64,000 nt of DNA, from NCBI GenBank assembly GCA_051530055.1, contig CM121341.1, forward strand, positions 372,001 through 436,000, written 5' to 3'. The stretch's first letter is position 1, and each line of letters begins with the position of its first letter. The stretch comes from Neoechinorhynchus agilis (taxonomy: Eukaryota; Animalia; Acanthocephala). Under the pieces are notes generated by a model. That model made no database searches. It was not told the origin of the DNA and was given only the letters and a program-made list of their open reading frames with translations. This document shows positions 1 to 64,000 of this stretch, piece by piece. Both the position numbers and the translations under genes were made by a program.

Positions 1-89
1 CATCAGAAGACAAATCAGTCGCTTTCCGATTCAAATACAAAATCTATTTTTATCAAGATCGCAATCATAATCGCAGAATTTCTTTTTAG

Positions 90-2180
90 GCATTGACGTA
101 CTACACATTCGCAGCACTTGGCGACAATACTATGGCCCAAATGAGTTTGGTTAGCACCGTAACCTGTGCACTTCGGTTGAGAAATATCCTAAGAATCGTT
201 TAGGCATATAGACTTCTCTATCAAATCAATACACCGCTTGATTGTGAGCAATCACTGGCATTGTACTCGAAAGTGGCAGGCAAAGGTTGTTGCTTAAGAT
301 TCTTTATCTTTGCGTGTGGTATCCATGTTTGAATAGTTGCTTCCCAAATAACGCTTTCGTCCGGTCCCCTGATACAACGAATCACACTCAACAATGATGC
401 CACTGGTCCGGATCAATCAAGTTTTGTGCTGGGTACAAATAGGGGAAGTGTGATAATTGACCAAGATACACTCGCTTATTATGAACTGATGGCTGAACGT
501 GGAGAAACTCACGCTCAAGTTGGGCTGGGTTCTTTGTATTACACCGGTGGGCGTGGGATAAAACCAAACTTTAAGGTAGTTAGGATTGGAATTTAACTAG
601 TTTATTTTTAATAATTCAATGCTTATAGAAAGCTCTTTACCATTTGTCAAAAGCGGCCCAAAAAGGTAGTCATAGCTCTCAAGCGATTATTGGGAAAATC
701 TATGCACAAGGCGATGAAACTCTTGCGCCTGATCCGAAACTCGCAATTCAACATCTGAGACGAGCTGGAGATAAGAATGAGCCTGTAGCATTTGCGGCGC
801 TTGGCACCATGTACTATCACGGCATCGGAGTTGAAAAAGACGAGAAACTAGCTTACGGCTATTTAAAGATGGCCGCTGATGCCAATCAAGTCGATGCGAT
901 GGTTTGGTTGGGAGCAATGCATTTCTACGGTCATTACGTTAAAAAGGACACGAGAGTTGCCATTCAATACTTTACTCACGCTACACAAGCCGGCCATGTC
1001 CTTGGACCTTACTATCTCGCACTCGTCCACGAGATTGGAGTTGGCGTTATCCGAAACTGTGAGACCTCTGCTCGTCTGTTTAAAACTGTAGCTGAACGTG
1101 GACGGTGGTCAATGGCTTTTATGGATGCCTACTACGATTTCCAACATAAGCGATTTAACCAGGCCGTTATGAAGTATCTTTTACTTTCGGAACTCGGATA
1201 CGAGATCGCTCAGAATAACGCTGCTGTCCTTCTTGAACACGGCAAAACTAATCTCTTCGGAGTCAGAGCTAACTTGAGCGTTAAAGCATCAAAGGATGCA
1301 CTCGCAATGGCATTTGCTCAGCATTCTCGTGCTGCAGAACAAGGGCACTCAGCCAGCCGAGTTCGGGTACTACGACGAATTATCGCTTATAGGGAAAGAT
1401 CACTTTTTATTCCATCTATCAGGAATCCGTTGGGTTTGCGCTAAAGTATCTGTTTCATTTAAATCAATCAAAGGGGACTGCTGCAATTATACCTATTTTA
1501 CATTATTAGAGTAAAAATCTAACATCTTAAGATGTTGTACTGTGAACAGTGTCTATTTGTCGAATCCACGTATTCGTGTGCTAATCAAAATATTCCCGGC
1601 GTTCACTTTTTGTTTGAATATAAATCCTGAGCTGGCTAATTTTTTTAATGTGTTCGTCTTCATTGCGTAACATTTTCAATATGAATTTTCCGAACCCTTT
1701 CGGTCCACATTCCAATAGCCGATCGGTGATTACAACCACTATAAATTCCTCTTCGTGCTCCAATTGATTCGTCGTCAATTAGGAGATTACTATTATTACG
1801 GTCTCGGAGTATGCGATGTAGATATGATAACAGCTTGCACTCATTACCAAATTGCGGCAGATTCCAGCAACGACGCACATGCAATGTTCAATCTTGGGTA
1901 CATGCATGAGAATGGACTTGGTTACAAAAGGGATTTTCATTTGGCCAAACGGTGGTACGATCAGGCTAAGAACGCCAATGCGGATGCAATTCTACCAGTG
2001 GTGCTTGCGATTGTCAAACTGTATGCTCGAAAATCAGGCCAGGCTCTTCTTAATTTTCTGAAGCTATTTGAACCGGCAAACAATTTCTTTAGTCAAATTC
2101 AGGCTCTCCATGTAGGATCGGCATTGTCAGGTGTTTTGATAATTTTTATAACGCTTTGGTATCGACCGGGTGTATTTTGA
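90..2180 (+). CDS. SEL1L: SEL1L/Hrd3 ERAD Sel1-repeat protein, 5'-partial (continues off the left edge), multi-exon
   Basis: Spliced by hand: exon from 90 (ALTYYTFAALGDNTMAQMSL), then AYRLLYQINTPLDCEQSLALYSKVAGK, intron 286-336, VASQITLSSGPLIQRITL...YYELMAERGETHAQVGLGSLYYTGGRG, about 54-bp intron, ORF 644-1366 with Sel1 repeats and LLSELGYEIAQNNAA, then LGDYYYYGLG...HAMFNLGYMHENGLG...RDFHLAKRWYD and a hydrophobic C-terminal anchor. These are SEL1L hallmark motifs. The junction near 1367-1778 is unresolved. Confidence 0.92.
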
Positions 2181-2282
2181 AAATCGAGTGAAAATAATAC
2201 TGTTTTCATGGGATGCGATAACACGGAATTGTCTATATACGCTTATATTTCCCACCCATAAATTATAGCATTACCATTGTAG

Positions 2283-5033
2283 ATGCATCAACAAAACAAC
2301 TTTCGACTTGAGTTGCAAGTACCGTTGGGTCTCATGAAGCTGCAAAATCTCGCGAAAGATCTTCGTGGACAACGTAAGAAGATTATGGGGTTTGAGCGAA
2401 GTAAAAGACGGGACGTTGGTGCACAAACTGAAAGTACTCATGGGCGTTCAAGTGCGACACAAACATTGAACAAATCGTCGACGTTTAATAGGGCAATACA
2501 GGTCAACAGAGGACAGACGAAATGTCTCTCTAGATCAGCTCTATATTTAGAATTGATTGGGCCAAATCAGGATTATGCACTTAAAAAGAAATTACGATCT
2601 CTGTCACCGGAACTAATCGCGGACCTCAAGGATCAAAGCGTAAATAAAAGGGCGTGCCGTCAGTCACAAACGTTATGCGAGCCGCTCAAAGATCCAAAAA
2701 CCGAGAAACCGATAAGATCTCCTTCTAGGAAACAGTTTACACAGTTGCATTGTCGTTCACCTACGAAGAAGGAAAACTCATCGACGAACGAAACTTTCAA
2801 ATCAGTTGAGAAGGTAAGTGGAGTAAAGAAGGAATCCGTTGATGATATAGCACCGTATTTGGTTCCGCTTGGTATGCGTAGCAACGATGAAAATTACATT
2901 GCCGTGCTCAAATGTCTTACTTCAATGAATTTCATCACTCAGGCGTCAAATTATCTTAATTTTTCTCTAGAATTCCTTTCTGCCAGGTTTTTACTTCTGA
3001 TAGAGTTAATTTGATTCTTTAAGTTTTTCAAAAATTGCTGGTTTCTCTGTCATAATTTTAGATACGATAAAGCGAACGCTAATAAAGAACGCATTTCGCT
3101 TCAAATCGATTTAATTGCTGGAAATGAATCATCTAAAGGAGGCGATTTTACGCCCCAGTGGTGAAATTTTGCGCTCAAACAACAATGTAGCAGGCATTCG
3201 TTAATAATCAAATTGAACTTCTTATGGAAGCGCAGTGAGCGTTCCTACGAACTGGCTGTAGAGTTTTCTATTCCGTTTCTTCTCTTGATGTAGTGATGAG
3301 AATCTAAGAGCTGAAGAAAGATTCGGTAACCTCGATCGCCCCTCTCGTCGTCCAGTTGTACCTGTTTTATTCCAATATGTCAGCATGCTTGTTGATTTGG
3401 ACGGTACAAGAGAAGTAACCAAATTCCGACCAAGTACGGGAGTGTTGCTACGTCGAGCAAACCTAATAGTATTTTGTTGCAAAACTCTTGATCTCATCGA
3501 AGGACTTTCATGCAATTCCACGCCGATTACACTTGCTTTGAGGAAATGTCCAACGATAGAGGAGAGTCCGATCTACTACGATCTTATTCCACATCCGATT
3601 GATATAGAAAAGATACGAGCGAAAATAGCTTGTCGTAGCTATTTATCGTTTGATGAATTGCATCAGGATTTGGAGTTACTATTTAGAAATGTTGAAGTTT
3701 ATGCAAGTAAACAACACGAAATATTCGCTTGTATAATGCACACTCGTCGGTTTCTTGAATACTGGAGACGGCGGAATCATGACACTGTTCACGACAAATT
3801 TTTGGACACTTTGAAAGCTGAAGGTGCTATATGTAACGAAATTGAAGATGTTGCTGCACTCGTTGATGTAATGCTCAATGCATTGTGTAAAAACAGAAGT
3901 TTTAATGTGGCAAAAGTGATTGATTGCGGATGTGGTCGCACTGATGATAGTGAGAATCTGAAAAAGTGTCCAGCGTGCGGATACTATCAACACAAGGAGT
4001 GCGAACATGGGTTTCCCTTGTGTCTCAAGTGCGCTGATGAAGATTATGAATCAATGGAATATCCTCATGAGGTCAATGGGGAAGAATATAAGCAATTCCG
4101 CATGTATGGAATCACTCAATTCTTCAATGCTGTACCGAGTAAGAGAAAAGATGTTTGCCTTCAAATAAGAAGAGGTCCGTATTTGTGGTCGCGCTTAAGA
4201 AAACAATACTTACAGATTCTAATAGGTTCGTATTATTACGTAACCAAACAGCTAGATCAATCGATTTTAAAAACTCGATTAACTTCTCAAATAATCCAGA
4301 TCGAATTTATTTTTAAAGATAAAAGGTATATTTCTTCGCTTTAATCGCAATAACGTCGCTTTATTCATACAGTAATCTGTATTACGCTTACGGACCACTA
4401 TTTATCCGACCATTTTATCTTAAAGTGAAATCTTCCCAAAGATTTTACGCCAACGAAGTCATTTTCTCAGGTAATAAGCAGCTAATCCGATTGGAAGATC
4501 TGGTCGCGGAATGTGTCATTATTGATATTCAGACTTTCTTAAAGGGAAAATTGAGACGGGTGTCGTTTGATGATACTTACGTTGTCGAATGTTTTCTCGA
4601 TGCTGATGGAAAATTGACAAAGTTGTCAAAGCAAGTGCTCAATCCATTTGCCCTTCCCGATCACGCACAATCTCCTTTCCATTTCGAATTCTATCTCGAC
4701 AAACTAAGACCTGCAAAGTGTTGCACTTCACGCATTTTGGGCATTGATGAACGCCAATTGCTTGAAAGGTTTCGTGTTTGGAGATTTGAGTGTCCAGTTC
4801 CTCAATCAATTTTAAAATCTTCACAAAAGGCCAAGTTCTTTTACGGGCATCCTTGTCTTCAGCGATTTGTTAGATCTCTAGGCGAAGGGAAAGTTATTCA
4901 GAATGACATCAGGTATGAAGTTAATGCTTACCTTTTGCCTGGAGATGGGAAAATCGACCTATTGGATAGGACAGATCAATGTCTGTTTGATAGCGGAGAC
5001 GGAAATTCTATACCAACGAAGTTGAGAATCTAG
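2283..5033 (+). CDS. Bromodomain-PHD-BAH(-BAH) chromatin reader, ASH1L C-terminus-like, no SET domain seen; probably one multi-exon gene
   Basis: ORFs 2283-3014, 3385-4344 and 4425-5033 join in frame through GT-AG introns at about 2987-3061, 3160-3292 and 4326-4372. Bromodomain: YYDLIPHPIDIEKIRAKIACRSYLSFDELHQDLELLFRNVEVY. PHD: VIDCGCGRTDDSENLKKCPACGYYQHKEC. BAH: IQIEFIFKDK...YYAYGPLFIRP...RFYANEV...LVAECVIIDIQTFLKG...DTYVVECFLD. A second degenerate BAH-like block follows (FRVWRFE...FFYGHPCLQR). Confidence 0.68.
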
Positions 5034-5991
5034 ACACTTATTATTTAACGATATAGTGTTGACACTTAAGCCGATTTTTTATTTCGGATGAAATGTCAAT
5101 TTGCAAAAATGGATCCTGTGTGCATTATGTTTCTTTAAGAAATTTAACGACAATTCACTCGAGAAACAGTTGCTTCATCGGTGAGTCTTCATTTTCATCC
5201 ACAATCGCTATTTTCCGCAACAAATGGATTTACTTTTATTTCCATGGACGTTTTGCATCATTCCGAACTGCATATTTGATAATCTTTTTTAGTGGACAAA
5301 AATGACAGCCTATTATTTTGCTGCATTTTAATGTAACCCCCCAAATGGATGCTTAATGTCATTATATACAAAGTCATTTACTAACTTAATGATGGTATGT
5401 TACCGTTCTTCAAAAACTCATGCCGGTAAATGCTAAATCCATCCATTATTTATTGTTCATCTTTCTGCATATTATATGAGAAATTTTTATCAAGCAGCAT
5501 ATATAGTCTGTTCGTTTTATAAACCTTAACTAACTTTAGCGAAAAGGACATTTAGTGAAGCTTAGAAATGCTTTCACTAAATATCGATTCTTTCAAAAGC
5601 ATTTGAGGGCAAAAGTTTTCTTATCAAGTTCACATAAAGATAATATATTCGTAGTGTCTATACATTTGCATTTTTAATCTTTTTCAAGCGGCAATCTCTT
5701 TCCGAGAATTTGATCGTTATTATTTTTTAGACAGAGGAGGCGGATATATACTTGAACATATTCGGTAAACCATTCGCACTACTAATCTAATGATTACCAT
5801 CAGGATGCATCAATCAATCCCGTGATCAAACCCAATCTTCGATCTATTTATAGTGAATGAATTTTATAAATTAAAAAGGGATGTGGTTTGTCGGAGTTTT
5901 GTCTATTTTTCATGATTTTTTGTACATTCACACGCACGATATTACATAGCAGTAGCGAAGAAGAGGTTTCTGATGCTGAAGTCAGAGACAT

Positions 5992-8189
5992 TTACTGGCC
6001 AGTGAGAATAGTTGTGAAGTTTTGATGATCGGTTTGTTGTTGATTATCGGACGAACTTTGTTCTCTGTCGTTGACAGAATCTCCGTTCGGTGCATTTGCA
6101 GACGCGGATAATCGTCGAGTTCTTTTTAGGCTTCTCTGAGCACTTCCCTGAGCCAACTCACGTTCAACGACTTCATTTTGAATTGAAAGCAGAATGATAA
6201 GATGCTCTTTCGAGAATAAATGGTCGCGATCACTTGTATTGGGTCCATATGTGAGTCTGCATAGAGAGCACGTTCCATTATTAACCCACGGTCCATTAGG
6301 ATATTTATCATTCAAACGATCGCCCACTTTCATACTTTCATCTATTTCTTCCTTCACAATCTCAGGACGATCTCTTTGTTTAGCACGCGCATTTTGGTAC
6401 CAGATCCGAACACTGGGCTCGGCAATTCCTATAGATTCACCTAGACGCTGACACTCACTCCTATGAGGAGTTGGATATTCATTGAATATTGATCGCATAA
6501 CTCGCAGTTGTGTATCAGTCAATTTGATTCTTTGTCTTCGACGTGCCGATGTAGAGGACATTGCTTCTGTTGTAGTTGGCACCGAAACCGGCGGCTGGGA
6601 CGTTATAGCGTTAAATGTGGTGGTGTTTATGAGTTGATTGTGTTGCTGGAGGATCCCAAGCGAAGGGCGTTCGCTTGAGTCAGGAGGTCTTTGAGGGAGA
6701 TAAGTGGCTGGGTTAGCGTTTAGGAAGGGCGGAGTCATCCACAGGGCACGTCTAAGTGTGGCTTCAGCGGCATTATTCGACATCATTCTTTGTGCCGATG
6801 TTGTCAGTTGAATATTGGAACTATTGATGCCGTCGTCTTGATGGGCGTCATCGCACGGTTCACTTTTGACCGGCAATCCGTTTATGTCAGTAGATTCGTA
6901 TCTATCTCCACTGCTAACGGGTAATTTTCCACTTTCTCGTTTTTCCTTGGCTCGTCTATTTTGAAACCACACTTTGATAACGCGCGGACTAAGTCCTAAA
7001 ACATTGACCATTGAGTCAATATCCCCGGCTTTCGGGTGTTTATTAAGCGCATAGGATCTGTTAAGACATGCAAGTTGTTCATGAGTGAGTTGGGTTCTTG
7101 GTTGGCGTTGCTTCTGAGGGGAGAGTAATGTTGGATCGACTAGACGGTGATCGCCATTGTTTACCAGGACCTTTTGCCGAGCGCTGGATTCGGCTTCGGG
7201 TACGCATTCGTAAAAGTGTGCAACTGCCTCGGCTTCTGAGCAGAAATATCGGTTGCAGTGTACATTGTAACAGGTTATTACTCCATCAGTGAGTGATTGA
7301 ACATGGTGAGTGTGTCCCTGGTTATGAGTAATATGTTCTACGACCTCGTTTACACCGGCAAAACTGGTTTTGCAAAGGCGGCAGTAGAATCTCCGTTTTT
7401 GATCGTCCTGCTGTGGTGGAAAGTGATTTCCAGCAACTGTTGCGAAAGATTGGGTTCCGGATGTCGGTAGGACCCCTTGGACGGGGTGGTATGAGTGCTG
7501 CATCATTCGACACAGCGACGCTAGGACGTTGATATCATTGAACAGCTGATTGTTAGGTGCGCCATTGACCAATGACTGCGCTGCATGAAACAGTGGCGTT
7601 TCATTGGCACTGGCACCCATGAGGACAGTACTAAGATTTTGTGAGTGCTCGGAGGGACTTTGTGTTGGCGTTGTGTGGACATCAGTGGAGTCATGCTTCA
7701 CAGACTGCATTTCGCGATCTTTTCCTATAATTGCAAGAGTTTATATTCTGGTGTTGCTGCAGTAAAGATGATGGCAGTTTGGAGAACAAAGTGATAATTT
7801 CATATAAGTGTTCGGTAGTGTGTCGACGGCCGCGATAAGCAATCTAATTAAACAAAAGTGGTGCCAGGCACGGCATCACCTCCTGCAAATTCATAATTGT
7901 TGTCTCCTCTGCATTCTGCGCAATCTGCCCGGGCATTCCAGACGAGAGAAATTATTAGTGGCGATGGTTGTGGAGGGAGACGTACAACGCGTAAACGGCA
8001 GCCGGTAATTATATCTCATGCGTGTGTTTGCGGTTAACAAAAACCTATACATTTCGCGACCTCCAGCCACTCACCTTCTGGGCCGTTGTTAGTCGACGCG
8101 CCATTGGCTGGCGGCAGCACTTGTTTGGAGTTACCTTCCTTTGCCATGCCGTTCGTACTCAGGTGAGGAGATGGCTCATTTGTGGACAT
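5992..8189 (-). CDS. zfh2: Zinc-finger homeodomain protein of the ZFHX/zfh2 (ATBF1) family, about 615 aa, two exons
   Basis: Two homeodomains (RQPRTQLTHEQL...RVIKVWFQNRRAKEKR; RRQRIKLTDTQLRVMRSIFNEYPTP...WYQNARAKQR). The second is followed by CSLCRLTYGPNTSDRDHLFSKEH, matching the ZFHX HD4 plus terminal zinc-finger pair. Two upstream C2H2-like fingers. Upstream exon 8189-8075 ends at a perfect AG|GTGAGT donor and is in phase with the acceptor at 7725. Confidence 0.85.
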
Positions 8190-11100
8190 TATCTAAAAGG
8201 ATTACGAGCGTACGAGGCCAAATTCAATCGAACGAGACAAGTTGAGTTGCCCACTTCCCACCCCTTCCTCCCCTGTCTCTTTTTGTATGTTTTTTATTGC
8301 GTATATAGGTGTAAGTAATAATGTAGTGGGAAACGAGGTAGAGAAGGTATATAAGAGATTGGTGATTAAGCATGTGTGTTCTCGTAATGACGATTGTGCG
8401 CTGCGTCTCACACCGTAACAATATTTCTTCTCCCGGAGCACCTAACGTGCCTCTAATGAGCTCCTCCAACTCAGGATAGTTGCATCGTTTAACCGAACAA
8501 AAATTCCATTCGAACCAACGCAGTGCGAAGAGAGAGAGAGAAAACGACAAAAAACAATGCCTCAATTCGAAACAAACATTAATGTGCCAAGTTCATGCAA
8601 AACAACAACAACAACGTGAACGTTTCACAAAACGAATGTGGAGCTATATTAAGCTCAAATAAGGGCCATGAGAAAAACGAGCATAATTCACTGATTTTAT
8701 ACAGCTCGTGTCAAACGTGCACATAAGCAATTGAACAACGGAAAATGCACCTTTTTGGACCATAGGCCGCACAGAAGTCACACCATTATAACAGATTCAA
8801 GCAAAAGATTATTCTCAAAAGTACAACGGAAACGCGACTTTTATAGCAATACAGGTCCACGCAAAAAAACACCGCTTTAGTTGTGGATACCAAATAGAGA
8901 AAATTGAGTGGATTGATCGTGGACAATCGATCACGAATAGTTGTCGCTCGGCAATACCGATCAAGGCGAACGAGTTCGTGAGTGAACAATCTTAATCTAC
9001 GATTTTCCAATTGAATTAGCCAATAGCGATCCGAATAAAATACGCGAAAGCAACTCTTTATCATTGAAGCCCAGAAAAGATGCGATCGTTATCTACAAAA
9101 GTGATCTCGTGCGACTATGAATACTTGATGGATCGATGCTCATAGAATATTTCAAATTTAGTGGAAAAAAGTGGATTTCACGTTAAGGGCTGACTTTTAC
9201 GAAAAAGATCTTAATAAGGAATCATAGGCAAACGTTTATAGATTAAGAACTGATTTACCGATTATTTAGTACTCAAAGTAGCCAGCTACTAATGCGTTAA
9301 AAGTAAGGCAGTATCTCAACTTAAAAATGACGAACTAAATATTCGCACATGCTTAAATCGAAGCTTTAAACCCATCATTCCACAATTTCGGCTAAAGTAA
9401 CTACGCAATACACTAAATAAAATTATTTGACCAAACGCCAGCGAGGGCATATTACAATTACCGACGTTCGGGCTACGTAGATCCGAGTGTCATGAAGAGT
9501 GTTGTGAGTACGGTCCCTCTGCCATAAGACAAGCTTGAAAGCCACAAGCAATTACGCGTAACTCTAATTGAAATTGCGTCGGCATAACTGTGTTGACTTG
9601 GTTAGAGACAGTCTCGATAGCAATTAACTGCATTAATGTGCCGTTCGGGGCTTATTGAGGTGCTCTACGTTTGCCAGAGGTCGGTGTTTACTCTAATTGT
9701 TTCATAAGACTGTTATTTGCTACCTCGGTACTTTTATGGTAAAATTAATAAAGATGACAGAAATCAAGTTTTTTGGCATTTAGTAGGGAAATTATTCGAG
9801 AAGCTAGTAACTTTTGAAACAGCTCCTCTTTTCTTGGACCACTTATCTCTAAATAATGTATGCGAATTTAATCGGTACGCTGATTTTTCAACAATCGTCC
9901 AACACTGACCGTGAAAATCGAAACAGCCTTTAAATGCACCGTTTCAACCGAGTTGCCTCATTCGCTGTTGCATAAACTTAAATGGAATTTTTTGTCTAAC
10001 AATAGAAAGACTAATTCTGTAAAAGTAGTTATTGCAATTTTTGGAATTAAAAAAAATCGAAGCAAAGTGTAACCACGCATGTCTGGGTTTTTAGAAAAAT
10101 GGAAAAAGAAGAGGATCTTACCTTATTAAAATTTGAAGTTGAAGCGAAATATGTTAGTGCGAAGCCCATTGACACTTGAGCAAGTTGGACGAATTGAAGG
10201 ACATTCGAGTGGAAACTCAAAGTAAAATATTTGGATAAAATAGAGGAAGAGAGAAATATCTTTTGAATGTTAGGTGTGTAGTTCAAACAAATGAAACGCG
10301 TCTTAAGTTTTTAAAAGGAAGCGTGAAAGCGTTTATTTGCTACAAAAAAAGAATTAAGTCGCATAAAAGTGGGAATCGTCCTTATTGCAGGTTGAAAACG
10401 AAATAAAGGAGCAGTGAAATTTAAATTATTTTGTAGCAAAGGAATTGGTATGTGACAGGTGTTTCGTTAAAAGTTGTCATGATGATGCCGTATTGTGTTC
10501 TTTCAAAAGTGAGCAGCACAATCAGTGAATGAGTCTCAAAAACGGTCCGTACAATCGTCTCAGTAGAATCAAGGTACGGCAATTGGAGCATAAACCTATA
10601 TAGGCGACCATTTCAAAGCAATTGATCTTACTGATAGCCGATAATTGAGGAGGTAAGTCGTTGAAATTGTCGAATTTTTTACATATCATCGAATATCTTA
10701 AAGTGAACGGATGTTTTTAGTAAGAATAGAAATATTTTTAGAGTAGGAAGTTCTGATGATTAATTGTAAGAATGAGTCGTTTGTAGTAGTGAGCTGGGAA
10801 ATGCTGATTGGAGAAGAAAACTGTAACATGAAACGCGAAATGGTAAAAAGACAGAAATACCCAGAGAATCTTATTTTACAAAATTATAATATGCATTTAG
10901 GACGAATATTACAATGTAGAGATGAAACGAGCTCTCAATCCCGACAATGATTAGTCAAATCCCTGCTGCATATTTTAGTTGAATGAAAGGCCACTTTGTT
11001 GCAAGTGGAAATGAAAGCTCGATCTTTTCGTTACTATGCTGGCTTCTTAGAATATGGTAGGCGCCTCCGTTTACACCAGCCACCGCCACTTAGAACCCGG

Positions 11101-11499
11101 GGATAAATATTGCAATAAAATTCGATGTGCCCGGGCATGTACACATAAAAGCGGCACCGGCAATCTCGCTTTCTATAAAGCACCACCGTTTAGAATCGCT
11201 CGTCTTTCAATCTACGATATTTAATCGCATTTTCCAAATGAGGTAGTTCATCAGTTTAAAAAGCTTACAGAAACAGCAATTACGAGTATGCATAAATATG
11301 AAAGAGTAGGAAAGTAATATTGCACCAAAATTAAAAAAAAGATAGTTCTATTTTGTGTAAAATTATAGGAGTTGCGGATAATCGGGAAACGCATCGGAAG
11401 TAAATATTTGAAAATGCACAATAACGGATCTTCAATAAATTCAAACGTACTATTTGGGCAATAGAAAAACACCCAATTTCAATGAAACCCAACAAGGAG

Positions 11500-12611
11500 A
11501 TGAAATACACTTCAAAATTCTCATTCGTAATCGACAAAAGAAAATCTCCACTGCCATAAAACCAGGAATTCAACAGCTAACTAGGACGTTTCGGGTCTTA
11601 ACTCTAAAAATTACTCTTTTAGCGATGGAAAAAAGTTAAATTTTGCGTAAACTTTAGGACAGTACAAACGCAGGACACGGATAACGTTAACTTAAAAATT
11701 CTCCCATCAATCGGTAAAAACGCATCACCGATGAAATTGCTCGCTGTTCAACATTTGACTTGGACGTTTTATGGTTTTATTCGATAAAATCAAGAGCATA
11801 ATTTTAGCGATAGAAAATATCAATTTAAAAATTTACGTTTACTTTTGAACCATGCAAACGCAGAACATGGATAAAATACACGTACGAAGTTCTCCCGTGA
11901 GCCCGGAGTTCAGCAATTGACTTGAACGTTTCAGATTTTAACTCGCAAAATTAAAAATACTATTTTAGAGATAGAAAAAACAATTGAAAACTTTTTTGCC
12001 AACCTTGGACAAATAAAACAAAGAAGCTGGATAAAACTAGCTTCAAAATCCTCACACGAGTCGATAAAATAATAACACCGATGTCATGGAACCCGAATTT
12101 CAACAGTTTGCTCAGACGCTTCGGATTTTAACTCGGAAAACTAAAATTTACCATTTCAGCGGTTGAAGAACACCAATTTAAAATTTGAATCCACTTTTGG
12201 ACATCGAAAACTTATCAGGTGGAAAACCAATAAATTTTCGTATTGATCGATAAAAGAAAATCTCTCAAGTAATTGCTCGCCGTTAAACAGTTGACTTGGA
12301 CGTTTCGGGCTTTAACTTGATAAAATTTGGAGAATTATTTTATTGAAAGAAAAACAAAATTTAAAATGAATCGATAAAAGCAGATATCTGAATCGATTGC
12401 TCCCTGTTTAACCGTTGAGTCGGATGTTTCAGAGCTTCGCTCCATAAAATGTGGAGCTTTTTTTTAATGATTGCAAAAATTAACATTTTACGTCCACTTT
12501 TGGCAAATGAAAATGCATGACGTCAATAAAATACACTACAAAATTCTCCCATAAATCTATAAAAGCATAACTCTGAGAAGATTGCCCGCTCTACAACGGT
12601 TCACTCGGAAT
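11500..12611. repeat. Old, diverged monomers of the 187-bp satellite family
   Basis: Recognisable blocks such as attgctcgctgttcaac, gataaaatcaagag, acttttgaaccatgcaaacgcagaacatggataaaatac recur at roughly 187-bp spacing. Left boundary approximate. Confidence 0.75.
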
Positions 12612-15600
12612 CGCTGTTCAACCGTTGAGTCTAATGTTTCGGGGTTTCACTTGATAAAATATGGAGTATTTTTTAAGTAAAAGTAAAAATTTGAATTTCT
12701 ACGTCCACTTTTGGACAACGAAAACGCAGGACTTGGATAGAATATACTTTATAACTTTCATATGGATCTTTAAAAAGTCATCACTGAATCGATTGCTCGC
12801 TGTTCAACCGTTGAGTCTAATGTTTCGGGGTTTCACTTGATAAATATGGAGCATTTTTTAAGTAAAGAAAAAATTTGAATTTCTACGTCCACTTTTGGAC
12901 AACGAAAACGCAGGACTTGGATAGAATATACTTTATAACTTTCATATGGATCTTTAAAAAGCCGATCACTGAATCGATTGCTCGCTGTTCAACCGTTGAG
13001 TCTAATGTTTCGGGGTTTCACTTGATAAAATACGGAGTATTTTTTAAGTAAAAGTAAAAATTTGAATTTTTACGTCCATTTTCCGATAACGAAAACGCTG
13101 GACTTGGATAGAATATACTTTATAACTTTCATATGGATCTTTAAAAAGTCGATCACTGAACTATTGCTCGCTGTTTAACCGTTGAGTCTAATGTTTCGGG
13201 GTTTCACTTGATAAAATATGGAGCATTTTTTAAGTAAAAGAAAAAATTTGAATTCTGTCCACTTTTGGACAACGAAAACGCAGGACTTGGATAGAATATA
13301 CTTTATAACTTTCATATGGATCTTTAAGAAAGTCCATCACTGAATCGATTGCTCGCTGTTCAACCGTTGAGTCTAATGTTTCGGGGTTTCACTTGATTAA
13401 ATATGGGGCATTTTTTAAGTAAAAGAAAAAATTTGAATTTTTACGTCCATTTTCCGATAACGAAAACGCAGGACTTGGATAGAATATACTTTATAACTTT
13501 CATATGGATCTTTAAAAAGTCGATCACTGAATCTATTGCTCGCTGTTTAACCGTTGAGTCTAATGTTTCGGGGTTTAACTTGATTAAATATGGGGCATTT
13601 TTTAAGTAAAAGAAAAAATTTGAATTTTTACGTCCATTTTCCAATAACGAAAACGCAGGACTTGGATAGAATATACATTATAACTTTCATATGGATCTTT
13701 AAAAAGCCGATCACTGAATCGATTGCTCGCTGTTCAACCGTTGAGTCTAATGTTTCGGGGTTTCACTTGATAAAATATGGAGTATTTTTTAAGTAAAAGA
13801 AAAAATTTGAATTTCTACGTCCACTTTTGGACAACGAAAACGCAGGACTTGGATAGAATATACTTTATAACTTTCATATGGATCTTTAAGAAAGTCCATC
13901 ACTGAATCGATTGCTCGCTGTTAAACCGTTGAGTCTAATGTTTCGGGGTTTCACTTGATAAAATATGGAGCATTTTTTAAGTAAAAGAAAAAATTTGAAT
14001 TTCTACGTCCACTTTTGGACAACGAAAACGCAGGACTTGGATAGAATATACTTTATAACTTTCATATGGATCTTTAAGAAAGTCCATCACTGAATCGATT
14101 GCTCGCTGTTAAACCGTTGAGTCTAATGTTTCGGGGTTTCACTTGATAAAATATGGAGCATTTTTTAAGTAAAAGAAAAAATTTGAATTTCTACGTCCAC
14201 TTTTGGACAACGAAAACGCTGGACTTGGATAGAATATACTTTATAACTTTCATATGGATCTTTAAGAAAGTCGATCACTGAATCGATTGCTCGCTGTTAA
14301 ACCGTTGAGTCTAATGTTTCGGGGTTTCACTTGATAAAATATGGAGCATTTTTTAAGTAAAAGAAAAAATTTGAATTTCTACGTCCACTTTTGGACAACG
14401 AAATCGCTGGACTTGGATAGAATATACTTTATAACTTTCATATGGATCTTTAAAAAGTCGATCACTGAATCGATTGCTCGCTGTTTAACCGTTGAGTCTA
14501 ATGTTTCGGGGTTTCACTTGATAAAATACGGAGTATTTTTTAAGTAAAAGTAAAAATTTGAATTTCTACGTCCACTTTTGGACAACGAAAACGCAGGACT
14601 TGGATAGAATATACTTTATAACTTTCATATGGATCTTTAAAAAGTCGATCACTGAATCGATTGCTCGCTGTTAAACCGTTGAGTCTAATGTTTCGGGGTT
14701 TCACTTGATAAAATACGGAGTATTTTTTAAGTAAAAGTAAAAATTTGAATTTTTACGTCCATTTTCCGATAACGAAAACGCTGGACTTGGATAGAATATA
14801 CTTTATAACTTTCATATGGATCTTTAAGAAAGTCCATCACTGAATCGATTGCTCGCTGTTAAACCGTTGAGTCTAATGTTTCGGGGTTTCACTTGATAAA
14901 ATATGGAGCATTTTTTAAGTAAAAGAAAAAATTTGAATTTCTACGTCCACTTTTGGACAACGAAAACGCTGGACTTGGATAGAATATACTTTATAACTTT
15001 CATATGGATCTTTAAAAAGTCGATCACTGAATCGATTGCTCGCTGTTCAACCGTTGAGTCTAATGTTTCGGGGTTTCACTTGATAAAATATGGAGCATTT
15101 TTTAAGTAAAAGAAAAAATTTGAATTTCTACGTCCACTTTTGGACAACGAAAACGCAGGACTTGGATAGAATATACTTTATAACTTTCATATGGATCTTT
15201 AAAAAGTCGATCACTGAATCGATTGCTCGCTGTTCAACCGTTGAGTCTAATGTTTCGGGGTTTCACTTGATAAAATATGGAGCATTTTTTAAGTAAAAGA
15301 AAAAATTTGAATTTCTACGTCCACTTTTGGACAACGAAAACGCAGGACTTGGATAGAATATACTTTATAACTTTCATATGGATCTTTAAAAAGTCGATCA
15401 CTGAATCGATTGCTCGCTGTTCAACCGTTGAGTCTAATGTTTCGGGGTTTCACTTGATATACGGAGTATTTTTTAAGTAAAAGTAAAAATTTGAATTTTT
15501 ACGTCCACTTTTGGACAACGAAAACGCAGGACTTGGATAGAATATACTTTATAACTTTCATATGGATCTTTAAGAAAGTCCATCACTGAATCGATTGCTC

Positions 15601-18600
15601 GCTGTTCAACCGTTGAGTCTAATGTTTCGGGGTTTCACTTGATAAAATACGGAGTATTTTTTAAGTAAAAGTAAAAATTTGAATTTTTACGTCCATTTTC
15701 CGATAACGAAAACGCAGGACTTGAGAATATACTTTATAACTTTCATATGGATCTTTAAAAAGTCGATCACTGAATCTATTGCTCGCTGTTTAACCGTTGA
15801 GTCTAATGTTTCGGGGTTTCACTTGATAAAATACGGAGTATTTTTTAAGTAAAGTAAAAATTTGAATTTTTACGTCTACTTTTGAACAACGAAAAAGCGG
15901 GACTTGGATAGAATATACTTTATAACTTTCATATGGATCTTTAAAAAGCCGATCACTGAATCGATTGCTCGCTGTTAAACCGTTGAGTCTAATGTTTCGG
16001 GGTTTCACTTGATAAAATATGGAGCATTTTTTAAGTAAAAGAAAAAATTTGAATTTCTACGTCCACTTTTGGACAACGAAAACGCAGGACTTGGATAGAA
16101 TATACTTTATAACTTTCATATGGATCTTTAAGAAAGCCGATCACTGAATCGATTGCTCGCTGTTTAACCGTTGAGTCTAATGTTTCGGGGTTTCACTTGA
16201 TAAAATATGGCGCATTTTTTAAGTAAAAGAAAAAATTTGAATTTTTACGTCCATTTTCCGATAACGAAAACGCAGGACTTGGATAGAATATACTTTATAA
16301 CTTTCATATGGATCTTCAAAAAAGCCGATCACTGAATCGATTGCTCGCTGTTAAACCGTTGAGTCTAATGTTTCGGGGTTTCACTTGATAAAATATGGAG
16401 TATTTTTTAAGTAAAAGAAAAAATTTGAATTTCTACGTCCACTTTGGGACAAGGAAAACGCAGGACTTGGATAGAATATACTTTATAACTTTCATACGGA
16501 TCTTTAAAAAGCCGATCACTGAATCGATTGCTCGCTGTTTATCCGTTGAGTCTAATGTTTCTGGGTTTCACTTGATAAAATATGGAGCATTTTTTAAGTA
16601 AAAGAAAAAATTTGAATTTCTACGTCAACTTTTTGACAACCGAAACGCTGGACTTGGATAAAATATACTTTATAACTTTCATACGGATCTTTAAAAGCCG
16701 ATCACTGAATCGATTGCTCGCTGTTTAACCGTTGAGTCTAATGTTTCGGGGTTTCACTTGATAAAATATGGAGCATTTTTTAAGTAAAAGAAAAAATTTG
16801 AATTTCTACGTCCACTTTTTGACAACGAAAACGCTGGACTTGGATAGAATATACTTTATAACTTTCATATGGATCTTTAAAAAGCCGATCACTGAATCGA
16901 TTGCTCGCTGTTCAACCGTTGAGTCTAATGTTTCGGGGTTTCACTTGATAAAATATGGAGCATTTTTTAAGTAAAAGAAAAAAATTTGAATTTCTACGTC
17001 CACTTTTGGACAACGAAAACGCAGGACTTGGATAGAATATACTTTATACCTTTCATATGGATCTTTAAGAAAGCCGATCACTGAATCGATTGCTCGCTGT
17101 TCAACCGTTGAGTCTAATGTTTTGGGGTTTCACTTAAAAATATGAAGCATTTTTTAAGTAAAAGAAAAAATTTGAATTTCTACGTCCACTTTTGGACAAC
17201 GAAAACGCAGGACTTGGATAGAATATACTTTATAACTTTCATATGGATCTTTAAGAAAGCCGATCACTGAATCGATTGCTCGCTGTTAAACCGTTGAGTC
17301 TAATGTTTCGAGGTTTCACTTGATAAAATATGGAGCATTTTTTAAGTAAAAGAAAAAATTTGAATTTCTACGTCCACTTTTGGACAAGGAAAACGCTGGA
17401 CTTGGATAGAATATACTTTATAACTTTCATATGGATCTTTAAAAAGCCGATCACTGAATCGATTGCTCGCTGTTTAACCGTTGAGTCTAATGTTTCGGGG
17501 TTTCACTTGATAAAATATGGAGCATTTTTTAAGTAAAAGAAAAAATTTGAATTTCTACGTCCACTTTTGGACAACGAAAACGCAGGACTTGGATAGAATA
17601 TACTTTATAACTTTCATATGGATCTTTAAAAAGCCGATCACTGAATCGATTGCTCGCTGTTCAACCGTTGAGTCTAATGTTTCGGGGTTTCACTTGATAA
17701 AATATGGAGCATTTTTTAAGTAAAAGAAAAAATTTGAATTTTTACGTCCATTTTCCGATAACGAAAACGCAGGACTTGGATAGAATATACTTTATAACTT
17801 TCATATGGATCTTTAAGAAAGCCGATCACTGAATCGATTGCTCGCTGTTTAACCGTTGAGTCTAATGTTTCGGGGTTTCACTTGATAAAATATGGCGCAT
17901 TTTTTAAGTAAAAGAAAAAATTTGAATTTTTACGTCCATTTTCCGATAACGAAAACGCAGGACTTGGATAGAATATACTTTATAACTTTCATATGGATCT
18001 TTAAAAAAGCCGATCACTGAATCGATTGCTCGCTGTTAAACCGTTGAGTCTAATGTTTCGGGGTTTCACTTGATAAAATATGGAGAATTTTTTAAGTAAA
18101 AGAAAAAATTTGAATTTCTACGTCCACTTTTGGACAACGAAATCGCTGGACTTGGATAGAATATACTTTATAACTTTCATATGGATCTTTAAGAAAGCCG
18201 ATCACTGAATCGATTGCTCGCTGTTAAACCGTTGAGTCTAATGTTTCGGGGTTTCACTTGATAAAATATGGAGCATTTTTTAAGTAAAAGAAAAAATTTG
18301 AATTTCTACGTCCACTTTTGGACAACGAAATCGCTGGACTTGGATAGAATATACTTTATAACTTTCATATGGATCTTTAAAAAGCCGATCACTGAATCGA
18401 TTGCTCGCTGTTCAACCGTTGAGTCTAATGTTTCGGGGTTTCACTTGATAAAATATGGAGCATTTTTTAAGTAAAGGAAAAAATTGAATTTCTACGTCCA
18501 CTTTTGGACAACGAAAACGCTGGACTTGGATAGAATATACTTTATAACTTTCATATGGATCTTTAAAAAGTCGATCACTGAATCGATTGCTCGCTGTTCA

Positions 18601-21600
18601 ACCGTTGAGTCTAATGTTTCGGGGTTTCACTTGATAAAATACGGAGTATTTTTTAAGTAAAAGTAAAAATTTGAATTTCTACGTCCACTTTTGGACAACG
18701 AAAACGCAGGACTTGGATAGAATATACTTTATAACTTTCATATGGATCTTTAAAAAGCCGATCACTGAATCGATTGCTCGCTGTTCAACCGTTGAGTCTA
18801 ATGTTTCGGGGTTTCACTTGATAAAATATGGAGCATTTTTTAAGTAAAAGAAAAATTTGAATTTCTACGTCCACTTTTGGACAACGAAAACGCAGGACTT
18901 GGATAGAATATACTTTATAACTTTCATATGGATCTTTAAGAAAGTCCATCACTGAATCGATTGCTCGCTGTTTAACCGTTGAGTCTAATGTTTCGGGGTT
19001 TCACTTGATAAAATACGGAGTATTTTTTAAGTAAAAGTAAAAATTTGAATTTCTACGTCCACTTTTGGACAACGAAAACGCAGGACTTGGATAGAATATA
19101 CTTTATAACTTTCATATGGATCTTTAAAAAGCCGATCACTGAATCGATTGCTCGCTGTTCAACCGTTGAGTCTAATGTTTCGGGGTTTCACTTGATAAAA
19201 TACGGAGTATTTTTTAAGTAAAAGTAAAAATTTGAATTTTTACGTCCATTTTCCGATAACGAAAACGCAGGACTTGGATAGAATATACTTTATAACTTTC
19301 ATATGGATCTTTAAAAAGTCGATCACTGAATCTATTGCTCGCTGTTTAACCGTTGAGTCTAATGTTTCGGGGTTTCACTTGATAAAATACGGAGTATTTT
19401 TTAAGTAAAGTAAAAATTTGAATTTTTACGTCTACTTTTGAACAACGAAAACGCGGGACTTGGATAGAATATACTTTATAACTTTCATATGGATCTTTAA
19501 AAAGTCGATCACTGAATCGATTGCTCGCTGTTAAACCGTTGAGTCTAATGTTTCGGGGTTTCACTTGATAAAATATGGAGCATTTTTTAAGTAAAAGAAA
19601 AAATTTGAATTTCTACGTCCACTTTTGGACAACGAAAACGCAGGACTTGGATAGAATATACTTTATAACTTTCATATGGATCTTTAAGAAAGCCGATCAC
19701 TGAATCGATTGCTCGCTGTTCAACCGTTGAGTCTAATGTTTCGGGGTTTCACTTGATAAAATATGGAGCATTTTTTAAGTAAAGAAAAAATTTGAATTTT
19801 TACGTCCATTTTCCGATAACGAAAACGCAGGACTTGGATAGAATATACTTTATAACTTTCATATGGATCTTTAAAAAGCCGATCACTGAATCGATTGCTC
19901 GCTGTTAAACCGTTGAGTCTAATGTTTCGGGGTTTCACTTGATAAAATACGGAGTATTTTTTAAGTAAAAGAAAAAATTTGAATTTCTACGTCCACTTTG
20001 GGACAAGGAAAACGCAGGACTTGGATAGAATATACTTTATAACTTTCATACGGATCTTTAAAAAGCCGATCACTGAATCGATTGCTCGCTGTTTATCCGT
20101 TGAGTCTAATGTTTCTGGGTTTCACTTGATAAAATATGGAGCATTTTTTAAGTAAAAGAAAAAATTTGAATTTCTACGTCAACTTTTTGACAACCGAAAC
20201 GCTGGACTTGGATAAAATATACTTTATAACTTTCATACGGATCTTTAAAAAGCCGATCACTGAATCGATTGCTCGCTGTTTATCCGTTGAGTCTAATGTT
20301 TCTGGGTTTCACTTGATAAAATATGGAGCATTTTTTAAGTAAAAGAAAAAATTTGAATTTCTACGTCAACTTTTTGACAACCGAAACGCTGGACTTGGAT
20401 AAAATATACTTTATAACTTTCGTATGGATCTTTAAAAAGCCGATCATTGAATCGATTGCTCGCTGTTCAACCGTCGAGTCTAATGTTTCGGGGTTTCACT
20501 TGATAAAATATGGAGCATTTTTTAAGTAAAAGAAAAAATTTGAATTTCTACGTCTACTTTTGGACAACGAAAACGCAGGACTTGGATAGAATATACTTTA
20601 TACCTTTCATATGGATCTTTAAGAAAGCCGATCACTGAATCGATTGCTCGCTGTTCAACCGTTGAGTCTAATGTTTTGGGGTTTCACTTAATAAAATATA
20701 AAGCATTTTTTAAGTAAAAGAAAAAATTTGAATTTCTACGTCCACTTTTGGACAACGAAAACGCAGGACTTGGATAGAATATACTTTATAACTTTCAAAT
20801 GGATCTTTAAGAAAGCCGATCACTGAATCGATTGCTCGCTGTTAAACCGTTGAGTCTAATGTTTCGAGGTTTCACTTGATAAAATATGGAGCATTTTTTT
20901 AAGTAAAAGAAAAAATTTGAATTTCTACGTTCACTTTTGGACAAGGAAAACGCTGGACTTGGATAAAATATACTTTATAACTTTCATATGGATCTTTAAA
21001 AAGCCGATCACTGGATCGATTGCTCGCTGTTTATCCGTTGAGTCTAATGTTTCGGGGTTTCACTTGATAAAATATGGAGCATTTTTTAAGTAAAAGAAAA
21101 AATTTGAATTTCTACGTCCACTTTTGGACAACGAAAACGCAGGACTTGGATAGAATATACTTTATAACTTTCATATGGATCTTTAAAAAGCCGATCACTG
21201 AATCGATTGCTCGCTGTTCAACCGTTGAGTCTAATGTTTCGGGGTTTCACTTGATAAAATATGGAGCATTTTTTAAGTAAAGGAAAAAATTTGAATTTTT
21301 ACGTCCATTTTCCGATAACGAAAACGCAGGACTTGGATAGAATATAATTTATAACTTTCATATGGATCTTTAAGAAAGCCGATCACTGAATCGATTGCTC
21401 GCTGTTTAACCGTTGAGTCTAATGTTTCGGGGTTTCACTTGATAAAATATGGCGCATTTTTTAAGTAAAAGAAAAAATTTGAATTTTTACGTCCATTTTC
21501 CGATAACGAAAAAGCGGGACTTGGATAGAATATACTTTATAACTTTCATATGGATCTTCAAAAAAGCCGATCACTGAATCGATTGCTCGCTGTTAAACCG

Positions 21601-22198
21601 TTGAGTCTAATGTTTCGGGGTTTCACTTGATAAAATATGGAGAATTTTTTAAGTAAAAGAAAAAATTTGAATTTCTACGTCCACTTTTGGACAACGAAAT
21701 CGCTGGACTTGGATAGAATATACTTTATAACTTTCAAATGGATCTTTAAGAAAGCCGATCACTGAATCGATTGCTCGCTGTTAAACCGTTGAGTCTAATG
21801 TTTCGGGGTTTCACTTGATAAAATATGGAGCATTTTTTAAGTAAAAGAAAAAATTTGAATTTCTACGTCCACTTTTGGACAACGAAATCGCTGGACTTGG
21901 ATAGAATATACTTTATAACTTTCATATGGATCTTTAAAAAGCCGATCACTGAATCGATTGCTCGCTGTTCAACCGTTGAGTCTAATGTTTCGGGGTTTCA
22001 CTTGATAAAATATGGAGCATTTTTTAAGTAAAAGAAAAAATTTGAATTTCTACGTCCACTTTTGGACAACGAAAACGCAGGACTTGGATAGAATATACTT
22101 TATAACTTTCATATGGATCTTTAAAAAGTCGATCACTGAATCGATTGCTCGCTGTTAAACCGTTGAGTCTAATGTTTCGGGGTTTCACTTGATAAAAT
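12612..22198. repeat. Satellite A: tandem array of 187-bp monomers, about 51 copies
   Basis: Repeated spurious ORFs start at 14903, 15090 and 15277 (period 187). The monomer is A/T-tract rich with small hairpins GTCCA-CTTT-TGGAC and TCAA-CCG-TTGA. No spacers, no HHR core on either strand. Confidence 0.98.
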
Positions 22199-22688
22199 CA
22201 AGAGTAATATTTTTTGGGGAAAAAAATTTGGCGTCTACTTTGGGGGCATTGAAAATGTTGGATAAAATAAGCTTCAAAATTTTCCTATCTTTAAAAGCCG
22301 ATTTGTGATGGCATTGAGAAGGTATTTGAGCACTCGGACTTTTCGGTTTTGGAAGCTGGATCGTTGGCGTTTGCAAAGTGTAGATTGCCTAGGAGGCTGT
22401 CATAAGTAATAAGAGAATATAGTTATGATGGCACACAAGAGTTTCTTTAAAAGCTTGTCTCTTACCCGTTGTCGTATTGGCTCACCTCCCTCTCTCTCAC
22501 CGCAACGGTGGCACTATCGCTACTCTGCACCACGCACATCTAATTAAAGACATAATTATGCACGCAACATACAGCGTCGCACTAATTACACATCCGGATA
22601 GGAAAAATTCGGCATATTAATCAGACCGCTTTGTTGTTCTCCATACTGCCAGCACAAATCCAAATTGATTACGCTCAATGGTTATGAT

Positions 22689-22711
22689 GGTGGTGGTGGT
22701 GGTGGTGGTGG
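22689..22711. repeat. (GGT)n microsatellite within a GA/GGT/TAATTA-rich non-coding block
   Basis: About 8 GGT units read directly; nearby (GA)n runs and CCA runs. Confidence 0.8.
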
Positions 22712-23077
22712 CACCACTTTATTCAACCGTCGCATGACTGAGTCGTCGAGAGAGAGAGAGATAAGTGCAGATCTCAAAATGAATTAATTCCAATTAAGCG
22801 TTCTGCTTCTACTAAGTCTAATTTCAGCTTTCTCAGCAGCCACCACCACCGCTATGGACTCTCACAACCAACCCGCGCTCTCTTTCTCTCTAACATTAGC
22901 ATTCATTTACTTTGACAGTTTAAGCTCAAGAGACTCCCGACTGGGAACAATTAAAAGTACAAGGCACGTTTCACATAAAAACAATAAAGATTCATTAATA
23001 CATAAAGCGAATTGAACACTTTGTCGGCAAAAAAAACAACCCACACAACCCTTATAGAATATATGTATTTGAAACAA

Positions 23078-23666
23078 TCATGATCCAGTCATCATCCTCA
23101 TGAAATCTAGAAATGATCTATAAATACCGAAGAGGCACTATAAACTTCCAAACGAACCTTCCAATGCAATCATCCCATCACTGTCTGGAACTATATCATT
23201 CAACATTGCGTTTATCTCCGTTTCAGACAGTGGCTCTTGTCCAAGCGAAACTAAAGCATGTTTAAACTCTTTCAGACTAATCCTTCCACTGTGGCCGACA
23301 TCAAATGCCGCGAATGCATTCTTAAGGTCATCATTACTTATTCGCGTTTCGGTCAACTCCTTAAGCAATTGAACAAATTGCTTCTGATCGTATTTTCTGT
23401 CTAAATGATCTCAAAGTCGTTACGGAAATAACGTAAAACCGAGCGCTAAACCAACCAGAAGCAATTTCGCGTTTTACGATCTCTCCAGAAGGAGCGAATC
23501 CAATAGAACGAGCAGTTTGAATCGCCTCCTTAGATGACAAATAACCATCACCATCTCGATCAAAAAACTCAAATACCGCCTTCACTTCTACTCACTACTC
23601 ACACTTAATATCGTAATAACATTTTACTCACCGGCACTGGAGATCTTCTTCACTGTAGCTCGTCGC
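23078..23666 (-). CDS. EF-hand calmodulin-like / myosin light chain-like protein (start exon unresolved)
   Basis: Exons join through about 45-55-bp GT-AG introns: RRATVKKISSAE|VKAVFEFFDRDGDGYLSSKEAIQTARSIGFAPS...|DRKYDQKQFVQLLKE...DLKNAFAAFDVGHSGRISLKEFKHALVSLGQEPLSETEINAML...|DFMRMMTGS*. Stop at 23080-23078. Confidence 0.85.
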
Positions 23667-24938
23667 TAAACGAAAATGTGTAGAAATTCGTAGTCGAATT
23701 AAGACAAATGACAGGTGAAAAGCGGTGATTAAATTCGTTTAGGCTCGAGTTGACGAACAACTAAAAGATAAAAATGCGAGCAACGTCTAAAGCGGTCCGA
23801 TTATCCCTTTTTTGTTATTGATTCCTAATACAAAATTTAAAGTTCTATAAATCGATATAGAAAACGACGACGACGACGAACGCATGGATCGCTAAATAAT
23901 TCTTAGGGGGTTTCGATTTTAATAATTTAACAGCGGTTTCTTTAATAAGATGTCTGCAATACTAAAAGGCACCTTATAAAATAAAACGATTCAATGGTGA
24001 GACACGCAGATTTGGTTCATTGTAGACGTAAAGCAGACAACCGCTAATGATGCCGTGCAAATATAAATTATTTGATTGAACAATGACAAGGCGCATTTTA
24101 GCTTCGGATTTCAATATAGGGATATCGATTTCAAATTAAGCGATTTCGAAACTAATATTGCTTAAAAAATGATCTGGTTTGTACGCGCAGCAATGTTTCT
24201 CCTTTGTTTTGGAGTTCGAAAATTCGACCTTTTTAACATCGAACGGAGATATCATAAGGCCTATTTAATCCTTATTTAGCCGCCGATAAAGAAATTAAAA
24301 GTCTTTTAAGATTGAACATAACAACAGTAGCCAAATGTGTAAAACTGGTTTACATTTTAGCAATATTAAGAATACAAAAATCATTGCAAAATAATCTGAT
24401 CGCTTCTTGAAAGCAAATCTACAATATATCCTCGTATTCTAAAGAAAAAAGATTGTCTCCATCGAATTGCGAAGTCAATAAGATTAAGCAACTTTTTCTA
24501 ACGGTTTTTAGAATAATAAATTAAAAGGGATATTTTCCGGCTAGTGGGTTTCGTCACGCAAATCTTCGCTAGTCAATAACAAACGTGAGAAAGAACGAGT
24601 CTACGAACTCGGTTCAGAACAAAACTCCCAAGCAAGTATTTCGTTTTTTATTCTCTATTGTTAACTACACTTCTGATGTAAATAAATTTAACATTTTCAT
24701 CCAAAATGACCTTTATAGCAATTCTAAACATAAACATAAGTTTCATCTAGTCAATCATCTTCAGACTAAGCTTGAAAACAATCAATAGGAGCGCTCATCC
24801 ACTTATCTAACTTAACTTTGCAATTCAAATCTTTAACGTAAGATAGTCGCTACTCCGAAGAATATAAATTAAATCATAGTATTTTTTTTGATTTATTACA
24901 ATTTTTTTTCAAGCATACATAATTTATAGTTTCTTCGA

Positions 24939-25034
24939 CGCCCCTATTCATCGGCGCTGGCCAAAATGCTAGCCGCATTGCCCCGCTGCACCGCAATGCT
25001 TATTTTTTGCGCCAAGAACGACGTCGATCTTGGC
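24939..25034 (+). ncRNA. Candidate structured small RNA with an Sm-site-like motif between stem-loops
   Basis: GC-rich island in AT-rich DNA. Stems GCTGGC/GCTAGC (24956-24973) and GCATTGC/GCAATGC (24975-24999), then ATTTTTTG (25002-25009), then GCCAAG/CTTGGC (25011-25034). No recognisable U-snRNA identity. Confidence 0.3.
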
Positions 25035-25053
25035 TCTCCAGTCCCTGCTTTAA

Positions 25054-28000
25054 CCGGAAAAGGTTTTGGTTTTTTCTTATCCGAGATTCTGATCACAGCA
25101 TCTCAAATTCCACCTTCCTAAAGGATTTTCTCAGGATGATGTTTAAGATTGGGGATGCGGTGATCATAATCCTCGTGATAAAATATTTAAACTAGATATT
25201 CAGGTATTCCGCGAGGAAGCCTCGTCTCTTAATTCACCGGAAAAGGTTTTAGTTTTTCTTATCCGAGATTCTGATCACAGCATCTCAAATTCCACCTTCC
25301 TAAAGGATTTTCTCAGGATGATGTTTAAGATTGGGGATGCGGTGATCATAATCCTTGTGATAAAATATTTAAACTAGATATTCAGGTATTCCGCGAGGAA
25401 GCCTCGTCTCTTAATTCACCGGAAAAGGTTTTAGTTTTTTCTTATCCGAGATTCTGATCACAGCATCTCAAATTCCACCTTCCTAAAGGATTTTCTCAGG
25501 ATGATGTTTAAGATTGGGGATGCGGTGATCATAATCCTCGTGATAAAATATTTAAACTAGATATTCAGGTATTCCGCGAGGAAGCCTCGTCTCTTAATTC
25601 ACCGGAAAAGGTTTTAGTTTTTTCTTATCCGAGATTCTGATCACAGCATCTCAAATTCCACCTTCCTAAAGGATTTTCTCAGGATGATGTTTAAGATTGG
25701 GGATGCGGTGATCATAATCCTCGTGATAAAATATTTAAACTAGATATTCAGATATTACGCGAGGAAGCCTCGTCTCTTAATTCACCGGAAAAGGTTTTAG
25801 TTTTTTCTTATCCGAGATTCTGATCACTGTATCTCAAATTCCACCTCCCTAAAGGATTTTCTCAGGATGATGTTTAAGATTGGGGATGCGGTGATCATAA
25901 TCCTTGTGATAAAATATTTAAACTAGATATTCAGGTATTCCGCGAGGAAGCCTCGTCTCTTAATTCACCGGAAAAGGTTTTAGTTTTTCTTATCCGAGAT
26001 TCTGATCACAGCATCTCAAATTCCACCTTCCTAAAGGATTTTCTCAGGATGATTTTTAAGATTGGGGATGCGGTGATCATAATCCTCGTGATAAAATATT
26101 TAAACTAGATATTCAGGTATTCCGCGAGGAAGCCTCGTCTCTTAATTCACCGGAAAAGGTTTTAGTTTTTTCTTATCCGAGATTCTGATCACAGCATCTC
26201 AAATTCCACCTTCCTAAAGGATTTTCTCAGGATGATGTTTAAGATTGGGGATGCGGTGATCATAATCCTCGTGATAAAATATTTAAACTAGATATTCAGG
26301 TATTCCGCGAGGAAGCCTCGTCTCTTAATTCACCGGAAAAGGTTTTAGTTTTTTCTTATCCGAGATTCTGATCACTGTATCTCAAATTCCACCTTCCTAA
26401 AGGATTTTCTCAGGATGATGTTTAAGATTGGGGATGCGGTGATCATAATCCTCGTGATAAAATATTTAAACTAGATATTCAGATATTACGCGAGGAAGCC
26501 TCGTCTCTTAATTCACCGGAAAAGGTTTTAGTTTTTTCTTATCCGAGATTCTGATCACAGCATCTCAAATTCCACCTTCCTAAAGGATTTTCTCAGGATG
26601 ATTTTTAAGATTGGGGATGCGGTGATCATAATCCTCGTGATAAAATATTTAAACTAGATATTCAGATATTACGCGAGGAAGCCTCGTCTCTTAATTCACC
26701 GGAAAAGGTTTTAGTTTTTTCTTATCCGAGATTCTGATCACAGCATCTCAAATTCCACCTTCCTAAAGGATTTTCTCAGGATGATGTTTAAGATTGGGGA
26801 TGCGGTGATCATAATCCTCGTGATAAAATATTTAAACTAGATATTCAGATATTACGCGAGGAAGCCTCGTCTCTTAATTCACCGGAAAAGGTTTTGGTTT
26901 TTCTTATCCGAGATTCTGATCACAGCATCTAAATTCCACCTTCCTAAAGGATTTTCTCAGGATGATGTTTAAGATTGGGGATGCGGTGATCATAATCCTG
27001 TGATAAAATATTTAAACTAGATATTCAGGTATTCCGCGAGGAAGCCTCGTCTCTTATTCACGGAAAAGGTTTGTTTTTTCTTATCGAGATTCTGATCACA
27101 GCATCTCAAATTCCACCTTCCTAAAGGATTTTCTCAGGATGATGTTTAAGATTGGGGATGCGGTGATCATAATCCTCGTGATAAAATATTTAAACTAGAT
27201 ATTCAGGTATTCCGCGAGGAAGCCTCGTCTCTTAATTCACCGGAAAAGGTTTTAGTTTTTCTTATCCGAGATTCTGATCACAGCATCTCAAATTCCACCT
27301 TCCTAAAGGATTTTCTCAGGATGATGTTTAAGATTGGGGATGCGGTGATCATAATCCTTGTGATAAAATATTTAAACTAGATATTCAGGTATTCCGCGAG
27401 GAAGCCTCGTCTCTTAATTCACCGGAAAAGGTTTTAGTTTTCTTATCCGAGATTCTGATCACTGTATCTCAAATTCCACCTTCCTAAAGTTTTCTCAGGA
27501 TGATTTTAAGATTGGGGATGCGGTGATCATAATCCTCGTGATAAAATATTTAAACTAGATATTCAGATATTACGCGAGGAAGCCTCGTCTCTTAATTCAC
27601 CGGAAAAGGTTTTAGTTTTTTTATCCGAGATTTGATCACAGCATCTCAAATTCCACCTTCCTAAAGGATTTTCTCAGGATGATGTTTAAGATTGGGGATG
27701 GTGATCATAATCCTTGTGATAAAATATTTAAACTAGATATTCAGGTATTCCGCGAGGAAGCCTCGTCTCTTAATTCACCGGAAAAGGTTTTTGTTTTTCT
27801 TATCCGAGATTCTGATCACAGCATCTCAAATTCCACCTCCCTAAAGGATTTTCTCAGGATGATGTTTAAGATTGGGGATGCGGTGATCATAATCCTTGTG
27901 ATAAAATATTTAAACTAGATATTCAGGTATTCCGCGAGGAAGCCTCGTCTCTTAATTCACCGGAAAAGGTTTTAGTTTTTTCTTATCCGAGATTCTGATC

Positions 28001-31000
28001 ACAGCATCTCAAATTCCACCTTCCTAAAGGATTTTCTCAGGATGATGTTTAAGATTGGGGATGCGGTGATCATAATCCTTGTGATAAAATATTTAAACTA
28101 GATATTCAGATATTACGCGAGGAAGCCTCGTCTCTTAATTCACCGGAAAAGGTTTTGGTAAGAAGCCTCGTCTCTTAATTCACCGGAAAAGGTTTTAGTT
28201 TTTCTTATCCGAGATTCTGATCACAGCATCTCAAATTCCACCTTCCTAAAGGATTTTCTCAGGATGATGTTTAAGATTGGGGATGCGGTGATCATAATCC
28301 TCGTGATAAAATATTTAAACTAGATATTCAGGTATTCCGCGAGGAAGCCTCGTCTCTTAATTCACCGGAAAAGGTTTTAGTTTTTCTTATCCGAGATTCT
28401 GATCACAGCATCTCAAATTCCACCTTCCTAAAGGATTTTCTCAGGATGATGTTTAAGATTGGGGATGCGGTGATCATAATCCTTGTGATAAAATATTTAA
28501 ACTAGATATTCAGATATTACGCGAGGAAGCCTCGTCTCTTAATTCACCGGAAAAGGTTTTGGTTTTTTCTTATCCGAGATTCTGATCACAGCAAGCCTCG
28601 TCTCTTAATTCACCGGAAAAGGTTTTGTTTTTCTTATCCGAGATTCTGATCACAGCATCTCAAATTCCACCTTCCTAAAGGATTTTCTCAGGATGATGTT
28701 TAAGATTGGGGATGCGGTGATCATAATCCTCGTGATAAAATATTTAAACTAGATATTCAGGTATTCCGCGAGGAAGCCTCGTCTCTTAATTCACCGGAAA
28801 AGGTTTTAGTTTTTCTTATCCGAGATTCTGATCACAGCATCTCAAATTCCACCTTCCTAAAGGATTTTCTCAGGATGATTTTAAGATTGGGGATGCGGTG
28901 ATCATAATCCTTGTGATAAAATATTTAAACTAGATATTCAGATATTACGCGAGGAAGCCTCGTCTCTTAATTCACCGGAAAAGGTTTTAGTTTTTCTTAT
29001 CCGAGATTCTGATCACAGCATCTCAAATTCCACCTTCCTAAAGGATTTTCTCAGGATGATGTTTAAGATTGGGGATGCGGTGATCATAATCCTTGTGATA
29101 AAATATTTAAACTAGATATTCAGATATTACGCGAGGAAGCCTCGTCTCTTAATTCACCGGAAAAGGTTTTAGTTTTTTCTTATCCGAGATTCTGATCACA
29201 GCATCTCAAATTCCACCTTCCTAAAGGATTTTCTCAGGATGATGTTTAAGATTGGGGATGCGGTGATCATAATCCTCGTGATAAAATATTTAAACTAGAT
29301 ATTCAGGTATTCCGCGAGGAAGCCTCGTCTCTTAATTCACCGGAAAAGGTTTTAGTTTTTTCTTATCCGAGATTCTGATCACAGCATCTCAAATTCCACC
29401 TTCCTAAAGGATTTTCTCAGGATGATGTTTAAGATTGGGGATGCGGTGATCATAATCCTTGTGATAAAATATTTAAACTAGATATTCAGGTATTACGCGA
29501 GGAAGCCTCGTCTCTTAAGTCACCGGAAAAGGTTTTAGTTTTTTCTTATCCGAGATTCTGATCACAGCATCTCAAATTCCACCTTCCTAAAGGATTTTCT
29601 CAGGATGATGTTTAAGATTGGGGATGCGGTGATCATAATCCTCGTGATAAAATATTTAAACTAGATATTCAGGTATTCCGCGAGGAAGCCTCGTCTCTTA
29701 ATTCACCGGAAAAGGTTTTAGTTTTTCTTATCCGAGATTCTGATCACAGCATCTCAAATTCCACCTTCCTAAAGGATTTTCTCAGGATGATTTTTAAGAT
29801 TGGGGATGCGGTGATCATAATCCTCGTGATAAAATATTTAAACTAGATATTCAGATATTACGCGAGGAAGCCTCGTCTCTTAATTCACCGGAAAAGGTTT
29901 TAGTTTTTTCTTATCCGAGATTCTGATCACTGCATCTCAAATTCCACCTTCCTAAAGGATTTTCTCAGGATGATGTTTAAGATTGGGGATGCGGTGATCA
30001 TAATCCTTGTGATAAAATATTTAAACTAGATATTCAGATATTACGCGAGGAAGCCTCGTCTCTTAATTCACCGGAAAAGGTTTTAGTTTTTTCTTATCCG
30101 AGATTCTGATCACAGCATCTCAAATTCCACCTTCCTAAAGGATTTTCTCAGGATGATGTTTAAGATTGGGGATGCGGTGATCATAATCCTCGTGATAAAA
30201 TATTTAAACTAGATATTCAGATATTACGCGAGGAAGCCTCGTCTCTTAATTCACCGGAAAAGGTTTTATTTTTTTCTTATCCGAGATTCTGATCACTGTA
30301 TCTCAAATTCCACCTTCCTAAAGGATTTTCTCAGGGTGATGTTTAAGATTGGGGATGCGGTGATCATAATCCTTGTGATAAAAATATTTAAACTAGATAT
30401 TCAGATATTACGCTACGAAGCCTCGTCTCTTAATTAACCGGAAAAGGTTTTGGTTTTTTCTTATCCGAGATTCTGATCACAGCATCTCAAATTCCACCTT
30501 CCTAAAGGATTTTCTCAGGATGATGTTTAAGATTGGGGATGCGGTGATCATAATCCTCGTGATAAAATATTTAAACCAGATATTCAGGTATTCCGCGAGG
30601 AAGCCTCGTCTCTTAGTTCACCGGAAAAGGTTTTAGTTTTTCTTATCCGAGATTCTGATCACAGCATCTCAAATTCCACCTTCCTAAAGGATTTTCTCAG
30701 GATGATGTTTAAGATTGGGGATGCGGTGATCATAATCCTCGTGATAAAATATTTAAACTAGATATTCAGGTATTCCGCGAGGAAGCCTCGTCTCTTAATT
30801 CACCGGAAAAGGTTTTGGTTTTTTCTTATCCGAGATTCTGATCACAACCTCGTCTCTTAATTCACCGGAAAAGGTTTTTGTTTTTCTTATCCGAGATTCT
30901 GATAACAGCATCTCAAATTCCACCTTCCTGAAGGATTTTCTCAGGATGATGTTTAAGATTGGGGATGCGGTGATCATAATCCTCGTGATAAAATATTTAA

Positions 31001-34000
31001 ACTAGATATTCAGGTATTCCGCGAGGAAGCTTCGTCTCTTAATTCACCGGAAAAGGTTTTAGTTTTTTCTTATCCGAGATTCTGATCACAGCATCTCAAA
31101 TTCCACCTTCCTAAAGGATTTTCTCAGGATGATGTTTAAGATTGGGGATGCGGTGATCATAATCCTTGTGATAAAAATATTTAAACTAGATATTCAGATA
31201 TTACGCTACGAAGCCTCGTCTCTTAATTCACCGGAAAAGGTTTTGGTTTTTTCTTATCCGAGATTCTGATCACAGCATCTCAAATTCCACCTTCCTAAAG
31301 GATTTTCTCAGGATGATTTTTAAGATTGGGGATGCGGTGATCATAATCCTCGTGATAAAATATTTAAACTAGATATTCAGATATTACGCGAGGAAGCCTC
31401 GTCTCTTAATTCACCGGAAAAGGTTTTGGTTTTTTCTTATCAGAGATTCTGATCACAGCAAGCCTCGTCTCTTAAGTCACCGGAAAAGGTTTTAGTTTTT
31501 TCTTATCCGAGATTCTGATCACTGTATCTCCCACTCCACCTTCCTAAAGGATTTTCTCAGGATGATGTTTAAGATTGGGGATGCGGTGATCATAATCCTC
31601 GTGATAAAATATTTAAACTAGATATTCAGGTATTCCGCGAGGAAGCCTCGTCTCTTAATTCACCGGAAAAGGTTTTAGTTTTTCTTATCCGAGATTCTGA
31701 TCACAGCATCTCCCACTCCACCTTCCTAATGGATTTTCTCAGGATGATTTTTAAGATTGGGGATGCGGTGATCATAATCCTTGTGATAAAATATTTAAAC
31801 CAGATATTCAGGTATTCCGCGAGGAAGCCTCGTCTCTTAGTTCACCGGAAAAGGTTTTAGTTTTTTCTTATCCGAGATTCTGATCACTGTATCTCAAATT
31901 CCACCTTAATAAAGGATTTTCTCCGGATGATGTTTAAGATTGGGGATGCGGTGATCATAATCCTCGTGATAAAATATTTAAACCAGATATTCAGGTATTC
32001 CGCGAGGAAGCCTCGTCTCTTAGTTCACCGGAAAAGGTTTTAGTTTTTCTTATCCGAGATTCTGATCACAGCATCTCCCACTCCACCTCCCTAAAGGATT
32101 TTCTCAGGATGATGTTTAAGATTGGGGATGCGGTGATCATAATCCTTGTGATAAAATATTTAAACTAGATATTCAGGTATTCCGCGAGGAAGCCTCGTCT
32201 CTTAATTCACCGGAAAAGGTTTTAGTTTTTTCTTATCCGAGATTCTGATCACAGCATCTCAAATTCCACCTTCCTAAAGGATTTTCTCAGGATGATGTTT
32301 AAGATTGGGGATGCGGTGATCATAATCCTTGTGATAAAATATTTAAACTAGATATTCAGGTATTCCGCGAGGAAGCCTCGTCTCTTAATTCACCGGAAAA
32401 GGTTTTAGTTTTTTCTTATCCGAGATTCTGATAACAGCATCTCAAATTCCACCCTCCTAAAGGATTTTCTCAGGATGATGTTTAAGATTGGGGATGCGGT
32501 GATCATAATCCTCGTGATAAAATATTTAAACTAGATATTCAGGTATTGCGCGAGGAAGCCTCGTCTCTTAAGTCACCGGAATAGGTTTTAGTTTTTTCTT
32601 ATCCGAGATTCTGATCACAGTATCTCCCACTCCACCTCCCTAAAGGATTTTCTCAGGATGATGTTTAAGATTGGGGATGCGGTGATCATAATCCTTGTGA
32701 TAAAATATTTAAACTAGATATTCAGGTATTCCGCGAGGAAGCCTCGTCTCTTAATTCACCGGAAAAGGTTTTAGTTTTTCTTATCCGAGATTCTGATCAC
32801 AGCATCTCAAATTCCACCTTCCTAAAGGATTTTCTCAGGATGATTTTTAAGATTGGGGATGCGGTGATCATAATCCTCGTGATAAAATATTTAAACTAGA
32901 TATTCAGGTATTCCGCGAGGAAGCCTCGTCTCTTAATTCACCGGAAAAGGTTTTAGTTTTTTCTTATCCGAGATTCTGATCACAGCATCTCAAATTCCAC
33001 CTTCCTAAAGGATTTTCTCAGGATGATGTTTAAGATTGGGGATGCGGTGATCATAATCCTCGTGATAAAATATTTAAACTAGATATTCAGGTATTCCGCG
33101 AGGAAGCCTCGTCTCTTAATTCACCGGAAAAGGTTTTAGTTTTTTCTTATCCGAGATTCTGATCACAGCATCTCAAATTCCACCTTCCTAAAGGATTTTC
33201 TCAGGATGATGTTTAAGATTGGGGATGCGGTGATCATAATCCTCGTGATAAAATATTTAAACTAGATATTCAGATATTACGCGAGGAAGCCTCGTCTCTT
33301 AATTCACCGGAAAAGGTTTTAGTTTTTTCTTATCCGAGATTCTGATCACAGCATCTCAAATTCCACCTTCCTAAAGGATTTTCTCAGGATGATGTTTAAG
33401 ATTGGGGATGCGGTGATCATAATCCTCGTGATAAAATATTTAAACTAGATATTCAGATATTACGCGAGGAAGCCTCGTCTCTTAATTCACCGGAAAAGGT
33501 TTTAGTTTTTTCTTATCCGAGATTCTGATCACAGCATCTCAAATTCCACCTTCCTAAAGGATTTTCTCAGGATGATGTTTAAGATTGGGGATGCGGTGAT
33601 CATAATCCTCGTGATAAAATATTTAAACTAGATATTCAGATATTACGCGAGGAAGCCTCGTCTCTTAATTCACCGGAAAAGGTTTTAGTTTTTTCTTATC
33701 CGAGATTCTGATCACAGCATCTCAAATTCCACCTTCCTAAAGGATTTTCTCAGGATGATGTTTAAGATTGGGGATGCGGTGATCATAATCCTCGTGATAA
33801 AATATTTAAACTAGATATTCAGGTATTACGCGAGGAAGCCTCGTCTCTTAATTCACCGGAAAAGGTTTTAGTTTTTCTTATCCGAGATTCTGATCACAGC
33901 ATCTCAAATTCCACCTTCCTAAAGGATTTTCTCAGGATGATGTTTAAGATTGGGGATGCGGTGATCATAATCCTTGTGATAAAATATTTAAACTAGATAT

Positions 34001-35950
34001 TCAGGTATTCCGCGAGGAAGCCTCGTCTCTTAATTCACCGGAAAAGGTTTTAGTTTTTTCTTATCCGAGATTCTGATCACTGTATCTCAAATTCCACCTT
34101 CCTAAAGGATTTTCTCAGGATGATGTTTAAGATTGGGGATGCGGTGATCATAATCCTTGTGATAAAATATTTAAACTAGATATTCAGGTATTCCGCGAGG
34201 AAGCCTCGTCTCTTAATTCACCGGAAAAGGTTTTAGTTTTTCTTATCCGAGATTCTGATCACAGCATCTCAAACTCCACCTTCCTAAAGGATTTTCTCAG
34301 GATGATTTTTAAGATTGGGGATGCGGTGATCATAATCCTTGTGATAAAATATTTAAACTAGATATTCAGATATTACGCGAGGAAGCCTCGTCTCTTAATT
34401 CACCGGAAAAGGTTTTGGTAAGCCTCGTCTCTTAATTCACCGGAAAAGGTTTTGTTTTTCTTATCCGAGATTCTGATCACAGCATCTCAAATTCCACCTT
34501 CCTAAAGGATTTTCTCAGGATGATGTTTAAGATTGGGGATGCGGTGATCATAATCCTTGTGATAAAATATTTAAACTAGATATTCAGATATTACGCGAGG
34601 AAGCCTCGTCTCTTAATTCACCGGAAAAGGTTTTAGTTTTTTCTTATCCGAGATTCTGATCACAGCATCTCAAATTCCACCTTCCTAAAGGATTTTCTCG
34701 GGATGATTTTTAAGATTGGGGATGCGGTGATCATAATCCTCGTGATAAAATATTTAAACTAGATATTCAGGTATTCCGCGAGGAAGCCTCGTCTCTTAAT
34801 TCACCGGAAAAGGTTTTAGTTTTTCTTATCCGAGATTCTGATCACAGCATCTCCCACTCCACCTTCCTAAAGGATTTTCTCGGGATGATTTTTAAGATTG
34901 GGGATGCGGTGATCATAATCCTTGTGATAAAATATTTAAACTAGATATTCAGGTATTCCGCGAGGAAGCCTCGTCTCTTAATTCACCGGAAAAGGTTTTA
35001 GTTTTTCTTATCCGAGATTCTGATCACAGCATCTCAAATTCCACCTTCCTAAAGGATTTTCTCAGGATGATTTTTAAGATTGGGGATGCGGTGATCATAA
35101 TCCTTGTGATAAAATATTTAAACTAGATATTCAGATATTACGCGAGGAAGCCTCGTCTCTTAATTCACCGGAAAAGGTTTTGTTTTTTCTTATCCGAGAT
35201 TCTGATCACAGCATCTCAAATTCCACCTTCCTAAAGGATTTTCTCAGGATGATGTTTAAGATTGGGGATGCGGTGATCATAATCCTCGTGATAAAATATT
35301 TAAACTAGATATTCAGATATTACGCGAGGAAGCCTCGTCTCTTAAGTCACCGGAAAAGGTTTTAGTTTTTTCTTATCCGAGATTCTGATCACAGCATCTC
35401 GAATTCCACCTTCCTAAAGGATTTTCTCAGGATGATGTTTAAGATTGGGGATGCGGTGATCATAATCCTCGTGATAAAATATTTAAACTAGATATTCAGG
35501 TATTCCGCGAGGAAGCCTCGTCTCTTAATTCACCGGAAAAGGTTTTAGTTTTTCTTATCCGAAATTCTGATCACAGCATCTCCCACTCCACCTCCCTAAA
35601 GGATTTTCTCAGGATGATTTTTAAGATTGGGGATGCTGTGATCATAATCCTTATGATAAAAGTATTTAAACAAGATATTCAGATATTACGCGAGGCAGCC
35701 TCGTCTCTTAAGTAACCGGAAAAGGTTTTAGTTTTTCTTATCCGAAATTCTGATCACAGCATCTCCCACTCCACCTCCCTGAAGCATTTTCTCAGGATGA
35801 TGTTTAAGATTGGGGATGCGGTGGTCATAATCCTCGTGATAAAATATTTAAACTAGATATTCAGATAATACGCGAGGAAGCCTCGTCTCTTAATTCACCG
35901 GAAAAGGTTTTAGTTTTATCTTATCCGAGATTCTGATCACAGCATCTCCA
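25054..35950. repeat. Satellite B: tandem array of 182/183-bp monomers, about 60 copies, with an internal fold-back
   Basis: ccggaaaagg recurs at 25054, 25237, 25419 and 25602. Internal inverted repeat gattctgatcacagcatc / gatgcggtgatcataatc (16/18), extending outward, plus hairpin CGAGG-AAG-CCTCG. Confidence 0.98.
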
Positions 35951-36831
35951 AATCTACGAAAGGCTTGACGTTCATTTCTCAACGACGATAGAAGCTCGAT
36001 GTGTTTCTTCTGCTCCAAAAGGGAAGTAACGTTGCATAAAACCAAAGAGTTTTAAAATGGTATTGCCTATCGTTCGGCCGTAGTTTAGAATTTTATTTTA
36101 TATTTGTGATTTGGTTTTTGAGGCATTTTCACGGGTTTTTATAAGGGTGTTGATCACTTGTCTTTGAGACTCGCTCAAAGGTTCCTTTCAAAAGTATCTA
36201 TTGAGATTCGATCAAACTTCTTGTATTAAATCTTAAAACTTAAATTTTATGGTATTTTTAGGCTCTATCGATCTGAGATGCAATAGATGGCCAGTGAAAT
36301 CTAAGAATTTAGTATTATTAAAGAAACAGCTTAAAGGGTGGTGGTTTTAGAGTTGAAATAGCACTTTAATTTGTGACAAAATTTCGTACATTCTGCCTAT
36401 GCCACATTATTACAGAAATTGAGAATCGAAATATTATTGCCGTTGCTAATATTCGTTTAGTGGCGTGATTGTAAACTTGGATTGCACGCTTTACATTATT
36501 TTGCACTTTGGAGATATTTGCCCTTCAATGTTCATCGTGTTTATAATATCGATAGAGTTTCGTCGGTTATAGAACTTTTGCTATTTATTTGTTCACTTGA
36601 TTTGTAGGTCTCACGAATATTATCCATTTATTCCCCCCCGCGACTTTTAAAAGGCGGTTGAAACATCAAGTTGCGATGCTTTTCGACAATTTTGGAAAAA
36701 ACAGCCTTAAAAATAGATTTTTTTCCCTTAGTTTTTGCGAAATTCTCCGTCAAGTTTAAGCAAGCACGTAAATTGGAAATCATCCTGGATTCCACGAATT
36801 TTTATTGGAAATCTAAAGAAATATATTTAGC

Positions 36832-36976
36832 TATGGATTGTGCTGATCATAATTGCCCGGATAAAACGTATTTTATTAGATTGAAATATTTGGCGGAAAG
36901 CTGATGAAGCTTTCTGTTTGGAACTATTTCAATAAAATATGTTTTATCCGTGGAATTATGATCACCACAATTCATA
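36832..36976. mobile_element. Fold-back (inverted) pLTR-like fragment with a degenerate hammerhead, satellite-C family
   Basis: Arms tatggattgtgctgatcataattgcccggataaaacgtattttatt and aataaaatatgttttatccgtggaattatgatcaccacaattcata are near reverse complements. The centre reads CTGATGA (36901-36907)...GAAC TAT T TCAATAAAATA, versus satellite C GAAA TAT T TCAATAAAATA. Confidence 0.75.
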
Positions 36977-37109
36977 CCGTTTCACCCCAAAGGATTTTCT
37001 CTCAAAGATATTAAATGTTAAAAAAGGGGCAAATAATCGATAGTTTTGAAAATCGATTCGTTTCTTCTTAAATATAAATGTTCTGGCATTTCCATTCATT
37101 GCTTCTAGA

Positions 37110-38087
37110 ATGATGCCGCTGGTACTACGTACCGATGAAGTGGCACGAATTTTAGAATCGTTTGACGACAGAATCTTAAGGTCGAGTAATCCTTTTCAGT
37201 TGGATTTCGAGAGTGTAATAGATGGAATCAAAAATTTGAAAGGGGTTAAAAAGGAAGATTTTATCTCATGTGCACGACTGATTGAGCTCGCGAGCAAGAT
37301 ATACAGCAAGCGGATCGATTCCTTGATGACCTTAGTTACAAAAGTGGCTTTTGTTCAAGGACCTGTAGAAGAAGTTCGTGCAAGTTCACCGCCTATAAAA
37401 CGACCAAAAACAAGGATTTCAAGGAAATCTACACTTATCCCATTAAGGGGCAATCACATAAAAGAGTCGAAACAAAGACCCGCCGCCAATTATGGACGTG
37501 TTATGGCCAAACATCGTATTATCTGCGATTCTGAGCTTCGGTTTATGTACGGCCGCTTTTTGAGTCCGGATAGCGAACGTTTGCAATGTACGGAAGGTCT
37601 GCTAAGTCCAGTGAAGGTTCAGCAGATCTTTGGAACAATATTCGCTAGTCATGGAAAATACCTTCGCCTTAAGGAGCGCCGCATAAAGAGTCGTCAAAAG
37701 ACTTCGTTTCCAAAAGATCTTACTGCCTATCATAAACTGAATAAGAGAAGGCGGATTGTAGAATTGAAAGAAGATACTATCAATATTCATCAAGAATCGA
37801 ATTTCGATGACCCAATGAACGTAAATGACCTAACGAGACGAATCTCGGAAATGTACAAGAATAATCGCAACAGTGCAAGTTTCGAAATGACGAAATGCGG
37901 AATTAGCACCACTTTTACTTGCTCAATGAGTGACTTTTATGATTCGATGAGTGCTCACGAAGGTCCGCCTTCCGTGAGTGTGATGCTAATGGCTATTCTT
38001 TTAATGATCGAATCGATGGACGAAAAGGTCAGCCTCAGGCAAACAGATGATTTAACTGATGTGATTATCGAACAAGAATTCCTATAA
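37110..38087 (+). CDS. Short, divergent condensin I kleisin (CAP-H/Barren-like), intronless, 325 aa
   Basis: N-terminal SNPFQLDF...DFISCARLIELASKIYSKRIDSL...VTKV resembles the CAP-H NAFxL...FxxAxxTLDAxxKIYxxRVD motif. C-terminal SVSVMLMAILLMI...DDLTDVIIEQ resembles the CAP-H winged-helix end. Confidence 0.72.
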   Translation: MMPLVLRTDEVARILESFDDRILRSSNPFQLDFESVIDGIKNLKGVKKEDFISCARLIELASKIYSKRIDSLMTLVTKVAFVQGPVEEVRASSPPIKRPKTRISRKSTLIPLRGNHIKESKQRPAANYGRVMAKHRIICDSELRFMYGRFLSPDSERLQCTEGLLSPVKVQQIFGTIFASHGKYLRLKERRIKSRQKTSFPKDLTAYHKLNKRRRIVELKEDTINIHQESNFDDPMNVNDLTRRISEMYKNNRNSASFEMTKCGISTTFTCSMSDFYDSMSAHEGPPSVSVMLMAILLMIESMDEKVSLRQTDDLTDVIIEQEFL

Positions 38088-38788
38088 CTACGTTTTTGCC
38101 TATTTTATATTGTACAATTTGTTTTAATCGATCAATACAGAATTAAGCGAGAGAAGCAATATTACACTAACCTCCATGATGGTAGAGATATTCAAATCCG
38201 GAGTTAAAAAGTACGCTGCATGTTGTTGAGTATTTAACAAAGCGAATGAGTAACACTGGAGTGTTTGGTGGTTTCCGTGAAATGAAGCAACCTTTCTCGC
38301 ACTATTATTCTGATTCACTCACATGATTGCCATTACTTCATTCTAGATTCGATATTGATTACATTTGTTTGATAACTAGGAATCCAACTATTTTGTAGTC
38401 ACCAAAAAGCCAAACAAACATCTTGGAGCAGGTACTTTGCTGTAAACCATTCGACAATGAGATTTTCACCTTAGGAATCCCGAACGCCTCAATTTGTTAG
38501 AAGGCAAAACTATAGATTTGATTTCATAGTCATATATTTCGTTTTTATCAGCTCTTTAAAGGACAATTTCTATTTATTTACTCTAAAACGTCTTATTTTA
38601 CCCTAAAATTGGCTCATTCACGGTATTTCGAGAATAGCTCACACATGCGATGGCGGTAGAAACTTAAGTTTTAACGTACAAGTTCTGATTTATAATCATT
38701 GATTTATGCCCGCCGAATTCTTTTAAATCTCTTTCAGTTACTTATCCACCGTTGTTGTATTACGCGTGAAAGTAAACAATCAAAGACC

Positions 38789-40111
38789 TTATATGTTCAT
38801 ACTCAAATTGCGACTATGCTTTATTTTAGAAAAAATTATGAAACTATCACGCCTATCGATTACTGTATTACGTTCAATTTCCACTCTCGGTCGACCGTCC
38901 GCGATTTGCGCTCCGTTCGCAGTAGTCGTTAACGTATTTTGTAATAATATCGGCATTTTTATTACCTTCCGCCGTACCGAGTATTCGAGAATTGTGAGCA
39001 ACTTCAAGGAGATAATGCATGCAAAGTTCCACCTTTTTCAAAAGATCGACGAATATACCCTTATAAAACTGCAAACAAAGTCCAATGAGACTGGAATTCA
39101 CGAACCCATTGAAGACTCTTGGCTCAAAATTGTTTTGTTGATTCGCTTGGATTTTGTAATTAAATTGTGGCATCGCTTGAAATGAATATTGTTGATCACA
39201 AGGATGGAAGTATGATCTCGGATGAGTAAGGACCTCCAGCATCGTAACGTTTGTCATTGAAGGCGGATATAGCACCAAATAAGGATTACAAAAATGCATC
39301 GGCGAGAGATTGTGAGTCTAAGAACCCATCAATCGGGAAAATTGGCGGAACATAAACAAATAATTAGAGCGTAACATTGAAATGTTTTGTAAACAACTTG
39401 ATTTGCTTTCCGGCAAATCACGGTATTTATCAGCAAACGTCCGTATTCGAGTGAACCCAAAGAATTAGTTGGCAAACATCTTATTTACCGGTTTATACTA
39501 AATCGATGCAATACATCCTAATAAACAAAAACCTAAAGATTGTCCGTTTGGGTGGTAACTGCTGTGACTTTTCAATGTAAATTTCGTCGACAGAAGAGAC
39601 AAAATACGTAAATCTTGATTCAAGCACAATCAACAAGCAGTTTTTAATTTGGGCTATATAAAATCGGTGCTTCTGTGATTTTGAATGGTAATGATATGCA
39701 ATCTACGGATACCGATTCGTGTAAGATATCCACAAATGAGCTTAAGAATTGCGACGGCATAATTGTCGATCGAAGCTAACGCTTTCAATGCACTTTTCAA
39801 GAAAAAATCGCACTTATTCACGTTGTGATCGGTGTCTATAACGGCTTTAAGATCGAGCGTAGCGAATATTCGACTAAGCATGCAAGTGTCCAATTTCCGT
39901 CGAAAATTTAAGAAAACCCTAAATTTTCAGAATGTACAAAAAAAACATGACTTTGGCAATGGCAAGCGTATGATTCCGTTTTGTAAAGTTCAATTGATGA
40001 AATTTTGGATAAATATGCAGGAAGAGTAGATGGAGTTGATGTTTCATTCGACTTCCCATACGGACTAGAAGGTTGACATTCCTTTCCACCATCTAAGCCT
40101 TGATCACACAA
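38789..40111 (-). other. Possible unidentified multi-exon gene (helical-looking ORF fragments)
   Basis: Several minus-strand ORFs (38874-39299, 39654-39893, 39908-40111) with protein-like composition and flanking acceptor/donor-like sites. No family recognised and no gene model built. Confidence 0.3.
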
Positions 40112-41291
40112 GAATATAAGCGCAAAATTTAACTAACGGGATCTGTTCAAAGCCGCCGTGGATACTTTACCCAAACAACTACGATTCTTAGGTTAAGCAC
40201 GAAATGAGCACTCAAGGGGTTGCGCAGACTGTAGTTACATCGAGTGTAGAAACACTTGAGTTTTATCTTCACTCTTGTGGCACGGATACTTTAACGACTT
40301 CCTCTACGCTTGTAACTCGAAGAAAGCCATAGTTGTCAATTAAAAAATCTCTACTACATTTCCGACAAGGCTCATTGTACTTCCTGCTAAAAGCATTATT
40401 CTTTGTGCTCAAACAAAAAAGAGATCGATTGAATGCAAACGGGAAGAGCCCGTTTTGTGGTGCACCGAATAAAACAACGACATGTAAACCGGATTCCACT
40501 TTTAAGTCTTTTATTGCACGAAAATTTCAGTTCACAGAACTTTTGTGGACTGATGTCAACAATTCGACTTTCTACCAACTTTAACAAGAATATATGAAAT
40601 AAAATCAAACTCATTTGAAGTACTTAATAATTTTTTCAATCGTAAATGTCATCAAATGTTGCTCGTCATGAAATGCCGAGGTTGCACATTTTTAAATATC
40701 CTTAAATTGTCTCTTATTTTGCGCACGGATTTTTGGAAATCCCGGCTATTTTAATGTGTTAAAAAGAAAAAATGCTTGCGGTGTATTAGCATAGTTTGCC
40801 AACTGAAATTCTACCCATGAAAAATGAAATAACTTTGATTTTTGTATCTGATAAGTGCCATGTAAATGCGATTAAATCAGAGTTTCCTTTCTAAATAAAG
40901 AAGACTAGAACAAGCGGATCGACATTCCCCGGAAGCCATTAAATTTTAAATCAGTTTTATCTATTTTTAATGAAGAATTTCTTTATAGAAAGGCAACGCC
41001 AAACTTCCTTCATTAACTTGGCATTTCGCGTAAATGAGGCTGCTACAAGTTTTTTTAACCTGGTTGAGATCGCCGGAAGCATTAATGACCGAAGAAATGA
41101 TTCTCTTCCCATTCAATTGGAGAGAAACACTACGCTTTCTGCATGCATATTCACAGCAGTATCAAATAATCTCTTTGAGGCGCGGGAAAATCCTGGAATT
41201 TTCTTTAAAAAATCACAATTTCATGACACAACGAAAAAAATGATCAAATTATTCTTGTATAATTTAAGATATTTGTTGCCATTAAGGCACG

Positions 41292-41783
41292 ATGAACCAG
41301 GTTGTCGAGGAAGGAATGCTAAAGATGTTTGAGGATGTATTTTTTAAAGAAACGCAATCAGAATCGGCGAGTTCAGATGCAGTGTTCAATTATGCGTTTT
41401 GTTTGGTACTACAACCCTCAAAAGAGAAGTCGAAAATAACGAAAGGAATAAAACTTCTGAAAGATTTGATCAATAATGCAACAGATGATCGATCAAAGAG
41501 CTATTACTTCTATTATCTAGCAATTGCAACATTTAGACTTGGCGATCGAGATGCAGCTATCGATCTATGCTCTACCAGTGTTCAACTTGATCCCAACAAC
41601 TGTGCAGCAGCGGAAATGTTGAATGAACTAAGTCAAGAATGGATCGCTATTGTCAAAATCGTTGTTTCCTCAGTCCTTATAGCAACTATGATTCAAATTG
41701 GACGCTGTAGTCCCATTAGCCTTGTAATTATGGGCGGTTTGGTGATGGCACATCGAATTTACAAAAAAGTTAAATGCATTTAA
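41292..41783 (+). CDS. FIS1: Mitochondrial fission protein FIS1-like, intronless, with C-terminal membrane anchor
   Basis: FNYAFCLV...ITKGIKLLKDL...YYFYYLAIATFRLGD...LDPNN matches the FIS1 TPR-like motifs. Hydrophobic tail ends in basic residues. Confidence 0.85.
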   Translation: MNQVVEEGMLKMFEDVFFKETQSESASSDAVFNYAFCLVLQPSKEKSKITKGIKLLKDLINNATDDRSKSYYFYYLAIATFRLGDRDAAIDLCSTSVQLDPNNCAAAEMLNELSQEWIAIVKIVVSSVLIATMIQIGRCSPISLVIMGGLVMAHRIYKKVKCI

Positions 41784-42042
41784 TAAGAATCATAAAAATA
41801 ATAAGAGCAGTTAGTGATGGATTTAGAGTAGATTGAGATCGATCGACAAACCCTAAGAAAAAGCAACCAAGAACAGCAATCGAATAATTTTATCGGTGTT
41901 CCGTTTATGAATTCTTCAAACGCACTGTTTTGATTTTGTATTCGAGTACTTTGAATCATTTGTTAAATTTTTAGAATCGAACACAAGTCCCTAGACTAAC
42001 AAAGAAAACAATAAGAATTTTTTTATCTTACAATGCGCGTTT

Positions 42043-43029
42043 TCAAAAACTTAAAGAAAGTTCCTCTTTTTCGCAGTGTTCATGTACGGTCTCAAGACCC
42101 ATTCTGTTTCAGATGCGTCAATTTGATCGACGGTACCAAGTTTAATCATGAACACTTATAGAAAAAAAGAGAGGACATTCATATGAAACGAGGGACTTAC
42201 GTTTCATTTCAAATCTCGGTCCGATTTCGTCGAGATCGATTGCACTGTCATTGTTTGGTTTTATTTGGCGATACGTATAATGCCTAAAATTATCGACGAA
42301 AAACGAAATTTTTTTTGTTTTAACGACGAACCTAAATGAAATGTTGTCTTCGGTATTGATAAAGGAAATGATTCGTTTACTACGATCATGCGGAACAGGG
42401 AAAAGGTATTTAAGAATACTCGTGACTCGTTTTCCCAGATCGGTAGAGAATCCGTCAAAGATAAGGTGCGGATACTCTTCCTTCATAGTACCGGCTCCTT
42501 CGACGTCGCGTCTTAACGTTACATTTGAGAGAGTAAAATAAGCAGTTGGTCCAAACGGAAGATGGCTTATTTGAAGAGCATCCGGTTGTCCGCGGGTTTC
42601 ATGCAAAATGATAAGATCTGTGATTTGTGGATTGGACCGGCACATTGTCATCAGCTCGTGCAAATGACTTGATCCACGATTCACCCGTTCACTGTTTGGC
42701 ACAAGGTGTTTCACTTCCTTTGCGAACGACTTAAGTCTTGAACTTGGATCGTGAGATGTCGTAATCACCACACGAGGATCCTCCACGCCGGCCCAGCGGT
42801 ATTCATCGTCAATACTGTTTACTGGACCTTCTCCGCCAACACCCGTCCACTCCAACGATGTCTGCAAATCGTAGATGCCATCCCTTAGATCCTTAGGCAT
42901 CACACCAATCGTTTGGATTTCCATACACTGCTTAAACCGACGTTTGCGATCCTCAATCGCCTTTTGACGCTGCTCAATCGATTTCCGGTACACATATTCA
43001 CGACGAAGACGGGCTTCACGGCGGAGCAT
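42043..43029 (-). CDS. IMP4: U3 snoRNP Brix-domain protein IMP4
   Basis: MLRREARLRREYVYRKS...DDEYRWAGVEDPRVVITTSHDPSSRL...LHETRGQPDALQISHLPFGPTAYF...EIGPRFEMK. An in-frame 48-bp intron is read through in the ORF track. The last exon gives FMIKLGT...EWVLRPYMNTAKK. Confidence 0.96.
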
Positions 43030-43216
43030 CTTTATAAAAGTGGAAACGAAATAATCTCAAAGACCAACGCCACTTTGCAAAATCCAAAAAAAAACATGAG
43101 ATCACTTTAAACTTACATTTTCATGAAGTACGGAAGAATTTGTTTCAAGGCAAAAATGTGTTTCCTTTTTGTATTCGGTGGTTTTATGGAAAAAAAGGTT
43201 GGTATAACCGACCTGA

Positions 43217-43330
43217 ATGAATGAGTCCCGTCTCCTCGTGAAGTATCTGAGGATCCGGAGAGATGTACGAACTCTTAACGTTTCATCCGGGTTTAAGTGG
43301 TCAGATCACTTCTCTGATGTAAAACATAAG
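43217..43330 (+). mobile_element. Decayed non-LTR retrotransposon RT C-terminal fragment
   Basis: KYLRIRRD...FKWSDHFSDVKHKI resembles the KYLGvxiDxxLxWxxHixxvxxK motif of LINE RTs. Short and degenerate. Confidence 0.3.
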
Positions 43331-43348
43331 ATTCGACCGCCGAAAGTG

Positions 43349-43555
43349 CTAATTCATATCAATAATAATAAAAAAGAAATATATGCGGTCGAGAAAATCA
43401 GCTGACAATGTAACAAATGATTGACCAACGGAAAACCCAGCAGTGACATTCGTCCGATCTGAATTCAAATTGATGATGCTTGCTCCAATCTTCTTTGAGT
43501 AGGACACTAGGAAATTCAAAAGACCTTCAAAGGTATTTTTAGACTTAAACCACAC
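43349..43555 (-). mobile_element. Possible decayed AP-endonuclease fragment of a LINE ORF2
   Basis: LLNFLVSYSKKIGASIINLNSDRTN...SFV resembles LxxfxxxxxLxilNxxxxT. It lies downstream, on the same strand, of the Gag remnant. Confidence 0.25.
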
Positions 43556-44049
43556 AGCTAAAAAAACTAGTTGGGCTCTGTGAACACAAGAACGATGTAG
43601 CGATACTACGTCTTTGTTAGTCTAAATCATGAACAACGAACCACACACACACACATTCAATCGGGTTCAATAATCGGTGATTAACAAATTTCGACGTATT
43701 AAAGAGTATCAACAGTGAAATGGCTCCATCGATCTACTATTATTCAGTGCTGTAATCAAATTTTTAATAAGCTCTTAAGCTCCATATTTTCCTGTTTCAT
43801 GATTTCCAGCTCCTTGTTAACATTCTGACATATTTTCAATTCCTCTTTCAAAGTACTATTTTCTCTCTTTAAACATTCCGAATCAGAGACAACCCTCTTC
43901 ATCTCATGTATTTGAGCTTGTTCTTTAAAAATTATTTTAAAAGTTACTATAGCAGAAGCTGAATTTGAATTGTTGCTACTATTCAGGAAAAAATTTCAAT
44001 ATTTCTTCCCCTCACCGCATCTACTATCATACGCTTTATGATTTATCCC

Positions 44050-44273
44050 GCAATTGGAATTATTGTTTAAGTCTACGCCCTGTAAATGATTATTTATTAA
44101 AGACGTTTCGAACCTCATCGGGTTATCGATAGAGTCTATTACTAACAAACAAAGTGATGATGAACCCGACGAGGTTCGTAACGTCTTTAATAAATAATCA
44201 TTTGCGGGGTGTAGACCTAAACAATAATTCTAATCACATTCCCCGGTACCTCACATATCGACATCAAGCAATT
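44050..44273. mobile_element. 212-bp fold-back pLTR-like insertion with hammerhead remnants and a 6-bp target duplication
   Basis: GCAATT at 44050-44055 and 44268-44273. Inverted arms at about 44053-44124 and 44163-44234, then a 33-nt unique tail. Removing the insert plus one TSD restores the knuckle KCLNCGINHKAYDSRC. Confidence 0.85.
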
Positions 44274-44565
44274 TAAACATTTCCTACTGGATTTATTGGG
44301 ACATTGATTGGGCAAATACTCCCCACTGCAATGGGTACAGGCTACCTTATTCTCACATCTATAAGCTGTATGGCCCCACCCTTGACATTTCCTGCATTTG
44401 CACAAAATGTACTCGTCTATCGGGTTCTTGAAAACGGCAAAAGTTATATTAAATCCACAAAAACCAGTGGAGGTACTATCTCTTCTACCTGCGTTGTTAA
44501 TGTCCGTTTGTCCGAGAATTACGTATGGGAATTGGCTATTAGGTTTATGGATGCCGCCTCCACCG

Positions 44566-45480
44566 CCGTCCTCGCTTCGCTCGGAACCTCGACGCTAGAC
44601 CACAATTTGAAGACGAAAACTTGCCCGCCCAAGACGAGCCAAGTGAAAAGACCAAGGACCTCGATGGCTTAGAGGTGCAGCACATTTTTCCACATCTTTC
44701 GTCGAGTCAAATCTATCTCCGATATGTGGATGATGTGCTGCTGACCTACCACGAGGATAGTGAGGTCGACACAATCGAAGAACAGTTAAATTCAATGGAT
44801 TTAGCAGGTCGCATCAAGGTTACTCGGGATAAGCCACACACGTTGCGACAATGCAAATTAAAAGCGCGAGTCGTCCACAGGATAGGGCCATCACTCAGAC
44901 AGATTTTGACTCAGACCGAGCACCACGAGGATCAAAATGATTGTCCGAGGTCATGTTTGATGTGCTCCCATTGTAGCCCTTCAAGGAACGAAGAAGTACG
45001 CCTCCTCAGACAGTCTTGCCAATCAATATGCGTGTTATATAGGATGCTGTGCCGGCTATGCAAGGACGAAGGGCGGACAACGTTCTACATTGGCAAGACG
45101 GAAAGAGCATTACGTTCACGTGTGACGGAACACGTGCGTAATGCGCGCAATCCGACGGCTCCGTCATACCGATCGACCACATGGGCTACCCATTTCGCTA
45201 CCTCTCACGTTGGTGCCAACCCAACCTTCGAGATTGAGGTGATGCACAAGGCATCCGATCTTGTGGATCTCTTGATTGCCGAGGCGCTATGCATTAATCG
45301 TAGGGGAGTAGTGGGATTGGGTGGGGTTGCGAACAGCAGGGACAGACACAACGAGGCAGAGGGCTTGCTCAATAAGAGGGATGAGCTGACGGACAGCGTT
45401 ACCTTCCTCCGATCCTTTTCAGATCACCGAAGGGAAGCTCCCTGACGAAGACGCAGGCGTCGAAAATTTGGAGTATTAAG
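44566..45480 (+). mobile_element. Internally deleted Penelope-like element (RT YVDD fragment, Cys-rich linker, GIY-YIG endonuclease)
   Basis: IYLRYVDDVLL...RIKVT, then a jump to GPSLRQIL, CPRSCLMC, then VLYRMLCRLCK...FYIGKTERALRSRVTEHVR...LLIAEALCIN...LLNKRDE. The Cys-rich linker before GIY-YIG is typical of the Neptune group (clade call tentative). Confidence 0.88.
45437..45474 (+). ncRNA. Minimal type I hammerhead ribozyme overlapping the PLE stop codon
   Basis: GCTCC (stem I), CTGACGA (45442-45448), A, GACG-CAGG-CGTC (stem II), GAAA, A-T-T (AAUU palindromic stem III), T17, GGAGT (stem I'). The ORF's TGA is 45443-45445. Confidence 0.85.
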
Positions 45481-46962
45481 AAATAAAAAAACACCCATTT
45501 TCGTTGGATAAAAATCTGGAATAAACATGAGGGTGTTGGGAAAAGAGGCTTTCCATAATCTTAATTGTTCTCATATATATTTTTAAAAAATTAAAGAAAT
45601 CTTCTTCCATATTTCCGCTAGTTTATGCGGATGATATATTTCTATTTTGTAAAGCTAGAACATATTCAATCCTAACTAATAATAAAGCTAATTATATGCA
45701 TTATTTGTCTTCGGAACTTAGGAAAGCCAATTTGGTCGTAAATAGTAACAAAACTTTCTTTATTCCACTTAACTAAAACTTTGGTCTCGAGGAAGCTTCT
45801 AATTAATGAATTATCTTCTAATTTAAATTTCCTTAATATCAACTTTAGATCACATTCCAGGATTTTAGGTGTAGACTTCCCTTGTAAGAATTATAGAACA
45901 TTTATCAACTCTTCCGTTAAAAGCCTATTGACAAAAACAGTTATCTTCATCAGAAGAGCAAAAAGGCTCTCCATCCCTTCTCTTTTTATCTTTAGAGATT
46001 TAAAAATCTTTTTAGGGGGTCCATTTGTTTTTTCGCACGAGGCTGGCCCCCTGAAAATAGGCTTTCCTTTTTTCGTACCTTGCTGAATAAGCTTAGTAAT
46101 ATTCTCCTTAGAAATATTGTAGATATGGAACTCCTTTTTGCCTTTTTAACAAGAATTTTTTGTCTAAAATTTGGTTTTTTCTAATCTTAATTCTAACTGT
46201 AAATATTTTAAACACAACTCTTCAATTCTTACAATCTTTTACAATAACTCATCTAGTTTTTTACCCATTAATTCCACTAATCTATTAAACAGGATAGAGG
46301 TAAGTGATTTCTCTACGCTCTTATCTCTTTTACAGGCTCGGGATAGGAAAAGGATAAACATTAATAGACAATAAAAAGGGTACTCGAGGCTACTGTGAGG
46401 GATTTATGAGATCGTCCTTCAACTCACAGTTGTCTTAGGCCCGGGACATGCTGGAACGCATAAACTAAAGAATTAAGGAACTTATTTGTGTGTTTGTATG
46501 AGGAGTGAGTTTTAGTAATAATAGGCATGAGCAAAATAGTTGTTGGCAAATAAAAGTGAGTTTAAAATTAAATACATACTGATTTCACGATCAAGATAAG
46601 GCATTCGATGATATATAAGATAAAATGTTCTAATGAGGCGTTTGTAAAGATTGCACTTTAAATCAACGATAATGGCTGGTTTTTCCGTTAAAGAAAGAGC
46701 GATCAAAATAGTAAAAGTATTATTTCGAAATCAAGTGGAATAGAGTTAAATCTGAAGCGATAATCGGAATCGACGGTATTCAGCTTATGAGAGTGCGTTT
46801 TATGGATATCAGGAAGCTAAACAAAAGCCTTTTTTGTTTTGATTAGTCAAGTTTGCACTTCAGTGACGATTAGTCACAGTCATATCATTGAGTATGAAGA
46901 AGTGTGCGCATCTTGTGTAACGTAAAGTTTTGAACTTTAAGAGGACGACGATTTGAGTGTCA

Positions 46963-48115
46963 ATGCAGCTTAGAAATCACGGTTTCGCAAGAACTGAACA
47001 GGAGTTATCGGCAGTTTTGCCCGATGGACTCAGTGTAGTGCAAACAAATCCAAATAATAATCTTTTCGAAATGCATAGAGTTTTGGATGCGAACCAAAGT
47101 GCTGTAAGTGGATTTGAGCCAAAACAACGCGCTGCTTTCAAAGAGGATCAAATCATAACTCGAAGAGTTCTTAAAAACCAACAGGTTTATAGACAAAATG
47201 TCAGTGTTCGTTTTTTTAAGCCGCCAACACCTGAGCCAGAAGTTGTGATTGTGAAAGAAGTCAGAGACGAACCACAACAGCTTCCGCCTCGGATTATCGA
47301 ACAACGTCCACCAATTCCAAAAACTCCACCTCCTGTTGTGTTACGAGAACATCCACCGAAACCGCCAATAAAGAAGAACCCGCAGATTGTTATAAAGCGC
47401 CTTCCACCTGATCCGCCTACTACACGACAAGTCATAGTAGAGCAATATGACAATCCTCCAGCTAAGCCGCGAAATGTAATCATTGAGCGATGGTTGCCGT
47501 ACGAACTACCGAAAAAGAAGACTGTGGTGTACGGAGGAGCCAACGAAGGTAGGAAAGTGCAACCGGAGGAGGTTCACACTGTACCAATAAAACAAACGGC
47601 AAAGATTGAACGAAACCTCATTGTGGATGGGATATTCCGGGCTGATCCGGACAATTATTTGGACAAGTACGGGGATGAAGTTAGAAGTTTGGGGACGATA
47701 GATGAACAACTTAGTCTAATGGGTTTACATAATATTTTACAGGTTTGCTTATACACTTAATCAATGTTTCATGTTCACATATTTAAAAAAAAGATTGCGG
47801 ACGATAGACTTAACTACAACTTGAAAACTTTTAATTCCGAGATCACTGGACAAAGTTTAAGTAACAACATCCAACTTAATAAAAACCATGGTAGTATGAA
47901 CGATTTTGAACGCGGAAAATTAAAATCTTCGTTTGAAGTTGATGGTTAGTAGACTTCAGAAATCTGCTTCGTTTCAAACAAAATCCCACACAGCTAACGA
48001 AGATATTGGAAGCTTGATTAAACGAATGGAACACGAATCTGGTTTCAACGTTAGTTCGAGATCTGAAAAGAATGAGAGTTTTACCAGTGTTTCAACTGAC
48101 GATGTCTATGTGTAA
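46963..48115 (+). CDS. Proline-rich repeat protein (PPTP / IIERWLPY type), two exons with one apparent frameshift
   Basis: Long ORF with FFKPPTPEPE...VVLREHPPKPP...RQVIVEQ...KPRNVIIERWLPY...ADPDNYLDKYG. Intron at about 47743-47792. The frame shifts near 47935, probably a homopolymer error. Confidence 0.7.
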
Positions 48116-48209
48116 AACTAAAAATCTTTTTGTTTGGAGCTTTAATTTTGAAGTAATTTAGAATTATTGTTTAGGTCACGCATTTTGAGCATCTTTTTTA
48201 ATAACTGGC

Positions 48210-48253
48210 AAACTGATGATGAACCCGATGAGGTTCGCAGAACGTCTTTAATT
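48210..48253 (+). ncRNA. Degenerate hammerhead motif (ACGU-palindrome family)
   Basis: AAA CTGATGA T GAACC-CGATGA-GGTTC gcagaa CGT C TTT. The GAAA is disrupted. Near-identical to the motifs at 44110-44190. Confidence 0.7.
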
Positions 48254-48264
48254 GAAAATATTAT

Positions 48265-48700
48265 TTACCAGGTGAAGAATTGTTGACAAGTCCATTTGGA
48301 AGTCTTTGAATCCAACGCGACACAATCTTGTTTGTATTTTCCTGTGCAAACAAACTTGATAAATGCGTACACGATTGTACCTTCAATAACTTCATCTTTT
48401 TCCGCCATAAAGATCTTCTTCATGTTGCTTGTAAGTTTTTTCAGCAACCTCAACAAATCCGACAAGAGACGGATGAAATATTTTTGAATTAATAAATCAA
48501 TCTTTATTCTTCTCATCAAACCAAAGAACACATAAATGAACAATTTCTTTACAAAAATCTTACTATTGATATCGATTGACGTGGACTCTTCAACGCACGG
48601 ATTGATATTTGACCAAAACGCAACCTTCTTTATCATTACAATGTCCGCACGGCACATTTTAGAACCAATTTTTAGCGCTAACAAAAATCTCCATTGGTTT
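48265..48700 (-). pseudogene. Decayed coding fragment, possibly a DNA-transposase C-terminus (P-element/THAP9-like)
   Basis: Frame-broken pieces VPCGHCND, HPSLVGFVEVAEKTYK and KIVSRWIQRL loosely resemble CxxC...PSxxv...aExxfr. Shares 23/25 nt with the interior of the MITE at 49078-49102. Confidence 0.25.
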
Positions 48701-48729
48701 TTTCTGGATAGACATTTAAAGAAGTATAC

Positions 48730-48907
48730 TTTTGGTGAAAATAATCCCGGTCATAATCTATTTGATTTAGATTTATAGGGGAAACATTTCAAGCGAAGTA
48801 AACTCACCTGATCAGTCATTAAGTTTCAAACAATGACTGATGAGGGGAGGTTACTTCGTTCGAAATATTTCAAATATATGTTATGATCCGGATTATTTTC
48901 ACCAAAA
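48730..48907. mobile_element. Fold-back pLTR-like element with one core-intact and one decayed inverted hammerhead, satellite-C family
   Basis: Plus strand: TGA CTGATGA (48837-48843) ggggaggttacttcgttc GAAA TAT T TCA (to 48872). 48781-48820 is its mutated reverse complement. Outer arms ttttggtgaaaataatcc...cataa pair with ttatg...ggattattttcaccaaaa. Confidence 0.8.
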
Positions 48908-49022
48908 TTCTAATTTGATTTACCCGTAGGATTTTCTCCGTCGATGATTTAATGATATGGATATAACGTAAAGAAATGTCGCAGTTTGGCTTTTAAAAAT
49001 CATTCTTTTCATAAAGAAGTGT

Positions 49023-49188
49023 TTGTTTATGCCGGTGAAAAATTAAAGTGATTTTATTGATTCCAATTGTTTTCGGCGGCACAATCGTGTACGCGTTTAT
49101 CACAAAGTTGTTGTTAAAGTGTTTTAGTCGTGTACCGAAAACAATTGGAATCGAAAAAATCGCTTTAATTTTTCACCGGTATAAACAA
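49023..49188. mobile_element. MITE-like element, 166 bp, with 54-bp terminal inverted repeats
   Basis: 49023-49076 versus the reverse complement of 49135-49188 match at 50/54. No clear TSD. Confidence 0.8.
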
Positions 49189-49312
49189 CCATGAACAATT
49201 CAATCGCTTCGATATCACGACGAAGCGAAAAATCGCGCTTGTTGTTTTAAAAAAATTTCGTGCGCGGATATGGATTATGGCATTGAGGTCTTGAGACCTC
49301 CTGATCCCTCGG

Positions 49313-50090
49313 TTGTTTCAAAAAATCAACAGGTTGGTATGTATGAGAACAAGTGAAGTTATTTTGAGTGATTGTGCACCCTTGGTTACAAACGTTGTTA
49401 AGAGACCGCAGAAAAAAGAAAATTATATCATAAAAATTCCAAAAGAAGAACTAGGAGTTAATTCTCCAGTATTTTTGACAAAGAATTTCTACCAGAAATA
49501 TTTGGTTAGGGATAAAAAGAAGGAAAATAAAACATACAACATAAAGAAGTTTTTCTCAACAAAAATGGCAGTGCTATTTACTTTCTTTGACGCTAGTGGT
49601 AAAGAATTGTTCATCCCTATGTTAAAAGATATAAAAATGAAATATATAGTAGTTTTCTAATGTACAATCCCCCATTAGAACTAAGTGGAAAAGATTTTAG
49701 GGAAATTTTCAACAAAACTGGGATACAGCCCATTAAATATTTACAGAGAAACAACTCTAATTACCCCTATGCCTTGATATGTTCAGCAGCACTAGATGTT
49801 GTAGAAAGAGTATGTGGGCAGGGATTTGCATTAAGATCGCATTGGATGACCTTTTCCCAACTTAAAAGTACCATTCATGATTATTCGTTAAATGCCAGAG
49901 GTGCTGTACTTGGGGGCATTATGCCTCCAACTGCAGCCGGGCTCCTAGGTGCCTTTTATGTGCAGGGGCACACATGAAAAATGAATGTACCAATACATCC
50001 CAAATAAAGTGCACAAATTGTGCTGGAAACCATCCCGCCTTTGCTAGAAGCTGCAAAAAAGCAGAGGAATACTTTGAAAATTCTTTAAAC
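49313..50090 (+). mobile_element. Decayed LINE ORF1 (Gag-like) with three CCHC knuckles
   Basis: Across frameshifts: ...YLQRNNSNYPYALI...IHDYSL-KCQRCCTWGHYASNCSRAPRCLLCAGAHMKNECTNTSQIKCTNCAGNHPAFARSC. Confidence 0.8.
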
Positions 50091-51050
50091 AGTAATACCT
50101 TCCCCGCCGTAAGGCTCATAAAAGTTTATTATCGCATAATAATAGTGGCTGGAGCAGATATAGCCGCAATTTCCCACACCCATTGGATAGAAGGATAACA
50201 GAGATAAATTCTCCGTTAAAAAGGACTGAGAAATCTGTGAGTTCTTCTCACAGCTCTTGTGGATTTCATAGATAGGCAATCACAAATAATGACTCTTAAA
50301 CTAAATCCAAACCAAAATTATGGCTGTGGCGGGAAGCTCTTATACCAATAAAAAAATTAAAAGGAATAATTAGAAAACAACTACTACCCATGCGCAACCA
50401 GGAAAGTAAAGCATCGGTTAACAAAATAAAAATACTAGGCTACACTTTTAACTCTGGACTTAACGAAAAACCGGATATTTTACAGTTTAAAAAATTCTAA
50501 AATTCGCTAAGCGCTATCACCCCACCGAGCGTTAAAATTACAGCTTAACTATGTGAAACAAAGGCAAGTATGGAAAACATGGGCAATCTCAGCCCTATCA
50601 CTTTTTAGCCGCGGTCGTCCACCCGAACAGCGGCATACATTTGGTGAGGTCTTACTTAAAGAAACCAACCTTCTGAGTCTATAAAAACAATATGGATAAA
50701 TGGTTGTACAAATTGGAAGGACTACATAAAATTGATCAGTCGGTATACGAAATTGTAACTAAATTATAAACAATTCAATCTTGCGGCAAACTTTTTCGAT
50801 TAAAAAACGTTCTGCGAATCTCGTCAAGAATCAGTTTGTAAATCGGGTGAATACTAACCTTTTTTTGTATCTTCGTAAATGATCTTCTCAAAATACGAAC
50901 ACTAATATTTTTTCGACAATTTTTAAAGCCTTAATTGCCCGATTTCTTTCTGAAAGAAACTTGAAGCGATTTCTTAAACACAAATCAGCTCTTTTTATAT
51001 TTGAACATTGAATGGCTAAAATTGGTTGTGTTTTTTTGATTGGTTTGTAG

Positions 51051-52887
51051 ATGCGTATTGGTCGAGTTCGACAGTCCGGTACGAAGAAGATTGGCGAAGT
51101 TATTGAGAAGTTGATGGGAGAGATCGAAAAAGTTGAGTATTTTATAGCTGGTTCTTTTAGAAGAAATCTTTGTAGATAAAAGACCCGGACTCGTTAGGAT
51201 CATTTAACCAGTTTCCAATCACAAGCGAAACTAAAGACGGTTCACATTCGATTCTTTTTGTTTTTCTTCAAAACTGACCGGAGTTTTAGGATTGCGTGAA
51301 TCCGGGTACATTGAACCATCTCGAGTCCAGCGTCTCGGTATAATTGCGGCTCTTAAGAATCAGGATGTTCTTTGTGCCGCTAAAACGGGCAGTGGGAAAA
51401 CCCTGGCATTCATAGTTCCACTGTTGGAGAAGTTGTACGTTAATCGATGGAGCAAATCGGACGGATTAGGAGCGCTGGTCATATCGCCAACGCGTGAATT
51501 GGCTTTTCAGATATTTGAAACACTCACTTTCGTCGGAAAATACCACGATTTCTCGGCAGGCGTCATATTCGGAGGAAAGGTAAGCGAAAAAAAAAGTGGT
51601 TGATCAAAAGATATGGTTCCCTTCGATTTAGAGCCTTAAAGAAGAGGCGGAATGTATAGCGAGAACAAACATCATAATCTGCACTCCAGGACGCCTTCTT
51701 CAGCACATGGATGAGACTTACGGATTCGACGCAACTAGCATTTTAATGCTTGTTCTGGACGAAGCTGATCGTATCCTCGATTTAGGATTCTCTGATACAA
51801 TGCAGGCTATAATGGACCAAATGAACGTCCCTAGTGGAATCAGACAAACTCTACTTTATTCAGCCACGCAAACAAGGTCGGTCGTCGTGCTTAAAAGCGC
51901 ATAGATGCATTATTTTGTTTTATCCAACTCGTCCGTCCTATAGCATGGTGAATACTCTCGTGAAACTCAGTTTGAAAAATCCTGTCTTTATTCAAGGAGA
52001 ATTGGACATGACTATCACTACACCACTCAAACTTAAACAGGTTTTTTTGTCACATTGTGCATACCGAAGGGTATCGTCGCGTATCAAAGGTCTATACGGT
52101 CATTGAGGACCACGATAAACTGAATTTTATATGGACGTTTATTCGATACCACGAAGCAAAAATTCTAATTTTCGTTCACACTTGCAAACAAGTCATGTTT
52201 TATTCGATTCTGTTTCGACAACTGCGAACATCTACTCCCGTTCTTGGTCTCTGTGGACGAATGGGACAAAGAAGACGTCTGAAGGTTTATGAAAAGTTCC
52301 GCGAAAAGGACGTGGTCGCTTTGTTCGCAACAGACATAGCAGCCAGAGGACTAGATTTTCCTAATGTCGATTGGGTCATTCAAATGGATTGTCCGTGTGA
52401 TGTCGAAACGTACATTCATCGAGTTGGAAGGACTGCCAGATATGAGAAGGGCGGGAAGGGAGCGCTTATTCTGACTCCACCTCAGCAACGATTCCTTGAA
52501 TACCTGACCGAAAACAAGGTTCCAATCAAGGAATCACCCATACAATCGGCACAAATTATCGACGTGAGCAAGCGAATACAGACCGTTCTTGATGCTAATA
52601 ACGAGCTTAAACTCCGAGCTAAAAGAGCGTTACGAGCATACCTTAAAGCCATCCATCGATGTTCAGACAAAGAAGTGTTCAATGCAAACAGTATTGATGT
52701 TGTAGCCATGGCTCGGTCGTTCGCCATTGATCCACCCAAAACAGTCAAAATCGGAGGAGCTGAAAAGCGAATTACAGTTGAGGAAGGTCGATATCCTAAG
52801 TTGAAAAGTACAAAGATTCAAAGGGGGAGTGAAAAAGAAAAGGAAATGGGTTGTTGGTTTCAGGTCACTCAATTCGACGACTTGTAG
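51051..52887 (+). CDS. DDX10: DEAD-box RNA helicase DDX10/DBP4, multi-exon
   Basis: Q-motif region FNQFPI, then [104 protein letters not shown]. Hand-spliced start ATG at 51051. Confidence 0.9.
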
Positions 52888-53282
52888 GATCCGTTAGTGT
52901 TTGTATTAATTTGCTTTTGCTGCAAGCAAAGTCCATAAACGTTCATCCGAGTAATAAATCTGATATTTTTAAAACACGTACTAATATTAACGAACAAAAA
53001 GGCTAATTTTAACAATTCTTACAATTTACGAAGTCCAGCTTCTTTAAGAGAATGCTTTAGTTCTATTTTAAATAATGAGAATATAATGAACAAAACAGTT
53101 TGCGCGAAATTCTTTTTCTTAGTCGTGCCTTACTAGTATTAGTTTCTCCACCGCTTTCTCGCAACCAGAAAGCACACAGAAATCCTTTCACCTTGTGCCG
53201 AGAAATTATAACACTTTTCTAATTTCGTCTTGCCCTGAATCCATCTTATGATTGCCAGATACTTTCATACATAAATCTTTTT

Positions 53283-54500
53283 CTAAGAATCATCCCAATT
53301 AACATTTAGGCTGATATCCGTGCTGTGATCAATAAGATCATTCCTGACCTGCCAGATATGAACCTCCTCCTCACCGGCACAAGATGCCACGATAACGTTT
53401 TCCGGATCCTCGTAAATCGCGAAATCGTGAAGCATAGACGAATGTCCTGAGTGTGTAAAGATGAGCTCCTCAAACTCATGGTCGTCATCGTAGATCTCAT
53501 CCGCAAATGTATCATTTCCAATCAAGTTTAGATCATAGATGGCGATCTTTCGATCGTCTCCACCCGAAAAGATCATCGATTTCCTGACGGGATGGAACTG
53601 AACATTGAGAATTCCACTTTGGTGTTCAGTCTCGACCAAATGAAGAACGCTAGCTGCAGCCCGAATATCCACCAGTTTTATATCTGGATCAGTGCCCCCG
53701 ATTGCGACGAGAAAATCATAGTATCTATTCTGACTAAGGCAGTTTATTTCACCATCTTTAAAGCCTTCCATTGCCATCGAAGGGTTTATAACACTTTCTC
53801 TAATATCCCAAATACGGAAAAAATTGTCGTCGCATACAGTCAAAAGGACGTTTGGATTAGAGGCGTGCCATATGACCTCGCCAATCGCGCCCGTGTGTCC
53901 TTGAAGAACAGTCGTAGGTCCTTGTGAAACCTCCACATCCCATACAGCCACTTTGGTGTCCCAAGAACCTGTTGCTAAACGACCTCTAATTTCCGGATTC
54001 CAACTGATCGTGTACCCATGATCGGTATGATATTCGAGTTGGGTTACTGGGCTTAAGTTCACATCACCTCGATCCTTTATACCTTTCAAATCGTAAATAT
54101 AAAGCTTAGCATTTGAAGAGAAAGTGGCCAACAAATCGTCCCCAGGATTGCATCGAAGTCTGTTGACCTCTCCGCCGGAGTGGTCGTATTTGTAAAGAGT
54201 TGAGGATGAAAATGCCTTGTACGTACGGCCCATGACATTTTGTGATAAAACTTGCGTTGGACTCAAGGAAACCGTCTCAATCTCGTTTAGGAACAGCTCA
54301 CCGCGACCATTGAAGTACGACGTCCCACAAAAAAGCATCATTCTTTGTTCGTCTTTGAGAAACTCACATGACATCAAACATCCCATAGTGGACAATATCG
54401 ATATCTGATCGTAAATCAATCGAGTGCTCTGACGCCATGCCTCCGAATCATCTGATGTCGTCGAACTGCTAGAGTCGTCGCTTTCTGATGCGCCGTCCAT
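53283..54500 (-). CDS. Divergent RBBP4/7 (CAF-1 p48 / NURF55)-like WD40 histone-binding protein, intronless
   Basis: EAWRQSTRLIYD, HSGGEVNRLRCNP, HTDHGYTISWNP...LATGSWDTKVAVWDV, GHTGAIGEVIWH, ELIFTHSGHSSMLHDF follow the RBBP4 blade order, but with many substitutions. Confidence 0.8.
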   Translation of the reverse strand: MDGASESDDSSSSTTSDDSEAWRQSTRLIYDQISILSTMGCLMSCEFLKDEQRMMLFCGTSYFNGRGELFLNEIETVSLSPTQVLSQNVMGRTYKAFSSSTLYKYDHSGGEVNRLRCNPGDDLLATFSSNAKLYIYDLKGIKDRGDVNLSPVTQLEYHTDHGYTISWNPEIRGRLATGSWDTKVAVWDVEVSQGPTTVLQGHTGAIGEVIWHASNPNVLLTVCDDNFFRIWDIRESVINPSMAMEGFKDGEINCLSQNRYYDFLVAIGGTDPDIKLVDIRAAASVLHLVETEHQSGILNVQFHPVRKSMIFSGGDDRKIAIYDLNLIGNDTFADEIYDDDHEFEELIFTHSGHSSMLHDFAIYEDPENVIVASCAGEEEVHIWQVRNDLIDHSTDISLNVNWDDS

Positions 54501-55119
54501 TTATCTGCAAAAAAACGGTTCGTTATTCCAAATATGAATAATAATCCGATTTTTTCACTATTTCCATCAAAACGAAAAGTGCGTTGAAGAAAGGAAGAAA
54601 CAAGTGATTTAACCTCAACAAAAACCTTAAATCACAATAGGACTAGACGCATCCTTTTAGATATATTAAGTAATCCAAACGACGTCCATCAAAACATCCT
54701 TTCTGAAATATAAACGGAGAAGCGATTCCTAAATTTTTTTATTTTATTCGATTGAGATGTGTCACATCGACAATTCTACCATCCCGAAGGATCTTCTCTC
54801 AATGATTCGCATCGCTAAGAACGAGTCTAAATCTCTTCGCAAATGAACTAATCCCCTACCCCACGGTTCAAAAGGAATAACTTCGAGACCAGACCGAAGG
54901 TATCCCTATCACGGTGATTTTGCAACTCCATCAAAAAATAAAACATATCAAAATGCCATTATTTTTATCATTTCAATCTCGGATTTTACAATTTAAGTGT
55001 TTTCCGATGTCAACGAATCGCCAATAAGGGATGATACTTCTGGATCAATAACCAACCTAAGAACGTGGCATTTTTCAGCGTTAAATAATCTGTTAATTTT
55101 TCAATTGCGGTGACCCATC

Positions 55120-58100
55120 ATAAAATCTATTTTATTGAAATATTTCGAAGGGATACCTCATCAGTCGTCTAAAAAGTCTTTAATTGCTTTGTATTGTACT
55201 GCTTGGGTACGCGGGATCGCTATTCCCGAGGTTCGAAGACCAAATGTCCAACAGAATCCTTAGCGTCCTTGATTGAGATAATTACGTCTCCAACTAAATC
55301 ATTTCGAAGGAATTTTTCTTAACGATACTGAAATCGGAGATGTGGAGGCCATAATCCCTTCCGGATAAAACCTATTTCATTGAAATATTTCGCAAGGATA
55401 CCTCATCAGTCGTCTAAAAAGTCTTTAATTGCTTTGTATTGTACTGCTTGGGTACGCGGGATCGCTATTCCCAAGGTTCGAAGACCAAATGTCCAACCGA
55501 ATCCTTAGCGTCCTTGATTGAGATAATTACGTCTCCAACAAAATCATTTCGAAGGAATTTTTCTTAACGATACTGGAATCGGAGATGTGGAGGCCATAAT
55601 CCCTCCCGGATAAAATCTATTTTATTGAAATATTTCACTGAGATACCTCATCGATGTTCAAAAAGTCTTTAATTGCTTTGTATTGTACTGCTTGGGTACG
55701 CGGGATCGCTATTCCCGAGGTTCGAAGACCAAATGTCCAACCGAATCCTTAGGGTCCTTGATTGAGATAATTACGTCTCCAACAAAATAATTTCGAAGGA
55801 ATTTTTCTTAACGATACTGGAATCGGAGATGTGGAGGCCATAATCCCTCCCGGATAAAATCTATTTTATTGAAATATTTCGCAAGGATACCTCATCAGTC
55901 GTCTAAAAAGTCTTTAATTGCTTTGTATTGTACTGCTTGGGTACGCGGTATCGCTATTCCCGAGGTTCGAAGACCCAATGTCCAACAGAATCCTTAGCGT
56001 CCTTGATTGAGATAATTACGTCTCCAACAAAATAATTTCGAAGGAATTTTTCTTAACGATACTGAAATCGGAGATGTGGAGGCCATAATCCCTTCCGGAT
56101 AAAATCTATTTTATTGAAATATTTCGCAGGGATACCTCATCAGTCATTCAAAAAGTCTTTAATTACTTTGTATTGTACTGCTTGGGTACGCGGGATCGCT
56201 ATTCCCGAGGTTCGAAGACCCAATGTCCAACAGAATCCTTAGCGTCCTTGATTGAGATAATTACGTCTCCAACTAAATCATTTCGAAGGAATTTTTCTTA
56301 ACGATACTGAAATCGGAGATGTGGAGGCCATAATCCCTCCCGGATAAAATCTATTTTATTGAAATATTTCGCAGGGATACCTCATCAGTCATTCAAAAAG
56401 TCTTTAATTGCTTTGTATTGTACTGCTTGGGTACGCGGGATCGCTATTCCCGAGGTTCGAAGACCCAATGTCCAACAGAATCCTTAGCGTCCTTGATTGA
56501 GTTAATTACGTCTCCAACAAAATAATTTCGAAGGAATTTTTCTTAACGATACTGGAATCGGAGATGTGGAGGCCATAATCCCTCCCGGATAAAATCTATT
56601 TTATTGAAATATTTCGCAGGGATACCTCATCTACAGTCATTCAAAGTCTTTAATTGCTTTGTATTGTACTGTGGGTACGCGGGATCGCTATTCCCGAGTT
56701 CGAAGGCCAAATGTCCAACCGAATCCTTAGCGTCCTTGATTGAGATAATTACGTCTCCAACAAAATCATTTCGAAGGAATTTTTCTTAACGATACTGAAA
56801 TCGGAGATGTGGAGGCCATAATCCCTCCCGGATAAAATCTATTTTATTGAAATATTTCGCAAGGATACCTCATCAGTCGTCTAAAAAGTCTATAATTGCT
56901 TTGTATTGTACTGCCTGGGTACGCGGGATCGCTATTCCCGAGGTTCGAAGACCAAATGTCCAACCGAATCCTTAGCGTCCTTGATTGAGATAATTACGTC
57001 TCCAACAAATAATTTCGAAGGAATTTTTCTTAACGATACTGAAATCGGAGATGTGGAGGCCATAATCCCTCCCGGATAAAATCTATTTTATTGAAATATT
57101 TCGCAAGGATACCTCATCAGTCGTCTAAAAAGTCTATAATTGCTTTGTATTGTACTGCTTGGGTACGCGGGATCGCTATTCCCGAGGTTCGAAGACCCAA
57201 TGTCCAACAGAATCCTTAGCGTCCTTGATTGAGATAACTTCGTCTCCAACAAAATCATTTCGAAGGAATTTTTCTTAACGATACTGGAATCGGAGATGTG
57301 GAGGCCATAATCCCTTCTGGATAAAATCTATTTTATTAAAATATTTCGCAAGGATACCTCATCAGTCGTCTAAAAAGTCTTTAATTGCTTTGTATTGTAC
57401 TGCTTGGGTACGCGGGATCGCTATTCCCGAGGGTTCGAAGACCCCAATGTCCAACAGAATCCTTAGCACGTCCTTGATTGAGATAACTTCGTCTCCAACA
57501 AAATCATTTCGAAGGAATTTTTCTTAACGATACTGGAATCCGGAGATGTGGAGGCCATAATCCCTTCTGGATAAAATCTATTTTATTAAAATATTTCACC
57601 AGGATAGCTCCATCAGTCGTCTAAAAAGTCTTTAATTGCTTTGTATTGTACTGCTTGGGTACGCGGGATCGCTATTCCCTAGGTTCGAAGACCAAATGTC
57701 CAACCGAATCCTTAGGGTCCTTGATTGAGATAATTACGTCTCCAACAAAATAATTTCGAAGGAATTTTTCTTAACGATACTGGAATCGGAGATGTGGAGG
57801 CCATAATCCCTTCCGGATAAAATCTATTTTATTGAAATATTTCGCAAGTATACCTCATCAGTCATCTAAAAAGTCTTTAATTGCTTTGTATTGTACTGCT
57901 TGGGTACGCGGGATCGCTATTCCCGAGGTTCGAAGACCCAATATCCAACCGAATCCTTAGCGTCCTTGATTGAGATAATTGCGTCTCCAACAAAATAATT
58001 TCGAAGGAATTTTTCTTAACGATACTGGAATCGGAGATGTGGAGGCCATAATCCCTTCCGGATAAAATCTATTTTATTGAAATATTTCGCAGGGATACCT

Positions 58101-61100
58101 CATCAGTCGTCTAAAAAGTCTTTAATTGCTTTGTATTGTACTGCTTGGGTACGCGGGATCGCTATTTCCGAGGTTCGAAGACCCAATATCCAACCGAATC
58201 CTTAGCGTCCTTGATTGAGATAACTACGTCTCCAACAAAATAATTTCGAAGGAATTTTTCTTAACGATACTGGAATCGGAGATGTGGAGGCCATAATCCC
58301 TTCCGGATAAAACCTACTTCATTGAAATATTTCGCAAGGATACCTCATCAGTCGTCTAAAAAGTCTTTAATTGCTTTGTATTGTACTGCTTGGGTACGCG
58401 GGATCGCTTTTCCCAAGGTTCGAAGACCAAATGTCCAACCGAATCCTTAGCGTCCTTGATTGAGATAATTACGTCTCCAACAAAATAATCTCGAAGGAAT
58501 TTTTCTTAACGATACTGGAATCGGAGATGTGGAGGCCATAATCCCTTCCGGATAAAACCTACTTCATTGAAATATTTCGCAAGGATACCTCATCAGTCGT
58601 CTAAAAAGTCTTTAATTGCTTTGTATTGTACTGCTTGGGTACGCGGGATCGCTATTTCCGAGGTTCGAAGACCCAATGTCCAACCGAATCCTTAGCGTCC
58701 TTGATTGAGATAACTACGTCTCCAACAAAATAATTTCGAAGGAATTTTCATAACGATACTACTGGAATCGGAGATGCGGAGGCCATAATCCCGGATAAAA
58801 TTATCTTATTGGAAAATATTTCGCAAGGATACCTCATCAGTCGTCTAAAAAGTCTTTAATTGCTTTGTATTGTACTGCTTGGGTACGCGGGATCGCTATT
58901 CCCAGGTTCGAAGACTTAATTCCAAACGAATCCTTAGCGTCCTTGATTGAGATAACTACGTCTCCAACAAAATCATTTCGAAGGAATTTTTTCTTAACGA
59001 TACTGGAATCGGAGATGTGGAGGCCATAATCCTTCCGGATAAAATCTATTTTATTGAAATATTTCATGAGATACCTCATCAGTCGTCTAAAGTCTTTAAT
59101 TGCTTTGTATTGTACTGCTTGGGTACGCGGGATCGCTATTTCCGGTTCGAAGACCCAATGTCCAACAGATCCTTAGCGTCCTTGATTGAGATAACTACGT
59201 CTCCAACAAAATAATTTCGAAGGAATTTTTCTTAACGATACTGGAATCGGAGATGTGGAGGCCATAATCCCTTCCGGATAATATCTATCTTATTGAAATA
59301 TTTTGCAAGGATACCTCATCAGTCGTCTAAAAAGTCTTTAATTGCTTTGTATTGTACTGCTTGGGTACGCGGGATCGCTATTCCCGAGGTTCGAAGACCC
59401 AATGTCCAACCGAATCCTTAGCGTCCTTGATTGAGATAACTACGTCTCCAACAAAATAATTTCGAAGGAATTTTTCTTAACGATACTGGAATCGGAGATG
59501 TGGAGGCCATAATCCCTTCCGGATGAAATCTATTTTATTGAAATATTTCGCAAGGATACCTCATCAGTCGTCTAAAAAGTCTTTAATTGCTTTGTATTGT
59601 ACTGTAGGTACGCGGGATCGCTATTCCCGAGGTTCGAGAGCCAAATGTCCAACCGAATCCTTAGCGTCCTTGATTGAGATAATTACGTCTCCAACTAAAT
59701 CATTTCGAGGGAATTTTTCTTAACGATACTGGAATCGGAGATGTGGAGACCATAATCCCTTCCGGATAAAATCTATTTTATTGAAATATTTCGCAAGGAT
59801 ACTTCATCAGTCATCTAAAAAGTCTTTAATTCTTTGTATTGTACTGCTTGGAGGCATAGGATGCTATTTCCGAGGATCGAAGACCGTGTCAACCGAATCC
59901 TTAGCGTCCTTGATTGAGATAACTACGTCTCCAACAAAATAATTTCGAAGGAATTTTTCTTAACGATACTGGAATCGGAGATGTGGAGGCCATAATCCCT
60001 TCGGGATAAAATCTATTTTATGAAATATTTTGCAAAGGATACACTCATCTAAGTCGTCTAAAAAGTCTTTAATTGCTTTGTATTGTACTGCTTGAATTTT
60101 CGGGATCGCTATTCCCGAGGTTCGAAGACCCAATGTCCAACCGAATCCTTAGCGTCCTTGATTGAGATAACTACGTCTCCAACAAAATAATTTCGAAGGA
60201 ATTTTTCTTAACGATACTGGAATCGGAGATGTGGAGGTCATAATCCCTTCCGGATAAAATCTATTTTATTGAAATATTTCGCAAGGATACCTCATCAGTC
60301 GTCTAAAAAGTCTTTAATTGCTTTGTATTGTACTGCTTGGGTACGCGGGATCGCTATTCCCGAGGTTCGAAGACCAAATGTCCAACCGAATCCTTAGCGT
60401 CCTTGATTGAGATAATTACGTCTCCAACAAAATAATTTCGAAGGAATTTTTCTTAACGACACTGAAATCGGAGATGTGGAGGCCATAATCCCTTCCGGAT
60501 AAAACCTACTTCATTGAAATATTTCGCAAGGATACCTCATCAGTCGTCTAAAAAGTCTTTAATTGCTTTGTATTGTACTGCTTGGGTACGCGGGATCGCT
60601 ATTCCCGAGGTTCGAAGACCCAATATCCAACCGAATCCTTAGCGTCCTTGATTGAGATAATTACGTCTCCAACAAAATAATTTCGAAGGAATTTTTCTTA
60701 ACCATACTGGAATCGGAGATGTGGAGGCCATAATCCCTTCCGGATAAAATCTATTTTATTGAAATATTTCGCAAGGATACCTCATCAGTCGTCTAAAAAG
60801 TCTTTAATTGCTTTGTATTGTACTGCTTGGGTACGCGGGATCGCTATTCCCAAGGTTCGAAGACCCGATATCCAACCGAATCCTTAGCGTCCTTGATTGA
60901 GATAATTACGTCTCCAACAAAATAATTTCGAAGGAATTTTTCTTAACGATACTGGAATCGGAGATGTGGAGGCCACAATCCCTTCCGGATAAAATCTATT
61001 TTATTGAAATATTTCGCAAGGATACCTCATCAGTCGTCTAAAAAGGCTTTAATTGCTTTGTATTGTACTGCTTGGGTACGCGGGATCGCTATTCCCAAGG

Positions 61101-63280
61101 TTCGAAGACCCAATATCCAACCGAATCCTTAGCGTCCTTGATTGAGATAACTACGTCTCCAACAAAATAATTTCGAAGGAATTTTTCTTAACGATACTGG
61201 AATCGGAGATGTGGAGGCCATAATCCCTTCCGGATAAAATCTATTTTATTGAAATATTTCGCAAGGATACCTCATCAGTCGTCTAAAAAGTCTTTAATTG
61301 CTTTGTATTGTACTGCTTGGGTACGCGGGATCGCTATTCCCAAGGTTCAGACCCAATATCAACCGAATCTATAGCCTTCCTTGATTGAGATAACTACGTC
61401 TCAACAAAATAATTTCGAAGGAATTTTCTACCGCGATACTGGAATCGGAGATGTAGTGACCATAATCCCTTCCGGATAAAATCTATTTTATTGAAATATT
61501 TCCGCAAGGATACCTCATCAGTCGTCTAAAAAGTCTTTAATTGCTTTGTATTGTACTGCTTGGGTACGCGGGATCGCTATTCCCGAGGTTCGAAGACCCA
61601 ATGTCCAACCGAATCCTTAGCGTCCTTGATTGAGATAATTACGTCTCCAACAAAATCATTTCGAAGGAATTTTTCTTAACGATACTGAAATCGGAGATGT
61701 GGAGGCCATAATCCCTTCCGGATAAAATCTATTTTATTGAAATATTTCGCATGGAAACCTCATCAGTCATTCAAAAAGTCTTTAATTGCTTTGTATTGTA
61801 CTGCTTGGGTACGCGGGATCGCTATTCCCAAGGTTCGAAGACCAAATGTCCAACCGAATCCTTAGCGTCCTTGATTGAGATAACTACGTCTCCAACAAAA
61901 TCATTTCGAAGGAATTTTTCTTAACGATACTGGAATCGGAGATGTAGTGACCATAATCCCTTCCGGATAAAACCTATTTCATTGAAATATTTCGCAAGGA
62001 TACCTCATCAGTCGTCTAAAAAGTCTTTAATTGCTTTGTATTGTACTGCTTGGGTACGCGGGATCGCTATTCCCGAGGTTCGAAGACCCAATGTCCAACC
62101 GAATCCTTAGCGTCCTTGATTGAGATAATTACGTCTCCAACAAAATCATTTCGAAGGAATTTTCTTAACGATACTGGAATCGGAGATGTGGAGGCCATAA
62201 TCCCTTCCGGATAAAATCTATTTTATTGAAATATTTCGCAAGGATACCTCATCAGTCGTCTAAAAAGTCTTTAATTGCTTTGTATTGTACTGCTTGGGTA
62301 CGCGGGATCGCTATTCCTAGGTTCGAAGACCAAATGTCCAACCGAATCCTTAGCGTCCTTGATTGAGATAATTACGTCTCCAACAAAACAATTTCGAAGG
62401 AATTTTTCTTAACGATACTGGAATCGGAGATGTGGAGCCCATAATCCCTTCCGGATAAAACCTATTTCATTGAAATATTTCGCAAGGATACCTCATCAGT
62501 CGTCTAAAAAGTCTTTAATTGCTTTGTATTGTACTGCTTGGGTACGCGGGATCGCTATTCCCGAGGTTCGAAGACCCAATGTCCAACCGAAATCCTTAGC
62601 GTCCTTGATTGAGATAATTACGTCTCCAACAAAATAATTTCGAAGGAATTTTTCTTAACGATACTGGAATCGGAGATGTGGAGGCCATAATCCCTTCCGG
62701 ATAAAATCTATTTTATTGAAATATTTCGCAAGGATACCTCATCAGTCGTCTAAAAAGTCTTTAATTGCTTTGTATTGTACTGCTTGGGTACGCGGGATCG
62801 CTATTCCCGAGGTTCGAAGACCCAATATCCAACCGAATCCTTAGCGTCCTTGATTGAGATAATTACGTCTCCAACAAAATAATTTCGAAGGAATTTTTCT
62901 TAACGATACTGGAATCGGAGATGTGGAGGCCATAATCCCTTCCGGATAAAATCTATTTTATTGAAATATTTCGCAAGGATACCTCATCAGTCGTCTAAAA
63001 AGTCTTTAATTGCTTTGTATTGTACTGCTTGGGTACGCGGGATCGCTATTCCCGAGGTTCGAAGACCCAATGTCCAACCGAATCCTTAGCGTCCTTGATT
63101 GAGATAATTACGTCTCCAACAAAATAATTTCGAAGGAATTTTTCTTAACGATACTGGAATCGGAGATGTGGAGGCCATAATCCCTTCCGGATAAAATCTA
63201 TTTTATTGAAATATTTCGCAAGGATACCTCATCAGTCGTCTAAAAAGTCTTTAATTGCTTTGTATTGTACTGCTTGGGTA
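55120..63280 (-). repeat. Satellite C: tandem array of 245-bp monomers, about 33 copies, most carrying a minimal hammerhead on the minus strand (retrozyme-like array)
   Basis: ccggataaaa recurs at 62942 and 63187 (period 245). Each monomer contains tgaaatatttcgcaaggatacctcatcagtc, the reverse complement of GA CTGATGA G GTA-TCCT-TGC GAAA TAT T TCA. Confidence 0.95.
63207..63238 (-). ncRNA. Representative satellite-C hammerhead ribozyme (last monomer)
   Basis: CUGAUGA = 63235-63229; stem II G-C, U.G, A-U with UCCU loop; GAAA = 63217-63214; AUAU palindromic stem III; predicted cleavage after U at 63210 (AUU triplet); short proximal stem I extended by a distal uuuua/uaaaa helix. Confidence 0.75.
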
Positions 63281-63737
63281 CTGGATTGTGATGACTACAT
63301 CTCCAGCTCTATCATCCCGAGTGGTGGGTGTGAGCCTTTTCGGATAACCGAAGTTTTCTAAACTATCGATCACCATTAGCATATCCTTCAGTTTTTGAAT
63401 TTTAAGGCATAAATTAACGTAGGTTTCCTTTCTTGTTAATTGGATGACTTTTTGAATCTGTCGAAGAGTAAAACATATGAAAAAATCGATTTTCTTAATT
63501 TCAAAGTACTTAAAGGAATCGCTTATGCATACCTTTTTATTTAAACTTTGTCTAAATTTTTCTGAGCGATCTTTATTTTATAAACGTGTAAATACTAGGT
63601 TATTGCATCTCTTCCTCGGCTTTTTAGTTTTCCTTTTTGGCATGAAGCCACACCGATCTCTTACATCAGAGAAGTGATTGAATCACTGAGACTCTTAATG
63701 CGACTACGGTATACGAGTTTGTACTCATCCTTCCGGA

Positions 63738-64000
63738 GAAGTTTAGTCATCAGAACTTAAGGGTAGTTATAAATAACTCGAAAATTGAACAAGGGACGAA
63801 ATTGTTGGAAAACCGAAGATAAAGCTACCGAATTCCATAGAAGTTTTTCCAGAAATTACAGATATTGCTAAAACCGAACAGAAGTTTAATCATCAGAACT
63901 TAAGGGTAGTTATAAATAACTCGAAAATTGAACAAGGGACGAAATTGTTGGAAAACCGAAGATAAAGCTACCGAATTCCTAGAAGTTTTTAGAGAAATTA
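63738..64000. repeat. Start of a fourth tandem repeat, about 143-bp unit, cut by the window edge
   Basis: gaagttta.tcatcagaacttaagggtagttataaataactcg at 63738 and 63881; the second copy runs to the edge. Confidence 0.75.

Follow-up and report, generated by a model that had tools for sequence, protein, structure and literature searches.

The window analysed here is a stretch of 64,000 nucleotides (64 kb) from Neoechinorhynchus agilis (GCA_051530055.1, CM121341.1:372001-436000). It contains two satellites, which we call B and C, and two dispersed fold-back copies, D36 and D48. Satellite B (25053-35953, plus strand) consists of about 59 units of 182-183 bp and five partial units (TRF period 183, 59 copies), while satellite C (55120-63281, minus strand) consists of 245-bp units, all in sense orientation (TRF period 245, 33 copies). 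The GC content of B is about 38%, and that of C is similar. D36 (36832-37010, plus strand), delineated by blastn, folding and alignment of the tail, is a fold-back of 145 nt (to 36976) followed by a tail on one side; D48 (48730-48950, plus strand) is a fold-back of 178 nt (to 48907), also with a tail.

The plus strand of satellite B is referred to as sense, judging from the orientation of its tail. The structure of the monomer, deduced from an alignment of arms plus flanks, can be described on one unit. A tail or spacer of 46 nt (25105-25150, plus), which contains AGGATTTTCTC...GATGAT, is homologous to the sequence found 3' of the right arm in the dispersed copies (in blastn, positions 98-153 of the B consensus match 37001-36944). 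It is followed by an inverted arm (25151-25216, minus), whose minus-strand reading is the arm that aligns to the ribozyme unit of C, then by the fold-back axis (25217-25219, loop AAG/CTT), which lies within the perfect palindrome CGAGG-N3-CCTCG, where the C motif has its stem II loop, and by a sense arm (25220-25286, plus), which ends in ...GATCACAGCATCTC, the 3' terminus of the family. The first-pass annotation described this monomer as a fold-back with the architecture of the element at 36832-36976, and this is indeed what we find: the 24-nt arms are 83% complementary, and the whole arms are about 75% alike up to the axis.

The spacing of the B monomers is mostly 182-183, and the 57 full monomers have a mean identity of 96.6%, with many identical pairs. 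Two variant types are irregularly interspersed along the array, which led us to reject the strict higher-order repeat that the TRF period of 365 would suggest. The five partial units, at 28124-28163 (40 nt, plus strand), 28528-28593 (66 nt), 30784-30845 (62 nt), 31395-31460 (66 nt) and 34384-34420 (37 nt), all begin immediately after the fold-back axis; they are accompanied by odd TRF periods of 218-249, and the low match reported by TRF for the array (84%) stems from them. The edges of the array are sharp and its flanks are unlike the monomer; an apparent likeness of the flanks to the tail or to the monomer is not significant. In the sense orientation, the array begins inside a unit, and is thus 5'-truncated, and its right edge, at about 35950, coincides exactly with the 3' terminus of the family.

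The minus strand of satellite C contains CTGATGA 30 times. In 29 of 34 units, CUGAUGA and GAAAUAUU are both present and correctly spaced; the exact consensus motif is found in 21 (for example at about 63196-63245). An inverted arm fragment (63282-63320, plus strand) abuts the 5' (minus-strand) start of the array, and nhmmer gives a plus-strand match at this upstream end (63217-63318, E=0.0046). Like B, the array of C ends at the arm terminus, the 3' terminus of the family: its last unit (55117-55149, minus strand) has the arm state of B and D36 (ATGAT..CACCGCAATT), not the homogenised state of C, and it is matched in blastn by positions 130-158 of D48 (55149-55117, 82%, E=0.002).

The position of the axis varies between these elements: it is upstream of the CTGATGA box in D48, on the box in D36, and downstream of it in B. 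The axis loop of D36 is TGATGAA, so that CTGATGA sits at the apex of the hairpin, and GAAA is replaced by GAAC. In D48 the axis is about 12 nt upstream of CTGATGA (48837), and the left arm has CTGATCA. According to blastn, the arm-to-arm identity is 74.5% in D36 and 71.8% in D48. A tail on one side only is common to D36, D48 and the plus strand of B. Many RNA contigs match D36 partially, each with different flanks, which indicates that D36 belongs to a dispersed family. Another fold-back, at 44050-44273, belongs to a different family, with no match to B or C.

The relation between B and C was initially proposed from a hand alignment, which used the minus-strand arm of B. The strings on which it was based are present: that of C is in the C consensus, and those of B, GTAATATC and its variant GGAATACC, occur 20 and 30 times, respectively; the count of 25 matches in 31 aligned positions is exact. 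When the consensus dimers are aligned in the same orientation by Smith–Waterman, the score is 29, compared to 18.3±2.3 for the null (z=4.8). Both strands were covered by the shuffle test, and none of 500 dinucleotide shuffles reaches the same-strand score; the alignment of B with C on the reverse strand, and that with satellite A, used as a control, are not significant. A direct blastn search of the C consensus against B returns nothing at E≤1, hence the need for profile and Smith–Waterman searches. With nhmmer, the C unit detects B (E=3.9e-5) and the arms of B detect C (E=7.6e-6); a profile built from the dispersed copies alone, including neither B nor C, detects B (E=2.7e-6) and C (E=9.2e-7), and gives 8.1 for satellite A. 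The similarity reaches about 80-95 nt, so it does continue downstream, as was claimed. Last, D36 bridges the two satellites by sequence: its E-value in blastn is 2e-9 to C and 0.02 to B.

That the similarity between B and C is a chance match between AT-rich repeats is what the GC content of both satellites, about 38%, and the blank blastn search could suggest. We consider the probability of this to be practically nil, and reject it, considering the outcome of the shuffles, the agreement of three independent nhmmer directions (E-values of 1e-5 to 1e-6; satellite A was the negative control), and the bridging of B and C by D36 and by the unit at the edge of C. These comparisons support the common descent of B and C that was initially proposed; the repeat family from which both derive also includes the fold-backs at 36832-36976 and 48730-48907.

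We searched the window with a descriptor of the minimal type I hammerhead taken from PMC4209133: CUGANGA, an optional unpaired nucleotide, a helix II closed by a G-C pair, GAA, A15.1, a palindromic 15.2/16.2, U16.1 and H17. The only matches in the 64 kb are C, D48 and a site at 45442, and there is none in 300 first-order random windows. The spacer between CUGAUGA and GAAAUAUU varies across the family both in sequence and in length (11, 13 or 18 nt), and the two boxes are conserved. In the main C variant the predicted helix I has 2 bp; it has 3 bp in the GAATGA variant, and also in D48, whose helix II is predicted to have 3+4 bp around a bulge. Helix I is thus shorter in C and D48 than the 4-5 bp or so expected next to the core; a helix I of 2 bp is however found in a hammerhead variant of Drosophila virilis (PMC4209133). 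The motif of C and D48 has a real minimal hammerhead layout, of the kind that is associated with Penelope elements, which makes it a candidate ribozyme. Rfam detects no hammerhead in the whole window at the gathering threshold, nor, at E≤10, in D48 or in the parts of C that were searched. Since Rfam likewise fails on a textbook minimal hammerhead, that at 45437-45474, its silence on C and D48 says little, and we dropped it as an argument against a ribozyme.

Neither CTGATGA, nor CTGA.GA, nor the U3-A8 variant TTGA.AA occurs on either strand of 25053-35953. The site of B that is homologous to the C3-U4-G5-A6-N7-G8-A9 box reads GAGACGA (25222-25228 is its reverse complement), and the position of G12-A13-A14/A15.1 reads GGAA in 30 units (for instance at 25207-25210 of the inverted arm described above, where GAAA is expected) or GTAA in 20, with A13 replaced. 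As far as can be judged from its sequence, satellite B is without a functional hammerhead core. The loss of the GAAA box had not been part of the initial description of the locus.

The first-pass annotation explained the difference between B and C by a clean deletion of CUGAUGA. The absence of the box is confirmed, the clean deletion is not, because an ungapped alignment scores about the same: Smith–Waterman and MAFFT pair GACGAGG of B with GATGAGG of C, and by a hand count with the same scoring the gapped and ungapped placements are about equal. The reported change of the U.G pair of stem II to C-G is found in B, although the A-U pair after it is replaced by a U x C mismatch. Small deletions are plausible in palindromes, at the apex of hairpins, and in D36 the box is in the apex loop. 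A single 7-nt deletion between the flanking GA in a C-like unit, followed by amplification, would also account for the 25/31 matches of the gapped alignment and for 9 matches out of 13 upstream to the majority C variant. We nevertheless find this scenario rather unlikely. Its anchor, AGACGA (6/6 match), is specific to the majority C variant, and is derived within C: AATGA precedes the box in four C monomers, in D48 and in two copies of the family seen in RNA contigs; against the AATGA copies, the upstream match of the gapped alignment falls to 6/13. The aligners prefer to pair GACGAGG with GATGAGG, one CpG-type transition, and CGA in the anchor also has another explanation, as the complement, on the other side of the fold-back axis, of CCTCG. 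GAAA is missing from B as well, so a single deletion is not the whole story. A substitution in place, a small deletion at the apex, or a truncation located downstream of the box would explain the absence of the box in B equally well as far as alignment scores go; as the axis differs between members of the family, it may be that the founder of B never contained CUGAUGA.

Regarding the origin of the family, we consider it fairly probable that satellite B is an array, grown as DNA, of a ribozyme-dead hairpin mini-copy from a hammerhead-bearing family of the Penelope type. The family would be a small non-coding repeat, with a minimal type I hammerhead motif near its 3' end in C, D36 and D48. The B monomer would consist of an inverted 5'-truncated copy, the 3-nt axis, a sense copy and the 46-nt tail. 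Truncated 3' ends joined head to head, at a truncation point that varies by copy, together with a tail on one side only and arrays with a 5'-truncated start and a constant 3' terminus, would be a Penelope-like anatomy. Such insertions have been described for Penelope-like elements, including in an acanthocephalan genome (PMC8557442). As in Penelope derivatives, an inverted 5'-truncated copy is found here with an adjoining sense copy, partial tandems and a one-sided tail, whose length (about 45 nt) may be compared to the 30-40 bp of the tail of the latter. This anatomy points to a Penelope-type origin. As regards the label of "pLTR family" that was first given to these repeats, the hammerhead-type motif is supported, and the pLTR would follow from structural hallmarks only: no open reading frame for a Penelope reverse transcriptase or a GIY-YIG endonuclease is found within the window, Pfam searches of the window's open reading frames return host genes only and no Penelope domain, and no parent element, or full element sharing the 3' end of the family, is found within the window.

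Alternatively, the family could be a fold-back DNA transposon of the MITE type, with incidental hammerhead boxes, and B and C would then be ordinary MITE-derived satellites. D36 and D48 are near-perfect hairpins of 145-178 nt (z of -11.6 and -12.5, respectively, for the linear RNA fold), which Rfam scores solely as miRNA-precursor-like, and fold-back transposons are known to seed satellites, as Tetris reportedly does in Drosophila virilis (PMC4079207). We think that such an origin is improbable. MITEs have fixed terminal inverted repeats and a target-site duplication; here the axis varies between copies, the arms are asymmetric and the tail is one-sided, and no target-site duplication of at least 8 nt flanks D36, D48 or the arrays of B and C. 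The tandem units of C are all in sense orientation, with one inverted fragment, found at the upstream end of the array. Moreover, the motif passes the hammerhead descriptor, which random sequence never does, and CUGAUGA and GAAAUAUU are conserved despite the variations of the spacer.

Within the Penelope-type reading that we prefer, the founder of B would already have been ribozyme-dead, with no CUGANGA box and GGAA or GUAA in place of the GAAA box. A fold-back copy, old and diverged, would have seeded the satellite, probably in the form of a short tandem insertion, and the array would then have expanded and been homogenised as DNA, by unequal exchange, conversion and segmental duplication. 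We infer this order of events from the comparison of two levels of divergence: the arms of B are about as diverged as those of D36 and D48 (about 75%, compared to 74.5% and 71.8%), whereas the monomers are 96.6% identical. Together with the background level of B in RNA contigs, this favours a late amplification at the DNA level, which we regard as the most likely course.

The depth of B is 0-9 in four runs that are presumably RNA, compared to 2-7 for a single-copy intergenic flank and 280-400 for a neighbouring gene. These data are Logan contigs, from which rare and small RNAs are dropped and non-polyadenylated circles would be missed, and the type of library is guessed; they inform on presence, not on absence. 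They suggest that B RNA is not an abundant transcript, and the lack of a core suggests that it has no self-cleaving activity. Both routes of amplification, at the DNA level or as a cleavage-dead passenger RNA, had been put forward from the start, and the first is the one that agrees with the identity of the monomers, the interspersed variants, the partial duplications and the background level of RNA; the second fits less well. In the latter, a multimer or circle of B RNA would have been copied by a Penelope-type reverse transcriptase, and the array would be rolling-circle cDNA; processing might have occurred in trans or by host nucleases. The sharp edges of the array, its start inside a unit and its end exactly at the 3' terminus of the family would fit the RNA-mediated origin of a longer multimer, the circular B monomer is predicted to fold as a rod (z=-3.3, compared to -0.1 for satellite C), and some B words do occur in the putative RNA runs. 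On the contrary, the depth of B is at the same level as in the intergenic flank, although B is present in about 60 copies, the interspersed variant types and the recurrent internal partial units point to exchange at the DNA level, and B has no ribozyme core that could produce unit-length RNA, all of which makes the passenger route doubtful at best. A broader proposal, to which we give little credence, is that hairpin end-pairs left by Penelope-type integration are a general seed of satellites in this genome. B would then have been formed and extended by a reverse transcriptase acting on RNA that lacked the ribozyme, multimeric or circular, a passenger with no need for self-cleavage. If the apex of the hairpin were a point of template switching, the five partial units would start at the axis and the array would end at the 3' terminus of the family.

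Satellite B is a dead relative of a hammerhead repeat family, an end that is ordinary for repeats of this kind. The initial statement that no description of such a pair was known is too strong, since both the decay of ribozyme repeats and the origin of satellites from fold-back or mobile elements are familiar themes, and the B–C pair reveals no new mechanism and no new class of element. The window is rather a compact example, with internal controls, of the conversion of ribozyme-bearing mobile repeats into ordinary satellite DNA: it contains C, with its minimal hammerhead layout, two dispersed hairpins with different truncation points, and B, which comes from a dead hairpin. It should be useful for annotating the repeats of acanthocephalans and for asking whether amplification requires the hammerhead; B suggests that the latter is not necessary for growth at the DNA level.

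Minimal hammerheads, and the complex tandem and inverted insertions of Penelope-like elements, have been described by Cervera & de la Pena (2014, PMC4209133) and Craig et al. (2021, PMC8557442). Acanthocephalans are known to carry hammerhead-bearing Penelope families. The present family resembles them by CUGAUGA, the unpaired nucleotide before a helix II closed by a G-C pair, GAA, the palindromic AUAU in place of helix III and the short helix I, as well as by its inverted 5'-truncated copies, one-sided tail and partial tandems. It differs from Penelope elements by the absence of target duplications and, in the window, of a reverse transcriptase or endonuclease reading frame, by the helix II of C (3 bp, instead of the usual 6-8), and by the complete absence of a hammerhead from B. 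In PMC4209133, dual motifs located on opposite strands are separated by about 100-700 bp; the two boxes of the D48 fold-back are closer together.

The non-LTR retrozymes of metazoans (Cervera & de la Pena, 2020, PMC7229834; Li et al., 2026 preprint, 10.64898/2026.07.22.740005) are low-GC tandem repeats of 150-450 bp, linked to Penelope pLTRs, a description that suits C, with its unit of 245 bp and one type I motif per unit. What defines a retrozyme is an active type I hammerhead, together with an abundance of RNA in linear and circular form. The B unit has the size and composition of a retrozyme (183 bp, about 38% GC), but not its one type I hammerhead per unit; the depth of B in RNA contigs is that of the background, and the B monomer holds an inverted duplicate, which retrozyme units do not.

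Newts, Schistosoma and Dolichopoda have satellites with canonical hammerheads, whose cleavage has been demonstrated. In these satellites (PMC2808323, PMC2837043), as in C, a type I hammerhead motif is present in the tandem unit, where it probably works as a dimer, as may also be the case in C; the paper on the Dolichopoda satellite pDo500 contains no statement of a ribozyme-less relative of a ribozyme satellite. Last, satellites that arise from fold-back or mobile elements are the subject of the work on Tetris (PMC4079207) and of "Satellite DNAs rising from the transposon graveyards" (PMC12628747). Tetris is reportedly like B in that a dispersed element with inverted arms gives the monomer and the array is homogenised as DNA; it is unlike B in that the latter seems to derive from a pair of retroelement ends and not from a DNA transposon, and in that the sister array, C, keeps the ribozyme motif.

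Three tandem arrays occupy the window: satellite A (12611-22198, 187 bp unit, 51 copies with 95% matches), satellite B (25053-35953, 183 bp unit) and satellite C (55120-63281, 245 bp unit), whose hammerhead motif is on the minus strand. Their consensus monomers were drawn from 55, 19 and 9 units. The minus strand of C has 30 occurrences of the core box CTGATGA; B has none, and neither the relaxed CTGA.GA nor the U3-A8 variant was found on either strand of B; B thus lacks CUGAUGA, as the first-pass annotation had claimed. Satellite A has no kinship with B or C and shows no excess of RNA structure (z +1.2 to +1.4).

The homology of B and C is confirmed. Aligned on the same strand, their consensus dimers give a Smith-Waterman score of 29, versus 18.3±2.3 for dinucleotide shuffles, 0/500 of which score as high, while the opposite-strand comparison and both comparisons with satellite A give null-level scores. 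The earlier hand alignment of B with C (25/31 positions) is exact on re-check. With nhmmer, the C unit finds B (E=3.9e-5) and the B arms find C (E=7.6e-6). A profile made only from two dispersed fold-backs of the same family, D36 (36832-36976) and D48 (48730-48907), detects both satellites (E=2.7e-6 for B, 9.2e-7 for C), with satellite A at just E=8. In blastn, D36 is linked to C with E=2e-9 and to B with E=0.02, and the last unit of the C array, at its edge (55117-55149), retains an arm state like that of B and D36. Judged from these alignments the similarity is real, and the Smith-Waterman, nhmmer and blastn results, together with the C edge unit, support the proposed descent of B and C from one hammerhead-bearing family. 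B is a sister satellite that lacks the ribozyme, and the element belongs to a kind already known.

The fold-back structure that had been attributed to the B monomer is equally confirmed: its 24-nt core arms are 83% complementary, and its whole arms are about 75% alike as far as a 3-nt axis in the perfect palindrome CGAGG-N3-CCTCG. Circular RNA folding gives z of -3.3 for B and about 0 for C; D36 and D48 are near-perfect hairpins (z -11.6 and -12.5). Behind one arm only, D36 and D48 carry a tail some 45 nt long (AGGATTTTCTC...GATGAT), and the B spacer after the plus-strand arm is this same tail in identical orientation, so that in each B unit the tail is followed by an inverted copy, the axis and a sense copy (25105-25286, for example). 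The units of C are all in sense orientation, and one inverted fragment of an arm adjoins the upstream end of that array; the arm terminus is the end point of both arrays. Neither B nor C resembles a second fold-back family, represented by 44050-44273 (arms 81% alike) and a relative at 48158-48281 (E=7e-12).

The first-pass annotation read B as the C ribozyme unit with CUGAUGA deleted, leaving a 7-nt gap. The absence of the box stands, but the deletion itself is not established, since aligners place B GACGAGG on C GAUGAGG ungapped, the anchor AGACGA (6/6) is specific to C and GAAA is also lost in B (GGAA in 30 units, GTAA in 20). The gapped and ungapped placements differ by about 1 point at most (hand count, +2/-3/-5/-2 scoring). 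AATGA precedes the box in four C monomers, in D48 and in two family copies in RNA contigs, and against such copies the gapped alignment of B declines to 6/13. The change of U.G to C-G in stem II is present in B, but the next A-U pair is lost. The position of the axis differs among copies: D48 has it about 12 nt upstream of the box, D36 directly on the box, and B in the stem II loop; such movement is expected among inverted copies that are 5'-truncated at variable points. In a third history, the founder of B may thus have been truncated past the box without ever including it, the sequence left of the axis being the complement of the other arm. The specific 7-nt deletion is unproven.

Rfam reports no hammerhead for the family motif; it likewise fails on 45437-45474, a textbook minimal hammerhead of Penelope type, and is therefore blind to the minimal class. 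In Penelope-type minimal hammerheads, helix III is absent and 15.2/16.2 are palindromic, a nucleotide is unpaired between A9 and 10.1, the G10.1-C11.1 pair is conserved, and helix I is short; they probably act as dimers and their in vitro activity is low (PMC4209133). A descriptor drawn up from that text and run on the whole window matches in only three places, the C units, D48 and 45442, and nowhere in 300 random windows of matched composition. In C, helix II has 3 bp (G-C, U.G, A-U), AUAU replaces helix III, H17 is U and helix I has just 2 bp (3 bp in the GAATGA variant); in D48, helix II has 3+4 bp about a bulge and helix I 3 bp. Both boxes are kept across spacers of differing length (11, 13, 18 nt). 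From these features we accept the motif as hammerhead-derived, although any activity may be weak. Just upstream of the core (at 55500-55700 and in other C units), most C units have TAGACGA and four have TGAATGA, a minority form that matches the dispersed copies and gives the 3-bp helix I. In the 45437-45474 (+) hammerhead, helix I has 5 bp (GCUCC/GGAGU); after it come CUGACGA, an A left unpaired, a 4-bp helix II (CAGG loop), GAA, palindromic AAUU and U17. ORF 44621-45445 (274 aa, no Pfam match) terminates at the TGA within CUGACGA.

Penelope-like insertions are 5'-truncated, often partial tandem, and often adjoin an inverted 5'-truncated copy; they have a one-sided 30-40-bp tail and hammerheads near the 3' end, and an acanthocephalan has hammerhead-bearing Penelope families (Craig et al., PMC8557442). 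The window family shares the adjoining inverted 5'-truncated copies and the one-sided tail, slightly longer here. Two negative results speak against a Penelope origin: the window contains no RT or GIY-YIG ORF, and no target duplications were found.

Regarding the growth of B, its monomers share 96.6% identity, many pairs being identical, and the two variant types are irregularly interspersed, whereas the arms within a monomer show about 25% divergence, similar to those of D36 and D48, so that the fold-back is far older than the amplification. The array edges are sharp. Each of five partial units (28124-28163, 40 nt; 28528-28593, 66 nt; 30784-30845, 62 nt; 31395-31460, 66 nt; 34384-34420, 37 nt) begins precisely at the axis. 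This makes the palindrome apex a breakpoint, and apparently one where duplications have recurred; all five units have the GGTTTTGGT variant, also present in the array's edge unit. As for B transcripts, raised earlier as a possibility, in four contig sets presumed to be RNA-derived (library type guessed) the depth of B is 0-9 despite about 60 copies, not above that of single-copy flank (2-7) and far below that of a gene starting at 37109 (280-400). Taken together, the near-identical interspersed monomers, older arms, axis breakpoints and low depth favour the view that a dead copy expanded late and at the DNA level; a short RNA-mediated tandem could have been its seed.

The highly expressed transcript that starts at 37109 (+) contains an ORF of 325 aa (37110-38087) without a Pfam match. 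Its contigs from three runs share a non-genomic 5' extension ending ...AAAAACTTGCAAACA, with a similar variant in the fourth, which may be a trans-spliced leader. Last, many RNA contigs with differing flanks, some of them of great depth (299 for one of 335 nt), match only the arms of D36 (36856-36970), which indicates that family copies lie inside highly expressed transcripts elsewhere.

Follow-up and report, generated by a model that had tools for sequence, protein, structure and literature searches.

A tandem satellite with a minimal hammerhead motif in Neoechinorhynchus agilis, probably Penelope-derived and weak or relic

Transcripts and cleavage have been demonstrated for the hammerhead satellites newt satellite 2, Schistosoma Sm-alpha and cave-cricket pDo500, whose ribozymes have 4-bp helices II and defined loops. 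Hammerhead satellites and their link to Penelope are well documented in animals, and satellite C, the tandem array described here, mainly extends the catalogue to Acanthocephala. The minimal hammerheads (min-HHRs) of Penelope-like elements (PLEs) bear the hallmarks of an extra nucleotide after A9, a G10.1-C11.1 pair, a palindromic helix III without a loop, and H17 (Cervera & de la Pena 2014, PMC4209133). Retrozymes have been reported as derivatives of pLTRs (Li et al. 2026 preprint, 10.64898/2026.07.22.740005). In metazoan non-LTR retrozymes, head-to-tail repeats of 150-450 bp each contain a single type I hammerhead (de la Pena et al. 2020, PMC7229834); satellite C is organised in the same way, and its 245-bp unit falls within that size range. 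Canonical hammerhead-bearing PLEs have been documented in another acanthocephalan (10.1101/2021.04.23.441226). A literature search for a hammerhead satellite in Acanthocephala found none, only the PLE survey of Pomphorhynchus laevis.

Satellite C occupies positions 55120-63281 of the window, the 64-kb stretch of the N. agilis genome that was analysed, with its hammerhead motif on the minus strand. TRF resolves the array into 33.4 copies of a 245-bp period with 94% matches and 1% indels, in agreement with the head-to-tail array of about 33 units at 55120-63280 proposed by the first-pass annotation. Alignment of the monomers reveals star-like variation, with 39 shared against 128 singleton variants, and analysis of these variants found no higher-order period within the array. 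The array is truncated upstream, and a complete 3' module closes its downstream end (55095-55140, minus strand, the minus-strand 3' end). Alignment with dispersed copies shows that the last unit passes here into the common 3' module, which has the form seen in the dispersed copies, TTTTAT(CCG)GATGGGTCACCGCAATTG; DNA run X1 and RNA run X10 both contain a CGG insertion behind 55119. A putative inverted monomer fragment at the upstream end was rejected, as it rests on a single 8-mer with E about 1 and is not significant. ARAGORN finds no tRNA despite the B-box-like GGTTCGAAGAC on the plus strand.

On its minus strand satellite C reads GACGA-CUGAUGA-G-GUA-UCCU-UGC-GAAA-UA-U-U, followed beyond the predicted cut by UCAAUAAAAUAG. 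Motif sites number 34, comprising 33 anchored monomers and the leading partial unit. Exact CUGAUGA (CTGATGA in DNA) is kept at 30 of the 34, and 25 pass a full minimal-hammerhead descriptor with the whole core, C3-A9 and G12-A14 with the A15.1-U16.1 pair, in register, U17 included. The descriptor demands the core, an optional extra nucleotide, a helix II of at least 3 bp and GAAA, together with palindromic 15.2/16.2, U16.1, H17 and a helix I of at least 2 bp. In the representative monomer m10 (60754-60798, minus strand), which has a descriptor match, C3 lies at 60788, and CUGAUGA is followed by an extra G and by helix II, GUA/UGC, closed by the loop UCCU; then come GAAA, the loopless helix III AUAU and U17 at 60763. 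Helix I of this monomer consists of GA/UC, a 3x2 internal loop and UUUUA/UAAAA. The predicted scissile bond of m10 joins minus-strand positions 60763 and 60762, 3' of U17 and 5' of U1.1, and under standard hammerhead numbering the scissile site of every unit would fall 25/26 nt downstream of C3. The nucleotides from G12 to C1.2 (60759-60768) form a perfect 10-nt palindrome, GAAATATTTC.

The hallmarks of min-HHRs recur in the consensus (CUGAUGA-G-G...C-GAAA), which has the G10.1-C11.1 pair and an extra nucleotide after A9, replaced by A in monomer m14. Helix III has no loop, GAAA-UA-U yielding the palindrome AUAU (15.2-16.2); loop 2 is a variable 4 nt (UCCU, UCCC, UACU), and loop 1 is not closed. 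The minus-strand hammerhead with full core, 3-bp stem II and AUAU stem III is as the first-pass annotation described it, down to the resumption of stem I after an internal loop (UUUUA/UAAAA, seen in m10) and a few monomers with mutated cores. Broken cores occur in several monomers, m07, m13, m16, m23, m27 and m31. The 'cagtcattc' variant that it credited with a third proximal pair likewise exists: uuuug/aauga occurs in m06, m28, m29 and others. Three proximal helix-I pairs are present in only 4 of the 25 descriptor-passing sites. The AAUGA strand of helix I, found in only 5 monomers, survives in a dispersed copy and is called ancestral here; the three changes of this variant maintain or add helix-I pairs.

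Chance resemblance is the first alternative to be weighed. CTGATGA...GAAA could be a coincidence in an AT-rich, MITE-like fold-back DNA repeat, the satellite being unrelated to ribozymes and its 10-nt palindrome GAAATATTTC being conserved for some DNA-level reason. The Rfam results suit such a coincidence: across the whole window no Rfam hammerhead model matches at the gathering score, and at E<=10 the covariance models place no hammerhead in 55000-57500 (the array) or 48650-49000 (the dispersed copy at 48.8 kb). Rfam hammerhead models contain a helix III hairpin, and min-HHRs are without one. The marginal stability of every helix also fits coincidence, as do the 13 metagenome contigs matching CTGATGAG-N(8-30)-CGAAATATTTCAA, which were set aside as unrelated chance matches without helix II and without the family flanks. 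Against these points stands the rarity of the full motif: 30 Mb of first-order Markov sequence, modelled on the non-satellite DNA of the window as a chance control, yielded just 3-6 descriptor matches, a rate of 0.1-0.2/Mb or about 2.5-5e-5 per 245-bp unit. Coincidence would further have to account for the joint presence of all the incidental min-HHR hallmarks, namely the extra nucleotide, G10.1-C11.1, the palindromic helix III and H17.

Homology within the window bears on the same question. A dispersed, head-to-head fold-back of the same family lies at 48722-48915, where it was recognised from inverted repeats I4 and I5, its fold and a descriptor match; the predicted fold amounts to -78 kcal/mol. 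On its right arm (+) the motif is intact: C3 falls at 48837, the helix II insert is 18 nt long, and U17 falls at 48869. The copy on its left arm (-) is mutated (CUGAUCA, GAAAUG). The only Rfam matches, sub-threshold ones of the miRNA-hairpin kind, are to the fold-back. Alignment of this dispersed copy with satellite C finds both core blocks unchanged (25/25 positions), whereas helix II agrees at 3/15 positions and the downstream sequence at 29/57. The 14-nt block AAUGACUGAUGAGG matches at 14/14 positions, next to sequence of 20-51% identity. Since the hallmarks of min-HHRs are joined by this core identity despite differing helix II and flanks, the motif of satellite C is a real hammerhead lineage rather than a chance one, and the perfectly conserved core of the homologous copy upholds the earlier assignment of each monomer to the minimal type I hammerheads of Penelope-like elements. 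Support from covariation is thin, since the helix II of the dispersed copy, closed by G10.1-C11.1, is itself marginal at +1.0 kcal/mol; the comparison involves one diverged relative in which the core is unchanged and helix II is replaced, and neither helix II is better than marginal.

A second fold-back of the family, at 36832-36976 (inverted repeat, fold and alignment), shares the 3' module, and its hammerhead has decayed to CTGATGA, 13 nt and GAAC. The persistence of both the palindrome and the downstream module in this hammerhead-less element could be read in favour of a DNA-level repeat, but the retention of CTGATGA and GAAC in register points to an ancestral motif that decayed later. The fold-backs are bounded by TA, as in MITEs of the Tc1/mariner type, which again suits coincidence; given these TA-bounded ends, they could be MITE-like DNA transposons rather than Penelope insertions. 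Taking both sides together, we consider a chance motif quite improbable. The 3' module is also common to satellite B, an array of about 183-bp units at 25053-35953 (TRF; blastn of the satellite C consensus against B), whose monomer carries the module in both orientations and is without CUGAUGA: each unit contains a minus-strand GATTATGATCACC and a plus-strand GATTCTGATCACA. One small family, a hammerhead with a 3' module, has given two different satellites and dispersed fold-backs within 40 kb. Neither a Penelope RT nor a GIY-YIG EN domain was found in the ORFs of the 64-kb window, where no pLTR context was seen; only host genes were found there (Brix, helicase, WD40, Fis1, homeobox, bromodomain and Sel1).

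If satellite C were an active retrozyme, minus-strand multimers would self-cleave through double hammerheads of neighbouring units, perhaps aided by a PLE protein or chaperone, and the 245-nt monomers would be circularised by tRNA ligase and copied into DNA by a PLE reverse transcriptase. A catalytic core intact in 25-30 of 34 units and the full set of min-HHR hallmarks favour such activity, and so do the helix-I pairs kept or added by the changes of the AAUGA variant. The predicted energies are less favourable. Helix II comprises three pairs (G-C, U.G, A-U) with the loop UCCU at a predicted +0.9 kcal/mol, and proximal helix I comprises 2 pairs (3 in 4-5 units), followed by a 3x2 loop and five distal A-U pairs in competition with a local hairpin. 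Among accepted PLE variants, that of D. virilis has a 2-bp helix I (PMC4209133). Folded explicitly in its domain-swapped topology, the double hammerhead scores +2.6 to +3.8 kcal/mol, against -19.0 kcal/mol for the minimum free energy (MFE) dimer (RNAcofold), a penalty of more than 20 kcal/mol on the active dimer fold. In the favoured dimer the palindrome GAAAUAUUUC pairs fully as a 10-bp duplex, a rival of the active fold in which the catalytic GAAA lies buried together with the scissile site. These are nearest-neighbour energies, which ignore the tertiary contacts of hammerheads; because of this, and because PLE hammerheads can be protein-assisted (PMC11167929), the word weak falls short of proof. 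PLE hammerheads are in any case known to cleave poorly in vitro or to need protein (PMC4209133, PMC11167929), which is compatible with activity in satellite C.

The RNA of the whole monomer shows no unusual self-pairing or strand asymmetry over 24 monomers: MFE averages -55.1 kcal/mol for minus-strand and -53.6 for plus-strand sequences, with shuffles at about -53.8. An apparent minus-strand structure signal in one monomer (z = -1.9, 62% paired) was dismissed, as it fails over the 24 monomers and against the plus strand. Strong expression and extensive self-pairing characterise published retrozymes (PMC7229834), and a mean MFE near that of shuffles argues against an active one here. Expression may point the same way. 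Satellite words occur in at least four RNA runs, which would suit activity, but the contig depth of satellite C RNA in three runs is 8-20 against 94-474 on the adjacent WD40 gene, these being depths of assembler contigs that carry no strand or read-end information and for which the library type is not given. DNA depth of about 50,000-100,000, where single copy has 125, corresponds to an excess of roughly 400-800-fold, yet the RNA reaches 4-9% of the depth of one neighbouring gene; such a signal could come from trace genomic DNA.

The 13 core columns of satellite C hold 12 deviations, a count equalled by 34% of circular shifts, and the hammerhead window ranks 158/245 in conservation within the monomer. 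In the satellite C alignment, changes are about as frequent in core columns as elsewhere in the monomer. The first-pass annotation had proposed testing for greater conservation of the core, and the result agrees in part with what it had named as refuting its reading, a dead ribozyme carried by a DNA satellite. The star-like variation does fit a burst from a single master sequence, as an active retrozyme might produce, yet the core is unprotected. On balance we judge an active retrozyme unlikely. The earlier proposal of a minus-strand transcript cut every 245 nt into monomers or circular RNAs that re-integrate finds no support in the marginal helices, the unprotected core, the trace RNA and the window devoid of a Penelope ORF. 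A bolder version, which we hold to be improbable, is a living retrozyme whose cleavage requires a protein-assisted dimer; the GAAAUAUUUC palindrome would switch it on or off by forming either an inactive duplex or the active double hammerhead, and the same unit of hammerhead plus module would seed the fold-back inserts and satellites of the genome. If true, its hammerhead would have shrunk to a helix II of 3 bp and a loopless helix III of A-U pairs alone, smaller than the published min-HHRs compared.

Satellite C is, in our assessment, probably a Penelope-derived, retrozyme-like hammerhead satellite with a weak or relic ribozyme. It would descend from a short element in which a Penelope-type min-HHR preceded a 3' module of about 60-75 nt. 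The satellite itself is a tandemly amplified non-coding unit, which may have arisen either by RNA-mediated tandem insertion or by DNA-level expansion. The same element family would have generated the head-to-head fold-backs and satellite B in the window. Catalytic nucleotides are retained in about three quarters of the units, but the helices have presumably eroded: helix II may have become about 7 nt shorter than that of the dispersed copy, and the major variant may have lost the third pair of helix I. Cleavage would be possible only as a dimer of neighbouring units, probably poor and perhaps protein-dependent. Amplification would have been burst-like, followed by decay of the units with no visible protection of the core. 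A complete core is by itself no evidence of a working retrozyme.

The min-HHRs of PLEs (PMC4209133) resemble satellite C in type I topology, a complete core, the unpaired nucleotide between A9 and G10.1 and the G10.1-C11.1 pair. The resemblance extends to the missing loop 3, the palindromic 15.2-16.2, a helix III that can form only in a dimer, opposite-strand copies lying close together, and low intrinsic stability. The two differ in helix II (6-8 bp in PLEs, 3 bp in satellite C) and in helix I (4-5 bp, against a proximal helix I of 2-3 bp). Unlike PLE min-HHRs, satellite C has a helix III made entirely of A-U pairs within a longer palindrome, itself a competitor of the active fold; moreover, PLE min-HHRs sit in the pLTR of an RT/EN-coding element, and none is seen in the window. 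Metazoan retrozymes have canonical hammerheads with contacts between loop 1 and loop 2, whereas the motif of satellite C is of the minimal type. They are abundant as linear and circular RNA, against the trace level in contigs for satellite C, and are highly paired (PMC7229834), against a fold no better than shuffled. Satellite C shares with newt satellite 2, Sm-alpha and pDo500 a hammerhead encoded in each unit, an unstable helix III and, as a prediction for satellite C, a dimeric mode of working; in comparison with these systems it is known here from sequence and contig depth. As a naturally miniaturised hammerhead, its motif could serve to probe the lower limits of helices II and III for dimeric cleavage.

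Satellite C, a tandem array with a period of 245 bp, occupies positions 55120-63281 according to Tandem Repeats Finder (33.4 copies, 94% matches, 1% indels), exactly the interval proposed in the first-pass annotation. Division of the array into 33 anchored monomers (m01-m33) and a leading partial unit, followed by alignment, yielded 34 motif sites. The minus-strand consensus reads AAAGACUUUUUAGACGA-CUGAUGA-G-GUA-UCCU-UGC-GAAA-UA-U-U/UCAAUAAAAUAGAUUUUAUCCGG (slash, predicted cleavage), in agreement with the earlier transcription of the motif. Exact CTGATGA is kept in 30 of the 34 sites, and 25 pass the full hammerhead descriptor (core, optional extra nucleotide, helix II of at least three contiguous pairs, GAAA, palindromic 15.2/16.2, U16.1, H17 and helix I of at least two pairs); four of these 25 have three proximal helix-I pairs. 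Core-breaking changes are present in m07, m13, m16, m23, m27 and m31, bearing out the caution that some monomers carry mutated cores. If p denotes the plus-strand coordinate of C3, cleavage is predicted between p-25 (U17) and p-26, as between 60763 and 60762. The array begins mid-unit at its upstream end, and its last unit continues downstream into a 3' module of the dispersed-copy form, where one DNA and one RNA run read TTTTATCCGGATGGGTCACCGCAATTG; the 5' side is thus truncated and the 3' side complete. A possible inverted fragment at the upstream end fell below significance. The plus strand of each unit (55190-55250 and equivalents) carries a Pol III B-box-like GGTTCGAAGAC within a stem-loop in which GGGU/ACCC encloses CGGGA-7 nt-UCCCG. 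No tRNA is called here by ARAGORN; the element, located on the complementary strand to the hammerhead, may be tRNA- or SINE-derived.

Pure chance is an unlikely origin for the motif. In 30 Mb simulated with a first-order Markov model of the window's non-satellite DNA, the descriptor found 3 matches, or 6 when helix III could take any length from 0 to 6, a rate of 0.1-0.2 per Mb over both strands and about 2.5-5e-5 per 245-bp unit. Within the window it matches, apart from the array, only a single place at plus-strand position 48837. Chance is rejected mainly on the comparison of satellite C with the copy at this second place, the right arm of a fold-back at 48722-48915, one of two dispersed relatives revealed by blastn with the satellite C consensus, inverted-repeat detection and folding. 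The arm reads AAUGA-CUGAUGA-G-[18 nt]-GAAA-UA-U-U/UCA, and its two core blocks are identical (14/14 and 11/11) to those of the AAUGA variant, the satellite C monomers with a third proximal helix-I pair, despite a replaced helix II (identity 3/15, lengths differing by 7 nt); identity is 29/57 in the downstream module and 1/14 in the upstream sequence. Core blocks conserved on either side of a replaced helix II are what a hammerhead family usually shows. The appearance of chance matches is shown by 13 metagenome contigs from a very large collection that match CTGATGAG-N(8-30)-CGAAATATTTCAA: they are unrelated and have neither helix II nor the family flanks. No Rfam hammerhead match was obtained, a negative of little weight since absence is expected for motifs without a helix III hairpin.

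Both fold-backs share with satellite C an alignable unit of ~95 nt, in which the hammerhead is followed by AAUAAAAUAGAUUUUAUCCGG and then GAUUAUGAUCACCACAAUUC. The left arm at 48.8 kb is an opposite-strand copy of the right-arm unit with a mutated core (CUGAUCA, GAAAUG). The second fold-back, at 36832-36976, keeps CTGATGA, 13 nt and GAAC in register, a decayed hammerhead motif. It has TA at both ends (TATGGATTGTG...CACAATTCATA), which makes a MITE-like origin possible for the family; the fold-backs could be either TA-targeting MITE-like elements or PLE-style head-to-head insertions. Every unit of satellite B (25053-35953, ~183 bp, Tandem Repeats Finder) contains the 3' module in each of the two orientations (GATTATGATCACC on the minus and GATTCTGATCACA on the plus strand) and no CUGAUGA; the satellite thus appears to be a fold-back that was amplified in tandem and lacks the hammerhead core. 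In the spacer between satellite C and the neighbouring WD40 gene, DNA depth over 54772-54807 is ~3.6 times single-copy, and contigs branch off on either side into sequences with GGGATTATGATCACC, identifying this stretch as a fragment of the dispersed module family.

The window is gene-rich: interspersed with the satellites and flanking them are Brix, Fis1-like, DEAD-box helicase C-terminal, WD40, homeobox, bromodomain and Sel1 genes. A further satellite, of 187 bp, lies at 12611-22198 (Tandem Repeats Finder). Neither an RT nor a GIY-YIG domain was found within the window, and hence no autonomous partner of satellite C is located there. Fold-back elements are common between genes here. An unrelated one at 44053-44234 (72-nt arms, 90% complementary, -105 kcal/mol) carries in its left arm, read on the minus strand, a hammerhead-like CCGAUGAGGUUCGAAACGUC (ACGU, GUC) with U4C and without helix II; a hairpin at 49020-49191 (57-nt arms, 91% complementary, -88 kcal/mol) is of unrelated sequence. 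A ~143-bp short tandem repeat beginning near the window end (63700-64000) has minus-strand CTGATGA at 63753 and 63896, and was ruled out as a hammerhead as it offers no GAAA partner.

Several tests do not convincingly support a present function of the satellite C hammerhead, and an active dimeric retrozyme seems doubtful. Helix II (G-C, U.G, A-U, loop UCCU) folds at +0.9 kcal/mol, proximal helix I has 2 bp in the major variant, and helix III is AUAU. The ancestral third helix-I pair (AAUGA) is retained by the dispersed copy and, among the monomers, by only about five, which means that it was already missing from the amplified master. An explicit domain-swapped double hammerhead comes to +2.6 to +3.8 kcal/mol, and the MFE homodimer, at -19 kcal/mol, pairs the entire 10-nt palindrome GAAAUAUUUC, burying G12-A14 and the scissile site. 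The distal helix-I strand faces a competing local hairpin, AUAAAA-UAGA-UUUUAU. For a single monomer, z was -1.9 on the minus strand and 0.04 on the plus, a signal that vanished across 24 cleavage-to-cleavage monomers (mean MFE -55.1 and -53.6 kcal/mol); these means lie near the shuffled mean, and the highly self-paired trait of retrozymes is thus absent.

Nor is the core more conserved than the rest of the monomer, a comparison proposed in the first-pass annotation. The 13 core columns hold 12 deviations, a mean of 0.92 per column where columns elsewhere average 1.35, and this count is equalled or bettered in 34% of circular shifts; among 245 windows of 32 nt the hammerhead one ranks 158th, and the most conserved stretch sits just upstream of it. 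Variation is star-like (128 singleton against 39 shared variants), with no higher-order repeat found in the array, a pattern that fits one burst followed by neutral decay.

At least four RNA runs of N. agilis contain satellite C words. Over 53200-55522, depths read from assembler contigs, a poor measure carrying neither strand nor end information, were 125 for the single-copy WD40 gene and about 50,000-100,000 for satellite C in DNA run X1, against 472 and about 20, 474 and about 18, and 94 and about 8 in RNA runs X2, X3 and X10. Genomic carry-over at a few hundredths of coverage would yield this RNA signal. Such data speak only against abundant expression. RNA contigs of the WD40 gene (minus strand, 53283-54500) leave the genome match exactly at 54504, just past a polypyrimidine-AG acceptor (tttttttgcAG/ATAAA) and 4 nt before the ATG, and continue into non-genomic leaders of ~21 nt that differ in two runs, a pattern suggestive of spliced-leader trans-splicing or of a distant 5' exon.

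On balance, satellite C is a genuine hammerhead-derived, retrozyme-like satellite, likely of Penelope type, in which the ribozyme is probably weak or retired. In animals, retrozymes form tandem repeats of 150-450 bp bearing canonical type I hammerheads, and their self-paired RNAs, both linear and circular, are highly expressed (PMC7229834); an origin from pLTRs has been argued for retrozymes (10.64898/2026.07.22.740005). Canonical hammerhead-bearing Penelope-like elements (PLEs) are present in the acanthocephalan Pomphorhynchus laevis, and PLE insertions are typically partial tandems with an inverted 5'-truncated copy (10.1101/2021.04.23.441226). PLE hammerheads can be protein-assisted, leaving no read ends in RNA-seq (PMC11167929). 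In the minimal hammerheads of PLEs the core is complete but helix III and loop 3 are missing, so that helix III can form only in the dimer; further hallmarks are one unpaired nucleotide separating A9 from G10.1, the pair G10.1-C11.1 and palindromic 15.2-16.2. Dual motifs are found 100-700 bp apart on opposite strands, and self-cleavage in vitro is very poor (PMC4209133, Cervera and de la Pena). Their helix II has 7-8 bp and helix I 4-5 bp, but 2 bp in D. virilis (PMC4209133). Satellite C shares all of their core hallmarks but departs from their helix II length and from the 4-5 bp of helix I.
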